From the NCBI GenBank assembly GCA_004431415.1, contig QPMI01000236.1, positions 1-64,000 on the forward strand: DNA of 64,000 bases, read 5' to 3'. This DNA comes from Cyanophora paradoxa CCMP329 (Eukaryota; Plantae; Glaucophyta). Each line of letters opens with the position of its first letter. Positions within the stretch are counted from its first letter, which is position 1. Positions 1 through 64,000 of this stretch are shown here, one piece after another. Under the pieces are notes generated by a model. That model was not told the origin of the DNA. It made no database searches and saw nothing but the letters and a program-made list of their open reading frames with translations. Made by a program: the position numbers and the translations under genes.

Positions 1-222
1 TATGGGCGAAATCTGTGATCTGATCTTTGGTGTGAGTATGGGCAAAATCTGTGATTTGCGCTTTTGTGGAGTATGGGCGAAATCTGTTATTGGTCTTTTG
101 TGTGAGTATGGGCGAAATCTGTTATTTGGTCTTTTGGTGTGGAGTATGGGCAAAAAAATGTAATCTGGGCTTTTGTGTGAGTATGGGCAAAATCTGTAAT
201 CTGGGCTTTTGTGTGAGTGTGA
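1..222 (-). repeat. 36-bp coding tandem repeat (HTHTKAQITDFA, phage-tail-repeat-like)
   Basis: About 6 copies of gtatgggcaaaatctgtaatctgggcttttgtgtga; reads as a 12-aa HxH repeat on the minus strand. Confidence 0.9.
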
Positions 223-3200
223 TTTTGAATCCAACCTTGAACCACATTAGAGGTTGGATGATGTGGTAAATTTGCATTGCTTGTACTGTAAGGTAATCTA
301 TTACAGTTATCAGGTGAGGTTATTTTTAATCCTCTGTAAATATTCAGAGTCTGGGTATGAGTGAATCCATATTTTTGTTGAATGTAATACCTCACAGCAT
401 TCTTTTCAGAAGTTGTCAAAGCCCTATTGAAAACAATCAACTCGGAAATACCACCATTCACAATATTACCAAATCCGAAATGATTGACAGTATTATCTGG
501 TAGATAATTCGTTCCTACAAGTGTTGAATATCTTACTCATTTAACCCGACTGTGTAGCTGTTGGGAGTAATGTTTGGTCAGTGTAATACCATGTATTTAT
601 TAAAGAAGAACCGTAATAACTGGGCGGTTTGGGATACTCCATTAATAGTAAACTGGTTCATTCCAATAGCAGTAGAAGATGTTGCCCCATAATAACAATA
701 TCGTGATGGAGAGGCGCTTCTGTAAAGTCTCAAATGAACTTGCATAGAAGAGGTAGTTGGATGATATTTCCCACAAAGAAAAATGTAAGCCCATTTGAGA
801 AATCAATAGTTCTTGCAGCAAGGTATATGCATAAAAAGTGCCTGTTGGGTTTGAAACACTAATTTGGTTGTTGATTTCGGGATTGGTGTAATAGGAACTG
901 GCTCCGGAGATAAACATGTCTGGAACAACTGAATTTGGGACTCTACTTATTATAGTTGTAAACATTGCTGATTGACCTGGTTGTCCTGATGCCTCCAAGC
1001 AAAAATGCAATTGAGATATTTAATGCTGGATCAAAGCTTGCTGGGACATCATACCATTCTCTGTAAAGTTGATTTATGGTATTAAAATTACATGAACCAA
1101 CCGTAAGAATTCCATTCACTTTTAGGTTGCTGGTCTCTATGTTGCTACTGTAAATATTACTATTACCGTAAGATCTCCTGTGATTGTCCACCAACAAGCG
1201 GGAGATATTTGATAATTCCACCGCAAGTTCAGGTTTTGTTACATAATTTCCAAGCATCGCAAGAGTTACGAAATTAACGAGAATTACAGCCGTTAGGTAA
1301 TCCTCTGTGACCACTCTCGAAATAGTCTCATTGTGATATTCTTTGCAGCCATCTCTGATTGGCTTCCAGAACCCCACCATAGTTTGTTTTAATCCATGCA
1401 AGCTCTGCCCTCCCATAGTTATCATTTGCAGTTCCACTATGGAATGTAGAATATTTATCTCGACTGAATACTATCATTGGTCTTGAGCCATCTAAGCTGC
1501 TTACATCTGCTACATGAACCTGTATAGCAGAGTTGTAATTTTGTAGGTTGCTGGGTCTGTTGGGACTCTGAATGTATCTGTGGGAATGTCAGCCTCCATG
1601 TAGCTTGACACAAAGATATTTGGTATGGTTGCTCCTGGTGGTGGTGGGGTTTCAAAAGAGCCTGGTAATGTCCTAATATGAAGTGGTCCTCTCATAGCTG
1701 AATTCGCAAGTGTCCCATTCACATGTACATAGTGTTCATTCAAAAGATTCTTTCAGGGACATTGCAAGTCTGGTAAAGAGAAACCCCAAGTTATCAAGAG
1801 GCTCTACCTTTGCAAATTCTGGTTGGTCATTGATCTCATCCCAAATATGTTCATGTTTGCTTGGTGGGAACTCAGTAGGTATCCCATCAATTTCACCCCA
1901 ATCATGCCTGTGATCCTCTGGTGGATACTTTTGAGGTTTGCCTAAGATCTCATCCCAATCATGATTGTGATCCTCTGGGGATACTTTGCAGGTTTATTAT
2001 TAATTTGTTCATAATCAGGAAAGAACTCCCAGATCTCAGGTCGAAATCCATCTGGTAATAATTCCTCATGGGTTCATAAGGTTGCTCATAGTCAACAACT
2101 GGTGGATCATGACCATCTGGTAAATACTCCTCATCAGGTTCATAGTTCTGCTCATACTCATACTCTTGAGGATCTAAGCCATCTGGTAGTATCTCCTCCT
2201 CATTGGGTCATACTGATCATATTCATATTCTTGTGGGTCAAAACCATCTGGTAAATACTCCTCCTCATCTGGAACGAATTGATATTCATCAAGCTCTAAA
2301 ATATCGACTTCAGGAGGTAAATACTGCTCATCTATTTGCTTTCTGGGTTCAATTATCGGTTTATTGCGAACTTGCTCCCAACTAACAATATGCTGCCCAA
2401 AGGCTACATCTTCAGTTGCTGTGTATTCTCTCCAGGCTGCTTCTTTGGTGTTAAATCGGTGATCCCATGGAAGAGGGAAGGGAACTGGACAGGTCCATAA
2501 TACTCAAAGATCTCTCTTATGGTCTTCTCACTTACAAGCTTCTCACCATTTGCATACACATTACTGCCATGGATATTTCGCCATTGCCTGGTTCGAATTC
2601 CAAGGTCTTTCACATTGCTATACAAAGGCAAAAGGTGCCTATCCATTTCGACTAAATCAGGATGTAAATGGATTGCTACTGGTTGACTGGGGCTACTGTT
2701 GATTGTAATTGATGGCTTTTTTTGATGGACATCTTTTGGAGTAAAGAACCCAAAAGGCTCATTCTTGCAAAGTCATATGTAATATCCTTTGGTAGACATC
2801 ATTTGTGTAGGAGACCTGATTTGTGTTGGCAATGGGACCCACTTGCAATACTTGGGGGACCTCAGCTTTTGCAGTGCTGCCCTCATTGTAAATTCGCAAA
2901 GCTGTGTTCTGTTTGCCCTGCTCATCTTGAACATTGAAAATCATCGACCACTATCGAACCTGGAAGGTATATCTGGTGAGTGCCACTGGTTTTTAGTTTC
3001 CTAGGTCTCCTTCTTGTTGCTTTGATCTCTGCCACTTGGTTTGCTTTCACATTACCCAAACTAAAAGCAACACTGACCTCCTCTTTATCTGGATCGGTTT
3101 GATTCACAGATAAAGCATGCTCCCTTGATTGAGTCTTTGATGAATTATCAGAGCTGTGGTCAATCGAAACTGAACCCTTTACTTTAATATTATCAAAGTT

Positions 3201-3268
3201 CACATGCTTGGTGCTGCTTGCATTATCATCTTGAATGGTTTCTAGATTGGGTGGTAATTGAAGCTCAT
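1..3268 (-). CDS. Putative virion fibre / receptor-binding protein locus (frameshifted, possibly more than one gene; runs off window start)
   Basis: Chain of same-strand ORF fragments (2922-3320, 2759-2944, 2404-2646, 1510-1743, 943-1437, 642-1010, 87-461). Motifs: KDLGIRTRQWRNIH, LGNYVTKPEL, HxHxWxEIxGKP repeats, LamG-like end GISELIVFNRALTTSEKNAVRYYIQQKYG, and HTHTKAQITDFA repeats. Likely ATG at 3268. Confidence 0.65.
1830..2010 (-). repeat. 54-bp coding repeat (KYPPEDHxHDWxEIxGKP)
   Basis: Minus-strand translation: KYPPEDHNHDWDEILGKPQKYPPEDHRHDWGEIDGIPTEFPPSKHEHIWDEINDQP. Confidence 0.8.
2040..2330 (-). repeat. Acidic coding repeat (EEYLPDGxDPQEYEYxQ, about 22 aa)
   Basis: Four recurrences of ccatctggta at about 66-bp spacing; Glu/Asp/Tyr/Pro-rich translation. 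Confidence 0.75.
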
Positions 3269-3310
3269 GGCTTTTACTATATGGATTTATAAAATTCTGA
3301 TAAGTAAAAG

Positions 3311-4859
3311 ATGCTCTCAAGGTCGTTTTAAGTCTTTCTGGCGGGGGTGCAAGGGCATTATCATAACCAGGCTGCTAAAAGAAATCGAAAATCGAACTGG
3401 CAGAAGAGTAATCGATCTTGTGGATCTTGTAAGTGGAACTTCCACTGGTGGGATCATTGCAATAGGTTTGAATATCAGGCATCCTGATAAACCAGGTGAA
3501 CCTAAACTGACAGCAAACGATTTACACAATATTTACCTAACTCAACTGCCCTTGATTTTCGCAAATCCTCGAAATATCATCGAAAATGCCCTTTTTAATA
3601 CAAAATATGATGTGGGACCTTGGAGACTGCAATTAATTCAGTTACTGGTGAATCACTAATACAGGATTCCCTAAAGGACATTGTGATTACATCCTTTGAT
3701 ACTCAGAATATGAAACCAATATTTATCACAAATGACAACAACTACAACTTTATGCCTTGTAAGATTGCTGCTAGGGCTACTTCTGCTGCTCCTACATATT
3801 TCTCTCCTGTAAGCATTGTTGATTTCAATCGGGGAGTATTTGTCTGTCTCATTGATGGTGCCATTTCGGGAAACAATAATCCCAGTGTGTGTGGTTACAG
3901 CCATGCAAAGAAGATTTACAGTGATGATGATGATATAATAGTAATAAGTATCTCTTGTGGTGAGGTGGACCCACATTTAGAGTCTGATTATGTGGGTTAT
4001 GCTTATGAGACTGTGAACAGCTGGGGAATTCTCTCATGGATTGCCTCAACAGATGGAAGCCCATTGATTAACATGCTCATGGCTGCAAGTGAGCTTTCTG
4101 CCCTTGATAAGATGGAGGAGTTGTTACCCTACAACTATGATCAAGATTATGGTAGATACTATAGGCTATCGGTCCCTCTTCCAAACCATATAGTTAGCTC
4201 CTTGATGACACTTCTAAAATCCCAGATATGCTTTCTTTCACAGAAACCTACATTGCAGCAAACAATGATATGATCAATAAGCTTTGCAGCCTACTAGTAG
4301 CAAACTATGAACTAAAGAACCCTTCAAAGGCTTACATTTCATCCACTCTCACTACATCACCACCTTTGGATGCTAATTGGTATCAGCTTGCAGATGATGC
4401 CTTCACTGCCTCATCCTCTGTGACAGGTAAAGAGCCTTTCATGGCTAGACCTTCAGCATTTGGCTGGGAAGCTGGAGCCTATGCTCCTGAGCAGATATGG
4501 GAAACCCCACTGAATACCTTCAAGTTGCTTTCCCATACACTTTTGAACTCTCCTCTGTGATTGCCTATGGCTCAGGGGACACCAATGCTTTTATTAAGAC
4601 TTTCAATGTGGCAACATCCACTGATGGGATCAACTGGTCTTTTATTCGATCAGATGGCAAAACAAAATATATGTCTGTGAGAACATTAACAATGCTCACA
4701 ACTCTGGTGATGTGGCTCTATTGAGTGGGTTCCCTCTCAGCATCAAGGATGCTTTTTACATAGGTTTTTCTCTCAGAATTAAATATATTCGCATTTATCC
4801 CTTGTGTATGTGAATGCTCCACAATGAGAGTTGACTTTACAGGTGCCTTTATTCGATAA
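3311..4859 (+). CDS. Patatin-like phospholipase fused to C-terminal F5/8 type C (discoidin) domain (frameshifted)
   Basis: VLSLSGGGAR oxyanion loop, GTSTG nucleophile, ATSAAPTYF and LIDGA catalytic Asp. These are followed by EYLQVAF...IAYG...FNVATSTDGINW...KYIRIYP...MRVDF, typical of discoidin domains. Joins ORFs 3258-3659, 3620-4273, 4228-4560 and 4497-4724. Confidence 0.88.
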
Positions 4860-5779
4860 ACTCCAACTGAAAAGAATTATCGATTCCATTCATATCAATC
4901 AGTTCACCAAAGTAATCTTTAAACTCCACAGTGAGTTCCCTTATCACCAGGTTTCTGTCATTTATCTGAATGAATTCTGCATGTTCACCACTATGGTAAA
5001 CATAGCCACCTATATCCTTACTCAATTGCAATCTAAGGATTGCCCCTGGTTATGTGGTTGCGATTTCGGAATTATATTGTGTCTGCTGGCAAAAGGGGCA
5101 AGCTCTTTAATATGCATGTACAGATACTGCTCAGCATTCATATCAGACATCTTATTACTGGTGAAATAATACTGCAAGGGCTTTGAGGAGAGTCTGGGTC
5201 CTGAAAAGGTGGTTCCCCATGCTGGGTGATCAGGTGTAATAGGTTTGCCATCATACTTTAACAGGTTCTCAGGTCGATAGGGTGATCCACCAACAGGAGG
5301 AGTGCTATAATACCCATTGGTGTATTCAGTAGAACTCACACCCAAAAGCTTCCCTATTCTCTGGTTGCTTGCAATAAAACGAAACTCATGGTTGCTGTAA
5401 AACTCCACTTTATAGGTAGTTGGGTTATAGAATATCTTGAACTCAAAAGCTACTGTTTTGCCTGCAATGGTTTGGAAGCTTGAATAGTTCAGCCCATAAT
5501 TATAAGGGTGTGTTACCCCAAAATGACCCTGATTGATGTAGCCACTGGGAAGGGATACACTTGTTGTGTGATCACTTGGTTATATGAACCATCTTGGTAA
5601 TTAAACTGAACTGTTAGATGATCAGTTCCCACACTGTTATAGATGCTGTTTGGAATCTCTGCATATAGAACCCTGCATTCCCTTGGTCTCTCTACTGGAG
5701 TTGTGAGGGTGACCCTGTAAGAGTTTTCATTTTGTCCTTGGCTTCTATCCCTGCTATCAATATTAACGAGCCGGTTCAT
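4849..5779 (-). CDS. Minor capsid protein (penton) 1 (frameshifted)
   Basis: N-terminal VNIDSRDR...YRVTL...LYAEIPNSIYN and C-terminal YLYMHIKEL...ELTVEFKDYFGELIDMNGIDNSFQLEF, characteristic of PLV/NCLDV single-jelly-roll pentons. Confidence 0.8.
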
Positions 5780-5808
5780 TTTAATATATAAATATAGATA
5801 AAAGAAGA

Positions 5809-6813
5809 ATGCCTGTGGATTACATCGAGGTTAGCTCATTTAATACAATCTCTGGTGATGGTCCCACATCAAGCTTTGTGGCTAGACTCCCAGTAGTTAT
5901 GAGAATGTGAGGGCTGTGAGACTGGTCTCAGCCGAATTTTATAACAGTATCCCTATGGTGAGTGGTGAAACAAAGCAGGAGATGTGACAGTTGACAATGC
6001 ATTTAGCATTTATTATTCTGAACAAACTCCTGGAGCTGGAAGCTCAGGAATTCCAACAGTTCGCCCAGCTGCTGACTATGAACAATGGAAACAATTCATT
6101 ATAAGTCGAAACACCCCATCCAAAGCCACCAGCAACTGGTGAATGTAATTAACTCTAAATTCGAAGGCAGAAATCCCCAACCATCCATTCGCTGCAAATG
6201 GGATGAATCACTGAAACGAATTATATTCCACTCAGCAGTACCATTTTACTTGGCTTTCTCAGTAGCTGTGAACCCAAGCCAACAAACAATCCAAAAGCTG
6301 TTGAGTTCAGCTAGACTGCTGGGTCTTGATCCTGGAAGATATGGTAACTCCCAATCCAATCACAGGTCTATGATGCTCTCACTGATGGAATCTTTACTGG
6401 TGGTCGCGTGAATGGCATTATATCTTCTTTTGAGCCTGAGAAGACCAGGGACAGTGTTTTGTTTGTGAGAGTAAAGGAGCTGGTGATCTGGTGCAATGTG
6501 GGGATGGTCTTCTGACTGGTTACTTTCACAAAATAGTGGTCCCTGATAAAGACTATGGTGAGCATGTTGTTTACAATTCAACAGAAGCTCACCCACTTTA
6601 CAAATACTATAATAAAAAGGTTGGATTATCCACTTTCTCGGTTGATATTGTAAATGCTATTAATGAACCAATTGATTTTGAGGGTCAACCTGTTCATCTT
6701 ACCTTTGAAATTCGCTATGGTGATGAGCCAGCTGGGACCCAGTTTATGAATACTTCAAGATGCGAATGTCACAGCTTCACCCTTCCTATCCAGTTATTAC
6801 AAACTTCGCATAA
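5809..6813 (+). CDS. Minor capsid protein (penton) 2 (frameshifted; end approximate)
   Basis: MPVDYIEVSS...SFVARLP..YENVRAVRLVSAEFYNS and C-terminal LFVRVKEL...FSVDIVNAINEPIDFEGQPVHLTFEI, paralogous in pattern to penton 1. Lies directly upstream of the MCP. Confidence 0.72.
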
Positions 6814-6866
6814 ATTAAGGATCATTGGTAGATTTTTTATGTTGCAGTATAATAAAAGAGAATATA

Positions 6867-8236
6867 ATGGATATCACTTCCACTCTTCAAAGACTTTCGC
6901 TGAAAGAAGCCCTAACAACCCCAGAAGAGGCGAAAGCCTTTTTCCTGGATAACTCCCTTATGCTTGGTCTCGAATCCAAATCTAAGCCAGTTCTAGTTGT
7001 TGTGAATCCCAGCAATACTTTTGAGAATAATGTTGGAAATCGCATTTCCTTCAAGCTACCTCGCTACAATTTCTGTGGAAAACTCGAACTTGCTTTCGAC
7101 CTTCCAGCCATCACGTTTGCTGGTGATACTGACCTAGTTCGCAATGGATACACTCGCCCAGTTGGTGCTTTAGTTCAGCGACTTGAAATTACCTATGGAT
7201 CTTACACCTACCATATTCCATCTGATTTCCTTGCTCATTTCCCCCTGGTCTATTATTCGGAGGATCAACTAGCTAAAAAGAAGCGATCAATGGGCATGGT
7301 TCATGGCATCCCTGCTCATGGAACCAACCGCCTTGGTGGCTCATTCTTTGTTGAAATCCCTGTGCCTTGGCTAAATCACTACCTTCCCCTTGGTGCTTTA
7401 TCTGGTGAAATGGTTGTTACTGTTTGGTTTAAGGATGCTGGAAAGGGTTATGTTGAAACTTCCTATGGTGGTCGCTCTCTCCCTGTTGTTGGTGGGACAG
7501 TTGCTGATAAGACAGAAGATGATGGTCTTGGTGATACTGCTAATGCCACACTTGCCCATGTTGGTCAAAATATCACAACTTTCAGTCTTGGTGCAACAAC
7601 TCCTGTTATTTCTATTACTTCTCCTCGCCTTTACATGCATGCTATTAATGTTTCTGATGAGCTTTTCGCTACTGTCATTGAAAAGGTTAAGACAACTGGC
7701 ATGGCTATTCCCTCCCTTGATATTGGATTTGTAGATGCTAGTGCTTTCCCTGCCAAGGGCAATGCCCAACCCAATCGAATTAACCTCTCTCAAATCTCAG
7801 GTCTTGTATATGCTCTGCTTGTTTCAGTTCGTGATCATGAAACTGTTGACAAATCCAATGGCTCCACAGTGTTCTTAAGACCTATGCCAACTCCAAAGAC
7901 ATAACATTTACAACTGAAATAAATGGTCAGCGACTTTTTGCCACTGAGCCAATTTCCCTACTCAAAGGTGCTGAGCTAATTGCTGATGCCTTCAAATGCT
8001 CTAACATGGATAAGGTTGCTGATCGCTATGTCCTCTCAGGACTCCCATTCTGTCTTGATGGAGAAAAGGCAATTCGAAATATTGCCCAGTCTGGTTATGT
8101 TGATTTAACAAATTCCTCTTCTTCCTTCCTCACCCTCTACATGCCCTCAGATAAGGTAATCGATGTTAATGTTCGCGCTCTCATGCATAGCTTTATTATT
8201 GTCGACAAAGATGGTTTACGCAGAATTAATTTATAG
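6867..8236 (+). CDS. Major capsid protein, double jelly-roll (frameshift near 7890-7920)
   Basis: About 455 aa, beta-rich. Motifs RISFKLPR..FCGKLELAFDLPAI, ALVQRLEITYG, FFVEIPVPW..YLPLGAL...VTVWF and SGYVDL. Positioned between penton and packaging ATPase. Joins ORFs 6825-7904 and 8006-8236. Confidence 0.82.
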
Positions 8237-8301
8237 ATTGTTACGATTTTCAGTCTCCCTGCATTATTTTTATATGTCTTTATTAAGAAAGATATACAAC
8301 A

Positions 8302-9084
8302 ATGACTGATTTGGATGAATTTGTGGCTGGTGAAATGATAGAACCACCATTTCGTGTATTGGCAATAGGAAAATCAGCAACTGGTAAATCAGAAGCTGTA
8401 AAGTATTGGTTAAAGCAATTACATGATGCCAAAAAGATTGATGTTGTATTAGTTGTGAGTGGAACCAGCTTCAATCATTTCTGGGATAAAGTGGCAACAC
8501 TGCAACTGGGAAAATGGGATGCCCCTTACATTGCTAAATTGCTAGATGAGAGGCAAGAGAAAATAGAGAAAGGTGAACCTGTTAACCAATTGTGTGTGGT
8601 TTTAGATGATTTAATCGATAATGAGATAGTCGATCTCACAAGGGATAAAATAATCGGATCTCTGTATTCCAGAGGTCGCCATTCGAAAATATCCATTATC
8701 TGCATCACACAAAAGCTAAGAAAAGTCTCTTCGACTATTCGAGTAAATTCGGATTATGCAATGTTTCTAAGTGCTGCAAATCGCAAAGAACTGGAAGCCA
8801 TAGAGGAAGAATACAATATAATGCGAAATAAAGAGGATTTCTACAAGATGTTTGAAGAGTATGTTCACTCCTATCAGTATATCATTTGGTCCTCTGCAAA
8901 CTACTCAGTTAAATACTATGTAGATAAAGCTGAGCTTGTGAAAGATTTCCCATTTCCTCGCTTCCACAGGAAGCCAAAAAAGAAAGAAGATGAACTGAAA
9001 CCACCAGAGAAAGAGGAAGCCCCCAAAGAAGTGAAAAGCCAAGTCCATAGCAATAAATTGATGCGATATAAACGCGGTTTATAA
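8302..9084 (+). CDS. A32-like (FtsK/HerA superfamily) DNA packaging ATPase
   Basis: Walker A GKSATGKS, Walker B VVLDD, SRGRHSKISIICITQ motif, and IRVNSDY. Confidence 0.93.
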   Translation: MTDLDEFVAGEMIEPPFRVLAIGKSATGKSEAVKYWLKQLHDAKKIDVVLVVSGTSFNHFWDKVATLQLGKWDAPYIAKLLDERQEKIEKGEPVNQLCVVLDDLIDNEIVDLTRDKIIGSLYSRGRHSKISIICITQKLRKVSSTIRVNSDYAMFLSAANRKELEAIEEEYNIMRNKEDFYKMFEEYVHSYQYIIWSSANYSVKYYVDKAELVKDFPFPRFHRKPKKKEDELKPPEKEEAPKEVKSQVHSNKLMRYKRGL

Positions 9085-9112
9085 AATTATCTCTCATTCT
9101 AATAAAGATACA

Positions 9113-9847
9113 ATGCCTCCCAAACGAAAGATAGGGATCCCAGCTGGGGCTGTTGGCTATTCAGGTGGTGGAAACAATGGATCCATTAACACAGACCCAC
9201 TGAAATTCAATGGTATGAATGAAGTGAAGCCCTCTCAACAACAAGAAGACCCCCTCAATGCTGCCTATGAGGAATCATTTGATGACAAAGCCCCACAGGC
9301 TTCAACCAGTGACCAACTCAACATTTCACCTGAAGCCTCAAAGATGAAGGCTGTTGCTGAGGGAGCCAGGCGAATTATTGGTGCTGCTGATGATAAAGGT
9401 TTAGGCTTGCAAGATCTATCACTGGCTCGCAAAGGTGAGGGTCTCAGTAAAGAATCAGACAAGGTAATCCAGTCTATGGCTGGTGAAGTCACATATAAGA
9501 CTGCTCCCACTCAAAATATTCATCGAATTCCCAAGGCTCAATGGGATGAGATGACTGCTAAACTCAAAGATCTGGAAGCCAAATCAAGTGCCTTGGAGCA
9601 GTATGTTACTGAGAAGAAAGAGAGAGCCAAGCTAAAGGAGATGCTTCGAAAGGAAGTTTATAAAATGGGCATTACTGGTGTCCCAGATAAACAGTTTATT
9701 GCTAAGAAAGAGAACCAAATCGATGAGCAGGCAGTAGATGAAATGAAAACAAAGACCCAGAAGGGAACCATTGAACCTGGTGCCACTAAAGCTGAAGTAG
9801 AAAAGGGAGTAGCTCCCACAGTATATAAAAGACGAGTTTGGCTTTAA
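9113..9847 (+). CDS. Hypothetical viral protein (charged, coiled-coil; possible core protein)
   Basis: Intact 244-aa ORF, tightly packed, with the shared upstream TAATAAAG motif. Confidence 0.7.
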   Translation: MPPKRKIGIPAGAVGYSGGGNNGSINTDPLKFNGMNEVKPSQQQEDPLNAAYEESFDDKAPQASTSDQLNISPEASKMKAVAEGARRIIGAADDKGLGLQDLSLARKGEGLSKESDKVIQSMAGEVTYKTAPTQNIHRIPKAQWDEMTAKLKDLEAKSSALEQYVTEKKERAKLKEMLRKEVYKMGITGVPDKQFIAKKENQIDEQAVDEMKTKTQKGTIEPGATKAEVEKGVAPTVYKRRVWL

Positions 9848-9869
9848 TTATCTCTGTTTTATTAGAGAC

Positions 9870-10142
9870 ATGGATATAATACGAAAGTTTTTCGAGATGT
9901 TCAGTCTGCATGTGGTGAGCAATTGCCACAGTGGATGCTGTGAGACAAGAGTGGAGTTTGAGATGTCAGATACTGAGGATAATGCCTCAGAAGCAAGAGA
10001 GAGAAGGAGGTCTACGATTTCTGTGGAGTCAATGCCAGCAGACCCCACAGAGTATACATATGAGCAACAGGAGTATCCAAGGAGAAGTTCTCTGCCAGCA
10101 GAAAACGTTTTCTCTGGGAATATAAATGGAGGACACTATTAG
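9870..10142 (+). CDS. Small hypothetical viral protein with CxxxCC motif
   Basis: 90-aa ORF containing SNCHSGCCE after an amphipathic N-terminus; upstream TATTAGAG. Confidence 0.6.
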   Translation: MDIIRKFFEMFSLHVVSNCHSGCCETRVEFEMSDTEDNASEARERRRSTISVESMPADPTEYTYEQQEYPRRSSLPAENVFSGNINGGHY

Positions 10143-10371
10143 TTTAATCGAGTTTACCAGTGATGAACCTGTTACTGAGGGTTCTATTAGACACATTCTA
10201 GCAATGCAGAAACGATATAGAGAGGACCCAGCATATAGAGAGTATAAAAAGCAGCAAGCCCTGGCATCCTATTATCGCAGAAAAGCCCAAAAAGAGGAGC
10301 AGAGACCCAGAGGTAGACCAATTAAATATTATTTGCCTACTGAAAGTAGCAATGGACCCCCAGGTCTATAA
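10126..10371 (+). CDS. Small basic AT-hook DNA-binding protein
   Basis: RYREDPAYREYKKQQALASYYRRK helix followed by RPRGRP AT-hook. Confidence 0.7.
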   Translation: MEDTISLIEFTSDEPVTEGSIRHILAMQKRYREDPAYREYKKQQALASYYRRKAQKEEQRPRGRPIKYYLPTESSNGPPGL

Positions 10372-10523
10372 GATAATTGAGAAAAAGCGGTCTCAGTATG
10401 CCACTGAGGCAGCTATAAAAGTTTACAGACAGGAACTGGTGTTCGCAACAAAAAATGACTTAAGGAAAAAGTAGATAGATTGTATTGAGGAAAAATTATT
10501 TTCGTATCTACTATTAAAGAGAA

Positions 10524-10849
10524 ATGCCGAATATCCGCAAGATACTCACAGATGATGAAAAAGCAGAGAAGCTGAGACTGAAAAGGGAGCAAGATGCCCA
10601 AAGAAAACGCGAAGCCTATCATAAAAAGAAGCAGGAACGATTATCCAAGGAGCCGCTACAGTTCACACACCAGAAGAACTCAAAAAGATTGCCCTCAGAC
10701 ACCAGAGGAAATACAGGGAAAATGAAGAATATCGCGAGCAAAAAAAGGCAAAAGCGCTGGAATATTACCACAAGAAGAAAGATGAACAGCCCAAGAAACC
10801 CAAAGAGCATAAACCGGTTGGAAGACCTCGGAAATATATCGAAGAATAA
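10524..10849 (+). CDS. Small basic AT-hook-like DNA-binding protein (frameshift near 10645)
   Basis: After one frame correction it reads RKYRENEEYREQKKAKALEYYHKKK...VGRPRKYIEE*, paralogous to 10126-10371. Confidence 0.65.
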
Positions 10850-11066
10850 ATTCTCGATCGAAACAAATTTTGTAGAAATCGATTTGATCGGAGGCAAAAA
10901 AATGACAGCTTTCTTCCCTCTTTTTTAAAACTGTACCTATATATCGAGACAGTATCCCGACCCAAAACTACTTAAGGACTTGGCAAATAATAGGATATAT
11001 ATAAAAGACAATTCCTCCTTCCGAAATTATTTTCTTCGTTAAAGGTAGAAGTCCCCAAAATCGAAA

Positions 11067-13659
11067 ATGAACAAAATCGAGAAATTCGCCACCCCTGTTG
11101 AAAATGCTACATTCCTTAGTACTCTCATTGGTGATCGCAACAAGGTCACCCATGTATTTGATTCTGCCGAAGATGCCCTTGAAGCCATTGATAATAGCAA
11201 GGTTAAGACCTGGGCTGAATGCATTCAACCTGAGCAAGTGACCAGAGTTTACCTGGACCTGGATAAATTCGCTGATTTGAAGGAGAACATTGCTGATAAC
11301 TATGCTGAGGCGGAAACTGTTGTAAGAGAGATGAGAGATAAGCTATGGAAGCGATCTGGTACCACTTCTATTAACGATATTGCTGTTGCAGTTCGCCATA
11401 GAAGGGTTTATTTGATTAAGGAGGATGTCACCAAGTTCAAGATTTCAGCCCACTTTATTATTAAATCGCTTGCATGCAAACATGAAGATATCCCAAGCTT
11501 TTCAAAGCGATGGGATTGGTGAAAAATGAGGATTATGACAGTGGAGTTTACAGCTCCACACAGAACCTAATCTGCCTCAATTGCTGCAAAGGTGAGACTC
11601 TGGATGCTCAAAATAAGTCGAAAAAAGATGTTGATAAAAACGTTTGCTTTAAGAAATTCGTTGACTGTGACAAAGTGTTAATGCGAAATGAGGACTTCTT
11701 TGTATCTTACTTCTCAGCTACTACTAAACTTGTGGATGAATCAAATATTTCTGCATTTGCAAATTATACTCCTGAGCCAAAACCAGTTAAAAAGGAGCCA
11801 AAAAGTGATAAAGTGAAGACTGAGAAGGTAGAAGCTGAAAAAGACACTGAACCCGAAAATCCTGTTACTTTCGAACTGCTACAAAGTGTTATAATGGGTC
11901 TCAATGCTGAAAGAGCCAGCGAGTATAAGACTTGGATTGATGTTGGACTGGTCATCATCAATGTTGGGGAAGACAACAAATTTACCCCTAAAATGCAGGC
12001 TGAACTCTTCCACCAATTCTCAGAACAGAGTGACAAGTATGATTATGATGAATGCCAGGAAAAGTTTACACAGCTTTGCAGAAGCAAGAAGAAGGCTGAG
12101 CCTGGCAAAGTGTTGACCTTCAAATCCTTGGTTTATTGGTTGAGCAAAGATAACAATGAGCTTTTCAAGGAACTCTTCCCCAAAAAGTATGCATTCCTAC
12201 CAGAGGACACAGATGAAATCGATTACAAGACTGCAAGTATCCCTCCTTTGGCTGAACATTACAATGTGCATAAGAGGTATTTCAATGCTCGCATGCATCA
12301 TGTTGAAAATGTTGGTTGTGTGATGCTCTGGGATGAACAACTACTTTGCTGGATGCCCAAAGACATTGGAAAACTGTCTACAAAGCATTTCCCCACTTGA
12401 TGCATAAGGTGATTGTGAATGAGGGGACAGATAATGAGAAAGAGAAATGGGAGCAATCATTTAGGAAATGGATTGTGGATCCAACAGCCACAAGATCAAC
12501 TTACATGGATTTCCTCCCACCTCCTGCTACTCTCAGTGCAAAATGCAAGTCTGTATTTAATCTCTATCCAGGAATGAAGGTCGACCATCAGCAATTCGAA
12601 AATGCTCCAGAGGATGTAACTGCTGAGATGATTAAGCCTTTCCTTGATCACTTGTTCTTAATGTCTGGTGAGGATCAAAATACCTATGAATATCTGTTGA
12701 AATGGTTTGCCCACATGCTGCAAAAGCCTGGGGAACTCAATGGAGTATCCTTAATCTTCATTGGTGAACAGGGAACTGGTAAGAATGTGTTGGTTGATAC
12801 TTTCCAAAAGAAGATACTTGGAGATGCCCTGAGTTATGCAACTGGTAAGCCAAAAGAGGATCTGTTTGGTCGATTTGCCCACAATAGAGAGGATAAGATC
12901 TTGATTGTTGTGAATGAAGCCTCAGGCAAGGACACATTCGAAAATAATGATATGCTTAAAGATCTCATTACTTCTGATAAGATTGTTATTGAACACAAAG
13001 GGATAGATTCATACACAAAAAGCAACTTTGCCAGGATTATATTCACCAGCAATAACAACATTCCAGTTAAAATTGAAGCTGGAGATAGGCGATTTGTGGT
13101 TGTTGAAGTTAGTAAGAAATTCGCAAAGGATAGGTCATACTTCCTTCCACTTGTAAAATGGCTTAATGATCACTGCAATATTCGAAACATTGCCCACTAT
13201 TTGAGAACCAAAGTTGAATGTGAGGATGTGAACTGGATTGCTGATAGACCCCTTACAAATAAATACTATTTAGCCCAGCAGGTGTGCGCTCCAATCATCC
13301 TTATGTTCACTAAGTGGCTTGTGGATCGAGGCTTAATTTCCGAGAATAAATGCAAGTCTGGTAGCCTTGTGGAAACCTGGAAATGGTTCCAGGAGTTCAT
13401 TACCAGCAATAAATATAAAAACGATTATAATAGTCGCAGATATTATACAGAAATGCGAAGTGTTACATATATCCAAGTGAAAACTACAAATGGTAAACAA
13501 TACTATCATTTCCTATTCCCACAAGTATTTGAGGAATTCAGAAAGATGAAGCTTGTAGATGATGAGACCATTGAGGAAGAAGCTAATCCAAGGATGAAAC
13601 AAGAACTACCTGCTGCTGATCCTGATGCATCAGATTATGACTCTGATGTTGAAGTTTAG
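11067..13659 (+). CDS. AEP primase - PriCT-2 - SF3 (D5/DUF5906-like) helicase fusion (two frameshifts, near 11500 and 12370)
   Basis: AEP motifs RVYLDLD, KISAHF and DSGVYS. PriCT-2-like segment ASEYKTWIDVGL...FHQFSEQSDKYD. Helicase Walker A GEQGTGKN, Walker B VNEA, IIFTSNN and DRRF. Confidence 0.9.
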
Positions 13660-13668
13660 GTTTACTCA

Positions 13669-13851
13669 AAAGTGGACTCACAGTTGACTCAAATTTATCA
13701 TAAAAGACCCAAACAGTCTTTTATTTATGGTTTATTTATCGATTAGGTTGACTAAGTGGGGGGAGTTGACTCATTTTTTCACAGATTCTAAAAGAGGACT
13801 CTGCCCTAAAAAGAAATAAAAAGTGCCTCAACTCCACCCACTAAGTCAACC
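13669..13851. promoter_or_regulatory. Iteron/inverted-repeat module 1 (candidate replication origin)
   Basis: aaagtggactcacagttgactca, then a 24-bp inverted repeat ggttgactaagtggggggagttga (13746) / tcaactccacccactaagtcaacc (13828), immediately after the helicase stop codon. Confidence 0.6.
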
Positions 13852-13918
13852 AAAAAATGATTTAAGAGATAGAAAAATATATTTATATGTAACTAGTAAG
13901 AAATGGCTGGAACAGATC

Positions 13919-15766
13919 ATGCTAAAGAAAGAGTCCAAAGCTAGAGAACTAATCGATTTCCTGTTCACCAATATTCCAATGAATGAACTCACAGATGAGC
14001 AAAAGGCTATTTACAGGGCTACTAAACACTGTTACCTTTGCAGTGAGAGGTTCACTAAGGAAAACTTCAAATGCAGAGATCATGATCACCACACAGGTAA
14101 TTACATTGCACCTGCATGCAGAAACTGCAATCTCCATAGGAGAATCTCAAAGCAAACCAAAGTTGCAGTTGTTGTTGACCAAATGGATGACTGTGGGACA
14201 TTCATTTTCAGAAAAATAGCAGGCATGGGTGATAAAAAGCGAATCGAAATCCTTTCGAAAAACTTTGATCAATACCTTTCATTGCAATGGGGTCTTTACA
14301 AGTTCATTGATGCAAGTAATTTTATGGAATTTGGGGCTGCTGATGTAGATGAGTTAATGGACAAATTCCAAGCCTTCAGAAGGCTTTCACACACAGTATA
14401 TGGATTGGACCCAGTTCATTATGTATCTGCACCTGGGTTATCTTGGGATGCTATGCTTAGGACCACCAAGGCAAAAATAGAGCTTATAAGTGATGTAGAG
14501 CAATACGAATTTGTTGAGAGGGGAATCAGGGGTGGCTTTGCAACAATGCCTTGTAGGTATGCTGAGGCTGATGGTGAGAACTCCCATATAATGCTGTTTG
14601 ATGCTAACAACTTGTATGGCTACTGTTTGAGTCAGCCAATCCCAGTTGGTGATTTTAGATGGGAGACCGAATTCAACCCACAAGATAACAGATCCAGTTT
14701 CCTGGAAGTTGATCTGGATTACCCAATTAGGCTATATCTAGACCACAGTGATTTCCCCCTAATTATTAACAAGAAAATAATAGATTATGCCGAATTATCA
14801 CAATATCAAAAGAGCCTATTAGATCTCTCAGGAGAAGAGCTTGATAAGACCCCTAAGCTAACTGCAACCTTTGGTTCTGTGACCAACTATGTGATTTCTG
14901 AGCCTCTTCTACAGTATCTGTTGGACAAAGGGGTGAAACTAAAGAAGGTTCACAGGGTCCTATCATTTACTGTGGCTCCTGTAATGAAACCCTACATTGA
15001 GCTGAATACTGAGATGAGAAGGAAAGCAGTGAATAAATTCGAGGCTGATTTCTATAAACTCATGAATAACTCAATCTATGGGAAATGCATTGAATCTTGC
15101 AGAGGTAGATCTGTGGTTAAGATTGCAAACAGTGAGAAACTGTTTATGAAATATGCAGCCTCCCCATTGGTGAAATCAACAAGTCCCATAAACGAAAAAG
15201 CAGTTGCCTTTGAGTTTTACACAAAGCATGTGAAGCTAGATAAGCCAGTTGCTATTGGGGCTTATGTTCTGGATGCAGCCAAACTGCATAACTACAAGTT
15301 CTTCTATGATACTGTAAGGTCCCAATGGACAAAAGCAAAGTTACTATTCCATGATACTGACTCCTTTTGTCTATATATCGAATCTAAGACCCTACAAAAA
15401 GATATAGAGAATATATCCTTTAATCTGGACTTAGGAGGACCTAACAGAATGACCCCAGGTAAATACAAAAATGAAATGCCAGGTTCTGCTATATTGGAGT
15501 ATGTGGGTCTCAGAGCCAAAGTTTACAGTTTCAGAACTGCTGAGATTGAGAGAAGTAAGCTATCTGGGACTTCCACTGAGGAACTCCAATTTAATGATTT
15601 TAAGCAGTGTTTATTTGCAGGTATCAGCAAGACTGTGACTGCAAAGCAGAAGAGAAGGGCAGATCACACAATAATAGATACTGTGAGTAGAAGGGTTGCC
15701 CTAAACTGCTTTGATGCAAAGAGATACATCTTACCAGATGGTATTAATTCTGTTCCTTTTAATTAA
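13919..15766 (+). CDS. Polinton-type family B DNA polymerase with EndoVII-like Zn motif and degenerate exonuclease domain
   Basis: CYLC...RDHDHHTGNYIAPACRNCN; YGLDPVHYVSAPGLSWDAML; IRGG; motif A FDANNLYG, motif B KLMNNSIYGK, motif C HDTDS; KVY. The true start may be ATG 13903 with a frameshift; the frame is open from 13823. Confidence 0.92.
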   Translation: MLKKESKARELIDFLFTNIPMNELTDEQKAIYRATKHCYLCSERFTKENFKCRDHDHHTGNYIAPACRNCNLHRRISKQTKVAVVVDQMDDCGTFIFRKIAGMGDKKRIEILSKNFDQYLSLQWGLYKFIDASNFMEFGAADVDELMDKFQAFRRLSHTVYGLDPVHYVSAPGLSWDAMLRTTKAKIELISDVEQYEFVERGIRGGFATMPCRYAEADGENSHIMLFDANNLYGYCLSQPIPVGDFRWETEFNPQDNRSSFLEVDLDYPIRLYLDHSDFPLIINKKIIDYAELSQYQKSLLDLSGEELDKTPKLTATFGSVTNYVISEPLLQYLLDKGVKLKKVHRVLSFTVAPVMKPYIELNTEMRRKAVNKFEADFYKLMNNSIYGKCIESCRGRSVVKIANSEKLFMKYAASPLVKSTSPINEKAVAFEFYTKHVKLDKPVAIGAYVLDAAKLHNYKFFYDTVRSQWTKAKLLFHDTDSFCLYIESKTLQKDIENISFNLDLGGPNRMTPGKYKNEMPGSAILEYVGLRAKVYSFRTAEIERSKLSGTSTEELQFNDFKQCLFAGISKTVTAKQKRRADHTIIDTVSRRVALNCFDAKRYILPDGINSVPFN

Positions 15767-15885
15767 GAGATGCCAGCAACTGGAAGAATAGTTAGAAGAA
15801 CCACTGAGCAACTGCAAGGTAACCTACTGCCCATCACAATTCCAAAGGAGGAAAAGGGGAATCTCGAATTGTAAAAAAGTCAGAG

Positions 15886-17154
15886 ATGAAAGAGCTTGTC
15901 CCAGTAGAGATCCCAGTTGCTATTGCAGTGAAAGAAACCAGCAAGATTGCCAAGAGATTCTATGATGTGAGAACTGGTTACAAAGGGCTTCAAGCTATGA
16001 GGGCTGAGTTACCTGATGAATCCTATAAGCAGTTGCAAGAGTTCTATAAAAAACAAGAGGTAGTTCAGATCAATGCACCAGCTATATCTAGGAAGAGAGA
16101 TCCCATGGTTCCAATTAGGCAGCCCCTTGATACCTATGTGATTGATTTGCTCTTTTTCCCAGCTTATAAGAAACAAAACAATGGCTATGATACCTTTATG
16201 ACTGCAATGGAATCTACACTGAGAACTGGGTATATCATACCTATAAGGGATAAATCAGCTCTCACTACATTAGCTGCATTTAAACAGCTTGAAATGAGAG
16301 TGGCAAGACCAATAGTAAAAGTTCAATCAGATGCTGGGAGTGAATTCCAAAATCGAATATTCCAGGAGTATTTATCTAGTAAATTCATAGAACACCAAGT
16401 GAGTGGAACTGCTGACCATAGAAGCCAAGGTCGAATTGAAGCCTTTAACAAGCAGATTAAGAGACTGATCACAAACTATTGCATAGCTAATAACACAGCT
16501 AGATTCTTTGATGTGTTAGGTGATATTGAGTATAATTACAATAATACAGTTCACTCAGCTACTAAGATGAAGCCAGGCGAAACTACAGAGGAGCATTATA
16601 GGTATATAGTGGGATTAGAAGATGAAAGATTCAAGAAATCAATAGCTTACCTTGATACCATGCAGCCTGGCATGTTTGTTAGAGTGAAAGTTGAGAAGAA
16701 CCCCTTTGCTAAACAGGGTAACAATTGGTCTAGGATGGTTTACACTGTTGATAGTAGGGAAGGCTTTAAGTTTAAGCTAAGGAGTCCCACTGGAGAGATC
16801 ATAGATAACAGGTTTGCATTCCATGAGCTGTTGCCTGTGAATGCAGTTGAATATCTAGAAACCCCTACAGTGGATGCCTTAGAGCAAGCCAAAGAGGAAG
16901 CTAGGGTTGATGCTGCTATAAGGAGAGAGGGCATAGAAGCTGCTAATGAAGTCCCAGATAAGCCTTTGATAGAGGCTAGAAAGGACAAGGCTGGGAAAGT
17001 TAGCAGGGAACTCAAAAAGCTCACCATAGCAGGCACACAGAAACTTTCAGAAGTGAATAGCCAGAGGTGGTATAATGACTTTCAGACTACTAAGGAGTCA
17101 TATACAGCCCCTAAACCTCAAAGAACACTAAGAGAAAGGACCAAAACTAGCTAG
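15886..17154 (+). CDS. Retroviral-like (rve, DDE) integrase of Polinton type
   Basis: YVIDLLF (D), QSDAGSEF (D), QGRIEAFNKQIK (E), YNNTVHSATKMKP and a C-terminal GMFVRV...FAK...NWS..VYTV. May start at ATG 15770 with a frameshift. Confidence 0.93.
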   Translation: MKELVPVEIPVAIAVKETSKIAKRFYDVRTGYKGLQAMRAELPDESYKQLQEFYKKQEVVQINAPAISRKRDPMVPIRQPLDTYVIDLLFFPAYKKQNNGYDTFMTAMESTLRTGYIIPIRDKSALTTLAAFKQLEMRVARPIVKVQSDAGSEFQNRIFQEYLSSKFIEHQVSGTADHRSQGRIEAFNKQIKRLITNYCIANNTARFFDVLGDIEYNYNNTVHSATKMKPGETTEEHYRYIVGLEDERFKKSIAYLDTMQPGMFVRVKVEKNPFAKQGNNWSRMVYTVDSREGFKFKLRSPTGEIIDNRFAFHELLPVNAVEYLETPTVDALEQAKEEARVDAAIRREGIEAANEVPDKPLIEARKDKAGKVSRELKKLTIAGTQKLSEVNSQRWYNDFQTTKESYTAPKPQRTLRERTKTS

Positions 17155-17522
17155 TTTCATAGCCGAAAACTCGTTTTTTCCAAATATATGTATGTGTGAT
17201 ATACATATATGCATATGATATACACATCAACGTGTAGATCTTCTCAAGCGCTTCACAACGCTATGCAGAACGCTGCAAGTTGACTATCTGGTGATGAGAT
17301 ACAAGCGTTTGAAGATGCCGATTATCGATTTTTCGAGATTTCGGAATGATGCATCATAATGATGTAATAATGATGTATCATAAACATATAACATATATAT
17401 ATCGCCGTGATCGTCATGATCTCCCGAGTTCGATGGTGTGTCATATATATCATATACATTTGCATCGTCATTATGACATCATTTCGTAAAATTACACGTC
17501 CGTCATCGTCTTTTTCCGCAGC

Positions 17523-17731
17523 GAACAGATAAGTGAACAGTTAAGGAGACAACTATTGTAATAGTGGACTGCAACAACAATTGAAAACAAGATATGCGGG
17601 AAAGCTATTGAAAGACAATGAAGCAAATTGCGAACAATTAAGTGAACAGTTAAGTGGACACCTGTTGGGAGTAGGCAGTGTCTACTCGTTTATCGTGAAA
17701 CGGTGTCCACTTAACTGTTCATTTAACTGTT
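17523..17731. repeat. 12-bp iterons (AACAGTTAAGTG) forming a 30-bp inverted repeat
   Basis: aacaattaagtgaacagttaagtggacacc (17633-17662) versus ggtgtccacttaactgttcatttaactgtt (17702-17731); an extra direct copy at 17523. Confidence 0.8.
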
Positions 17732-17948
17732 GACGAAAACCCATGCATTATGACATCATATCATTAAACCACATACAAAACACTAAAATGCATGTATCTC
17801 TTCACCAACTCATCATGTGACAAAACCAAAAACAGATTCGGAATCCTCTTAACGAGGCCTGCCTGACGATGTAAGTATCATAGGCTCAATAATTCATATG
17901 TTTATAAGCATCTCCCCTTGATTCCCCCTATTATATAATATTTATATT

Positions 17949-18385
17949 AAAGTGGACTCAAGGTTGACTCATATTAATCGTAAAAGTAGTAATAGTATAT
18001 GGATTTTGTTACGAATTCAATGCAAGGGTTGACTAAGTGGGTTGAGTTGACTCAAATTTCACAGGAAATATTTGGGACCTAAAGTTTTCTAAAAAGGATT
18101 TCAAAAAATGTGTCAACTCCCCCCACTTAGTCAACCCTGACCATAAACAGTAAGGATTTGAGCTAACAAGTATCACAAAGTGAACATTTTGAGTCCACTT
18201 AGAAGATCCACTTTTGAAATCCAAGTTGATTTTGCTTGAAATTTCAAAGTTGATCTAAAAGTGAGTCCACCCTGATTGATTATGGTAACAAAGTTGACTA
18301 AGTTGACTAAGTTGAGTCATCTTAAGAAATTCAAAGAGACTAAGAGTTCAAAATGTTTATGAAAAGTGAGTCAACTTAGACCACT
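17949..18385. promoter_or_regulatory. Iteron/inverted-repeat module 2 (candidate replication origin)
   Basis: aaagtggactcaaggttgactca, an inverted repeat at 18025-18051 / 18112-18138, and further aagttgact / gagtccac copies to 18385. Same architecture as 13669-13851. Confidence 0.6.
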
Positions 18386-18397
18386 TATGATAACAAA

Positions 18398-20088
18398 GTC
18401 AGGCGAAGCCTCTTTCTCAAACCCAAAAACCGCCGACCGAAATTCCTTTTTTAACCTTTTTTTCCACTCGAGATCCCCCCTGCTAAATAATTTCCGTGTC
18501 ACACTCCCTCGAAGCAGAATTATTAATTCTGCCTCGACACGGACGCGATTGATGGACATTACACAGCTGCCCGAACCGCCACAGACCCCTCTAGATCCAT
18601 TTTTAGCGTCCTGGCTCCCCTAAGACGACCGCTCCCCCGTGGGCGTCGCGCGAAAATCGAATTTCCCTCTGGATCAATTCCGGTACTTAACCCCCGACAA
18701 ACACAGTCCGAGTCAGAAGGTGGGACCCGGTCCCGCCCGGTCCCGCGACGAAATCGCGCCAGGGACGCCCCAGAACGATACAGAATGACGCGCGAGGGCG
18801 AGCGCATCGCCGCAAGCTCGATTTCGGGCGCCCTCGATTCTCCAGTCCGAAGAATCGGCCGAACATTTGATCCGGCCGGTCCCGCCCGGTCCCGCGACGC
18901 GCGCAATCGATGCGTACCGGCGCGCATAGACATAGCAGGGCCTGCGCACCCCCGAAATCCGCTTTCGGAGCCAGAGCAGCGCAGGAAGGCTCCCGACGGC
19001 AAAAAATCGATCCTGCACAGTCCCGGGCAACTTTCCGCGCGCCGACGCCGCGGCGCATGCGCGGATCGATAGCATAAGCATTTGAGATGTAGGAGAAGCC
19101 TTTTGCACGGTCTCTAAATGCGCCGGGCCACGAGGACCCAGCCGACCCCGAAAATTCGATCCTCTACAGACCTGAAGACCTGTTCTTGCGCCCTCGCATC
19201 CTCGCGCATGCGCATCGCTACAATATTCATTTCACATTTTATTGAAGCCTTCCACAAGCTTTGAAGACGCGGAAGAGCACGAGAACCCAGCCGACGGCAA
19301 AAAATCGATTCTGAACAGACCCGGACATCTTTCCGTGCGCCAACGCCGCGGCGCATGCGCGGAACAATATGATAAGCATTTCAGATGTAGACAAAGCCTT
19401 CCGCACGCATTGCAGATGTGCCGGGCCGCGAGGACCCAGCCGACGCCGAAAATTCGATCCTGGACGGACCTGCACAGCTTTCCGCGCGCCCTCGCATCCT
19501 CACGCGTGCGCATCCCTACACTAGTAATTTGAGATCTTTCTTAAGCTTTTCGCGAACTCTAAAGATGCGCATGAATCCAGCCGACCCCGAAATAAAAGAT
19601 GAATCCAGCTGAATCGCGAACTCTAAAGATGCGCATAAAGATGCGACAGGGCGCGAGAATCCAGCCGACCCCGAAAATTCGATCCTGGCCAGGCCTGCAA
19701 AGCTTTCCGCGTGCCCTCGCCTCCGCAGCCCCGCACATCGATGCTATATGCATTCAAGATTCTGTTTAAGCGATTCGCAAGCTCTGTGCATGCGTCTGGC
19801 CTTGAGAATCTCGCCCCTCCCGGGCCTCCCTCTCAACAATATTATATAATTCATCTCCTCTCAACTTGCTCCGGCATCCCTTTATTTCCTCAGTACATTA
19901 ATATTCCTCTAGTTATATTCCTCTAGCCGGCCAGCGCTGGACAAGTACTGGCCGTCAGCCAGCCAGCTTCCGGATCCAGCCAGAAAGCTGTTCGCGATCG
20001 GCCAGGCCGCTGGCCAGTGCCCTATAGGCCTACTGTGACAGCCGCGAGGGCGTCCGCGAGGCTTCGCCGTACTTAGTGCTCCGCAGGA
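18398..20088 (+). mobile_element. Non-autonomous Helitron2/Helentron-like element, copy 1 (3' end clipped)
   Basis: 5' GGCGAAGCCTC near the start, subterminal GAGGCTTCGCC followed by a truncated hairpin, and internal ~150-bp tandem repeats. Confidence 0.6.
18990..19730 (+). repeat. ~150-bp internal tandem repeat with alternating a/b subunits
   Basis: gccgac...aaaattcgatcc recurs at about 18993, 19141, 19290 and 19439; mirrored in copies 2 and 3. Confidence 0.8.
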
Positions 20089-20246
20089 ACCCAAAAACCG
20101 CCGACCGAAATTCCTTTTTTAACCTTTTTTTCCACTCCAGATCCCCCCTGCTAAATAATTCCCGTGTCACACTCCCTCGAGGCAGAATTATTAATTCTGC
20201 CTCGACACGGACGCGATTGATAGACATTACACGGCTGCCCGAACCC

Positions 20247-21937
20247 CAAGATCTGTGCTCCTGCGGAGCACTAAGTACGGCGAAGCCTCGCGGACGCCCT
20301 CGCGGCTGTCACAGTAGGCCTAGCTATATATAGGGCACTGGGTGCCACTGGCCAGCGGGTGGCAGCGGCACGGCCGATCGCGAACAGCTGTCTGGCTGGC
20401 CAGCTGCAGCCCAACTAGTACTGGCCGGGCCCGGCCCAGTGCATGGGCCAGTCCAGCTAGCGCTGCATGGCCGGCCAGAGAGAAATATTAATGTACTGAG
20501 GAAATAAAGCGAATATATTATTAGGGAGTGGTTGGACTGGCTTTTAACTGGTGGAGCAGATTGAGAGGAGATTAATTATATAATTATATAATATTGTTCG
20601 GAGGGAGGCCGGGATCCCCGGAGGGGCAAGGTTCTCGCGGCCAGGCGCATGCACAGAGCTTGGGAATCGCTTAAACAGACCCTCGAATGCATATAGGCCG
20701 CCCGCAAAGACGTGCAGGCGTGGCGAGGATCGAATTTTTGCGTCGGCTGGGTTCTCGCGCCCTGTCGCGCCCACAGAGCTCGCGGAAAGCATTTAAAACA
20801 TCTCAAATGAATATACTAGCGATTCTCGTGCGTGAGGATGCGAGGGCGCGCGGAAAGATGTGCAGGTCCGTCAAGGATCGAATTTTGAGGGTCGGCTGGG
20901 TCCTCGCGGCCCGGCACATCTGTAAAGCGTGCGGAACGCTTCATCTACATCTCAGATGCTTATGCTATTGTTCCGCGCATGCGCCGCGGCGTGGGCGCGC
21001 GGAAAGATGTCCGGGTCCGTGCAGGATCGAATTTTTGCCGTCGACTGGGTTCTCGTGCTCTTTCGCGTCTTCGAAGCTTGTGGAAGGCTTTGATAAAATC
21101 CCAAATGAATATAGTAGCGATTCTCATGCGTGAGGATGCGACGGCGCGCGGAAAGACGTGCAGGTCCGTCCAGGATCGAATTTTCGGGTCGGCTGGGTCC
21201 TCGCGGCCCGGCGCATCTGTAAAGCGTGCGGAATGCTTCTTCTAGATCTTAAATGCTTATGCTATTCTTCCGCGCATGCGCCGCGGCGTGGGCGCGCGGA
21301 AAGATGTCCGGGGCCGTGCAGGATCGAATTTTTGGCGTCGGGTACCTTCCTGCGCTCTTCCGGCTCCGAAAAGCGGATTTCGGGGGTGCGCAGGCGCTGC
21401 TATGTCTATGCGCGCTAGTACGCATCGATTGCGCGCGTCGCGGGACCGGCCGGAACCGGCCGGATCAAATTTTCGGCCGACTCTTCGCACTGGAGCGTCG
21501 ACGGCGCGCGAAATCGAGCTTGCGGCGATGCGCTCGCCCTCGCGCGTCATTCTGTATCGTTCTGGGGCGTCCCTGGCGCGATTTCGTCGCGGGACCGGGC
21601 GGGACCGGGTCCCACCTTCTGACTCGGACTGCGTTTGTCGGAGGTTAAGTACCGGAATTGATCCAGAGGGAAATTCGATATTCGCGGGACGCCCACGGGG
21701 GAGCGGTCGTCTTAGGGAAGCCAGGACGCTAAAAATGGATCTAGAGAGGTCTGTGGGGGTTAGGGTAGCTGAGTCATTAGCGGCAATCGCGTCCGTGTCG
21801 AGGCAGAATTAATAATTCTGCCTCGAGGGAGTGCGACACGGAAATTATTTAGCAGGGGGGATCTCGAGTGGAAAAAAAGGTTAAAAAAGGAATTTATATC
21901 GGCGGTTTTTGGGTTTGAGAAAGAGGCTTCGCCTGAC
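20247..21937 (-). mobile_element. Helitron2-like element, copy 3 (full length, inverted)
   Basis: Reverse complement of copy 1, with both termini intact. Confidence 0.62.
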
Positions 21938-22766
21938 CCGGTCCCGCCCGGTCCCGCGACGAAATCGCGCCAGGGACGCCCCAGAACGATACAGAATGAC
22001 GCGCGAGGGCGAGCGCATCGCCGCAAACTCGATTTCGGGCGCCGTCGACGCTCCAGTGCGAAGAGTCGGCCGAAAATTTGATCCGGCCGGTTCCGGCCGG
22101 TCCCGCGACGCGCGCAATCCATGCGTACTGGCGCGCATAGACATAGCACGGCCTGCCCACCCCCGAAATCCACTTTTCGGAGGCCGAACAGTGCAGGAAG
22201 GCTCCCGGCAGCAAAAATTCGAACCTGCACGGTCCCGGGCACCTTTCCGCGCGCCCACGCCGCGGCGCATGCGCGGAACGATAGCATACGCATTTGAGAT
22301 GTAGAAGAAGCCTTCCGCACGCTTTACAGATGCGCGGGGCCGCGGGGACCCAGCCCACCCCGAAAATTCGATCCTCTACAGACCTGCACATCTTTCCGCG
22401 CGCCCTCGCATCCTCGCGCATGCGCATCGCTACAATATTCATTTGAGATTTTATCAAAGCCTTCGACAAGCTTCGAACACGCCGAAGACCACGAGAACCC
22501 AGCCGACGGCAAAAATTCGATCCTGCACGGACCTGGACATCTTTCTGCGCGCCCACGCCGCGGCACATGCGCGGGACAATAGCATATGCATGTGAGATGT
22601 AGACAAAGCCTTCCGCATGCTTTACAGATGCGCCGGGCCGCGAGAACCCAGCCAACCCCGAAAGTTCGATCTTGCACGGACCTGCACAGCTTTCCGCACG
22701 CCCTCGCATGCTCACGCATGGGCATCGCTACGGTACTCAGCTCCACCCTTTAATTATTTCCCGTAG

Positions 22767-22933
22767 CTCTTTGAAGAGAATGGGGCTCAATCTAGATCGA
22801 TCTGCTCCACCCTCTTTGAAGAGAATGGGGCTCAATCTAGATCGATCTGCTCCACCCTTTAGCGAAAGTTCGATAATTAAGAGCTCAAATGAATACTCTC
22901 ATGGGGCTCAATCTAGATCGATCTGCTCCACCC
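22767..22933 (+). repeat. 45-bp tandem repeat (about 2.7 copies)
   Basis: ctctttgaagagaatggggctcaatctagatcgatctgctccacc twice, plus a partial copy at 22901. Confidence 0.85.
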
Positions 22934-23410
22934 TTTAATTATTTCCTCGCTCAGTACATCATGGCATTAATATTCCTCTAGCCGACCAGCGCTAGCTGGA
23001 CTGGCCGTCAGCCAGCCAGCTTCTAGCCAGAAAGCTGTTCGCGATCGGCCAGGCCGCTGGCCAGTGCCCTATAGGCCTACTGTGACAGCCGCGAGGGCGT
23101 CCGCGAGGCTTCGCCGTACTTAGTGCTCCGCAGGAGCACGGATCTTGTTAAATATTTATTTGATTTAATCGGAAAAGAACATGATTTAATCGAATTTATT
23201 GATATAATTCCGATTAGATTCATTTAGGATTCAATTAAGATCAATCGAAGTTATTGATATAATTCCGATTAACTACAATTAAGATACAATATCGATTAAT
23301 CGAGTTTATCGATATAACATCGATTAAATTAATTGAAAATGCATTTACAAATATGAAAATTCATGTGAAAATTCAAATAAATTAATCGATTTTATTGATA
23401 TAACATCGAA

Positions 23411-23487
23411 TCACACATATGAATATTCATATTTTAATCCTGAGGCGGAACGCCGAGGGATTAAAATATGAATATTCATATGTGTGA
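23411..23487. repeat. Perfect 30-bp inverted repeat (hairpin) with 17-nt loop
   Basis: tcacacatatgaatattcatattttaatcc / ggattaaaatatgaatattcatatgtgtga. Confidence 0.92.
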
Positions 23488-23749
23488 CAATGTCTCCGAC
23501 ATGGAGACAATCCTGCGCGTATACGTACACAGAGTGGTTTAAAGGATGCAGGTGCGCATGCGTACGTTAACGTGTTCGCAACAACGTTTTAACGCACCGG
23601 ACTCCGCCCTGCGGATTCGGTCTGCGCCTTCACGGCGCCCCCGCCGGCATCCATATATATGGATGTATTCACGCCGTGACGCTAGCTCTGCATTACGGCT
23701 CGTCAGGCATCGATATCGGTCGCGGGCGCGGTATTTATATGTATATATA

Positions 23750-24350
23750 TATATCACGCTAGCTCGAGATATTGAAGAAGCTTAAGTGCACTTGCATATG
23801 CACATGTATATGTACACGTATCATAGTATACATACACACATGTATATACATGCACACGTACAAAATTAAGGCGCACCAGCGGCGGTGCTGCCGCAGTGCT
23901 GCTGGCAGTAGTCTGTACCGTACGTATACGATTGCGGGTGTTGCGGCGACCGTCGGACCGCGGGCGACCGCGGGCCGCGGCAGACGATCGATCACGAGCT
24001 CGCGATCGAAGACCGATATGATGGCGATAACGCACTGCAGCTGTTCACGCACTGCTCAGTTCACGCAAAGTTACATGTTCACGCTAGTTCGAGCTCTAGA
24101 TCTAAAAGAAGTTCACATGTTCCGTAGTACATATGCATGTACACTGTGACAGACACATTCACACATATACACATGATCATGAACAAAAGCGCACCAGTGA
24201 CGGTAGTGCTGCTGGTAGTATACGTACGCGTACGCGTACTCTGTACCGTACACGTACGATTGCGGCGGACGATCGCGCGACTCGGCCCCGCAGCGCTGGC
24301 GATCGCGAACTTCGGAACTCGAAGACCGATATCGATATCGCACTGTTCAC
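23750..24350 (+). repeat. Diverged ~325-bp tandem duplication
   Basis: cacgctag.tcgag, gcgcaccag, agtgctgctgg.agta, ctgtaccgtac, tacgattgcgg and tcgaagaccgatat each occur twice in the same order. Confidence 0.65.
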
Positions 24351-24539
24351 GCGCTGCGCGTTCTCACTGAGTCATGATCAGCAGAGTACTAGTCAGCACG
24401 TGATTACTGCAGCTGCGTATGCTGCTACGGTATGCACTGCGGCACTGCGGCACCGCCGGGCCGACTCAGTGACTCGGCGATGATCGCGCCGCGGGCAACT
24501 GGCAATGCATGCGCACTCGGACTCGCGATCGCGATCGCC

Positions 24540-24857
24540 GAGTCGGGACTCGGGACTCGACTCGGCGAGCTCGGGAGTCGGGAGTCGGGAGTCGGGACTC
24601 GGGAGTCGGGAGTCCCGGAGTCCGACGGTCGGGACTCGGGAGTCGCCGCCGGGCCGGAGTCGCCGAGTCGGACTCGGGACTCGGGAGTCGGGACTCGACG
24701 AGTCGGGACTCGGGAGTCGGGACTCCCGAGTCCCGAGTCCGGCCCGGCGGGAGCCGATCCGCGGCGGGACTAGTACTACTGGTAGACTAACAGTGGTAGT
24801 ATTCCCGGAACCCGGGAGTCGACGTCAAAAGTCGGGACTCGGGAGTCGGGACTCGGG
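24540..24857 (+). repeat. Heptamer satellite (GGGAGTC / GGGACTC)
   Basis: Dense run of interleaved gggagtc and gggactc units. Confidence 0.9.
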
Positions 24858-25313
24858 ATATATATACGCAAGTATGTACTTGATAATGAATCTTGAAATT
24901 ATCATAAATTGAACTTGAAATCCCACTGCAAGGCATGCACTAGCTAGCAATGAATTCGAATGATTTTAGCGGATTGACCAAAGAATTACTTATTTGTAAT
25001 TCGTTAATTAACAAAAGACAAGGTTCCGGTACCGGTAGCTCACCGGAGGGTCCGTAGCTGTACTACGTACTACGTACGGACCGTCTACGGTACGCACTGC
25101 GGCATGATCGCCCGCGCGCGCAGGAAACTTTGAAAACCGAGCCTGAAACCGATCATCGGATGGCCGGGGCCATGGGCCGGCGATGGCAGACTTGCCAAGT
25201 TGGCGGTTTACTTACTAAAGTTAATTATATGTGGTCACCGGGTTAAATTATATTAATATCAAGTATCAGTTATTATAATTAACTGCTGTATCTAGCTAGC
25301 GCTATTGCTAGTA

Positions 25314-25770
25314 GGGCACTGGCCAGCGGCCCGGCCGAACAGCTGGCTGGCTGGTTTTGGACTTTTAGGCTGGCCCAGCCGCCCGATTTGTTGACCAGCC
25401 GGGCCAGCCTTTTTCGGCTTTATCGGGCGGCCAGCCGGTCGGCGACACTGGCTGGGGGGTCGGTTCCAGGCTAGGAGTGGGGCTTGAGGGGGTGGCTTGA
25501 TAAGATCAACAGCTAATATTCTTAACTGTGCACAATAAAACAGTTACAAAATCGTTTTCAAGACACCGATTTCATTTAAGAACGTGGGCTCTGCGGCTGG
25601 TCGGCTGGCCTGCTGGCCTGGCCAAGCTGTCGGCTCCTAGCTGGAGGCTGGCCGCCAGCTGGACGGCCAAATTTTGGCTGGAAGCTGGCGGCCAGCCCCG
25701 GGCCGCTGGCAAGGCTTCGTCGGCTTGGGCTGGCCCGCTGGCCAGAGGGAGGGCAGGCTGGCCAGTGCCC
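25314..25770. mobile_element. MITE-like element with 14-bp TIRs and TA target duplication
   Basis: TA|GGGCACTGGCCAGC ... GCTGGCCAGTGCCC|TA with a non-coding interior. Confidence 0.6.
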
Positions 25771-27229
25771 TAATTGCTAGCGCTAGCTGAACTTCCGGAA
25801 TTCGCCGCTTCAATTCGGTCAGATCTTCCAGATCTTCCAGATCTTCGTCAGATCTTCCAGATCTTCATGATCAGCGTTAGCGCGAAATCGCCGCGAATTC
25901 GAAGCTGCGCGATCATCGGATCCGAATTGATATCGGATTGCGGCGCTCCCCCCCCCCACCCCTCCCCCCCCCCTCTCTTCCCCGGCCCGTATACGTATAC
26001 GTATACGTATATATACGTACGCGTTGCAGCGAGCGCTTCCCCCTGCGCCGGCCGTGCACGTGGCGACGGCCCCGCGCGCGGTCCCCGCCGCCCGCCGCCG
26101 TGACCCCCGGGTCCGGCCGCCGGGCGGTCCCGGTTTTGTAGTACCGGTACCGGTGCTGCTAGCTGGCCCAGCGGCCCCCTCAGGGCCTCCCCTCCCCCCA
26201 ACGCGGTGGGGCAAGTCGCGTCGACGTCGCTCGTCGACGAGGCGGCCCCGCCCGCCGCGGCCGGCGCCGACGCGGCGGGCCATGCACAGGTCGGGCCAGC
26301 TGGCGCGGCGCTACGGCAGCGAGGTGCGCCGCCGCCCCGCCCGCCCCCGCCCCGCCCCGCCCGCCGGCGCCGACGCGGCGGGGCAGGTCGCGTCGCTCGT
26401 CGACGAGGCGGCCCCGCCCGCCGCCGCCCGCGCCGGCCTCCCCTCGAGCCCGCCCCGCGACCCCCGCGGCGGCGCAGCCGGCCCCGTCCCCGCCGCCCGC
26501 CGCCCCGACCCAGAGTTGCCCCGGGCAGCACTGGCGGCCGCCGCGCAGCTCCCGCCGTGGAGCGCCCCCGCGCCACCGGTGTCCCTCTCGAGCTCGGCGC
26601 CCCACACCGCCTCCTCCCCCTCCTCCGGATCCTCCTCTCCCTCCCCCACGGCCGCACCGGTGGTCCGCAGCGCGTCGAGCACTCACATCGATATCGCGGG
26701 CGCCGCGGGGGCGCAGGAGCCCCGCTCGCCGGGCGCTGGCGGTGCCGCCCCCGTGGCGGTGCGGATCCGGCCGGGCTCTCCCCCGGCCCGCCGAAGCCCC
26801 CGCGGCCAGGCCGGCGGCCTCCGAGGTCCCCGCGGCGGCGGCACCAGCCTCTTCCCCGTCACCACCGCCCGCCGCCCCAGCCCCGGCGGTCACCCCGGCG
26901 AGAGAAGGGCTTGACATGCATGTCACGTAGGAGCAAAACTCCGCGCACAGAAGCACGGAACTGTGTACGTATACAGGAGCCGCTGGGCGGCAGCGGTCGA
27001 CTACTAAGCTGTACCCCATCACCAGGAAGCAAGAGCTGTACCCTAGTACTAGTACTAGGCGGAAAGGGCTGAACGCCGGCCGCAAGAAGAAAAGAAGCTC
27101 TACAGCTGGGGAGGAACTGTACCCCATGCAGAGAGAGGAAAGAAAGTGCGGAGAGAACCGAAAGGCTACGCTATGATACAGTCTGTACAGGACGCGCGCG
27201 GGCTCTAGATCTGGCGGGGGCCCGGTCGC

Positions 27230-28827
27230 CTAGACGCCTTCGCCGGTCCCCGGGTCGGGCGGGGCGTTGGTGGGCGTGGCGGAGGCGAGGCGCGTGGCGG
27301 CGCCCCGCGCGAGGCGGAAGGACTCGCGCTGCCCGAGCGGCTGGATCCCCATGGTCCGCCCCGAGGCGGGGGGGAGGGCCCGGGGCGACGAGGAGGAGGC
27401 GGACGAGGAGGAGGAGGAGGAGGCGAGCAGGGGCGGGGTCTCGAGGGGCGGGAGGGGCGCGTCGGGGCGGTCCGGTGCCACGGCGTAGCGCGGGGGCGGG
27501 GCGTGGATGGCGGGGCAGAGCGAGGCCGGCAGGTACCGCCCGTGCGCCTCCTCGAAGGCCGCCCGCCGCGCCGCCTCCGCCGCGTGGATCGCCTCCAGCT
27601 CGGCGCGGCAGCGCTCGACGGCGGCGGCGGCGCGCGCCTGCTCGGCCCGCCGGCGCTGGACCTCGGGCGCCAGCTGCGCGTACGCCGCGTGCGTGTGCGC
27701 GTACCAGCCGCACAGGTCGCCCATCTCCTCCGCGCAGGCCGCCAGCGCCGGCTCGGCGGCCGCCGCCTCCTCCTCCGCCCGCAGGAGCGCCGCCTCGGCC
27801 GCCCCGAGCCGCTCGCCAAAGTCCGCCAGCGTCGCGTGCGCCGCTGTGGCCGCCGCGTGGGCCTCGCTGTATCGCGCGGCCCGCCCGTGCGCCTCGCCCG
27901 TCGCCGCCAGCACGCGCTGCAGGCTGTAGTAGCACTTGGAGGCCAGCTCCGGAAGCTCCGCCGTCCTCGCCTCGAGCTCCTCCGCGCTCATCGCCGGCGC
28001 CTCGCCCCGCCGCAGGCTGTACAGCAGCCGGTCGTGGTGCCTCGCAACCGCCAGGAGCGCGCCCAGCATCGTGTGCAGCTGCGGTGGCGGTGAGAGGCGC
28101 GGACGTGCGGGCGAAGGCGCCGGCGCCGACCGCGCGCTGCGCACCTCGGGCATGTTGCGCGCTGGCTTCTCGGGGCCGCCGGACGGGGCCCGCGCGGCGC
28201 GGAGGCCGGGCGCGCAGGAGGACTGCAGCTCGGCGGCGCGCGCCTCGAGCCGTTCGAGCAGCGCGCGGGCTTCCTGGAGCGGCCGGCGGAGGGCGGCGAT
28301 CAGCTCCTTCGCCTGCTTCCGGAGGTCGCCGACCGCCTGCATGTCGACGAAGTCCAGCATCGCGCGCTTCGGCTCCGACGAGGACGCCGAGAGAAGCCGC
28401 GGGTCGATCTGCTGCGCCCCAAGGCGCCGCAGGACCTCCACCAGCTGGGCTTCTTGCTTTTCGACCCGTCCGGCGTGCTGCTCGGCCCGCGCCTCCAGCG
28501 CCTGCGCGCCGCGTTCAGAACGGTTTGAAAGACGCATATCAAGCCGCAAGTCCCGCACCGCCCTCCGGTCTTGCAGCTGCTTCGTCGACACGCCGAACGC
28601 CTGCCACGCAAACCACATGAAATCAAGGGATGACCGCGGCGGGCGGGAAGGGGCACCTCTAACTGCTGCTGAAGCTCTTCCTGTATTGCTGCGAGGTGCG
28701 TGCTCGCGGCTTCGAGCTGCTCCGCGCGGAGGTCGTGCTGCTCGGCCGCGTTTTGAGCCTGGAGGCAGTACTGCTGGGTGACCTCCAACGCTCGGGCCGC
28801 GGCCGCCAGGTGTTCGGCCGCGGCCAT
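27230..28827 (-). CDS. ATG17: Autophagy protein ATG17-like coiled-coil protein (spliced)
   Basis: LRRLGAQQIDP...MLDFVD and LCGWYAHTHAAYAQLAPEVQRRR...RRAAFEEAHGRYLPASLCPAI match the ATG17 pattern. Exon 1 starts at ATG 28827, with short introns near 28605-28655 and 28080-28145. Confidence 0.72.
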
Positions 28828-29059
28828 CTTGCTGGGCGCCGCAGGTTGAAAGGGCCGACCGTGCTCGGCCCCGAGTCAGCGGCTGTGTTCTGTTTCCTTC
28901 TACCCCAGGAAGGCGGGGTACAGTCCCGAAAACACCTCTGCCGAAAACAGATCGGCCGCGCTCGGCTCGCACTCGCAGCAGCGGCATGAGCTTAGGACCG
29001 CAGTCGAGTTAGCCATCGGTCAGGCCTCGTAGCGAGGGCCTAGGGCCCAACCCAGAGCG

Positions 29060-32000
29060 ATGGCCACCCTCCGGACGACGAAGCGGACGGAGCGGACCGG
29101 CAGCATGGGCGAGCGGACCATCCTGAAGTTCCCTAGATATGTCAGCGGGGACGATGGCGTGGAGCCCAAGGTGCGCTGGAGCGGCCCGCTCGGCTATGTG
29201 GCAGCCGCGCTAGCTTCCGCACGCCTGCATGCGTGGAGCGGTGCCTCGTGCCTCGTAGCTCATGCCCGTGCCGCATTGTCCGAGCAGAAGACCCCGAGCA
29301 TGCTTCGGAAAGAGTTCGAGGCGTGCAAGAAGGGGACGCTGCCTTTCCCGGTGAAGAGCAAGCCGCCGAAGATCGTGGAGTTCCTCAACATGTCGGACTA
29401 CACGCACCAGACGAACACGATCGTCCCCATCGACGAGCCCATCTTCCAGCCCTTCCCGCCGCAGGTCGTCTTCCAGGGCTACGAGCCTTTCAAGACCTAC
29501 GAGGCGGTGCTGCACCTCCGCAACAACGACAACGTGCGCGCGCTCGCTCGCAGCTAAGCCCCGCCCCGCGCGCCTTCCGCCCCCTGAGGCCTGCCCCGCC
29601 CGCTCGCCCCCGCAGGTGGCGCGGCGCGTGAAGGTCCTCCCGATCGAGTCGCCGTACTTCAGCGTCACGCCGGGCAAGGAGGCGCTGAAGGGCGCCAAGG
29701 TGGCGTCGGGTATGGAGCTGACGTACAACATCAAGTTCCAGCCGGAGGAGCGCAAGGACTACGTCATCGACCTCGTGGTGGCCACGGAGCGCGAGAAGTT
29801 CCACGTGCCCGTCCGCGCCATCGGCTCCCGCGGTGCGCCACCTCCGCGCCGCGGCGCCGCTCGCGCGCTCTCTGGCTGACACCGCCGCCGCCCGCGCCCG
29901 CGCGCCCGCAGCATTCCTGGACTTCCCGGACGAGATCGTGTTCGACCAGGCGGTGGTCAAGATGACGACGACGCGGACCGTGCTGATGCGGAACATCGGC
30001 GACCGGGACGCGCAGTTCAGCTTCGAGACGAGCGGGCCCTTCAAGGTGATGCCCATGGAGGGGTACGTGGACGTGGGCGAGGCGGCCCAGGTGACGCTCT
30101 CCTTCACGCCGGAGAGCGCGATCGACTACACGGGCGAGGTCCGCCTCGCCTTCGGGGAGGGCCAGGTCGTCTACAGCGCCCTGCGCGGCTCGGGCGGCGA
30201 GGTCAACGTGCGCCTCGACAAGACCGAGCTCACGATGGAGCCGACGTACACCGGCCTCTCCTCGCGGCGCACCATCAAGATCTACAACAGCTCGGACATC
30301 CCCATCCACTACGAGTGGCGCGCGCTCGCCACGGCGGCGGCCGAGCAGCGGGAGCGCGCGGCGCGGCAGATGGAGCTGACGAGGGCCGAGAACGAAGAGA
30401 CGCGGGCGCTGCAGGCGACGGCGACGGCGGCGCTGAGCGCGGCGGCGGCGCGCACGGGCGGGCTGGGCGGGGACGACGAGGGGAGCGAGGGGGAGGAGGG
30501 GGAGGGCGGCGGGGCGCGGCGGGGGATGCTGGAGGTGACGCGGCGGTACGAGCGGGCGCGGGGCGAGGTGGACCACGACCGCATGCTCTTCTACCACGAG
30601 GCCTTCTCCATCGAGCCCGTCGAGGGGGACCTCTGGGGCCACTCCGAGGTCCAGGTGCGGCGGCCGGCGCTGCGCGGGAGTTCGTCCTCCTCGGCCGGCC
30701 CCACGCTGAGCGAGCCTTGCAGGTGACGATCACGTTCTCGCCGCTGGCGGCGGCGCGCTTCAACACGGCGGCGTACCTCGAGGTCACGGGCCGGCAGACG
30801 CGCCTCCCCCTCGACCTCAAGGGCGAGGGCGTCGGGCCCCGCGCCCGCTTCTCCTACGACGTCGTCCGCCCCGCCCCCACCCGCCCCGCCCCGCGCGCCT
30901 TTCCTCGGCGCTGACGGGCCGGCCGGCCCCCCAGCTGGACCTCGGGGACGTCTTCCTGAACAGCGTGCACCAGTACGAGGTCTCCATCGAGAACCAGGGC
31001 AACATCCAGGTCCGCTTTTCCCCTTGCCCCGCCCCGCCCCGCTTCCCTCTCCTCCGCTCCGCTCCGCTCCGGTTCGAGGCCCGTTTGCCTCCTCCCTCCC
31101 TCCAGGTGCGGTACCAGCTGCGGCCGCCGGCGTCGGTCTTCGGGCAGAAGTTCCACTTCACGCCGAGCGCCGGCGTCCTGGGCGTCGGCGAGTCCCAGAC
31201 CCTCCAGGTGCTCCCTATGCTACGCCCCGCTACGCTCAGCTATGCTTCGCGCCTTCTGAACGGCCCCGCCCCGCCCCGGCTCAGGTGACGTTCGCGTCGA
31301 ACGTGCTGGGGGACTTCGCGGAGCGCTTCTCCTTCCACGTCGCCTTCGCGAACGAGGACCTGCACGTCGACTTCAAGGGGCGCGTCGTCGGGCCCACCTT
31401 TAACTTCGACGCCGAGGAGCTCGACTTCGGCACCGTCAGGTCCGCCCGCTGGCTTGCTTGCTTGCGGCGCCGCCTTTCTGACGTCTTTGTTGCTCGCAGC
31501 TACGCCTTTTTGACGACGAAGACGCTCTCGCTGTACAACACGTCGGAGATCCCGATGAAGTTCTCGCTGCGGGTGCCGGGGGACGGCCGCGCGGCGGGGG
31601 CGCCCAACGGCCGCGAGTTCGAGATCGTGCCGAGCTCGGGGACGGTGCTGCCCCACGGGAAGCAGAAAGTGCAGGTGGACTTTGTGCCCGTGCAGGCCCG
31701 GCCCTACGACCGGTCCCTGGTGGTGGACGTGGAGGGCGTGGGGCAGGACCTGCTCGCGCTGCCCATGCGCGCCCGCTGCCTCGTCCCCAAGATCTCCATC
31801 TCGGCCGACGAGGTCCAGTACGGCGACTGCTTCCTCCGCTACCCCTACCCCAAGGTCGTCGAGCTCGTCAACGAGTCCAAGCTCCCCGCCAAGTACGAGG
31901 TGCGCGCCGGCGGGCGGGCGGGCGGGCGGGCGGGCGGGCGGGCGGGCCGGCCAGCTAGCTACCTAGCCCCCTAAGCTAGCCCGGCCCGGCTAGGCCCGAT

Positions 32001-35000
32001 CGGGCCGCGTGCGTGCGCCCCGACTGACGCGCCGGCCGCCGCCGCCGCCGCCCCCGCAGGTGCTGGCGCAGGACGAGGGCTCGAAGTGCATCGCGACGCA
32101 CGAGGCGGACAAGCCCAAGGGCGTCATCCCCGCGCTCTCCTCGTGCATCGTGGCCCTCACGCTCACCCCGGAGCGCCTGGGGCCCATCTCCCTCCCCGTC
32201 TACTTCAAGGTGGCCGGCTCGGAGGGCCCGCCCCTCTCCACCACCCTCTCCTGCAACTGCGTCGGCCCGACCGTCACCCTCGACACCGCCAGCCTCGACT
32301 GGGGCTCCGTCGCCGTCCTCCAGCCCTGGGAGCGCACCCTCACGCTCCACAACCCCTCGCTCATCGCGGCCGAGTACAAGGCCTTCTTCAAGCGCGCCTC
32401 GGTCTTCTCGCTGGAGAAGCACCAGGGGCGCATCCCGCCGGGCGGCAGCGAGGCGCTGCGCATCACGGCGAACCTGGACGAGACGCAGAAGTTCGACGAG
32501 GAGCTCCGCGTCATGATCACCGACGCCGACGACAAGGTCGTGCGGCTGCACGCCAAGGGCACGGGGACGACCGTCTGGTGCGCCCACCCGATGGACACGA
32601 TCGACTTCGGCAACCTCTTCACCAACCGCGGGCGCGTCTCCTGTCTCATCTATCTTATCTTAGAAGCTGACGGCTGGGGCAGGACGGTGAAGGAGATCGT
32701 GCTGGAGAACCGCGGGCGGAGGACGCAGACGCTGGTCTGGTCCTACAAGGACCCCAAGAAGAACCGGAAGCGGCCGGCGGACGCGCCGCCCGAGGAGCCC
32801 GAGGTCTTCCAGTGGCAGCCGCAGCGCGTCAACGTCGAGCCCAAGACCGCCGTGGTGAGCGGGGCCGGGCCGGGCCGGGGCTTAGCGGGCGGGGGGCTCA
32901 CGCCGGGGCGCGCGCAGATCTTCGAGGTGCGGGCGGCGTGCGCGCGGAACGGGACGGCTTCGGAGCAGTTCGTGTGCACGACGACGGTCGGCAAGACGCA
33001 GAAAGTGGTCTTCGAGAGCACGCTGGTCGCCAACTTCGTCGACCCGCTCCTCGAGTGGTCGGCCCCGGGGCTCACCTTCACGTACGACTACGAGCCGGGC
33101 GTGCCCATCCGGCCCCAGACGATGCCCGTCACGCTCAAGAACGTCTCGCTGCTGCCGCTCGAGTTCCACCTGCGGACGCAGGTGCCCTTCTACGTCGAGG
33201 GCGGCGAGCACTCGCTGCAGCCGGGCGAGACGTGCACCGTCGCCGTGCAGTTCGACCCGGGCTTCCGTAACGACAAGCAGAGCGCGCGCATCACGAACAA
33301 GCTGAACGTCATCTACCGGGAGCACCCGCAGCGGGACAGCCTGCCGCTCGTCGGGGAGATCAACTTCCCGAACCTCACGTTCGAGTCCAACAAGATCGAC
33401 TTCGGGTGCGTCCTCAACGAGACGGCCAAGCGCGTCGTTGTCGAGTTCTCCAACAAGAGCAAGATCGAGGTGCTTATCATTATTGTTTTACCGTCTAGCT
33501 TTCTCTTCTTGTTCTGATTGCTTTGTGTTTGCAGGCCTCGTACCAGTGGTTCTTCATCGAGGACGAGGAGCCGGCGAAGCACGACGACACGCTCTCGGTC
33601 AACGCGGCGCCGCTGGGGCCGGCCGGCTCCGCCACCAACCCGCCCAGCGGCGCCGCCTCGGCGCGCACCAACGTCCCCGAGGGGACGCCGGCGCCGGTGC
33701 CGGCGGCGCCGTCCAACACGCGCGCGGCGCGGGCGGCGGCCGCCGCCGCCGCAGCGGCGGCGGCGCTCCCGCCCGTGCCGGTGAACCAAGTCTTCGACAT
33801 CCGGCCCATCCGGAGCGTGTTGAAGCCGGGCGAGTCGGAGCGGGTCGAGTTCGTCTTCTACGGCCACACGAACCGCAAGTTCAAGGGCTCCGCCGTCTGC
33901 GACGTCTCCGGCGGGCCCGAGTACGAGTTCCAGGTCCGCGAACGAACGCGCAAGAAAATGAGATTCATTCCCTTGGATCTAATCTAATCCAATCCAACCC
34001 ACCCGAACAGGTCTCGGCGGAGGCGAGCCAGGTGCAGTACAAGCTGGACACGCGGTCCATCGCGTTCGAGCCGCAGCAGTACGACAAGCAGGAGGAGCGC
34101 GAGATCGTGCTCTCCAACACGGGCCGCGTCGGCTTCGCGTACACGATCTCGACGGCGGCCGTGCAGCGCCCGGGGGCCCTCGAGATCTCCCCGATGTCGG
34201 GGCGCGTCAACGCCCACGAGAAGGCCAAGCTGGTCGTCAAGTTCATGCCCCGCGTCCCCGACCGCGCCGTCGAGAAGTTCCACATCCAGGTCCGCCTTTC
34301 GTTCGTTTCCACATATCTAATCCAGTGCCTTTCGTCTTAGCTCCCGCCTCCCACCTCAGGTCGCGCACTTCGACCCGGAGGAGATCACGGTGACGGGCGA
34401 GGGCCTCTTCCCATGCCTCCTCCTCACGCTCCCGCGGCTGGAGGACGAGCGCCACAAGGCGGCCGTCGAGGCGGTCCTCGCGAACCCGCCCCGCCTGCCC
34501 CCGCCCGGCACGCCCTACTACGGCCAGCCCCCGCCCCCCTCGCCCGGGCCCGGCGGCGCCCCGGCCCCGGCCGGCGCCGCCGCCGCGGAGGCGGCGCTGG
34601 AGAGCATTCCGGAGGGCAACGCCTTCGAGGCGACGACCGGCTCGCTGCCGCTGTCGGCGGGGCCGGCCTCCATGGGCGCCTCGGGCAAGGGGCCCCCGGG
34701 CGGGGGCAGCACGGGCCGCCGCGCCGGCGCCTCGACGCCGGGGAGCAACCGGAGCGGGCCGCGCTTCTCGGCGGCGCCGATCAAGCTGCCGAACCTGGGG
34801 CAGGGGCCCCTGGACGCCCTCGGGCTCGCCGAGGTCGACCGCCGGGTACGCGCGAAGTCTTAGCCCGGGGCCTCATCGGGAAGCGTTCCTCTGAGCGTTC
34901 CTCCGCGCAGATCCTGCTGCAGAACGTGACCGAGTTCCTGGCGGAGGAGCAGCGGCAGCCGCCGCGCTCGGCGGGGGCGCAGGGGGCGGCGGGGGGACAG

Positions 35001-38000
35001 GGGAGCGACAGCGCGCGGGCCGGCCGCGGCACGAAGATGCCGCGCGAGATGCGCCCCCTCGCCACGTACGTCTGCGACTTCGGGAACGTCGTCAAGGGCA
35101 CCACCCGCAAGAAGTCCTTCAAGGTGCCCCAGTACCCCCCTCCTCCACCCCCCTTGTACTCACTCTACCCCGTACCCCCCCCCAAAAAAGGCCTCGACGG
35201 TGAGCTGGCTGGCGTCGACCTTCGAGTTCGTGAAGGCGGCGCTGCTGGGGACGGGCCTGACGGTGACGCCGGATCGCGTGCCCCGCATCGGGGGCTTCCC
35301 CGAGTGCGAGGTCATGGACCTCGCGGTCATCTTCACGGCCACGAAGAAGGAGCTCGCCCTGGGGCCCTTCCAGGTCCATCTTTCCCCTACCCCTCCCTGC
35401 TCCGCCCCGCCCTTCTCAGCTAACCTTGCCTTCCTCCCCTCGCCAGGTGGACGTGCCGCTGGTGATGAAGGACGGCCCGGCGCACGTGCTCTCGGTGCGG
35501 GCGAACGTGACGGTGCCCGACGTCAAGCTCTCCGCCGATGTCCTCGACTTCGGCCGCATCGCCCTCGGCCAGTGCCGCGTCATGTACCTCCAGGCCCGCC
35601 TTCTTCTTCTTCTCGCTTCGTTTGAGCCTCTTCTGACTGACGGCTCTCCGCCTCGCCTCGCCCCGGCAGGTCCTGAACTACCGGGAGGTGCCCTGCGAGT
35701 GGGGCTTCAAGCGGAGCCAGGAGGCGGCCAAGGAGCTCGCGCCCTTCACCTTTAACCCGGAGGGCGGCATCCTCCAGCCCAACGAGCGCGTCAACGTCGA
35801 GGTCCGACCGCGGACTGCTGAAGGGATCAGCGATAGAGGCTTAGAAGCGTCGCGCAGGTGACGTACACGCCGCTGGAGGAGCGCAAGTCGGCTTTCAAGC
35901 TGCCCGTGCGGGTGAACCAGAACCCGCGCTCGCTGAGCCTCGCCGTGCGCGCCTCGGCGGCCTCGCTCGGCGTCAAGTTCGAGCCGTCCAGCGTCGACCT
36001 GGGCGCCATCATGCCCCGCACCAAGCCGGCCGAGCGCATTGTCAACCTCGTCAACACCTCCGAGGTCCCCGTCGAGGTCCGCTCAGATCTGATCCGATCT
36101 GATCTGATCTGATCTGATGCAACCCTCGGATCTGATCTGACCCGGGCCGGGCCCCGGGGTACAGGTGTACAGCTTGGACCTGGACATGCTCTACCTGGAG
36201 GAGGAGGACGCCCTGCGGTACGCGAAGGGGTACCAGAGGAACGTTCTCCTGCTGGAGCCGCGGCCCCCGGGGGCGCCCCTGCCCGAGGCGCTGGTGGCGG
36301 AGGCGAAGGCGCGCAAGGCGCGGGAGCTGAGCCCGCCGCTCGGGCCGGACGGGCAGCCGATTCCGGAGGAGGTCGAGGTCGAGCCGGACCGGGCCGTCCA
36401 CGTCGTCGTGGCGGGGCCCAGCGGCGTCGGCAAGTCGACGCTCGCCGCGCAGCTCGCCGCCCGCTACCGCGTCCCCGTCCTCACCCTCGACGGACTCCTC
36501 CAGGCCGCCATCGACGCCGGTACCCCCGCCGGCCTCGAGGCCTTCGCGGCCCTGTACCCCGACCTCGCCGCCCCTGCCGCCCCCGCCGAGGGCGCCTCCG
36601 ACCCCTCCTCCGCCCCCACCCCCGGCCCGGGCTCCGCCCCGCCCCCGGCCGCGAGCCCCGTCCCCGAGCAGCACACGCCGGCGCCGCCGCCGCCGCCGCC
36701 GGCCGCCAGCCCCGCCCCGCCCAGCGCCAGCTCGCCGATCCCCGGCGCCTCCGCGACGCCCTCGGCCGACCGCTCCGCGTCGCCCGAGGCCGGGGCGCCG
36801 GGGACCATCCCCGTGGAGCCTCCGGCGCGGCCGGCGGTCACGGTGGGCGTGACGGAGGCCAAGGGCGCGCTGGAGGCGGCGACGGTGACCAAGGTCGTGC
36901 AGGAGCGCATGGCGCAGCCCGACTGCGCGCTCGGCTTCGTCTTCGACGGGCTGGCCTCGAAGGTCCTGGCCTCCCCCGAGGCGGCCGCGGCGGCCGTCGT
37001 CGACGCCGTCCACACGCGCGTCTGGTTCTTCGCCGCCATGCAGCTCCCGGACCCGCTGGCGCTCGCCGCCCGCCGCCGCCCGCCGCCCCGCCCCCGCCGA
37101 GCGGCCCGAGGGCGAGGAGGCCGCCGCCGCCCCCCCGCCGCCCCCGCCCGAGCCGGCGCCGGAGGCCCCGCCGCCCAAGGAGGCCCCGGCGAAGGGCAAG
37201 GACGGCAAGGACAAGAAGAAGGGCAAGGCGGAGGCTGAGGAGATCCCGGAGGAGCCGCAGGACGTGAAGGAGGCGCGTGCGGACCTGGAGGCGTGGGCCG
37301 AGGCGCTGCGGGTCGCCCAGTGGGTCGTCCGCTCCCGGGAGGCGGCGAAGAAGGGCGTCGAGATGCCAAAGCTCGAGGAGCCCAAGGGCAAGGACGGCAA
37401 GGGCGGCAAGGACAAGCCGGGGGAGAAGGACGCGAAGAAGAAGAAGGACGCCGGCCCCCCGATCGAGGAGCTGGTCCCCATCGACGCGATCCTGCGGCTC
37501 GTGCCGGCGGAGAAGCCGGCGGACGCGCTCTTCCAGGAGCTGTGCGAGGGGCTCCCGCCGCCGGTGCCGCCGCCGGTGAACCCCTTCGAGGCGATGGAGA
37601 TCCCGCCCCCGCGCACCATGCAGATCGTGCACAAGCCCAACGTCCGCGGCAAGCGCGCTCCCATCGCCCACTTCTCCGTCCTCACCCCCGTCGCCGAGCC
37701 CCCACCGCCCCCGCCGCCCTCCGCGGGCGCCGGCGGCCCGGACGCCCCTCCGCTGCCGGCGGTGACGCCGGCCGCGGGCGACGCGCCGGCCGCGTCGCCC
37801 GCGCCGGCGGCTTCGGACAGCAAACCGGGGACGGCGGCCGGGCAGTCGCGGCCGCAGTCCAAGGGCTCCGAGTCCTCGCGCCCGGCGACCAGCAAGGACG
37901 CCAAGGCGAAGGAGCAGGAGGCGGCAGCAGCGGCGGCGGCGGCAGCGGCAGCAGCGGCCGCCGCCGCCGGGCCGCCGGAGACGAAGTACGAGCGGCCGGC

Positions 38001-41000
38001 GCGGTGGGTTCTGCAGCCGAAGCAGTCGCTGCCGCTAAAGCTTCAGTTCGCGGCCGAGGAGCCCGAGGTCGTGGGCGAGACGCTGGGCTTCGAGGTCCTC
38101 AACCAGGGGCCGGGCCACCCCCGCGAGATGCACCTCAAGTGCCGCGGCGTCTGCGCGTACCCCCAGATCTCGGGCGACCCGCGCAACGTCTTCCTCCGCA
38201 AGACGAAGGGCGGCGACGAGAGCAAGATCATCGTCAAGCAGTTCGTCTCGAGCCGGGACCGCTACGAGTTTGGCCCGCTGCTCGCCGGCAAGAACAAGGA
38301 GGGCTACCAGGCGGGCAAGCACCCGGAGAACCGGGAGAAGTTCCGCATCACGAACAACGGGCTCTTCGACTGCAAGGTCTCGTTCTTCCTGGAGAAGCAC
38401 CCGACGGGGCCGTTCTACCTGGACCCCCCCACCATGGAGCTCAAGGTGGACGAGACGAAGGAGCTGACCGTGTGGGCCTTCCCGGAGGCTGTCGGGCCCT
38501 TCGAGGAGACCCTCGTCTGCTGCGTCAAGGACAACCCGCAGCCGGTCGCCTTCAACCTCCACTGCCTGGGCGCCAAGCCCGAGGTCAAGCTCGACAAGTC
38601 CGAGCTGCAGTTCGACCGCCTGCTCATCCCGCGGGAGGACACGATGACCTTCACGGTGACGAACGTCGCGCCGCTCGCGTGCAACTGGCGCCTCGTCGGC
38701 GCCGACACGGCCGGCGCCGAGTGGCGCATCGCCCCGACGAGCGGCACGCTGGAGCCGAAGGGCGCCGTCACCGTGACCGTCCAGTTCCACGCCAAGGACC
38801 CGGCCGTGCTCAAGAAGGACCTGACGGTCGAGATCACGGACGCCGGCGGGCTCCTCGGCGTGGCGCAGACGCTCCCCGTCGTGCTGCAGGCCGAGGCCTT
38901 CAGCGTGAACCTCGAGACGGACACGACGGCGCTCGACTTCGGCGTGATGCGCGTCCTGCAGGAGGACAAGCGCCAGATCAAGCTGCTGAACAAGGGCAAG
39001 TACGACATCGGCTTCAAGATCCTCGTCAAGAAGAAGGCGCTGCGCGACATGTTCACCATCACGCCCTCCGAGGGCGTCCTCAAGCCTACGGAGGCGCCCC
39101 CGCCCCCGCCGGGCTCCAAGGCGCCGCCGGCCAAGGCCCCCGCCGTGGCGCCCACGGTCGTCGAGTTCGCGCTCAAGGCCCACGGGGAGGTCACCCTCAA
39201 GGACAGCCTCGACATCAAGATCCAGGCGAGCCGCCCCGTCCATCTCTCCATCTATGTCCAGATGGCTTCCTTCGCCTCGGCTCTCTTCCTGACGCGCGTC
39301 CGTCCCGCCCCGCGCGCAGGTGATCGAGGCGTCGTCGAGCGAGGTGCTGCCGTCGGTGGTCCCGATCAAGATCAACGCGCGCGTGCTCTACGCCAAGTAC
39401 GCCATCACGCCGCTCCGCGGCCTCAGCTTCGGGCCCCTCCTCGTCGGCACCCGCAAGACCCGCACCTTCGACATCGTCAACCAGGTCCGGCCCCCTTCTT
39501 CTTATCTATCTGGTTCCTAGACTGACTTTGTGCGCCGCGCAGGGCGAGTTCGACTTCAACTACACGATCGCGAAGATGCCGGCGGAGCTGCGGCCGCCCT
39601 CCTCGCAGCAGCCGGCCGCGCCAGCCTCGGCCAGCGGCGCCCCGCGGCCCGCCGCGCCCGCCGCCGCAGCCGCAGCCGCGCCGGCAAGCCGGCGGCGCCG
39701 GCGGCGGCGGCCGGGAAGAAGGGCGCGCCGGCGGCGGACGCGCTGACGGTCGGGAGCTTCGTGGTGACGCCGAGCCTGGGGAACGTGCCGGCGGGGGCGA
39801 CTCAGACGATCTCGGTGGAGTTCCTGGCGGACGCGGGGGCCGCCTCGGCGGAGGTCCTCGCCATCGACATCGCGGACCGGGAGCCGACGGAGCTGCGCGA
39901 GGGCGTGCCCTACGAGCTGATGGGGGAGACCTGCGTCCCCGGCATCAACACCTGGGACCTCGAGTCCATCTTCGAGGAGCAGCAGGTGCGCGCGAGGCCG
40001 CGCCGCGTTTCTGTCTCTCTGCGGGAAGCTGAGAGATGGCCGTCCGCCGCGCAGGTGGTGAAGCGCCTGGCGGACGTGCCGTTCACGGTCTCGGGCGCCG
40101 GCTCGGCCGGCAAGCACGTCTACGCCGAGGAGGAGCGCGTCTTCTCGTTCGGGGCGATCGTGGCGGGGCAGAGCCGCCAGGAGCGCTTTAAGCTCGTCAA
40201 CCCGATGAAGATCCCGTGCGACGTCAACGTGACGATCAAGCCGCGCGCGGCGGCCAAGGGCGTCACGGCCGGCGCCGAGGCGGCGTTCGACGTGGAGCCG
40301 AAGAAGCTCCACATCCCGACGCACGAGCACCGCTACGTGACCGTCACCTTCGCCCCCGCCGAGCTCAAGTCGTACGTCGCCGTCTTCGAGGCCTCGGTGG
40401 AGCAGGGGACGGACCCGAAGACCAAGGCCCTCACGTTCGAGGTCCGCGGCGACGGCACGATCCCGAGCGTCCTCGTCGAGCAGCCGCACGCGCGGGCGCC
40501 CACGGGCCAGCTCCTCCTCCAGTTCGCCCGCCTGCTGCTCGGCAAGGCGCAGACGGCGCCCGTCGTGCTCCGCAACGACGGGATCCTCCCCGCGACGGTC
40601 CGCGTCTCGATGCAGGCGTCGAAGTGCTTCAGCTGCGCGGGGACGGGCAGCTTCGTGCTGGAGAGCAAGAAGGCGCACACGCTCGACGTGCGCTTCTCGC
40701 CCATGGAGGCCGGCAAGTTCTCCCACGAGCTCCGCGTCTCCGTCGCCGACAACAAGTTCGAGGACAACGTCATCCTCCTCCAGGTCCGTTCGCTGGCCGG
40801 GCTCGCTTGCTGCTGGGCTGGTCGCTGTCGCCTGCTTCTTCTTCTTCCTCTGAGGCTTCGCTCCGCAGGGCGAGGGGTACCAGGACGACGTGACCTTCGA
40901 CGACCTGCCGGAGGAGTCGGCGGACACGCTCAAGTTCGAGGACACGACGGTGGGCAACCCGCGGCGGGAGACGTTCACGCTCAAGAACCACTCGGGCGAG

Positions 41001-44000
41001 CACAAGCGCTTCGAGTGGAAGGGCCACCCGGACTTCACGGTCAGCCCGGCGGTGGGGCACCTGCACGCGCGCTCGCAGAAGGACGTCACGATCACGTTCA
41101 ACGCGCCCGAGCCGCGCAAGCACAAGGACCTGCAGGTCTTCGTCAAGCTCGTGACGATCAAGTACCCCGACGAGCCGGTGGACTGGGACGACCGCCACAA
41201 GGTCGTCAAGTGGATGTCCGAGGCCGAGGCCGCGGCGGCCGCCGCCGCGCAGGCGCAGGCCGCGGCGGCGGCCGCGGGCGGCGCCAAGGGCGGCAAGGGC
41301 GGCCCGGCGAAGCCCGCGGCGGCGGCGGCGGCGGCCGCGACCTCGCGGACCGCGTCGCCGGCGCCGGGGCACCAGGACGCGACTGGCAGCCTGCAGGCCT
41401 CGTCGGGCGCGGTGGGCCCGAACGGCATGCGGCGCGTTGTGGAGACGGAGAAGGAGCCGGCGTGCGAGCAGGCGGCGCCGAACACGGCCAAGGAGCTCAA
41501 GCTGCTGGTCAACGCGACGTCGGACTTCGCCAAGTTCGAGTGCGCGACGGAGAAGGTCGCCTTCAAGCAGACGATGATGTACCAGAGCCGCACCTTCTCG
41601 TTCCCGTTCAAGAGCACGTCGACGGCGCGCTTCGACTACCGCTGGTACTTCTGCGACGAGGAGGGCGCCGAGATCGTCGCCGGCCTGCCCTTCTCCGTCG
41701 AGCCCCCGTCGGGCCTCCTCGGCCCCGGCGAGACCTCCCTCATCCAGGTCAGTCCGTCCGTCTGCGCCCGCGCGCCGCAGAGGAGGGCGCCGCTCACGTG
41801 CTGACGCGCGGGCCGCTCTCTCTCTCTCCCTCAGGTCAAGTTCGCTCCAGAAGACGCCGACGTGTACGAGTGCCGGCTGGCGTGCTCGATCCCCGGCGTG
41901 CAGCCGGGCGCCAAGCTCCCCTCCCTCCACGTCTCGGGCCGCAGCGCCCGGCCCCTCTGCCACTTCGACCTCCCCGAGTCGGACTACGTCGCCGGCGGCC
42001 GCCGCAACCCGGAGCTGCGGGGGCCGGCGGGGCGCCTCGGCCCCCTCGACCCCGCGACGCGCGTCGTCGAGTTCGAGTCGCTGGGCGTCAAGGTCGGCCC
42101 TGTCTCGCCTGTCTCGCCTTCGCCCTCCCGCCCACGCCCCCGCCCCCGCCCGCAGGTCCGGAACACGAAGCGGTTCTCGATGCTGAACCCGACGAACGTG
42201 AGCTACGAGTTCCAGTGGGTGCCCGAGGAGGACGACCCGGCGGCCTCGGCCGGCGTCTTCAAGGCGACCGTGCGGCACGGGATCATCGGGGCCGGCAAGA
42301 ACGCCGAGATGGCCTTCGAGTACACGCCGGACAAGGCGGCCCTCGCCGAGTCCTTCTGGCGCTTCAAGATCCCCGAGCACGGCGTCGACGTGCCCTTCCT
42401 GTTCGTCGGGCACGTCGCCGAGCCGGACGTGAGCCTGGACCGGCCCCACATCAACTTCAACTACGTGCTCCTCGGCGGCGCCGCCTCGGAGACCGTCTAC
42501 CTCATCAACCGCGAGCACATCCCCTTCGCCTTCTACTTCGACATCAAGGTGCGTCTGATATATTAAGTTGGAGATTACACAAAGATTCCCTGGCCCGGCT
42601 GACTCGAGCGGCAGGAGAAGAACGCGGTGCTGGAAGTGAACCCGCCGGCGGGGACGGTCCCTCCGGACGGCCAGCAGGCGGTCACGATCCGCTTCCGCCC
42701 GAACGCGGAGAAGCAGTTCAACTTCAACCTCTCCTGCGTGATCCGGAAGAAGCCGTCGCGGCTGGCGCTCAACGTCAAGGGGGAGGGGTACCAGATCCAC
42801 GAGGCGCTGCAGCTCGACGACGGCTCGGGCAAGCCGCTGGAGCTCGCATCCGGCTCGGTCAACTACGTCGACTTCGGGCAGGTGCAGGTCAACGAGCGCC
42901 GCACGCGCGACGTCGTGCTCGCGAACACGGGCAAGTTCAAGTTCGACTTCTCGTGGACGCTCCCTCCCCAGGCCCTCGTCTCGATCACGCCGCCCGTGGG
43001 CACCGTCAACCGCGGCGAGCGCGTCGCCTGCCAGATCGCCTTCTGCCCGACGGGCGAAGCGTCGGTGGAGAACCTGCGCGCCGTCTGCCAGGTCGCGCAC
43101 GGCCGCTCGTACCCGCTCGTCATCTCGGGCAAGGGCGCCAAGCCGGCCCTCAACTTCTCGTTCTACGCGCACGACTTCGGGCCGCAGTTCCTCCACAACC
43201 AGGGGACCGCGCCCGCCAAGGTGCGAACGAAGGGGCGCCCCTCGCCCCCCGCGCGTCCCGCCTCCTGACGGCCCTCGGGGCCGCAGGCGACGCTGCGGAT
43301 CACGAACGAGGACTCGCACGACATCATGCTGGAGCCGCTCTTCGAGAGCAGGCCGCACCTCGAGGTCGACGCGACGCCCACCGTCCTCGCCCCCCGCGAC
43401 TCCATCCAGGTACCCCCCGACCCGCCCTTGTTCTCCTGCCCTCGCAGTTTCGTTCTCTGAACCGCCCCGCCCCGGCGCAGGTCCCGATCACGTTCATGCC
43501 GCGGGAGCTGGTGGCGTACAAGGAGACGCTGCCCTTCCAGGTCAACGGCTCGATGAAGGTCAACGTGGTCGTCTCGGGCGAGGGCGCCGTCCCCAAGCTC
43601 GAGCTCGTCAGCGCCCAGCAGGGCGCCGTCGCCTTCGGCTCCCTCCGCGTCAACCAGAGCGCCTACCGCGCCGTCAAGGTCGCCAACCGCTCCAAGTGCG
43701 CCGCGACCTTCTCCCTGGAGCAGGCGGCCCGGCGGCTGGCACAGCTCGGCGTGAGCCTCAAGCCGGCGACGCCCATCACGCTGCGGCCCAAGGACGTCGC
43801 GACGGTCGAGCTCTCGTTCAGCCCGACGGCGCGCATCCCCGCGTTCAACGTGGAGGTTGCGGCGGAGCTCGCCGGCGTGCAGCGCCCGCTCTTTGTCGTG
43901 ACGGGCGCGTGCCACGGCATCGAGCTCAAGCTGGAGAACAGCGTCGTGCCCTTCGGCGCCTGCGTCCTCAAGTCGCGCGTCCTGCGGCGCGTGCACCTCG

Positions 44001-45849
44001 AGAACACGGGCGACATCGGGACCAAGTTCCGGTGGAACGCCGGCCGCTTCGCGCCGGACTTCACGGTCTTCCCCGTGGAGGGCCACCTGGCGCCCAACGA
44101 GGACGTCAACATCGAGGTGCGGCGGCCCCCGCCCCCGCCCCGCCCGCCCGCTGCTCCGTCTTTGAGCGCCGCCTCTGACCTCCCCGGCCCCGCTCCGCTC
44201 TCAGATCACGTTCCAGCCGACGCGGCTTTCGAAGGACGTGCGGTACGAGAAGCTGGAGCTGTACGTGGAGGGCGGGGAGACGCAGTTCCTGACGCTCACG
44301 GGCATGTGCCTCGCGGCCACGCCCGAGGCGGCCGCCCTCGACTTCAAGGTCCCCGTCCGCGAGAAGCAGGTCAAGTCCATCGCGATCGCCAACAAGGTCC
44401 GCGTCTGACGCTCTTTCGCCGGTTTCGATCGCCTCTGACGCTCTCTCTTTCTTTGGCCAGACGGCGAGCGCGTGGGCGCTGCGGCCCGTCATCGACAACG
44501 AGACGTGGTCCGGGCCCGAGACGCTCGACGTCGCGGCGGGGGCCTCGGCGCAGTACGAGGTCACGTACCGCCCGCTCTCCATGACGGGCGCCGACGCGGA
44601 GAGCAAGCACAAGGGTAGCCTCTTCTTCCCGCTCCCCGACGGCAGCGCCATCCTCTACAACCTCGTCGGCTCGGCCGACCCGCCGGCCTCGGCCGGCGAC
44701 GTCGCGGCCGAGATCCCGTGCAAGAAGAGCGGGCAGGTCGAGCTCAAGGTCTCCAACTGGCTCAAGCGCTCGCAGCGCTTCCGGGTGACGATCGCGCCGG
44801 ACAAGCCCGACCCGCTGACGAGCCTGCGGGGCCCCGACTACATTGACGTACCCGGGCTCTCGGAGCGTGTCTACCGCCTGCACTTCTTCGCGTACAAGGA
44901 GGGGCCCTGCACCGCCACCGTCACCTTCACGGACGAGAAGACGAACGAGTACCTCTTCTACAAGCTCTCGATCAAGGCCACGGCGCCCGAGGTCATGCAG
45001 GCGATCCGCCTGGAGACGCCCGTCCGCTCGGCGCTGCGGCACACGATTAGCGTGGAGAACCCGCTCGAGGCGGCGGCCTCGTTCGCCGCCAAGTGCGACG
45101 CGGCGGACGTGTCGTTCCCGGCGAGCCTCTCCGTGCCGCCCAAGTCGCAGGGCAAGCTGGAGCTCCAGTTCCTGCCGCTGACGCTGCGGGACGGGGCGAC
45201 CGTGCGCCTCACCCTCGCCTCGCCCGAGCTCGGGACGTACCTCTACGACCTCATTCTCAAGTCGACCAAGCCCTCCACGGAGAAGTCCATGCGCTTCACG
45301 GCGGCGCTCGGCACGCCCCAGACGCAGACCTTCCGCTTCACGTCCTACTCGCGGGCGCCGAAGACGGAGTACAAGTGCGAGTCGACGTGCCCTGACTTCG
45401 TCTTCGAGAGCGCCGTCGTCAACGCGCCGCCGGCGCCGGGGCCCGAGGGCGTCGAGTGCTCAGTGGAGGTGACGTACGAGCCCTCGGAGATCGGCGAGTC
45501 CAAGGGCACGCTCCTCATCCGGAGCGCGGCCGGCGGGGACTACGAGGTGCCCCTGCACGGCATCTGCGCGCCGCCGAAGCCGCAGGGGCCGTTCAGCGTC
45601 AAGGCCGGCGGCTCGGCCTCCATCCCCTTCAAGAACGTCTTCGCGAAGCAGCAGGACTTCTCGTACGCGGTCGACAACCCGGCCTTCTCCGTCAAGTCCG
45701 GCGAGAGCGTACCCCCCCGCAAGGCGACCGCCATCTCCGTCTCCTACAAGCCCCCCGCCGGCACCCCCGCCGGCACCGAGACCAAGGCCAAGCTCGTGGT
45801 CTCCTGCCCCAACTCCCCCCCCTGGATCTTCTACCTCCGCGGCGCGTAG
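29060..45849 (+). CDS. HYDIN: Hydrocephalus-inducing protein homolog (axonemal central-pair protein), multi-exon
   Basis: N-terminal PPKIVEFLNMSDYTHQ...DEPIFQPFPPQVVFQGYEPFKTYEAVLHLRNND; many ASH/Ig-like repeats (LDFG...L.N.S/G); central adenylate-kinase-like P-loop VAGPSGVGKST; C-terminal WIFYLRGA*. Dozens of short introns with ctgac/ctaa branch points. Confidence 0.96.
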
Positions 45850-46320
45850 GCCGCCGCCCGCCCGCCCGCCCCCGCGGCCCCCTCCCCCCTCCCGCTGTTC
45901 TTTTCCGCTCCCACCTCCGTCCCCCGCTCTGCGGCCCCCGGTTTTTCTTGGCAGGATTTATCTAGTTTTGGACGCGCGCCAGCGACTGTTAGGGAACCAG
46001 ATAGGTCAAGCTGTGTTCGAGTATAGATACAATGTCGAACAAGCCTCCAGCAGCTGCAGGAAGCCACTTGGGGCCAGTCTGCATGCACACTAGGATCTGC
46101 AGGCCTCCGGGATCCGCCCCATGGCCAAGCCGGAGGGCCGCGTGCTCGCATCATGCATATGCCCGAATGCTCGGCCGCGGCGGCTCGAGCTAGCTGCCAG
46201 GCTGGGCGGCCTGGGCCCAGCAATCTCACTACAGTGAAGGGGGAGCTCGAGCAAGAAGTGATTTACGGATACATTAGCAGAGATTATTATGTATGACCTG
46301 TAGCTGCAAAAGGGAGCGCC

Positions 46321-47333
46321 CTACTGTGGGCCAGGGTGCACTTCAATGAACTCCAGGCCTGCGTCGGCAAAGGTGCCGTCTGCAGATTAGCACAGACCGC
46401 AGCACGCGATAGGGCATGAGCGGGACCGCCCACGGGCCGGCCCCGCGCGCACCGTTGCCGTCGGGGTCGCGGAAGAAGCAGGCCCGGCGGCCGCTCCCCG
46501 AGAGACGGTGGGGTACGCCCTCCTCCAGCAGCACCTCCACCAGCGCGTCCAGGTCCGGGATCGCGAAGGCCCTGGGAGAGTTCGGGCTCGTGAAAAGAGG
46601 AGCGCACTCGGGAGCGCGTATGCGCACGTGTGGCGGTCCTCGCCGACGTAGGCGGGGCGGCCCTCCGTCGGGTCCACGTTAGGCATCTCGATCCTGCGGG
46701 CGCGCAGGCGCGCGGGCGCGCGGGCGTGAGGAGCCGCCGGGCACGGCGCGCACGGTCGGTCTTTAAGCCGGAGCTATAGCTAACGATGCGCATGCCCGGC
46801 GCCGCGCCCGGGCCCGAGCTAGGCACGCGCGTGCGCACAAGTGGATCGACAGGCCGCTGTTGTCGGGCGTTCCGAGCCACGCGCCGTTGTACTTGATCGT
46901 GCTTGGGCGGGAGTCCATCACGTAGAAGCCAAGCATCTGCGGGAAGAAGCCGGGGCGCCCGGCGCTTAGCGGACGCGGCCGGCGCGGCGGGGCGCGGCGG
47001 GGCCCGACCGTGTAGAAGTCGACGGAACGCTGCGTGTCGGCGGTCATGATGCTGACGTGGTGGAAGCTCGGCTGGATCGGGCGCAGCGAGCGGTGCGGCG
47101 CGCCGTCGGCGGCCGCGCGGAGCACGGGGACCGACGGGCCGGCTTCGAACGTCGCTGCATGGTGCCGCCTCGCCTGCGGAAGCGTGGACGCCGGCCTGCG
47201 CGGGGCGGGTCAAACGTTGCAGAAAGGCTGACGGGGCGGAGCGCGCTCACAAGGCGTGCCGGACATCTGCGCGCCACGCAAGGCCGCGCGCTGACACAAG
47301 GGCGGGCGCCGACGAGCAGAACAGGGCCATCAT
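46321..47333 (-). CDS. Glyoxalase/VOC family protein, probably plastid-targeted (spliced)
   Basis: Exons read FHHVSIMTADTQRSVDFYT / MLGF...NGAWL...IHL / MPNVDPTEGRPAYVGEDRHT / AFAIPDLD...SGSGRRACFFRDPDGN / LEFIEV. N-terminal extension begins MALFCSSAP. Confidence 0.88.
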
Positions 47334-47400
47334 CGATTTGCACGCGTACCCGGGGACGTCGGCAGAACTGCAGCCGACGCGGGCTAGGAGCACGCCGGCG

Positions 47401-50400
47401 ATGGCATTCGCGTCTGCAGGAGCGCCTGTGGTGGCGCGGGCCCGCGCGGCGCCTTGGACAGAGGCGCACGCGCAGCCGTGTGCTCCGCCCCGAAAGAGCC
47501 GCCGCCCCGCTCGCCAGCAGCAGCAGCTCAGGAGCTCGTTCCTGCCGTCGACGCGTCTCGCGGCGCCCCTGCGGCTGCCCTGCGGCCGTTCGGTCATTCG
47601 GCCAGGGCCGGCGCCGTCGACGGCGCCAAGGGCGAGCGCGGGCGGGTGCGTGCCCTCCCTACGTGCCACGTACGCCGAGTGCCGCCGCGCGCCGGGCCGC
47701 CGACGGTGCCGCGCGAAGGCCGCACTGGGAGACCCTCAAAGAGAGGCTCGGAGACATCCCAGTCACCGCGGACCCGGGTCAGGTCGCGCAAAAGTCCAAA
47801 GACTACTTCTGGTGCGACCCGAGCGCCCCGCGGCGGACCCGTGACCCGACGCTGACGCGCCGCTTCGAATTCCAGGTACTCGCCCATCTTGAAGGAGCAG
47901 CTGACGGGCAAGGTCGGAGACTTCGTCGCCGCCCCGCGGAACGAGGAGGAGGTGCGCCGCCCGCAGGGCGGTTCCCGCGCCCGCCGCGCCGACCGGCCGG
48001 CGCCGGCAGGTCATCCGCGTGCTGGACGCGTGCCGGCAGCTGCGGATCCCCGTCACGGCTCGCGGCTGGGGCACGGGCAACTACGGGCAGGCCGTGCCGC
48101 TCGCCCGAGGCTGCGTGCTTGACCTCTCGGGCCTGGACCGCCTGCTCTGGTGCAAGGACGGCGCGGCGCGCGTGCAGGCCGGCATGAAGCTCGTAGACCT
48201 CGAGGCGAGCGCGCGCGCACGCCCCTCCCTTCCTTCCTTCTCACCGACCGGCCCGGCAGGCCCAGACGGTGCCGCTGGGGTGGGAGCTGCGCTTCCACCC
48301 CTCCACGCGTCGCACGGCCTCGATTGGCGGATTCGTCGCCGGCGGTGCGGCCGCCGCTGCCGCCGGGGCCGGTCGAATGTGCCTCCAGCCTGATTCGAAC
48401 CCCCGCGCGCACATGCAGGCTCCGGCGGCGTTGGCTCCATCAACTACGGCGGCCTGCGGGACCCGGGGAACCTGAGGCGCGCCTGTATCCCCCCAAGCTG
48501 CCCGACCAGTTCCGCGCTGCGACCGCGTACCCCCTTAGGGCGCTGCGGGTCGTGACGATGGGTACCGCGGACGAGCCGCCGAAGGCCGTCGAGCTCCGGG
48601 GACCCGACTGCCTCAAGGTTGCCCACGCGTGCGCCGAAAACCCCGTACCCCCCTCTTGCTCCATCCCCCCTCGAAGCCCGGGTACAGGTACGGGACGAAC
48701 GGCATCATCACGGAGGTCGAGCTGCCCCTCGCGCCAGCCACGTGCGCAGACCCCTCCTTCCTCTTCTTCCCCCCGGAAGCGAAAGGGTCCCCGCCGGATT
48801 CGAGCCGGCGTCGGCGCGCAGGAAGTGGTCGGACGTGGTCTTCTCGTTCCCGGACCTGAACTCCGCCGTGCGTACCCGGACCCGGACCCAAACCCGATCC
48901 CCATAATCAAAATCAGAGCGACGTAGTCGACCTTCTAGCCCTCCACCTCGTCCTCCTTCTAAACGTCGGGCAGGTCGCGTTCGGGGAGCGGCTGGGGCGG
49001 GCGGACGGCGTCCGCAAGAAGCTCCTCTCCGTCCTCCCCGCCCCCCTCGCCAAGTACTTCCCCCAGGTCCGCCCCGCCCTCCCCCCCGCCCCCCCCCCCC
49101 CCCCCCCCGCCCCCCGCACCCCCTCCCCCCCCCCCCCCCCCCCCGCCCCGGCCTCAGGGCTTCCTCGCCTGCCTAGAGCACCCGAGCAGCGCCCGATCCC
49201 GACCCCGGCCCCGGCCCCGGCCCCGGCGCCTCTTTGTGTCTAGAGCCCGTTCCTCTCGGCAACGAGATTAGCGTCCGCTCGCTCGAGCTTATTCTCTCTA
49301 ACAATCCACCCCGCGGCCCGGCCCCAGCCCCGCCCCGGCCCTTCGCGGCGCCTCTCTGTGCCTCTGCCGCTACTCCGTCCGACCTCCGTGTGATCCCCGG
49401 GCAGCTCGCTCTGGACGCCTCCCGGGCGCACGTCTTCGCGATGCTCGAGGCCGGCGCCGAGCCCGACGCCCGCGCCCTCGCCGCCGCCTTCGACCAGGCC
49501 ACGGTCCGTCCGTGCCAGGATAGATGGATAGAAAGAGGCCACGGTTAGAGGACGGCTAGAGGAGAGGCTAGAGGGGAGAGGCGGGCACGCTTAGTGCTCT
49601 CCAGGGCCACGGTCCGTGTCAGGATAGAAACGAGGGAGCTAGATCCCCAGCTAGGAGCGGGTGTGGCGGAGGCGCTAGGCGAGCTCCCGTTCTAGAAGCG
49701 GCGGCGTCCCCCGTACTCTCGCCTACGCCTAAGTGCGCGCACCTCGCCGACGCCTTCGACCAGGCCACGGTCCGTGTCAGCGGCTAGAGGACGGCTAGAG
49801 GAGAGGCTAGAGGGGACACCGCCCGCTTTGGCGGGCACGCTTAGTGCTCTCCACCGCCCTTTCACCGTCAAATCTCGTCCCGCCCGCGCCCGCGCCGCCC
49901 CCTTCCACGGCGCCCGGGCCCGCCCCTTTCCCGCTCCCCTTCCCTTTCTTTATTGAAAGGGGCGGCAGGTGGAGCGGTGCGGGCCGACCCCGGGGGACGA
50001 CGCCCGCGGGGCCCTGCCCCTCTTCGAGTTCGGTACCCCCCTTCTCTTTGCTCTTCGCCCTCGGCCCGGGCTGACGCGGCGCGCCCCGCCCACCCCGCAG
50101 CCTGGAACCACACGACACTGCACGCCCTTAAGGCGCGCCGGCGCTAAAATTAAAAACGGAGCCGTTCTATTCCGTACCGTCGCCCCTGACTCTACCCCCC
50201 CCCCCCCACTCCCCGCAGTACGACAAGGACGTGACGTACCTGCAGTCGTTCTTCCCCCCCGGGGACCTCCCCTCCAAGGCGGGCTGTACCCCCTTCCTCG
50301 ACCGTCGCGCCCCCTTCTGAGGCGGCGTACCCCTCCAGGTGGCTGAGATGGAGGCCCTGTTCAAGGACGAGGTGTACCCTCACCTCGAGTTCGCCCGCGT

Positions 50401-53400
50401 CGACGTGCGCGCCGTACCCCCCTGCACCCCTCCGTACCCCGTACCCCTCGAGCCGCCTCGGGGGGTAGGGCCAGCTTGCGTGCTTCGGGCTGCAGCTGGT
50501 GCGGTACACGACCGCCGCCCGTCTGCAGGAGATCATCGACGCCCACGAGCGCGTGCGCGTACCCCCCTCCCCGCCGAGCGAGTACCCCTGACCGGCGCGA
50601 TTCCGTACCCCTCCGCAGGCCGGCGTCACGGTCTTCAACCCGCACACGTACCTCTTGGAGGACGGGGGGATGAAGCAGGCGAGTTCCTTGAGGGGGTACG
50701 CGCGTCCCGCGGTCCATGCCGACTGCGGGGGTACGCAGGTGGACGAGGAGCAGCTGGGGTACAAGCTCGAGGCCGACCCCCTAGGCCTGTTGGTGCGCGG
50801 GCCCGGACCGCTCTACCCCCCCCCCCCCTCCACATGTCCAGTGCGAGCTCTGTACCCCCCAGAACCCCGGCAAGATGCGGGCGTGGGAAGAGCGGTACGG
50901 GTCCGCGGCGCCGCCCCCTCCCCCGGCCCCCGTCAGGTCGCCCACCGCGTACCCCTCCCCTCCCCGACTCGCCTCCCTCTTACCCCGCCCCGCCCCACCC
51001 CGGCGCGGCGCCCGCAGCACGGCGGCCGACCCCTCCTTCACGCTCTTCGCCTCGCCTGCCGCCCCCGCCCCCGCCGCCGCAGCAGCAGCCGGCGCGAAGC
51101 AGCAGCAGGCGTCTTCCTCCTCCTCCTCGTCCTCGTCCGCCCCCGCGCCCATCCCCGGCTTCGAGGCGATGCACCGGGGCGGCCGCCGCCGCTGGCGCTG
51201 GGAGGCCCGCCCCCCCTCCCCACCCCTCCACCCCACCCCTCCCTCCCCTCCCCTCCCCCACCCCGCCCCTGACGCCCCGGCAGGAGTTCACGACGCGGGA
51301 GTTCCACGAGATGGACATGGCTCGCGCCGTTGCCGTCATCCCGGTGCCCGCCCAGCCTTGCCGGCCCCGCCCGATTTCCTTCCGATTTCCTTCCGGCCCC
51401 GCCCGATTTCCTTCCGATTTCCGATTTCTCCGCCCCGCTAGCCCCGCCCCGCCCCCTTCGTCCGCATCCGCCCCGCCCGCCCGCCCCATCCGACGTGCCC
51501 CTCCGCTCTGCCCGGCAGGTGGGTGCCGTGGAGCAGCACGGGCCGCACCTCCCCGTCGCCGTCGACGCCCTTCTCGCCACACGCTCCCTCGATCGCGCCC
51601 TCGAGGCTCGCTTGGTTTTGCTTTGGTTCTGCAGCAGGCTTGCTTGCTTCGGTTCGAGAAGCTCGCGCGCAGGTGGCGGGGGAGGCCTGGGGCGTGCCCC
51701 TCCTCGCGCTGCCCCCCGTCTGCGTCGGCAAGTCCAACGAGGTCCGATCCGCCCCACCCCACCCCTCCCCGAAGCTCGAGCTTCCGCTGCTTCAAGAAGC
51801 AAGCATCTTAAGACAAGTTCGATGACTTGCTAGCTCGAGCTCGCTTCGGATGCCGCTCTTCCTTTGAAGAAGCATCTTCAAAGGAAGAAACTTCGCGAGC
51901 TTCCAGCGGCTGCGCCGCCTGATCGATCGTGAGCGCCGCGCGCAGCACGCGGCGTTCGCGGGGACGCTGACGCTCTCGGCGGAGACCCTGACGCGGCTCC
52001 TCACGGACCTCGTCGAGTCCGTCCACCGCGCCGGTACCCCCCCGCCTCCGCTCCCGCCCCAGCCCGGCTAGCTAAGTACCCCTTCGAGCTCGAGCTCCAG
52101 CTCGCGGGCTTGATCTCGAGCTGGACCTAGCTATAGGATCTTGGGCTTAAGCTTGCGCTCGAGCCCGTGTCCTTGCCGGGCGGCCGGCCCTCCGCCTGAA
52201 GCCCCCCGCGCAGGCGTCCGGAAGGTCGTCCTCCTCAACTCGCACGGCGGCCAGCCCCAGGTCCCCCGCCCCCGGCCCTGGCCCCGGCCCCGGCCCCGGC
52301 CCCTTAGCCCCCGGCCCCCGGCCCCGGCTCCCGGTCCCCGGCCCTGGCCCTCGACCTAGCCTGCTAACGAGACTGGAGCTTAGAGCTCGAGCATCCCCGA
52401 ACCGTCCTTAGCTGCCCTCAACTCGCATCCAGAGCTTTTACTGCCGCTCCCTCGATCGCGTCGAGCCAGCCTCTTACGTCCGCGCCCCGCGCGCCCTCGG
52501 CGGCAGGTGCTGGACATCGTGGCGCGGGACGCCCGCCAGCGCCTCTCCATGCTCGTCGTCCGGTGCGCCGCGTGCCCGCCCGCCAGCCCGGCCCGCGGAT
52601 CCCTTCTTCTTTCTCCCTCTCTGCCGCTTCCGTCCGATTGCGGGCCGCAGGTGCAACGTGTACGCCATGTGGGCGACCGACAAGCTCTGGTGCGACCCTA
52701 GCTAAAAATAACTGAGGGCGGTGCCAGGCCGGGCCTCACGCGCGCTCGCCGCCGATCGCACACAGGCCGCCGGAGGAGGTCAGGTGGGGCATCCACGGGG
52801 GCGGTATTGAGACCTCGATCATGCTCCACCTCCGCCCGGGTGCGCCCTGGGCTTGAAGCTGGATCCAGATCTGTGCAAGGGAGATCGCATCGTCTAGAAC
52901 TCCTGCCTTCTCTTACGCGGAGGCCTCCGGTTCCGCAGACCTGGTGCAGATGGAGCACGCGCGGGACTTCCGCAGCCGCGGGCGCGACCGCCACGCCGGC
53001 GACCGGTGCGGCCTTTAACTTGGACCTTCGATCTCTGCGATCCGGGTCGAGCTGAAGCGTCCCCCTCCTCCAGGTGGCTCCACCCGCACTCCTCCATCGG
53101 CTACGGGTGGCTCACCCAGGACCTGAGCCCCGTGCGCCATACGCTCTAATTTCTGACCCGCGCCGGGCCACATCATCATCATCATCATACCGCTGAGCTC
53201 TAAGCAGGATGGCGCGATCGGAGACGCGACCGACGCCGACGCCGGTCAGGGCCGACTCCCCGTTCAAATTTCACAATTAAGAGGCTCTGATATCGATACG
53301 CTATCATTCTATTTATTAAGAGACTTTAAAGAGACTCGCTATTTATTACAATATTATATAAAGATACGCTATGGGCTGACTGGGCGGCGCCCCGCCGGCG

Positions 53401-53711
53401 TGTCTGCGCTGCGGTCGCGTGCAGAGCGGGGGCGGGCGGTGCTGGAGCAGAGCGCGAGGGACCTCGTCACGTTCTTTGAGGAGGTACCCCCCTCCCCCCC
53501 CACCCCCCACCCCACCCCCATCGCCCTCGCGGCTGACGCGCTCATGATCGCCCCTACGCCCCCGCCCGCCCCCCCCCCCCCCCCCCGCCCCCTCGCCCCC
53601 CGCCCCCGCCCTCCGCCCCCGCAGGTGCACCGGTTCGACGTGGGGGCCCTGGAGGCGGGTACTGCCTTCTCGGACCTCGGCGGCGCCTACCGCGACCCCG
53701 GGCTCGACTGA
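47401..53711 (+). CDS. Plastid-targeted fusion: FAD-binding (PCMH/GlcD-like) oxidoreductase + creatininase/amidohydrolase family (multi-exon)
   Basis: Transit-like MAFASA...RSSFL. Oxidoreductase motifs: SKDYFWYSPIL, ARGWGTGNYGQAVP, HPSTRRTASIGGFVAGG, AYGTNGIITEVE, FNPHTYLLEDGG and DPLGLLNPGKM. After an Ala/Ser linker come creatininase motifs: PVGAVEQHGPHLP, GKSNEH..FAGTL, NSHGGQ, IHGGGIETS and GWLTQDL. Confidence 0.85.
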
Positions 53712-54049
53712 CGCGCCCCGGCTGAGCTGGGGCCGGCTCATGGCCATGGCCAGCCCCGTCCGAACCCGCTTTGATGGCTGTAGTTGCCGGCGCCTCAGGG
53801 GGCCAGCGCGCAGCAAGACAGCCTGGCAGAAGACGCTCAGAGTTCGGATATCGATAGAATATTCAATTACGAATTCAATATGATTTAGCTTCCACTTCGT
53901 GCCAGGCATACTCTTCGAGCTTCGTCACTGCCTGCGCGAAGTACGTATACTAGTCAGAAGCCATGATAGATAAACAAAAATAAATTCAGAAGCAGTTATT
54001 ATGCTCGAAATACAAATTAAAGGCAGGTATTATAATGCATATGCATCAC

Positions 54050-56180
54050 AGGAACCTCGCGCGCACCCGGCCGTGCGTTTGAATTCGATGCCAGCGGCCG
54101 CGAGCGCGTCGCGGAGCGCTTGCGCGCACCAGCGGGCCCAGAACGGCCCGCGCGCCACCTCGCGGATGTCTTCTTTCAGCCCCACGAGCCGCTCCCCGAT
54201 CTGCGCGCGCGTGCGCGCGCCGCCGCCTGCTTAAGCTTGATACCGCCGGCCGGCCGCGTGCGGCTTCGTTTCTCCGTCGTTGCCTTTTATATTATCTGGA
54301 CGGACCTGCTCGAAGCTCTCGTGCAAGCCGTCGCCGTGTCGGGAAGCCTGCGGGCGCGCCGATGCCCCTCAGCCGCCTTGCTTTGCATATTATCTGGAAG
54401 GGTCCGTATATAATCTAGATCGCATGCGCATTGCATTTTTCTAGAGGCGCGCGCCTAGGCCTTGCGCCTCCACCGCTCGCCGCTATTATAATTATATACG
54501 TTCAGGAAACGGCGCTTCCCCGCCGTCCATTCATCGCCTTGTGTTTAAGATCTAGAGTTTCTCGGCAGGGCCAGACAGCGCTAAAATTTCGAAATCGAAT
54601 CTTCGGGCCACGTGCACGGCCGGGGGCCGTGCCGGGCGCCGGGGCTCGCGCACGTGCTCGAGCGCCACGTCGAGCAGAGCGGCCTCGGAGTCGAGCTCCT
54701 CCTGGTGCGCCGAGAGCCGCGAGAGGCGGAAGAGCGCCTCGCCCCGCGCCAGGCCCCCTCGCTCCGCGTCCCGCAGCAGCGCCTCCCGCTCGCGCTTCAG
54801 ATCCTATCGAAATCGACGCGTCACGAAAACGGCAAAGGGAAATTCAAAGGTCTAGACTCAAGCTTAAGTTTATAATTTCATCAAATTCTTTCTCAACATT
54901 GTTTCTCAGAAGTCAGGTGGGGCGAAATTAAATCTCCACCAAGCCTCGAGCGAAGTCCGCGGGACTGGGAAATCAAACGTCTAGGATTGCGCATGCAGAT
55001 GCATATGCATATGCATCGTGGTAATCTCGGACCTTCACATACACGCGCAGACGATTCAAGGTGGCCTCGGCGGCTTTTACTCCGCGCTTCAAATCGCCCA
55101 ACTCGCGCCTGCGGGAATCTAGATCTCGGATCCGGAACTCGAAGCTTTGAGTTTATAGTGAAAATGGGAAGAACTGCAACGCTCAAGTCGGAATGGGAAT
55201 CGCGCACTGGGAATCGTTGGATTCCTCGTCCAGCGCCTCCGCAGTTGCCTTGAGGGCCGCCATCTCAAGGTACCAGTGCGCGACGCTGGTGAAGAGCGGG
55301 GCGTAGATAGCCACCCGGATTTCGATCGGCACCGGAACGAAATCAACCAGAAAAGCCGCAAGGATCGTCAGAGTCAGTGCGGGATCGATGTTCTCGATTT
55401 TGTGCAGCGCAGATCTAAGCTGAAAGCGAAGCGTGCTCAAGCTCCCGCCGCCTCCGTTATCCTCCAACATCGCGCGCGGCTGCAGAGGCAGAGACAAGAA
55501 CTCCAGATCGGATCCGAACTCCTTGCCGCTAGGCCCCTGAGGCCTATTGCCTTCGAAATTCCCGCCGGGCTGAGGGGCCAGGGCTCGCAAGCCGTCGCGC
55601 CTGTGAAATTCCTCGGCCGCTGGTCCCCTTCCGAGTGCCGTGACGCGCCACGTCCATCTAGATCTGCAGATCGTAGTTAGAATACAGTAATATGTGCGAA
55701 TTCGAAGTTCCGCGAGTGCGAAAATGTGCGAAATGTACACTGATCGCGGGGATCCGGAATGCGAATTCAGAATTACCGTGCGCTTGAGTGTGGTTCCACC
55801 GCGCCCAGCACGTGCACCGGCGTAGCAGCTGCAGGCGCGAAAATGCCGAAATCGTGGCTGACGCGACGTCGACTGGCTCGAGGCTGGGCGCGGGTCGAAG
55901 TCGGCGCGAAAGAGCCGGCCGCGGCCGCGAAATGCCTGCGAGAAGCTTAAGCTGAAGGATCGGGCGATCGAGCCAGAATATAACACCAATCACGCATGCG
56001 CACGCATCAGATCTCTCGTCGGCGTCGTCGCGATCGGCGTCGATGGCAGGCAATGCCGGCGCCGAGCGGGCGAAACGCGGGCCGGAGATCGAGAGCGCCC
56101 CGCCGAACACGAAGCTTAAGCCCGTCCTGAGGCGCGCCATTGCGACGGCGTGCGCCCTCCACGAATGAAGTGCCACTAGC
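54050..56180 (-). CDS. Hypothetical spliced gene (boundaries uncertain)
   Basis: GC-rich coding-like minus-strand blocks (about 54050-54230, 54650-54810, 55200-55500 with hydrophobic LTILAAFLVDFVPVP, and 56010-56170) separated by AT-richer spacers. Confidence 0.3.
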
Positions 56181-56597
56181 TATAGCGTCTCTAGAACTCC
56201 TTAAGCTTCGAATTCGAATTCTCCTCTTTATAGCTCCTCTCGAGCTTTGTTTTCTTGTATCTGCTTGCATGCATATATATATATATGCACATGCATGCGC
56301 AGCCGGCATATATATGGGGGCCGATCGCGAGCTCGAGGAGCTCGAGCTAGAGGCGGTCGCGAAGAAATTTAATTTTCGCGCGAAGAGTACTAGCTATAGC
56401 TGGGATGGCGATCGAGAGGAGAGGAGCTCCTGAGGGCAATAATTAATTCGCGGGGATGGCAATTTGCGAAAACCCGCAAAACCTGCGCCAGTGACCTGCA
56501 GCTGGTGCGCGCTCCGCGCTTCCCCCGCGCGCCTGTGCATTATTTGATTGCGCTCATATGCGTATTTCGCAATCGTAGCATTGATCTGCCGCGAAAT

Positions 56598-59527
56598 ATG
56601 GAGAGGAGACGATCCAAGCGGCTTCGCAAAGAAGCTCCGACGTGCGCGCCGCGATGCGCGATTTCGCGATTGCTGTAGACGTCGACTTCGGCACTGATTT
56701 AATTTGCGGCCCGCACGATCAGAGACGCCGCGGGCGGTGCGCCCGAGCTCTCGGCGCTCGAAGCGCTGCACCCGGACGCGCTGGAGGCGGTGCTGCTGCG
56801 CCTCGGGCTCGTCGAGGCGTGGCGGAGCCTGCGGCCGGTCAGCAGGGCGATGCGCGCGGCGGTCGATCGCGTGGTGGCGTGGCCGGCGCTGCGGCTCAAG
56901 GCGGACACCGTCGAAAAGCTCCAGCTGGCAGCAGCACGCTTCGCTCGTGATCAGCCGCGCCAGAGGAGGCGCGCACGTGTGCAAGTGCCTCGTATTACGC
57001 TGGCCGCCGGCGCCGCGATTGAATTGATCACCTGGATCGATGACGACGGCCAGCGTCTTGTGTGCGAAAAGAGCCTCGAGGCCATTTCGTCCCTGTTTTC
57101 CGCCTGCTCGGCGTCCAGCGGGAGCGGCGGCAGCGTCGGCAGCATCTCTCTTACGCTCGACATAAGCTCCTCAATGAAGGAACAATTCAAGGCGCAAGCC
57201 GGTGTGGCACTTGTGTCGGTGATCAATGAGACCCAGCGCTTCATTCCAGCCATGCTCGAGCCGCTGAGCAGCCCCGAGGCGGAGGGCGGCAGCCGCCACT
57301 CGCTCAAGAGCGTCGGCGTCCAGCTGAAATGGAGCATGTTCGCCATCCAGATGCCAAATGACATCGTTCAGCTTCTGTCACGCTTCCCGCGCCTCGAGCG
57401 GCTGGAGCCGCTGCAGCCATACGTGCTGGACAACGTCGCCTCTGCCATTCCAGCCTTGCTGCCCGCGCTGCGTTCCGCATTCGTTAGGTTCAGCGACGGC
57501 GCGGCACTCGCCCGCCTCGCCTCGCACCCTGCGCTCGAGGAGCTGAGCGTGTCGACCACGGGGAGGCACGAGGGGGACAGTCGCGGACCCGCGAGCGGTT
57601 TCGACGCCTTCGCGGCGGGCCCAGTCGCTTCTCGCCTGCGAAAGCTGAAGATAACCTTGTGCGCATGCATATGCCCCATCTCCAATTCATTTCGAACCTG
57701 CTGCGATCCGATACATTTATCGATATCCTTCAATGTTTTGGCTGCAGCTGACCCCGCAGCGCACGCAGCAGCAGCGGGTCCGAGCCGGAGTTCAACATCG
57801 CGGATCTCCCCTCGCTGCGCCGCCTCACCTCTCTTGAGGCGCTGGAGCTCAACGTCGATTTGTGCCATAACGTTCGCTCTCTTTCTTATAAATAATTCGC
57901 TATTAACACCGGCTGCATATGGGCGGATCCTAAACCAGGAGCAAGACGAAGGCGCTGCGGAGACCCTGGAATCGGCCGTGCTGCTTTTTTCGCGCATGGA
58001 CGAGTACCTTGCGGGCATGCAGCGGCTCCGCACGCTCGACCTCGGCGTTCGCTTTGACAGCAAGAATGCCAAGCACATCCAGGCCATCGCCCGCCCCTTC
58101 CCCGCCCTCTGCGAACGCTACCCGGTCGAATTCAACTGCCGCCTCGGCGTTGGCAACCGTGCGTGATTCGCTTCGCGAACTCTCTAGATTCTATAATTAT
58201 ATATATGAAATCCGTGCTCTAAATGAAATCCTAGTCTTGTTATAAAATACTCTAGACTCTAGACTCTATAAATCCTCGCTTCGCTTCGCGAATTATATCC
58301 TGCATTACTGCGAATTTTATTTCCTTGCAGCGTTCATGAATTTGGACGACGACTCGAAGCCCGAAGTGGACTCTGCGCTCGCGGAGCTGCTTCGCGCCGC
58401 GGGGACCTCCCTGGTCGTACTCTCGGGAGGAATTACGCGCGGAGAGGCGTTCTCCGCCCTCGCCGACTGCCCGCGGCTGCGAGAACTGCGCCTGCTCGAC
58501 AAGCTGGGCAACCCCAAACAAGTCGACTCGCGCTGGCGGCCCCAGCCGCCAGACTGGCTCGCGCGGGGCGACCACGAGACCCTTGCAAGGCTGCGCCGGC
58601 TGCGCAAGCTCGACCTCGAATTTATTTACGCTGGGCGCCTTGGCCCGGCGCACCTGCGCTGCCTCGCCCGCTCCCTCACAGAGCTCTGCGCGCACTCCCT
58701 CGCCGAACTCCACCTCAAGATTTGTGCGTGCAAGCTGCTTTCTTTCTATCTGCTTTCTTTCTCGTGCCGCCCAATGATATTCAATATTGCAAACACGCGA
58801 TCGTGCCGCCAAATTCAAGCACTCGCGATCGTGCCGCCAAATTAATTATATTGCAACCCGCCGCGACCCGCCGCTTTCTGAGATTATAAATTAAGCTTAA
58901 GATTCAAGCACTAGCTATATAGTGCAGCGCAATTAAATTGCAACCCGCCTCGACCCGCTCGCCCTCACTCTAAATCTCGCTCTCGCTCGCGATTGCCGCG
59001 GCCCTGCAGTCACGGAGGACGAGGCGGGCGTGGACGCGGCGCTCGCGGAGCTGCTTCGGGCGGCGGCGCCGGTGCTCGTCGAGCTCATCGTCGGCGCGGC
59101 GGTGCTCAAAGGGGAGGCCGCGACCGCGCTGGCCGCCTGCCCGCGCCTCAAGCGGGTGGATCTGCTCGAGCCCGGTGTCCCCGACACGCCCTGGGAGCCC
59201 GTCCCGGTCGCCGAGGCGGTGGACGTGCTCGCGGCGTGCCCCACCGTCGAAGCGATCTTGGGCCTCATCGTGCCCTTCAGCAGCGAGCGGGAGGCATCGG
59301 AGCTGGTCGAGCCGCTGCGCCGCCTCGCGACCTCCCGTGCCTTCGACAGCCCCAGCTGCTTTTTCATTCTCCGGCCAGGCGGGAGGCTCCGCGGCGAGCG
59401 GCTGGAAAAGGCTGTGAACCTCGCGATGGAGCTCGTCCTCGCCGCCTTCCCGAGGGCGGCAGTCGAGACCCCGGAGGGAATTTACATTCACCCTTACTTC
59501 CTTCCTGGCGGCCGGTATAGGTACTAG
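56598..59527 (+). CDS. F-box-like / leucine-rich-repeat protein, tandem copy 1 (spliced)
   Basis: MERRRSKRLR start; F-box-like LEALHPDALEAVLLRLGLVEAWRSLRPVSRAMRAAV; LRRs such as FPRLERLEP, HPALEELSV, CPRLRELRL and CPRLKRVDL. Confidence 0.72.
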
Positions 59528-60171
59528 TATTTGCAATTGACGGAGAGCTGTACTTAAATTCGCGATTGACGTCGGCATTGTCGAGCCTCGGAGTTTACAG
59601 CTGCGACGGATGCTAGCGCTGCGCATGCAATCTTGAATAATTTCAATGACTAGTCCTGGGGGCGCGCCGGCGGGCCGCGCGGTTCCGGGGGCCGGAGCCG
59701 AACGCGAAAATATTCAATGGGATCGGAATTTAATATTACTCCTCAGGGTATATATGCTAGCTACAGATATATCGTCTCTAGATCTCCTTCGAATTCTCCT
59801 TTTTATAGCTCTTTTCGAGCTTTGTTTTATTCTCTCTTCGCTTGCATATATATCCGCATATGCATGCGCAGCCGGTATATATGGGGGCCGGCGCCGAGCT
59901 CGACGCGTATACGAGGCGGTCGCGAGGAAACTTGATTTTCGCGCGGAAGGGATATATCGATATCGAGATCTAGATCTAGATCTCGAGGGATATCGATGGC
60001 GATCGAGAGCTCGAGGAGGCCGGGTCGGCGGTCAATTGAAGGGAGCTCCACATATATAGCTATATATATATAGGAAGGGCTGAGGACAATCCGCGAAAAT
60101 ACCCGCGAAATCCGGCGACCTGTGCGCTCATCCGCACATTTCGCGCTCGTAGCATCAATCTGCCGCGAAAT

Positions 60172-63100
60172 ATGGAGCGAAGACGATCCAAGCGGCTTCG
60201 TAACGAAGCTCCGACGTGCGCGCCGCGATGCGCGATTTCGCGATTGCTGTAGACGTCGACGTCGACGTCGGCACTGATTTGCGGCCCGCACGATCAGAGA
60301 CGCCGCGGGCGGTGCGCCGGCGCCCGAGCTCTCGGCGCTCGAAGCGCTGCACCCGGACGCGCTGGAGGCGGTGCTGCTGCGCCTCGGGCTCGTCGAGGCG
60401 TGGCGGAGCCTGCGGCCGGTCAGCAGGGCGATGCGCGCGGCGGTCGATCGCGTGGCAGCGTGGCCGGCGCTGCGGCTCAAGGCGGACACTGTCGAAAAGC
60501 TCCAGCTGGCAGCAGCGCGCTTCGCTCGCGATCAGCCGCGGAAGAGGAGGCGCGCACGTGAGCAAGCGCCTCGCATCACGCTGGCCGCCGGCGCCGCGAT
60601 TGAATTGATCACCGGGATCGATGACGACGGCAAGCATACGCGTCCAGTGATCGTGAGCGAAAAACGGATTGACGCCATCTCGGCCCTGTTTTCCGCCTGC
60701 TCGGCGTCCAGCGGCGGTCTCGGCAGCCTCAAGGTTTCTCTGCAGCTGGCGCTCGACCTGTGCAGAAGCTACGATCGCGAGCTGGAGGAATCGGGAGAGA
60801 AAAGCATCGAAAAAGCTATTTTGGCCGCGCTCGACCTGCTGAGCCGGCCGGAAGCGGAGGGCGGCAGCCGCCACACGCTCAGGAGCGTCAGCGTCCAGCT
60901 CAAAATGGGCATGCATATGCACATTCTTGCATCTCAGGCTTCGGAGGGACTTGTGCAGCTGCTGTCCCGCTTCCCGCGCCTCGAGCGGCTGGAGCTGCCC
61001 TACCTCCTGGACAGCGGAGCTTCGAATTCGAACGCAGCCGTCCCTGCCGCGCTGCCCACGCTGCGTTCCGCGGTCGTTTGCCTTCGCGACGGCGCGGCCC
61101 TCGCCCGCCTCGCTTTTCATCCGGCGCTTGAGGAGCTCGATGTCTCGGTCTTAGAGCCCGATTGGGTTGACCGCGGACCGAGGAGCGGCTTTGATGTTTT
61201 CGCGGCGGGCCCCGCCGCCGCACGGCTGCGAAAGCTGAAGATAACTTTGTGCGGACTTCTTCGAATTCTTGGATATTTTAGATATAATCGCTGTATGCAT
61301 CTGCTGACCATGCAGCGCGCACAGCACCAGCGGATATATATATCGGTCTGAAGCTGAGCCGGGGTTCGATATCGCGGACCTGCCCTCTCTGCGCCACCTC
61401 ACCTCTCTCGAGGCGCTGGAGCTCAACTTCGACTTGGATTGTGATGTTCGCCGGCAGGTCAGTCCGGCTTGGATCTTCTCGGCTATAGCTAGTCCGCCAC
61501 CAAGAGAAAGCCAAGGCCTTAGGGGACTGAGAACAGCCTCTAGCAAGAAGAAGCTTTGAAGCCGCTCAGATCTGAATTAATTTCTAATCGAACGTTGTAG
61601 GCTGAGCTTGACAGTTTCACACAGACCTTCGATGATCAAGGATTTGTTCGAACATACGAATCGGACGAATCGATATCGGGAGAATCGGAAGAAGATTCCG
61701 AGGAGTCAGTGCTGCTGGGCCCGGCGTGGCCGTTCTCTCTGCTAGACGAGCACCTCGCGGGCCTGCAGCGGCTGCGCACGCTCGACCTCCACATAGAATT
61801 CGATACTAAAGAAGTCGACGCCGAACAAATCCGGGCTGTAGCCTGCCCGCTCCCCGCTCTCTGCGACCGCAACTTCGCCAACTTCGACTGCCGCCTCAGT
61901 ATCGGCAACCGTGCGCGATTCGCTTTGCAAATCAAATCCTCCATTATCGCGACCTCGGAATGCCCACGGAAGGCCCAACGCGTATGAGATCCCTGCTGCC
62001 AGCTGTGAAGCTCGACGGGCTGCGCACAGATAGACATTCATGATCATCGCCTCTCATTAATCCTCCATACGACCTATAGATGTTCACCCGCCAGTTTTGA
62101 TTTCCTCGCAGCATTCCTAGAATTGGACGCCGAATCCAAGCTGGAGGTGGATTCGGCGCTCGCAGAACTTCTTCGCGCGGCGGGGCCCTCCCTGATAGCT
62201 CTCGGGGGAGAAATCGCGCGCGGAGAAGCGTTCTCCGCCCTCGCCGCCTGCCCGCGGCTGCAGGAACTGCACCTGCTCGACAAGCTGGGGGCCTATGTCC
62301 GGCTCGACTCGCACTGGCGGCCTGAGCCGCCGGACTGGCTCGCGCGGGGCGACCACGAGACCCTCGCAGGGCTGCGCCGGCTCCGCATTCTCGACCTCGA
62401 TCTCTTTTACGCGGGGCGCCTCGGCCCGGCACACCTGCGCTGCCTCGCCCGCTCCGCCACAGAGCTCTGCGCGCACTCCCTCACCGAACTTCGCCTCAAG
62501 ATTTGTGCGTGCAAGCTGCTTTCTGAATTTCTATCCAATCTTGTAAATGTGTTTAGATAAAGATTTGAGATTTGTGCGTGCAAGCTGCTTTCTGAATTTC
62601 TATCCAATCTTGTAAATGTGTAAATGTAAATGTGCCGCCCAACCTGCCTCCACCCAATAGCCCTCACTCTCGCTCTCGCTCGCCGCGGCCGTGCAGTCAC
62701 GGAGGACGAGGCGGGCGTGGACGCGGCGCTCGCGGAGCTGCTCCGGGCGGCGGCGCCGGCGCTCGTCGAGCTCGGCGTTGGCGCGGCGGTCCTCAAGGGG
62801 GAGGCCGCGGCCGCGCTCGCCGCCTGCCCGCGCCTGGAACGGTTGGAGCTGGTCGAGCCCGGGGTCCCCGACACGCGCTGGGAGCCCGTCCCCATCGCCG
62901 AGGCGGTGGATGCCGTCATCGCCTGCCCCTGCGTCAAAGTGATCTCGGGCTTCATAGTGCCCTTCAGCAGCGAGCGGGAGGCGGCGGAGCTGCTCGGGCC
63001 TCTGTCACGCCTCGCTGCCTCTCGCGCCTTCGACTGCCGCAGCTGCTCCTTCACACTCCGGCCCCGGGGGAGGCTGTGCTGCAAATCGAAACTGAAGGTC

Positions 63101-63202
63101 AAGGCCGTCAAGCTCGCGAAAAAGCTCGTCCACACCGCCTTCCCGAAGGCAGCGGTCAAGACCCCTGATGGGACGACGTATCGAGGAGGACACAGGTTCT
63201 AG
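60172..63202 (+). CDS. F-box-like / leucine-rich-repeat protein, tandem copy 2 (spliced)
   Basis: Colinear paralogue of 56598-59527 with a matching exon order. The upstream region is duplicated as well (56170-56600 versus 59750-60170). Confidence 0.72.
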
Positions 63203-64000
63203 GTAGCTCGACATCAATATAAATATTGCCACGAGAAAACGTTAACATCTCATGATCAGCAAGTACTAGTAGTTTTCCTTCCGCGAACGTTGCCACAAGC
63301 TCGAGCGAGTTTTCTAAGCCTGGCCTCCTTCTCCCTTTAAATAAATTTCTGCACGTCTTTTGTGCACATGCATATGCGCAGCTTCATTACCTATATCTCG
63401 CAGTTGTTGAAGCTCGTGTACATCGCGATACACTCTAGATCTGTCGACGTCAATTTTCTGTCAGCTTGCAGACATATAAAAGACGTGTACAGCCCATTGA
63501 GCGGCATTCATTCTCTCTTGCTCTAGATCTATCATGCCAACACATACAATAACAAAGAGGATTCACGTTATAGCACTTGCGAGCATTACTGTTAAAAACG
63601 AAGGCCATAATACAGGACTCACAAGACAGGGGATTCGCCCCACTTCAAGTCTCTCAAAAAAACACATAGCATGAGACAGGAGACCTTGTTGCAGTGCTAA
63701 GACTTCGAAAAAGTGGAAATCTAAAAACTAACATGCTATGATGCGGCGCCGGCTCCAAAAATTAAACGCGCACAAATTAAAGCCCCATCTGCAATACATA
63801 CGTGCAGTGAAAATAATAACATGAGCCAGTTCCGTACATTACGTAAGTAAAGACTAGTACTACCGTAAGTAAAGACCAGTACTACGTTACGCAAATCACT
63901 TCAGCGCTTATATAAATCCACTCCGTTATACGTAAAGAGTCCGGATCTCTACGTATACGTCTCACACGAAGGCGAAGAAAGGTGCGGCGGCGGCGGCGGC

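Follow-up and report, generated by a model that had tools for sequence, protein, structure and literature searches.

Earlier work reported 366 hits to major capsid proteins (MCPs) in the glaucophyte alga Cyanophora paradoxa, in two clusters called 'new' (272 and 94) and filed outside the Maverick-Polinton columns (Bellas et al. 2023, PMC10120064). Table S2 of that study includes the exact protein, P0001, that is 54% identical to the MCP described below, and the MCP of its contig tig00021571 matches 49 of the first 60 residues of ours, counted by eye; the study covers MCPs, and the replication genes of these elements are not described in the parts of its text and tables considered here. Discoidin-patatin fusions are known from glaucophyte Polinton-like virus (PLV) proteins (PMC12220804). 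Multi-replicase polisuviruses, including EVE_QPMI01_83, which bears the C. paradoxa assembly prefix QPMI01, and replicase turnover via repeat-bracketed modules have also been documented (bioRxiv 10.64898/2026.10.13.758929). The proposal of the initial annotation that the lineage is undescribed does not survive these three reports, as far as their contents considered here extend. The window studied here comprises positions 1 to 64,000 of C. paradoxa CCMP329 contig QPMI01000236.1.

Like Polintons and adintoviruses, the window holds an EndoVII-bearing pPolB followed by an rve integrase (as in loci L001-L005), a penton, an MCP and a packaging ATPase; unlike them, it has a different MCP, no TP/vOTU region, no exonuclease and no visible protease. 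Its polymerase is neither the TP-vOTU-EXO-PALM enzyme of Polintons/Mavericks, since N-terminus and exonuclease are missing, nor the TP-vOTU-PALM enzyme of mavirus-like virophages, since it lacks the N-terminal region and keeps the EndoVII insert. Mavirus-like virophages share with the window an exonuclease-less pPolB, a separate S3H helicase and rve, but in mavirus TP and vOTU are still part of PolB, and no AEP fusion is described for its helicase. PLVs with AEP-S3H replicases share the ~860-aa AEP-PriCT2-SF3 architecture (the closest relative, P0129, has 871 aa and is 38% identical over the helicase), but usually carry tyrosine recombinases and no PolB, whereas the window has PolB and rve. 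None of the 80 helicase loci returned had a PolB core, and none of 31 PolB loci had an AEP-SF3 relative. Multi-replicase polisuviruses, like the window, combine a PolB and DDE integrase module with a neighbouring AEP gene, the two being separated by repeats; unlike in our reading, the EVE_QPMI01_83 contig is treated as three tandem elements, and the preprint's text, in the form consulted, contains neither 'truncated' nor 'exonuclease' and mentions no such PolB (10.64898/2026.10.13.758929). Our literature searches, which left most subscription papers outside, returned no printed account of a PolB devoid of TP and exonuclease beside an AEP-SF3 gene, and no isolated glaucophyte virus.

The first ~18 kb of the window is almost certainly part of an endogenous Polinton-like virus, as annotated initially: it has the double jelly-roll MCP, single jelly-roll penton and A32/FtsK packaging ATPase of PLVs in the broad sense. 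The MCP nearest to its own comes from C. paradoxa, which supports the glaucophyte host. The GC content of 1-18399 is 0.37-0.43 (~40%), against 0.57-0.79 in most host DNA beyond. The left edge of the window cuts the element inside a coding repeat, a 36-bp tandem repeat at 1-218 that encodes a short peptide repeat and extends past the edge, so that the left end lies outside. Contamination is rejected: 14 sequencing runs of one organism contain 60-68% of the sequence words, an X17 contig joins the virus end to host DNA, and paralogues sit deep inside long host contigs. The host is likely C. paradoxa, whose genome probably contains multiple integrated copies. Most genes left of PolB carry frame shifts within the window. 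These breaks are probably long-read errors, although contigs pooled from many copies are no proof that this one is intact; degradation is rejected as their main cause in view of the one-base differences between short-read contigs and window, which lay beside the same base in 18 of 18 cases examined (12 of 81 rows of one contig comparison and six DNA rows of 11 in another). No tRNA was found, and no Ulp1/adenain protease was matched among the 34 ORF pieces covered by the Pfam search, pieces that are short and exclude the left part of the element beyond the window.

The capsid and entry genes largely bear out the initial annotation. The MCP (6867..8236, + strand) was assigned to the double jelly-roll fold through its 54% identical paralogue P0001, whose model (pLDDT 55) matches the PBCV-1 MCP (E 1e-15, TM ~0.5), with PBCV-1-type capsids ranking above Sputnik; both MCP pieces of the window match the P0001 profile. 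Its true relatives among 1.84 billion representatives number only four, at 27-38% identity; a further candidate, P0123, proved to be a spurious match to a repeat protein and was discarded. As single queries the MCP, helicase and ATPase found no relatives among viral contigs, nor did a distant MCP relative, and one metagenome scan gave two short, weak loci. Two pentons had been annotated. Using a home-made profile, seeded with four ORFs hand-picked by a motif, we recovered the first (4852..5779, - strand) as three pieces in profile order (E 7e-5, 6e-7 and 6e-4), while the second (5809..6800, + strand) is probable, with one piece at E 0.004 and three others in order but not significant. An A32-type ATPase (8302..9084, + strand; Pox_A32 E 6e-11) is present, as is a patatin-like phospholipase fused to discoidin in frame-shifted pieces (3267..4810, + strand; Patatin E 1e-6 and 1e-4, F5/8 discoidin E 3e-7) with GTSTG and DGA motifs. 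The annotated fibre is a weaker candidate: the much frame-shifted gene or genes at 1..3248 (- strand) probably encode a fibre or receptor-binding protein (PTR E 0.006, below the Pfam cut-off; PHROG virion structural protein E 0.005). Downstream of the ATPase, a 244-aa charged protein of no known family (9113..9847, + strand) has no significant domain or PHROG match, shows synonymous changes in three of three listed differences and precedes three small ORFs (9870-10142, 10126-10371 and 10352-10474, + strand).

At the other end lies the rve (DDE) integrase (15886..17154, + strand), an open frame with a Pfam score below the curated cut-off (E 2e-4) and D-D-E residues that align with four relatives, which upholds the annotated Polinton/Maverick-type integrase. 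It is followed by non-coding, CpG-rich DNA that varies between copies (17155..17904) and by a palindromic region (17905..18399, z -7.5) that is probably the right end and a putative TIR; in two RNA-type runs, 17905-18070 is preceded by DNA other than that of the window. The right end, initially placed at 18397, is more likely at 18399 (range 18397-18399). The X17 contig joins 18179-18399 to DNA located at 23149 in the window, and the intervening GC-rich host repeat block of 149-bp units (18400..23147), which is not viral, is probably a later insertion that separated the virus end from 23149. The host genes, ATG17-like and Hydin-like, are not immediate neighbours of the AT-rich block as annotated but lie beyond 4.7 kb of GC-rich repeats.

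The annotated primase-helicase (11067..13659, + strand) is confirmed by PriCT_2 (E 2e-9) and DUF5906 (SF3, E 1e-21) matches. For the AEP domain, which had no Pfam or BLAST match and negative pairwise and profile comparisons, Atlas assigns AEP_C962R clusters at 0.96. RVYLDLD, ISAH and DSGVY are presumably its DxD, SxH and D motifs, so that the presence of an AEP catalytic domain rests on Atlas and these motifs rather than an alignment. Two frame breaks, near 11491 and 12390, interrupt the gene; short-read contigs have one more base at both, which places PriCT-2 and SF3 in one chain with AEP. Among the listed differences, which are the best-supported rows (best 40 of 480 and best 40 of 138) and not a random sample, 17 of 20 in AEP-SF3 were synonymous and three non-synonymous, against ~20% synonymous by chance; from this excess the gene appears to evolve under purifying selection. 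Behind it, a palindrome (13669..13854, z -5.4) is a 68% identical copy of 17949-18136 and is predicted to be an origin or a relic terminus; its motif found no relatives among viral contigs.

The PolB gene (13919..15766, + strand; DNA_pol_B_2 E 3e-14, Endonuclease_7 E 7e-5) encodes 615 aa and had been annotated simply as a Polinton-type PolB. The type stands, with a palm 30-41% identical to EndoVII-bearing pPolB proteins and with catalytic motifs as intact as those of rve and AEP, but the protein starts ~500 residues into the alignment and thus lacks the N-terminal terminal-protein/vOTU region. In long viral-contig PolB frames, 23 of 25 measured 1164-1854 aa; the other two had 846 and 857 aa. 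A profile built from the N-termini of these frames matches 62 of 120 homologues, whereas among 525 segments from a six-frame translation of the element it gave nothing significant (best E 0.31). ExoII and ExoIII patterns, which 101 and 111 of the 120 homologues show, are absent, and the distance from EndoVII to motif A is 175 aa, compared with 275-342 in 74 of 76 measurable homologues. Judged by sequence, PolB lacks a working exonuclease. PDB sequence searches returned an EndoVII-type nuclease alone (E 0.011), and a single-sequence model (pLDDT 31) was left unused. In a FastTree phylogeny of 84 of 86 sequences, including 60 of the 120 homologues, PolB forms a long unsupported branch with no close relative, and we claim no donor.

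The initial annotation had also overlooked the nature of the AEP-SF3 block, a cassette that some copies carry and others do not. This minority cassette (10421..13930, + strand) contains a basic ORF (10524-10849), the AEP-PriCT2-SF3 gene and the palindrome, and it supplies the four codons with which the PolB frame opens. At 10420 and 13931 contigs part from the window on the cassette side, and summed contig depth at ~10560-13860 is about a quarter of that of neighbouring blocks in four of four DNA runs, a ratio that is not a copy number; single contigs in run X3 read 3281 within the cassette and 8533 at 9010-9189. Other copies have different DNA at 10421-13930 that continues the PolB frame upstream: ten codons are stop-free, in frame and match the family helix in register, so these copies appear to carry a less truncated PolB. 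This DNA was read over 30 letters that include an in-frame ATG, so their PolB may be short too. No joint that merely skips the cassette is among the contigs listed, and we prefer 'different DNA there' to 'cassette absent'. Clean insertion via a 16-bp direct repeat (10449, 13851) was rejected, the loose ends lying instead at 10420 and 13931. A cassette swap as shown in the window is quite probable.

Our preferred reading, held with slightly more confidence than doubt, is a replicase swap in which AEP-SF3 replicates the genome and PolB is left as a remnant. It starts from what is directly observed, namely the gene set, the truncation and exonuclease loss of PolB, the alternative DNA at 10421-13930 and the synonymous excess in AEP-SF3. 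A 3.5-kb primase-helicase cassette would have taken the place of the 5' portion of the polymerase gene, and PolB, without a terminal protein, could not support protein priming on its own. By analogy with known families, an SF3 ring would load at the palindrome at 13669-13854 and/or the terminal palindrome and unwind the DNA, and AEP would prime and extend, as proposed for AEP-S3H fusions in other PLVs; rve would integrate the element ends, MCP and pentons would form the capsid, A32 would drive packaging, and fibre and patatin-discoidin would serve attachment and membrane entry. Given the swap, PolB is reasonably likely to be no longer needed.

That PolB is still used is a less probable reading, in which AEP-SF3 unwinds and primes and the shortened PolB, without terminal protein, extends in a two-enzyme, nucleic-acid-primed replisome. 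The conversion of a protein-primed polymerase to primer use that this entails is equally tentative, and so is the notion of a living multi-copy intermediate between protein priming and primer-based replication beside sister copies with the longer polymerase, in which a polymerase shorn of terminal protein and proofreading domain would cooperate with the acquired AEP-SF3 and a palindromic origin. The frame is unbroken across 615 codons, with motifs A, B and C intact (DANNLY, KLMNNSIYGK, HDTDS), normal TPR1/TPR2 spacing and A-B and B-C distances of 152 and 97 aa (medians 161 and 98); the cassette supplies an in-frame ATG at 13919, four codons before the junction; and the listed PolB differences lean synonymous (nine of 17, p 0.012, with one contig contributing most of them). 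These features are compatible with a PolB in use, and in mavirus and Tlr1-like proteins the loss of the exonuclease goes along with the gain of a helicase (10.1101/2024.03.18.585575). However, any recent swap would leave the frame intact, the ATG at 13919 lacks the element's usual start context (an ATG at 13903 has it but is out of frame with PolB), and AEP-S3H is the sole replicase in many PLVs. No RNA run was among those listed as containing the sequence. At low depth, two runs presumed to be RNA cover segments of PolB, rve and the terminal region but almost none of the cassette, a pattern that is evidence of neither expression nor silence. The only long RNA-type contig across PolB comes from another copy, since it has 30 differences from this one and departs from it at 15585.

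It is improbable that the junction is an assembly chimera of similar repeats, or that an AEP-type PLV and a transpoviron-like PolB-rve unit were joined in tandem or in a single dead recombinant, which would make the palindrome at 13669-13854 a relic end. This reading would fit the abundance of short variant contigs (4653-9942 per run), the likeness of internal and terminal palindromes, a similar composite described for a C. paradoxa contig in bioRxiv 10.64898/2026.10.13.758929, and a low-depth X15 contig, also in keeping with the swap, that tracks the cassette to 13921 and continues into other DNA. Neither 10420/10421 nor 13930/13931 is bridged among the contigs listed, so the link between cassette and PolB rests on the window assembly. 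Yet the capsid and PolB-rve blocks are similarly deep and the AEP block is in the minority, which makes AEP look like the guest; ORF 10352 continues in related form in other copies past the loose end at 10420, as for an allele swap; and the variable stretch at 17200-17900 has the cassette's contig depth (~2900 against ~3000-3300), as expected of one subfamily. Retained protein priming, with a terminal protein supplied separately (ORF 9113 or the left part) or by sister copies and SF3 assisting as in mavirus, is very unlikely: TPR1-length spacing is kept, TP genes are split in adenoviruses and one coral polinton, and ORF 9113 gives the best, non-significant N-terminal-profile match (E 0.31) and may be a core or stand-alone terminal protein, but the visible element has no significant TP/vOTU match, and protein priming would leave no role for a complete AEP that is under purifying selection.

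Two features are new here: a 615-aa PolB that keeps its polymerase motifs without ~500 N-terminal residues and a working exonuclease, and a minority cassette of AEP-SF3 and palindrome at 10421-13930. That primase-helicase fusions took over from pPolB is a central, mostly inferred step in PLV and virophage evolution, and in this element it is apparently the terminal-protein part of PolB that the cassette hits. Swapped and unswapped copies are >88% identical elsewhere in one genome, so this step could be dated and tested, and C. paradoxa can be cultured. The locus also adds a further, apparently independent exonuclease loss beside a helicase, now in an EndoVII-bearing Polinton polymerase. If PolB is merely decaying, the element would be a good example of the replicase mosaicism already described; the element probably captures a virus in the course of altering the way its DNA replication starts.

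The AT-rich block at 1-18399 is a real endogenous Polinton-like virus (PLV), as the initial annotation proposed, and belongs to an already catalogued lineage. Its GC content is 37-43%, and most of the DNA past 18399 has 57-79%; the left edge of the window cuts the element, which continues beyond position 1. Pfam matches to patatin, discoidin, A32 ATPase, PriCT-2, SF3 helicase, PolB with an EndoVII insert and rve integrase (15886..17154, +) bore out the proposed ATPase, patatin-discoidin, polymerase and integrase genes. The major capsid protein (MCP) has no Pfam match, but its double jelly-roll assignment held: its sole close database relative, the Cyanophora paradoxa protein P0001 (54% identity), has a predicted structure (pLDDT 55) that matches those of double jelly-roll capsid proteins, PBCV-1 Vp54 among them (E 1e-15), and Atlas concurs. 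The sole distant MCP relatives (P0122 and P0124-P0128, 27-38% identity) lie in Logan/ENA contigs of 1-12 kb, possibly from related viruses of other hosts. A profile made from 34 ORFs of viral contigs supported the first of the two proposed pentons and the second weakly, and the fibre assignment likewise drew weak support. The proposed AEP-SF3 primase-helicase (11067..13659) stood for its PriCT-2 and SF3 parts; its AEP domain was matched by Atlas to AEP_C962R (0.96) and carries apparent AEP motifs, but gained no support from pairwise and profile comparisons. A distinct allele of low contig depth occurs in the fibre-like left region (188-1320; depth 1497 in sequencing run X3 vs about 3000 for the cassette described below), and thus the receptor-binding part too differs among copies. 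Acidic repeats of 65 bp and shorter, encoding DEEEYLPDG-type peptides, occupy 1736-2400 within the left minus-strand gene.

Between 60 and 68% of the words of 9000-18900 were present in 14 runs of one organism dating from 2012 to 2024. In four DNA runs, 4653-9942 short variant contigs per run aligned to the element plus 1.4 kb of flanking DNA; these are contig counts rather than copy numbers, and indicate many diverged copies. A contig of run X17 joins 18179-18399 to DNA matching the window from 23149 on, which places the right end at about 18399 and gives an empty-site-like junction for 18400-23147. This GC-rich interval, probably a later insertion, is a nested, partly inverted host repeat of 149-bp units with very high contig depth, and resembles a family of non-autonomous DNA transposons, with CA at its start and TG at its end. 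CpG is abundant from 23149 on, as in the host (o/e 2.5), but scarce in the viral genes (0.06-0.43). The stretch 23149-23520, both AT-rich and CpG-rich, contains 27/55-bp repeats and what looks like a hairpin near 23420-23485; it may belong either to the host flank or to the viral end. Beyond lie an ATG17-like autophagy gene (27233-29008, minus strand, E 4e-27), a multi-Ig flagellar gene resembling Hydin/CFAP65 and interrupted by many short introns (29700-46000), and a host gene tandemly duplicated about 3.6 kb apart (56700-63000, blocks 87-96% identical), which has no Pfam match and is presumably F-box/LRR-like.

Most genes left of PolB are frame-broken in the window. Short-read contigs, which pool many copies, carry one extra base at the places listed, including both AEP-SF3 breaks (11491 and 12390), and the one-base differences lay beside an identical base at all 18 places checked; the breaks are thus probably long-read errors, of the kind that PMC10120064 reports for other elements. 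Across 600-17154, CpG o/e was 0.14 in PolB, 0.06 in rve and 0.22-0.43 in capsid-side genes; it was 0.33 in AEP-SF3, 0.96 in the 5' part of the cassette and 1.1-1.3 in the host. These differences may reflect host methylation and unequal residence times.

The PolB frame (13919-15766, +, 615 aa) is unbroken, with motifs A, B and C normally spaced, but starts about 500 residues into the alignment with relatives of 1200-1300 aa. According to 10.1101/2024.03.18.585575, terminal protein (TP), vOTU and ExoI occupy the N-terminal region of this family, and the PolB here therefore lacks them. ExoII is degenerate and ExoIII deleted, and EndoVII lies 175 aa from motif A vs 275-342 aa in 74 of the 76 measurable homologues (of 120). 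The comparisons gave it no close relative, the best identity being 35-41%. Another copy's PolB (14464-15585) sits on a 1305-letter contig (depth 43.7) that then enters unrelated DNA, in a run guessed to be RNA; terminal-region contigs had depths of 36-124 in the same comparison.

We favour a replicase swap as the main reading and consider it somewhat probable that the TP-less PolB is a remnant. AEP-SF3 would load at the palindrome (13669-13854, the terminal one, or both), then unwind, prime and extend; without TP, PolB could not by itself support protein priming. Integration would fall to rve, and the particle would be built from MCP, pentons and A32; the fibre and patatin-discoidin would serve entry, a role suggested for such fusions in PMC12220804. 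That PolB, its polymerase motifs intact, extends primers laid down by AEP is a lesser but serious possibility.

The case for a swap comes from the cassette at 10421-13930. Summed depth fell to about one quarter over about 10500-13860 in all four DNA runs, and single-contig depths suggest up to about 40-50%. Contigs diverge from the window after 10420 and before 13931: past 10420, the small ORF continues in other copies in a diverged form, and before 13931 they show ten codons in frame with PolB that match the family helix. The AEP-SF3 cassette would therefore replace the longer PolB start of the unswapped copies, as read over those ten codons. The palindrome at the cassette end (z -5.4) duplicates a portion of the palindromic terminal region at 68% identity, and the AEP-SF3 differences listed comprise 17 synonymous and 3 non-synonymous changes. 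ATG 13903 has the element's typical start context but is out of the PolB frame. A chimera or one-off composite seems improbable; in its favour, among the contigs listed none bridges 10420/10421 or 13930/13931, and one low-depth contig runs from 13921 into other DNA. A separately provided TP is the least probable reading; a profile of the missing N-terminus, which matched 62 of 120 homologues as a control, matched nothing in the visible element.

The pairing is rare in our survey of partial loci (at most 10 kb per side): AEP-SF3 relatives were absent from all 31 viral-contig loci that carry a PolB of this type, and the PolB core was absent from all 80 helicase loci covered, out of 278, one of which showed a short match to the EndoVII-type region. 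Published work describes neighbours. PMC10120064 gives 366 C. paradoxa MCP hits in two clusters labelled new, P0001 among them, so the "undescribed virus" of the initial annotation falls away; PMC12220804 reports discoidin and patatin fusions in glaucophyte elements, PMC8502044 C. paradoxa contigs with PolB/integrase-bearing relatives, and bioRxiv 10.64898/2026.10.13.758929 repeat-bracketed two-replicase elements, one on a C. paradoxa contig. A TP-vOTU-EXO-PALM architecture, with helicase gain accompanying exonuclease loss, is described in 10.1101/2024.03.18.585575, and further PolB-helicase pairings in PMC12721341 and PMC13215967; in the Oxyrrhis fusion among these, TP and vOTU likewise went undetected, but the exonuclease that PolB here lacks is retained. 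We found no printed account of this PolB architecture in the literature, although supplements, figures and subscription papers may contain one. A PLV of a catalogued lineage thus carries a replication module that is apparently new to the literature.

Follow-up and report, generated by a model that had tools for sequence, protein, structure and literature searches.

The window, a 64,000-nucleotide stretch of DNA, carries at its left end a region with the hallmarks of Polintons and Polinton-like elements (Polisuviricotina), including an A32 ATPase, an RVE integrase and low-GC insertion, followed further right by host DNA of 66–79% GC (26–53 kb) (Table 1). Judged by sequence, this is an endogenous Polinton-like region. 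Many further copies of its element sequences are found in the species, and 14 of the 24 runs listed, which bear one species label throughout, hold half or more of the viral-region words. Two frames at 6825–8236 may be a major capsid protein gene, a putative call from position and motifs; the candidate found no library match and a PDB sequence search was empty.

Several frames of the region are split (3258–4273, 6825–8236, 11067–13659 and around 15855). The breaks checked between 11 and 16 kb fall in short homopolymer runs, differ from short-read contigs and point to unpolished long-read errors. The viral region also holds two tandem arrays, one of 36 bp × 6 copies (1–218, inside a minus-strand ORF) and one of 65 bp × 3.4 copies (2048–2267). 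At its right edge, positions 18398–23150 consist of host-side, diverged 149-bp tandem repeats in nested inverted arrangement. Beyond them lie an ATG17-like gene (27230–28987, minus strand) and a HYDIN-like gene (~29800–45850, plus strand), with very long open frames and ~70% GC; together they likely point to a flagellated, single-celled and intron-poor eukaryote, the ATG17-like hits being uninformative on lineage.

Table 1. Features of the viral part of the window and the evidence for each.
Feature	Position	Strand	Evidence
Low-GC (36–43%) endogenous Polinton-like region; left end beyond the window	1–18397		GC; followed by repeats, then GC-rich host DNA
Patatin-like phospholipase, two frames	3258–4273	+	Pfam PF01734 on both pieces
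Putative major capsid protein, two frames	6825–8236	+	Position and motifs
A32-like packaging ATPase	8302–9084	+	Pfam Pox_A32, E = 6e-11
AEP (putative)-PriCT2-SF3 helicase replicase in three frames, broken at short homopolymer runs	11067–13659	+	PriCT-2 and SF3-helicase matches
Long hairpin/palindrome with repeated GTTGAC boxes, directly behind the helicase gene; possibly origin- or end-like	13746–13851		Fold z = -6.2; 0 of 200 shuffles
13-codon out-of-frame upstream ORF, first ATG past the hairpin, overlapping the PolB ATG; likely what is left of a gene that other copies carry after the helicase	13903–13944	+	Translation; X11 contig
pPolB ORF	13919–15766	+	615 aa from ATG; 648 stop to stop
ATG and three codons of left-hand DNA, in frame with the polymerase, not pPolB-homologous	13919–13930	+	Loose ends; 0 of 6 residues match P0122
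C-terminal portion of a group-2-type pPolB (HNH insert, dead exonuclease remnant, whole polymerase module)	13931–15766	+	Stretch in common with sister copies, whose contigs start matching at 13931
HNH/endonuclease VII-like zinc domain; four Cys, D-H-x-H and Asn positions kept	13994–14134	+	Pfam PF02945 (Endonuclease_7), E = 6e-5, slightly below the curated cut-off; columns conserved
ExoII remnant without catalytic Asp	14168–14197	+	Alignment
In-frame collapse of the segment before ExoIII; ~90 residues gone, ExoIII Tyr lost	14303–14347	+	Alignment; spacer (151) as in P0122
Polymerase motifs A, B, C and KxY, all intact	14594–15526	+	Alignment
RVE (DDE) integrase directly behind the pPolB	15886–17154	+	Pfam rve, E = 2e-4; IS481-type, E = 4e-12
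Second hairpin, homologous to the first, close to where the low-GC element ends on the right	18025–18138		Fold z = -6.9; 68% identity over 190 nt to 13669–13851

The polymerase ORF matched DNA_pol_B_2 (PF03175) above the cut-off (E = 2e-14). Its predicted structure (mean pLDDT 79.8), a step proposed in an earlier note made from the letters of this DNA, gave phi29 polymerase as the best fold in the PDB (E = 3e-16, TM 0.56) and MELD/adintovirus PolBs as the best among viral models (E = 8e-39); a PDB sequence search with the PolB found no match. The enzyme of Bacillus phage phi29, its best solved fold, is of similar size and has no fused terminal protein (TP), with 14% identity. Phi29 has an active exonuclease and encodes its TP in a separate gene. 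Hundreds of pPolB2-type proteins are 33–40% identical to the window's PolB, and integrase matches occurred in 26 of 117 loci, the best ones immediately behind pPolB2 genes. The assignment to the pPolB lineage in the earlier note is upheld, with the PolB of pPolB2 type, and protein-primed synthesis is predicted for the intact form of the family.

We aligned the ORF in 391 rows (the window, 388 search hits and two locus ORFs), which represent best hits and not a random sample. As the note had stated, motifs A (14594–14620), B (15056–15085), C (15350–15364) and KxY (15518–15526) are present, with their catalytic residues retained. The polymerase-module profile aligned over positions 1–494 of 498, inserts included, which we take to be of the TPR1/TPR2 type. 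The exonuclease is a remnant, again in agreement with the note: the ExoI profile went unmatched in all six frames (ExoI Asp in 313 of 391 rows, 74 gaps), ExoII lacks the catalytic Asp found in 365 rows (24 gaps), and the long segment from FxDS to ExoIII has shrunk in frame to ~10 residues against a median of 100. The ExoIII Tyr, present in 381 of 391 rows, is missing from the window, which still aligns an Asp in the ExoIII Asp column. Across its whole length and in six frames, the window matched none of the TP-region, vOTU, ExoI and ExoIII-segment profiles. The short protein without room for a TP region, put at about 620–650 residues in the note, has 615 residues (648 stop to stop).

Within the exonuclease region, the zinc and catalytic positions of the HNH insert are retained in the window and in the relatives P0122, P0200 and P0256. 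One of its ligand columns has Cys in all four proteins; 295 of the 391 rows have His there and 66 have Cys.

A profile search covering 1.84 billion representatives returned a single outlier, P0122 (1083 aa, E = 2e-184), which is 48–50% identical to the ORF and aligns in one stretch with window residues 7–614. The spacer between the HNH motif and the RGG motif is 151 residues in both, 169 in P0200 and 162 in P0256, compared with 240–279 in 278 of the 294 proteins having both anchors (95 of 389 lacked anchors). A short segment was flagged in seven of 374 rows with both flanks, and four stayed after inspection (the window, P0122, P0200 and P0256). The three rejected were P0185 and P0279, whose raw sequences hold the full segment, and P0172, which resembles a gene-model join. 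In the spacer count, the short value of P0329 came from a wrong anchor. The ExoI Asp is missing from P0122, P0200 and P0256, and the exonuclease motifs are defective in all three.

Trees of the polymerase module grouped the four exonuclease-dead proteins with SH-aLRT support of 92 (60 rows) and 89 (30 rows, mixture model, quick search), both values unstarred, and paired the window with P0122 at 100 in both trees. P0200 and P0256 have an odd composition. A single origin of the group is suggested by these trees. Plain decay can be rejected as the cause of exonuclease loss because the loss recurs in frame in relatives, which supports reading the proofreading loss as an inherited, evolved state and not as decay of the window copy. 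The fidelity of the family enzymes is predicted to be low.

The same relatives appear to have kept protein priming. TP and vOTU domains and their residues were defined by Krupovic et al. (PMC11161782, in its accessible text), and we built TP-region and vOTU profiles from exonuclease-intact relatives alone; the TP label denotes position and a match to the relatives' profile, not a fold. P0122, P0200, P0256 and P0419, which clusters with P0256, matched the TP-region profile at 29–43 bits and the vOTU profile at 78–115 bits, and the vOTU Cys and His columns are retained in P0122, P0200 and P0256, the three aligned. P0122 has ~470 N-terminal residues with both matches despite the same exonuclease collapse. 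Exonuclease-dead relatives therefore look protein-primed, as far as profiles and alignment can tell. Protein searches returned no same-species sister protein, and the window's PolB, integrase and ATPase are absent from the protein collection searched. Locus scans for near relatives gave exonuclease-intact pPolB2 elements at 26–42% identity, or nothing.

The gene upstream is a replicase in which DxD and SxH motifs may mark an AEP domain; Pfam, PHROGs and NCBIfam contained no AEP profile match to it. Its frame breaks are likely assembly errors: they coincide with short homopolymer runs, and there the contigs of all three DNA runs depart from the window by a single base. Synonymous changes made up 23 of 26 variants in the primase-helicase and six of eight in the PolB, counted in a small, selected sample (40 of 322 places, 34 within the two genes). 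Both gene families look constrained on this basis; the variants say nothing about whether the two genes work as a pair. Among 121 fetched loci, 23 of them pPolB loci of at least 12 kb, we found no relatives of the SF3 helicase; the polymerases in those loci are exonuclease-intact where measurable.

Two homologous hairpins flank the PolB and integrase. The GTTGAC-box motif occurred ten times against 0.41 expected, with every hit in 13683–13773 or 17963–18375. Other contigs join the right-hand of the two hairpin regions (13669–13851 and 17949–18375) at 17905 from different upstream DNA, so that this right-hand region may represent an end or origin module common to several element families. Fifteen viral contigs sharing the hairpin motif had no further similarity and were taken as chance.

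The start of the polymerase gene was compared with contigs from four of the 24 listed runs (X2, X3, X11 and X15) over 10800–18200; no RNA run was named among those listed, X15 is guessed to be RNA and the other three are DNA runs. The evidence consists of 24 of 193 loose ends and 32 of 4330 pieces. Among the loose ends listed, contigs of three of the four runs depart from the window exactly at 13930|13931. At least three contigs of X2, which may be the window's own source sample, and at least two of X11 have loose ends before 13931. A 340-letter X15 contig fits 13931–14069 only, with 201 letters left over, and a diverged X3 contig departs at 13964 with 171 letters. In two of these runs, loose ends of 18 letters at 13931 continue the PolB frame without a stop. 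They encode six residues that fit the family columns, and four of the six are shared with P0122 in register; in the window itself, none of the six residues preceding the junction agrees with P0122, and a Lys occupies a hydrophobic column. On the left side, one X11 contig tracks the window to 13921 and then continues with different sequence, open for 29 letters in the frame of the 13903 ATG. These letters have a Gly-x-Ile-Tyr pattern that recalls, on our reading, GIY-YIG nucleases. Contig depth rises at ~13.9 kb in each of the three DNA runs; since genes cannot be ranked by this measure, we do not count it as evidence.

The missing N-terminus thus looks like a junction of two DNAs at 13930|13931, a cause separate from that of the exonuclease loss. 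We infer TP and vOTU in the same-species sister genes from relatives at most 48% identical, because same-species sister sequence spans only 18–30 loose letters. These data divide the remaining claims of the earlier note. It took the open frame as a sign of evolved reduction, which holds for the exonuclease, given the same collapse in relatives, and fails for the N-terminus, since the ATG at 13919 belongs to unrelated left-hand DNA and the open frame is uninformative there. It asked whether the deletion recurs in sister copies: the exonuclease collapse does so in P0122, and similarly in P0200 and P0256, but the relatives do not share the N-terminal loss. Of the full exonuclease and TP region that it named as evidence against itself, the TP half was found in P0122 and partly in sister copies, and no intact exonuclease was. 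Its central proposals, that the enzyme lost protein priming and relies on the adjacent AEP primase-helicase, run against the TP-region and vOTU matches of exonuclease-dead relatives, P0122 with the same collapse among them, and against same-species contigs that extend the polymerase in frame upstream of 13931.

We consider it likely that the locus arose when a deletion between copies in tandem or nested arrangement fused an AEP-helicase virus to a pPolB-integrase element, the latter from a lineage that bears a TP and has a dead exonuclease. Such a deletion would have left a cut polymerase with an accidental start codon. The ORF would be a 5'-truncated copy of a longer, protein-primed and proofreading-dead enzyme. 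In its intact form this enzyme would have the order TP, vOTU, dead exonuclease (with HNH) and polymerase, would be self-primed on its own terminal protein and would travel with an RVE integrase. An AEP-SF3 helicase Polinton-like virus and a pPolB-integrase element may have lain in tandem or nested, and deletion or illegitimate recombination could then have connected the beginning of a gene located after the helicase with an internal point of the pPolB. On this view the AEP primase-helicase would serve the left element as its own stand-alone replicase and would not be a partner. Under general scanning rules, the ATG at 13903 would capture most initiation. The window copy would probably make little polymerase because this stronger, out-of-frame ATG lies 16 nt upstream of the PolB ATG, and its product would be unable to prime. 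Counting against this explanation, the junction is in frame behind an ATG, and a helicase partner for the exonuclease-dead lineage is plausible (see below).

Alternatively, the junction may have given rise to a subfamily that is spreading and whose PolB, lacking TP and a working exonuclease, elongates primers from the AEP primase-helicase, with the hairpins as possible starting sites. The in-frame ATG, the open frame, the complete polymerase module and the related hairpins on either side are what this reading would expect, as is the mainly synonymous variation among sisters (23 of 26 and six of eight, among the 40 of 322 places), although that bias speaks for the family of each gene and not for their pairing. 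Mavirus, as presented in the accessible text of PMC11161782, combines an exonuclease-less pPolB with a separate SF3 helicase. We regard the proposal as unlikely given that contigs of three of four runs depart at the junction, in frame where letters are listed, that exonuclease-dead relatives keep TP and vOTU, that the first ATG is out of frame, and that AEP-SF3 proteins are stand-alone replicases in these viruses in the available portions of PMC11161782, 10.64898/2026.06.19.733378 and 10.64898/2026.10.13.758929. Slightly less credible still is its fuller form, a fixed and spreading innovation in which a TP-less, exonuclease-dead pPolB2 caught mid-switch from protein priming works on AEP primers at hairpin origins, with the intact, endonuclease VII-like HNH insert replacing proofreading.

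It is equally doubtful that a noisy long-read assembly wrongly merged two multi-copy elements at this point, the ORF being present in no genome. Several frame breaks at homopolymer runs have no counterpart in short-read contigs, no piece among the 32 of 4330 listed bridges the window's own junction, and endogenous viruses in many copies are known to cause false consensus sequences (PMC10120064, accessible part). However, no long homology between the two sides invites collapse, the break is clean, the remaining PolB frame is unbroken, and rare variants are lost from contigs, which means that a junction present in one copy could be missing there; contigs bridging 13930|13931 may exist. Very improbable is a short polymerase served in trans by a TP encoded elsewhere, in a different gene or copy, as in adenoviruses and one coral polinton, where the TP is split off: such splits exist, the entire polymerase module is kept, with inserts that contact TP in protein-primed enzymes, and the species has many other copies, but the described splits leave vOTU with the polymerase (both points on splits from the accessible text of PMC11161782), the break here lies inside the exonuclease domain past ExoI, and the window holds no TP gene, though the element extends past its left edge.

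The joining of two elements, our preferred reading, has close precedents. The two-replicase, tandem or nested polisuviruses of Barth et al. (10.64898/2026.10.13.758929) and the Halocafeteria preprint (10.64898/2026.07.28.741278), in the parts available, likewise combine AEP-SF3 with pPolB-DDE modules at a single locus; palindromic repeats surround one of the modules, and hairpins go with replicases other than pPolB. The former describes two-replicase genomes, tandem integration with internal deletion, repeats bracketing one module and strong pPolB-DDE pairing; the latter describes nested elements, palindromes associated with non-pPolB replicases, and pPolB accompanied by a D5 primase-helicase, which it regards as probably transient states. 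The available text of a preprint on the PLV framework (10.64898/2026.06.19.733378) calls switches of replication module common. Those parts of the first two accounts make no mention of a pPolB from an exonuclease-dead lineage cut in mid-gene, as in the window. Most likely, then, the locus is chimeric, part AEP-helicase Polinton-like virus and part pPolB-integrase module, an arrangement known from earlier descriptions, and the 'minimal, primase-dependent' reading rests on one rearranged copy. The locus is likely a snapshot of replicase-module exchange, and it cautions against assuming that a pPolB and a primase function together when they are neighbours in a single endogenous copy.

The solid novelty is a small group-2-type pPolB lineage that has lost its exonuclease motifs and kept TP, vOTU and the HNH insert. 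The pPolB2 of group-2 polintons and Polinton-like viruses, as described in the accessible text of Jeong et al. (bioRxiv 10.1101/2023.08.22.554363), shares the HNH insert inside the exonuclease region, the polymerase motifs and the RVE integrase that follows, but has three conserved exonuclease motifs; in the window ExoII is dead, the ExoIII segment is deleted, and TP, vOTU and ExoI are missing. Mavirus and other palm-retaining truncated pPolBs (PMC11161782 and PMC13215967, available parts) have lost the exonuclease and kept TP and vOTU, with the SF3 helicase in a separate gene and lower fidelity predicted; Krupovic et al. give mavirus pPolB as TP-vOTU-palm without exonuclease in that part of PMC11161782. 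In the window, by contrast, the HNH insert is complete and a large part of the exonuclease fold remains. It belongs to a separate lineage: mavirus ranks 38th among viral models at 11% identity, and the nearest relatives in protein searches are pPolB2-type at 33–50%; the trees were built without mavirus.

We met no description of an exonuclease-dead pPolB2 lineage in the literature searched, though proteins of this kind may be listed in the supplements of Jeong et al., Krupovic et al. and Barth et al. The lineage appears to add one more case to the losses of proofreading in mavirus and in the pPolB-SF1 fusions. A helicase partner for the lineage is plausible by analogy because Krupovic et al. 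2024 (PMC11161782, accessible text) report that exonuclease loss accompanies helicase gain, and the lineage offers a natural test of this proposed link.

Further variation was seen among the pPolB2 relatives. One ORF (L016, 4439–10003) encodes 1854 residues stop to stop, ~550 beyond its relatives, and possibly has a C-terminal fusion. Four loci (L118–L121) place pPolB2 relatives in bacterial MAG contigs, one of 106 kb, and are likely binning contamination. In run X15, a diverged relative under the same species label matches the HNH-ExoII stretch alone (window 14114–14196), and its hand-translated loose end lacks the ExoII Asp, which hints at a second exonuclease-dead subfamily.
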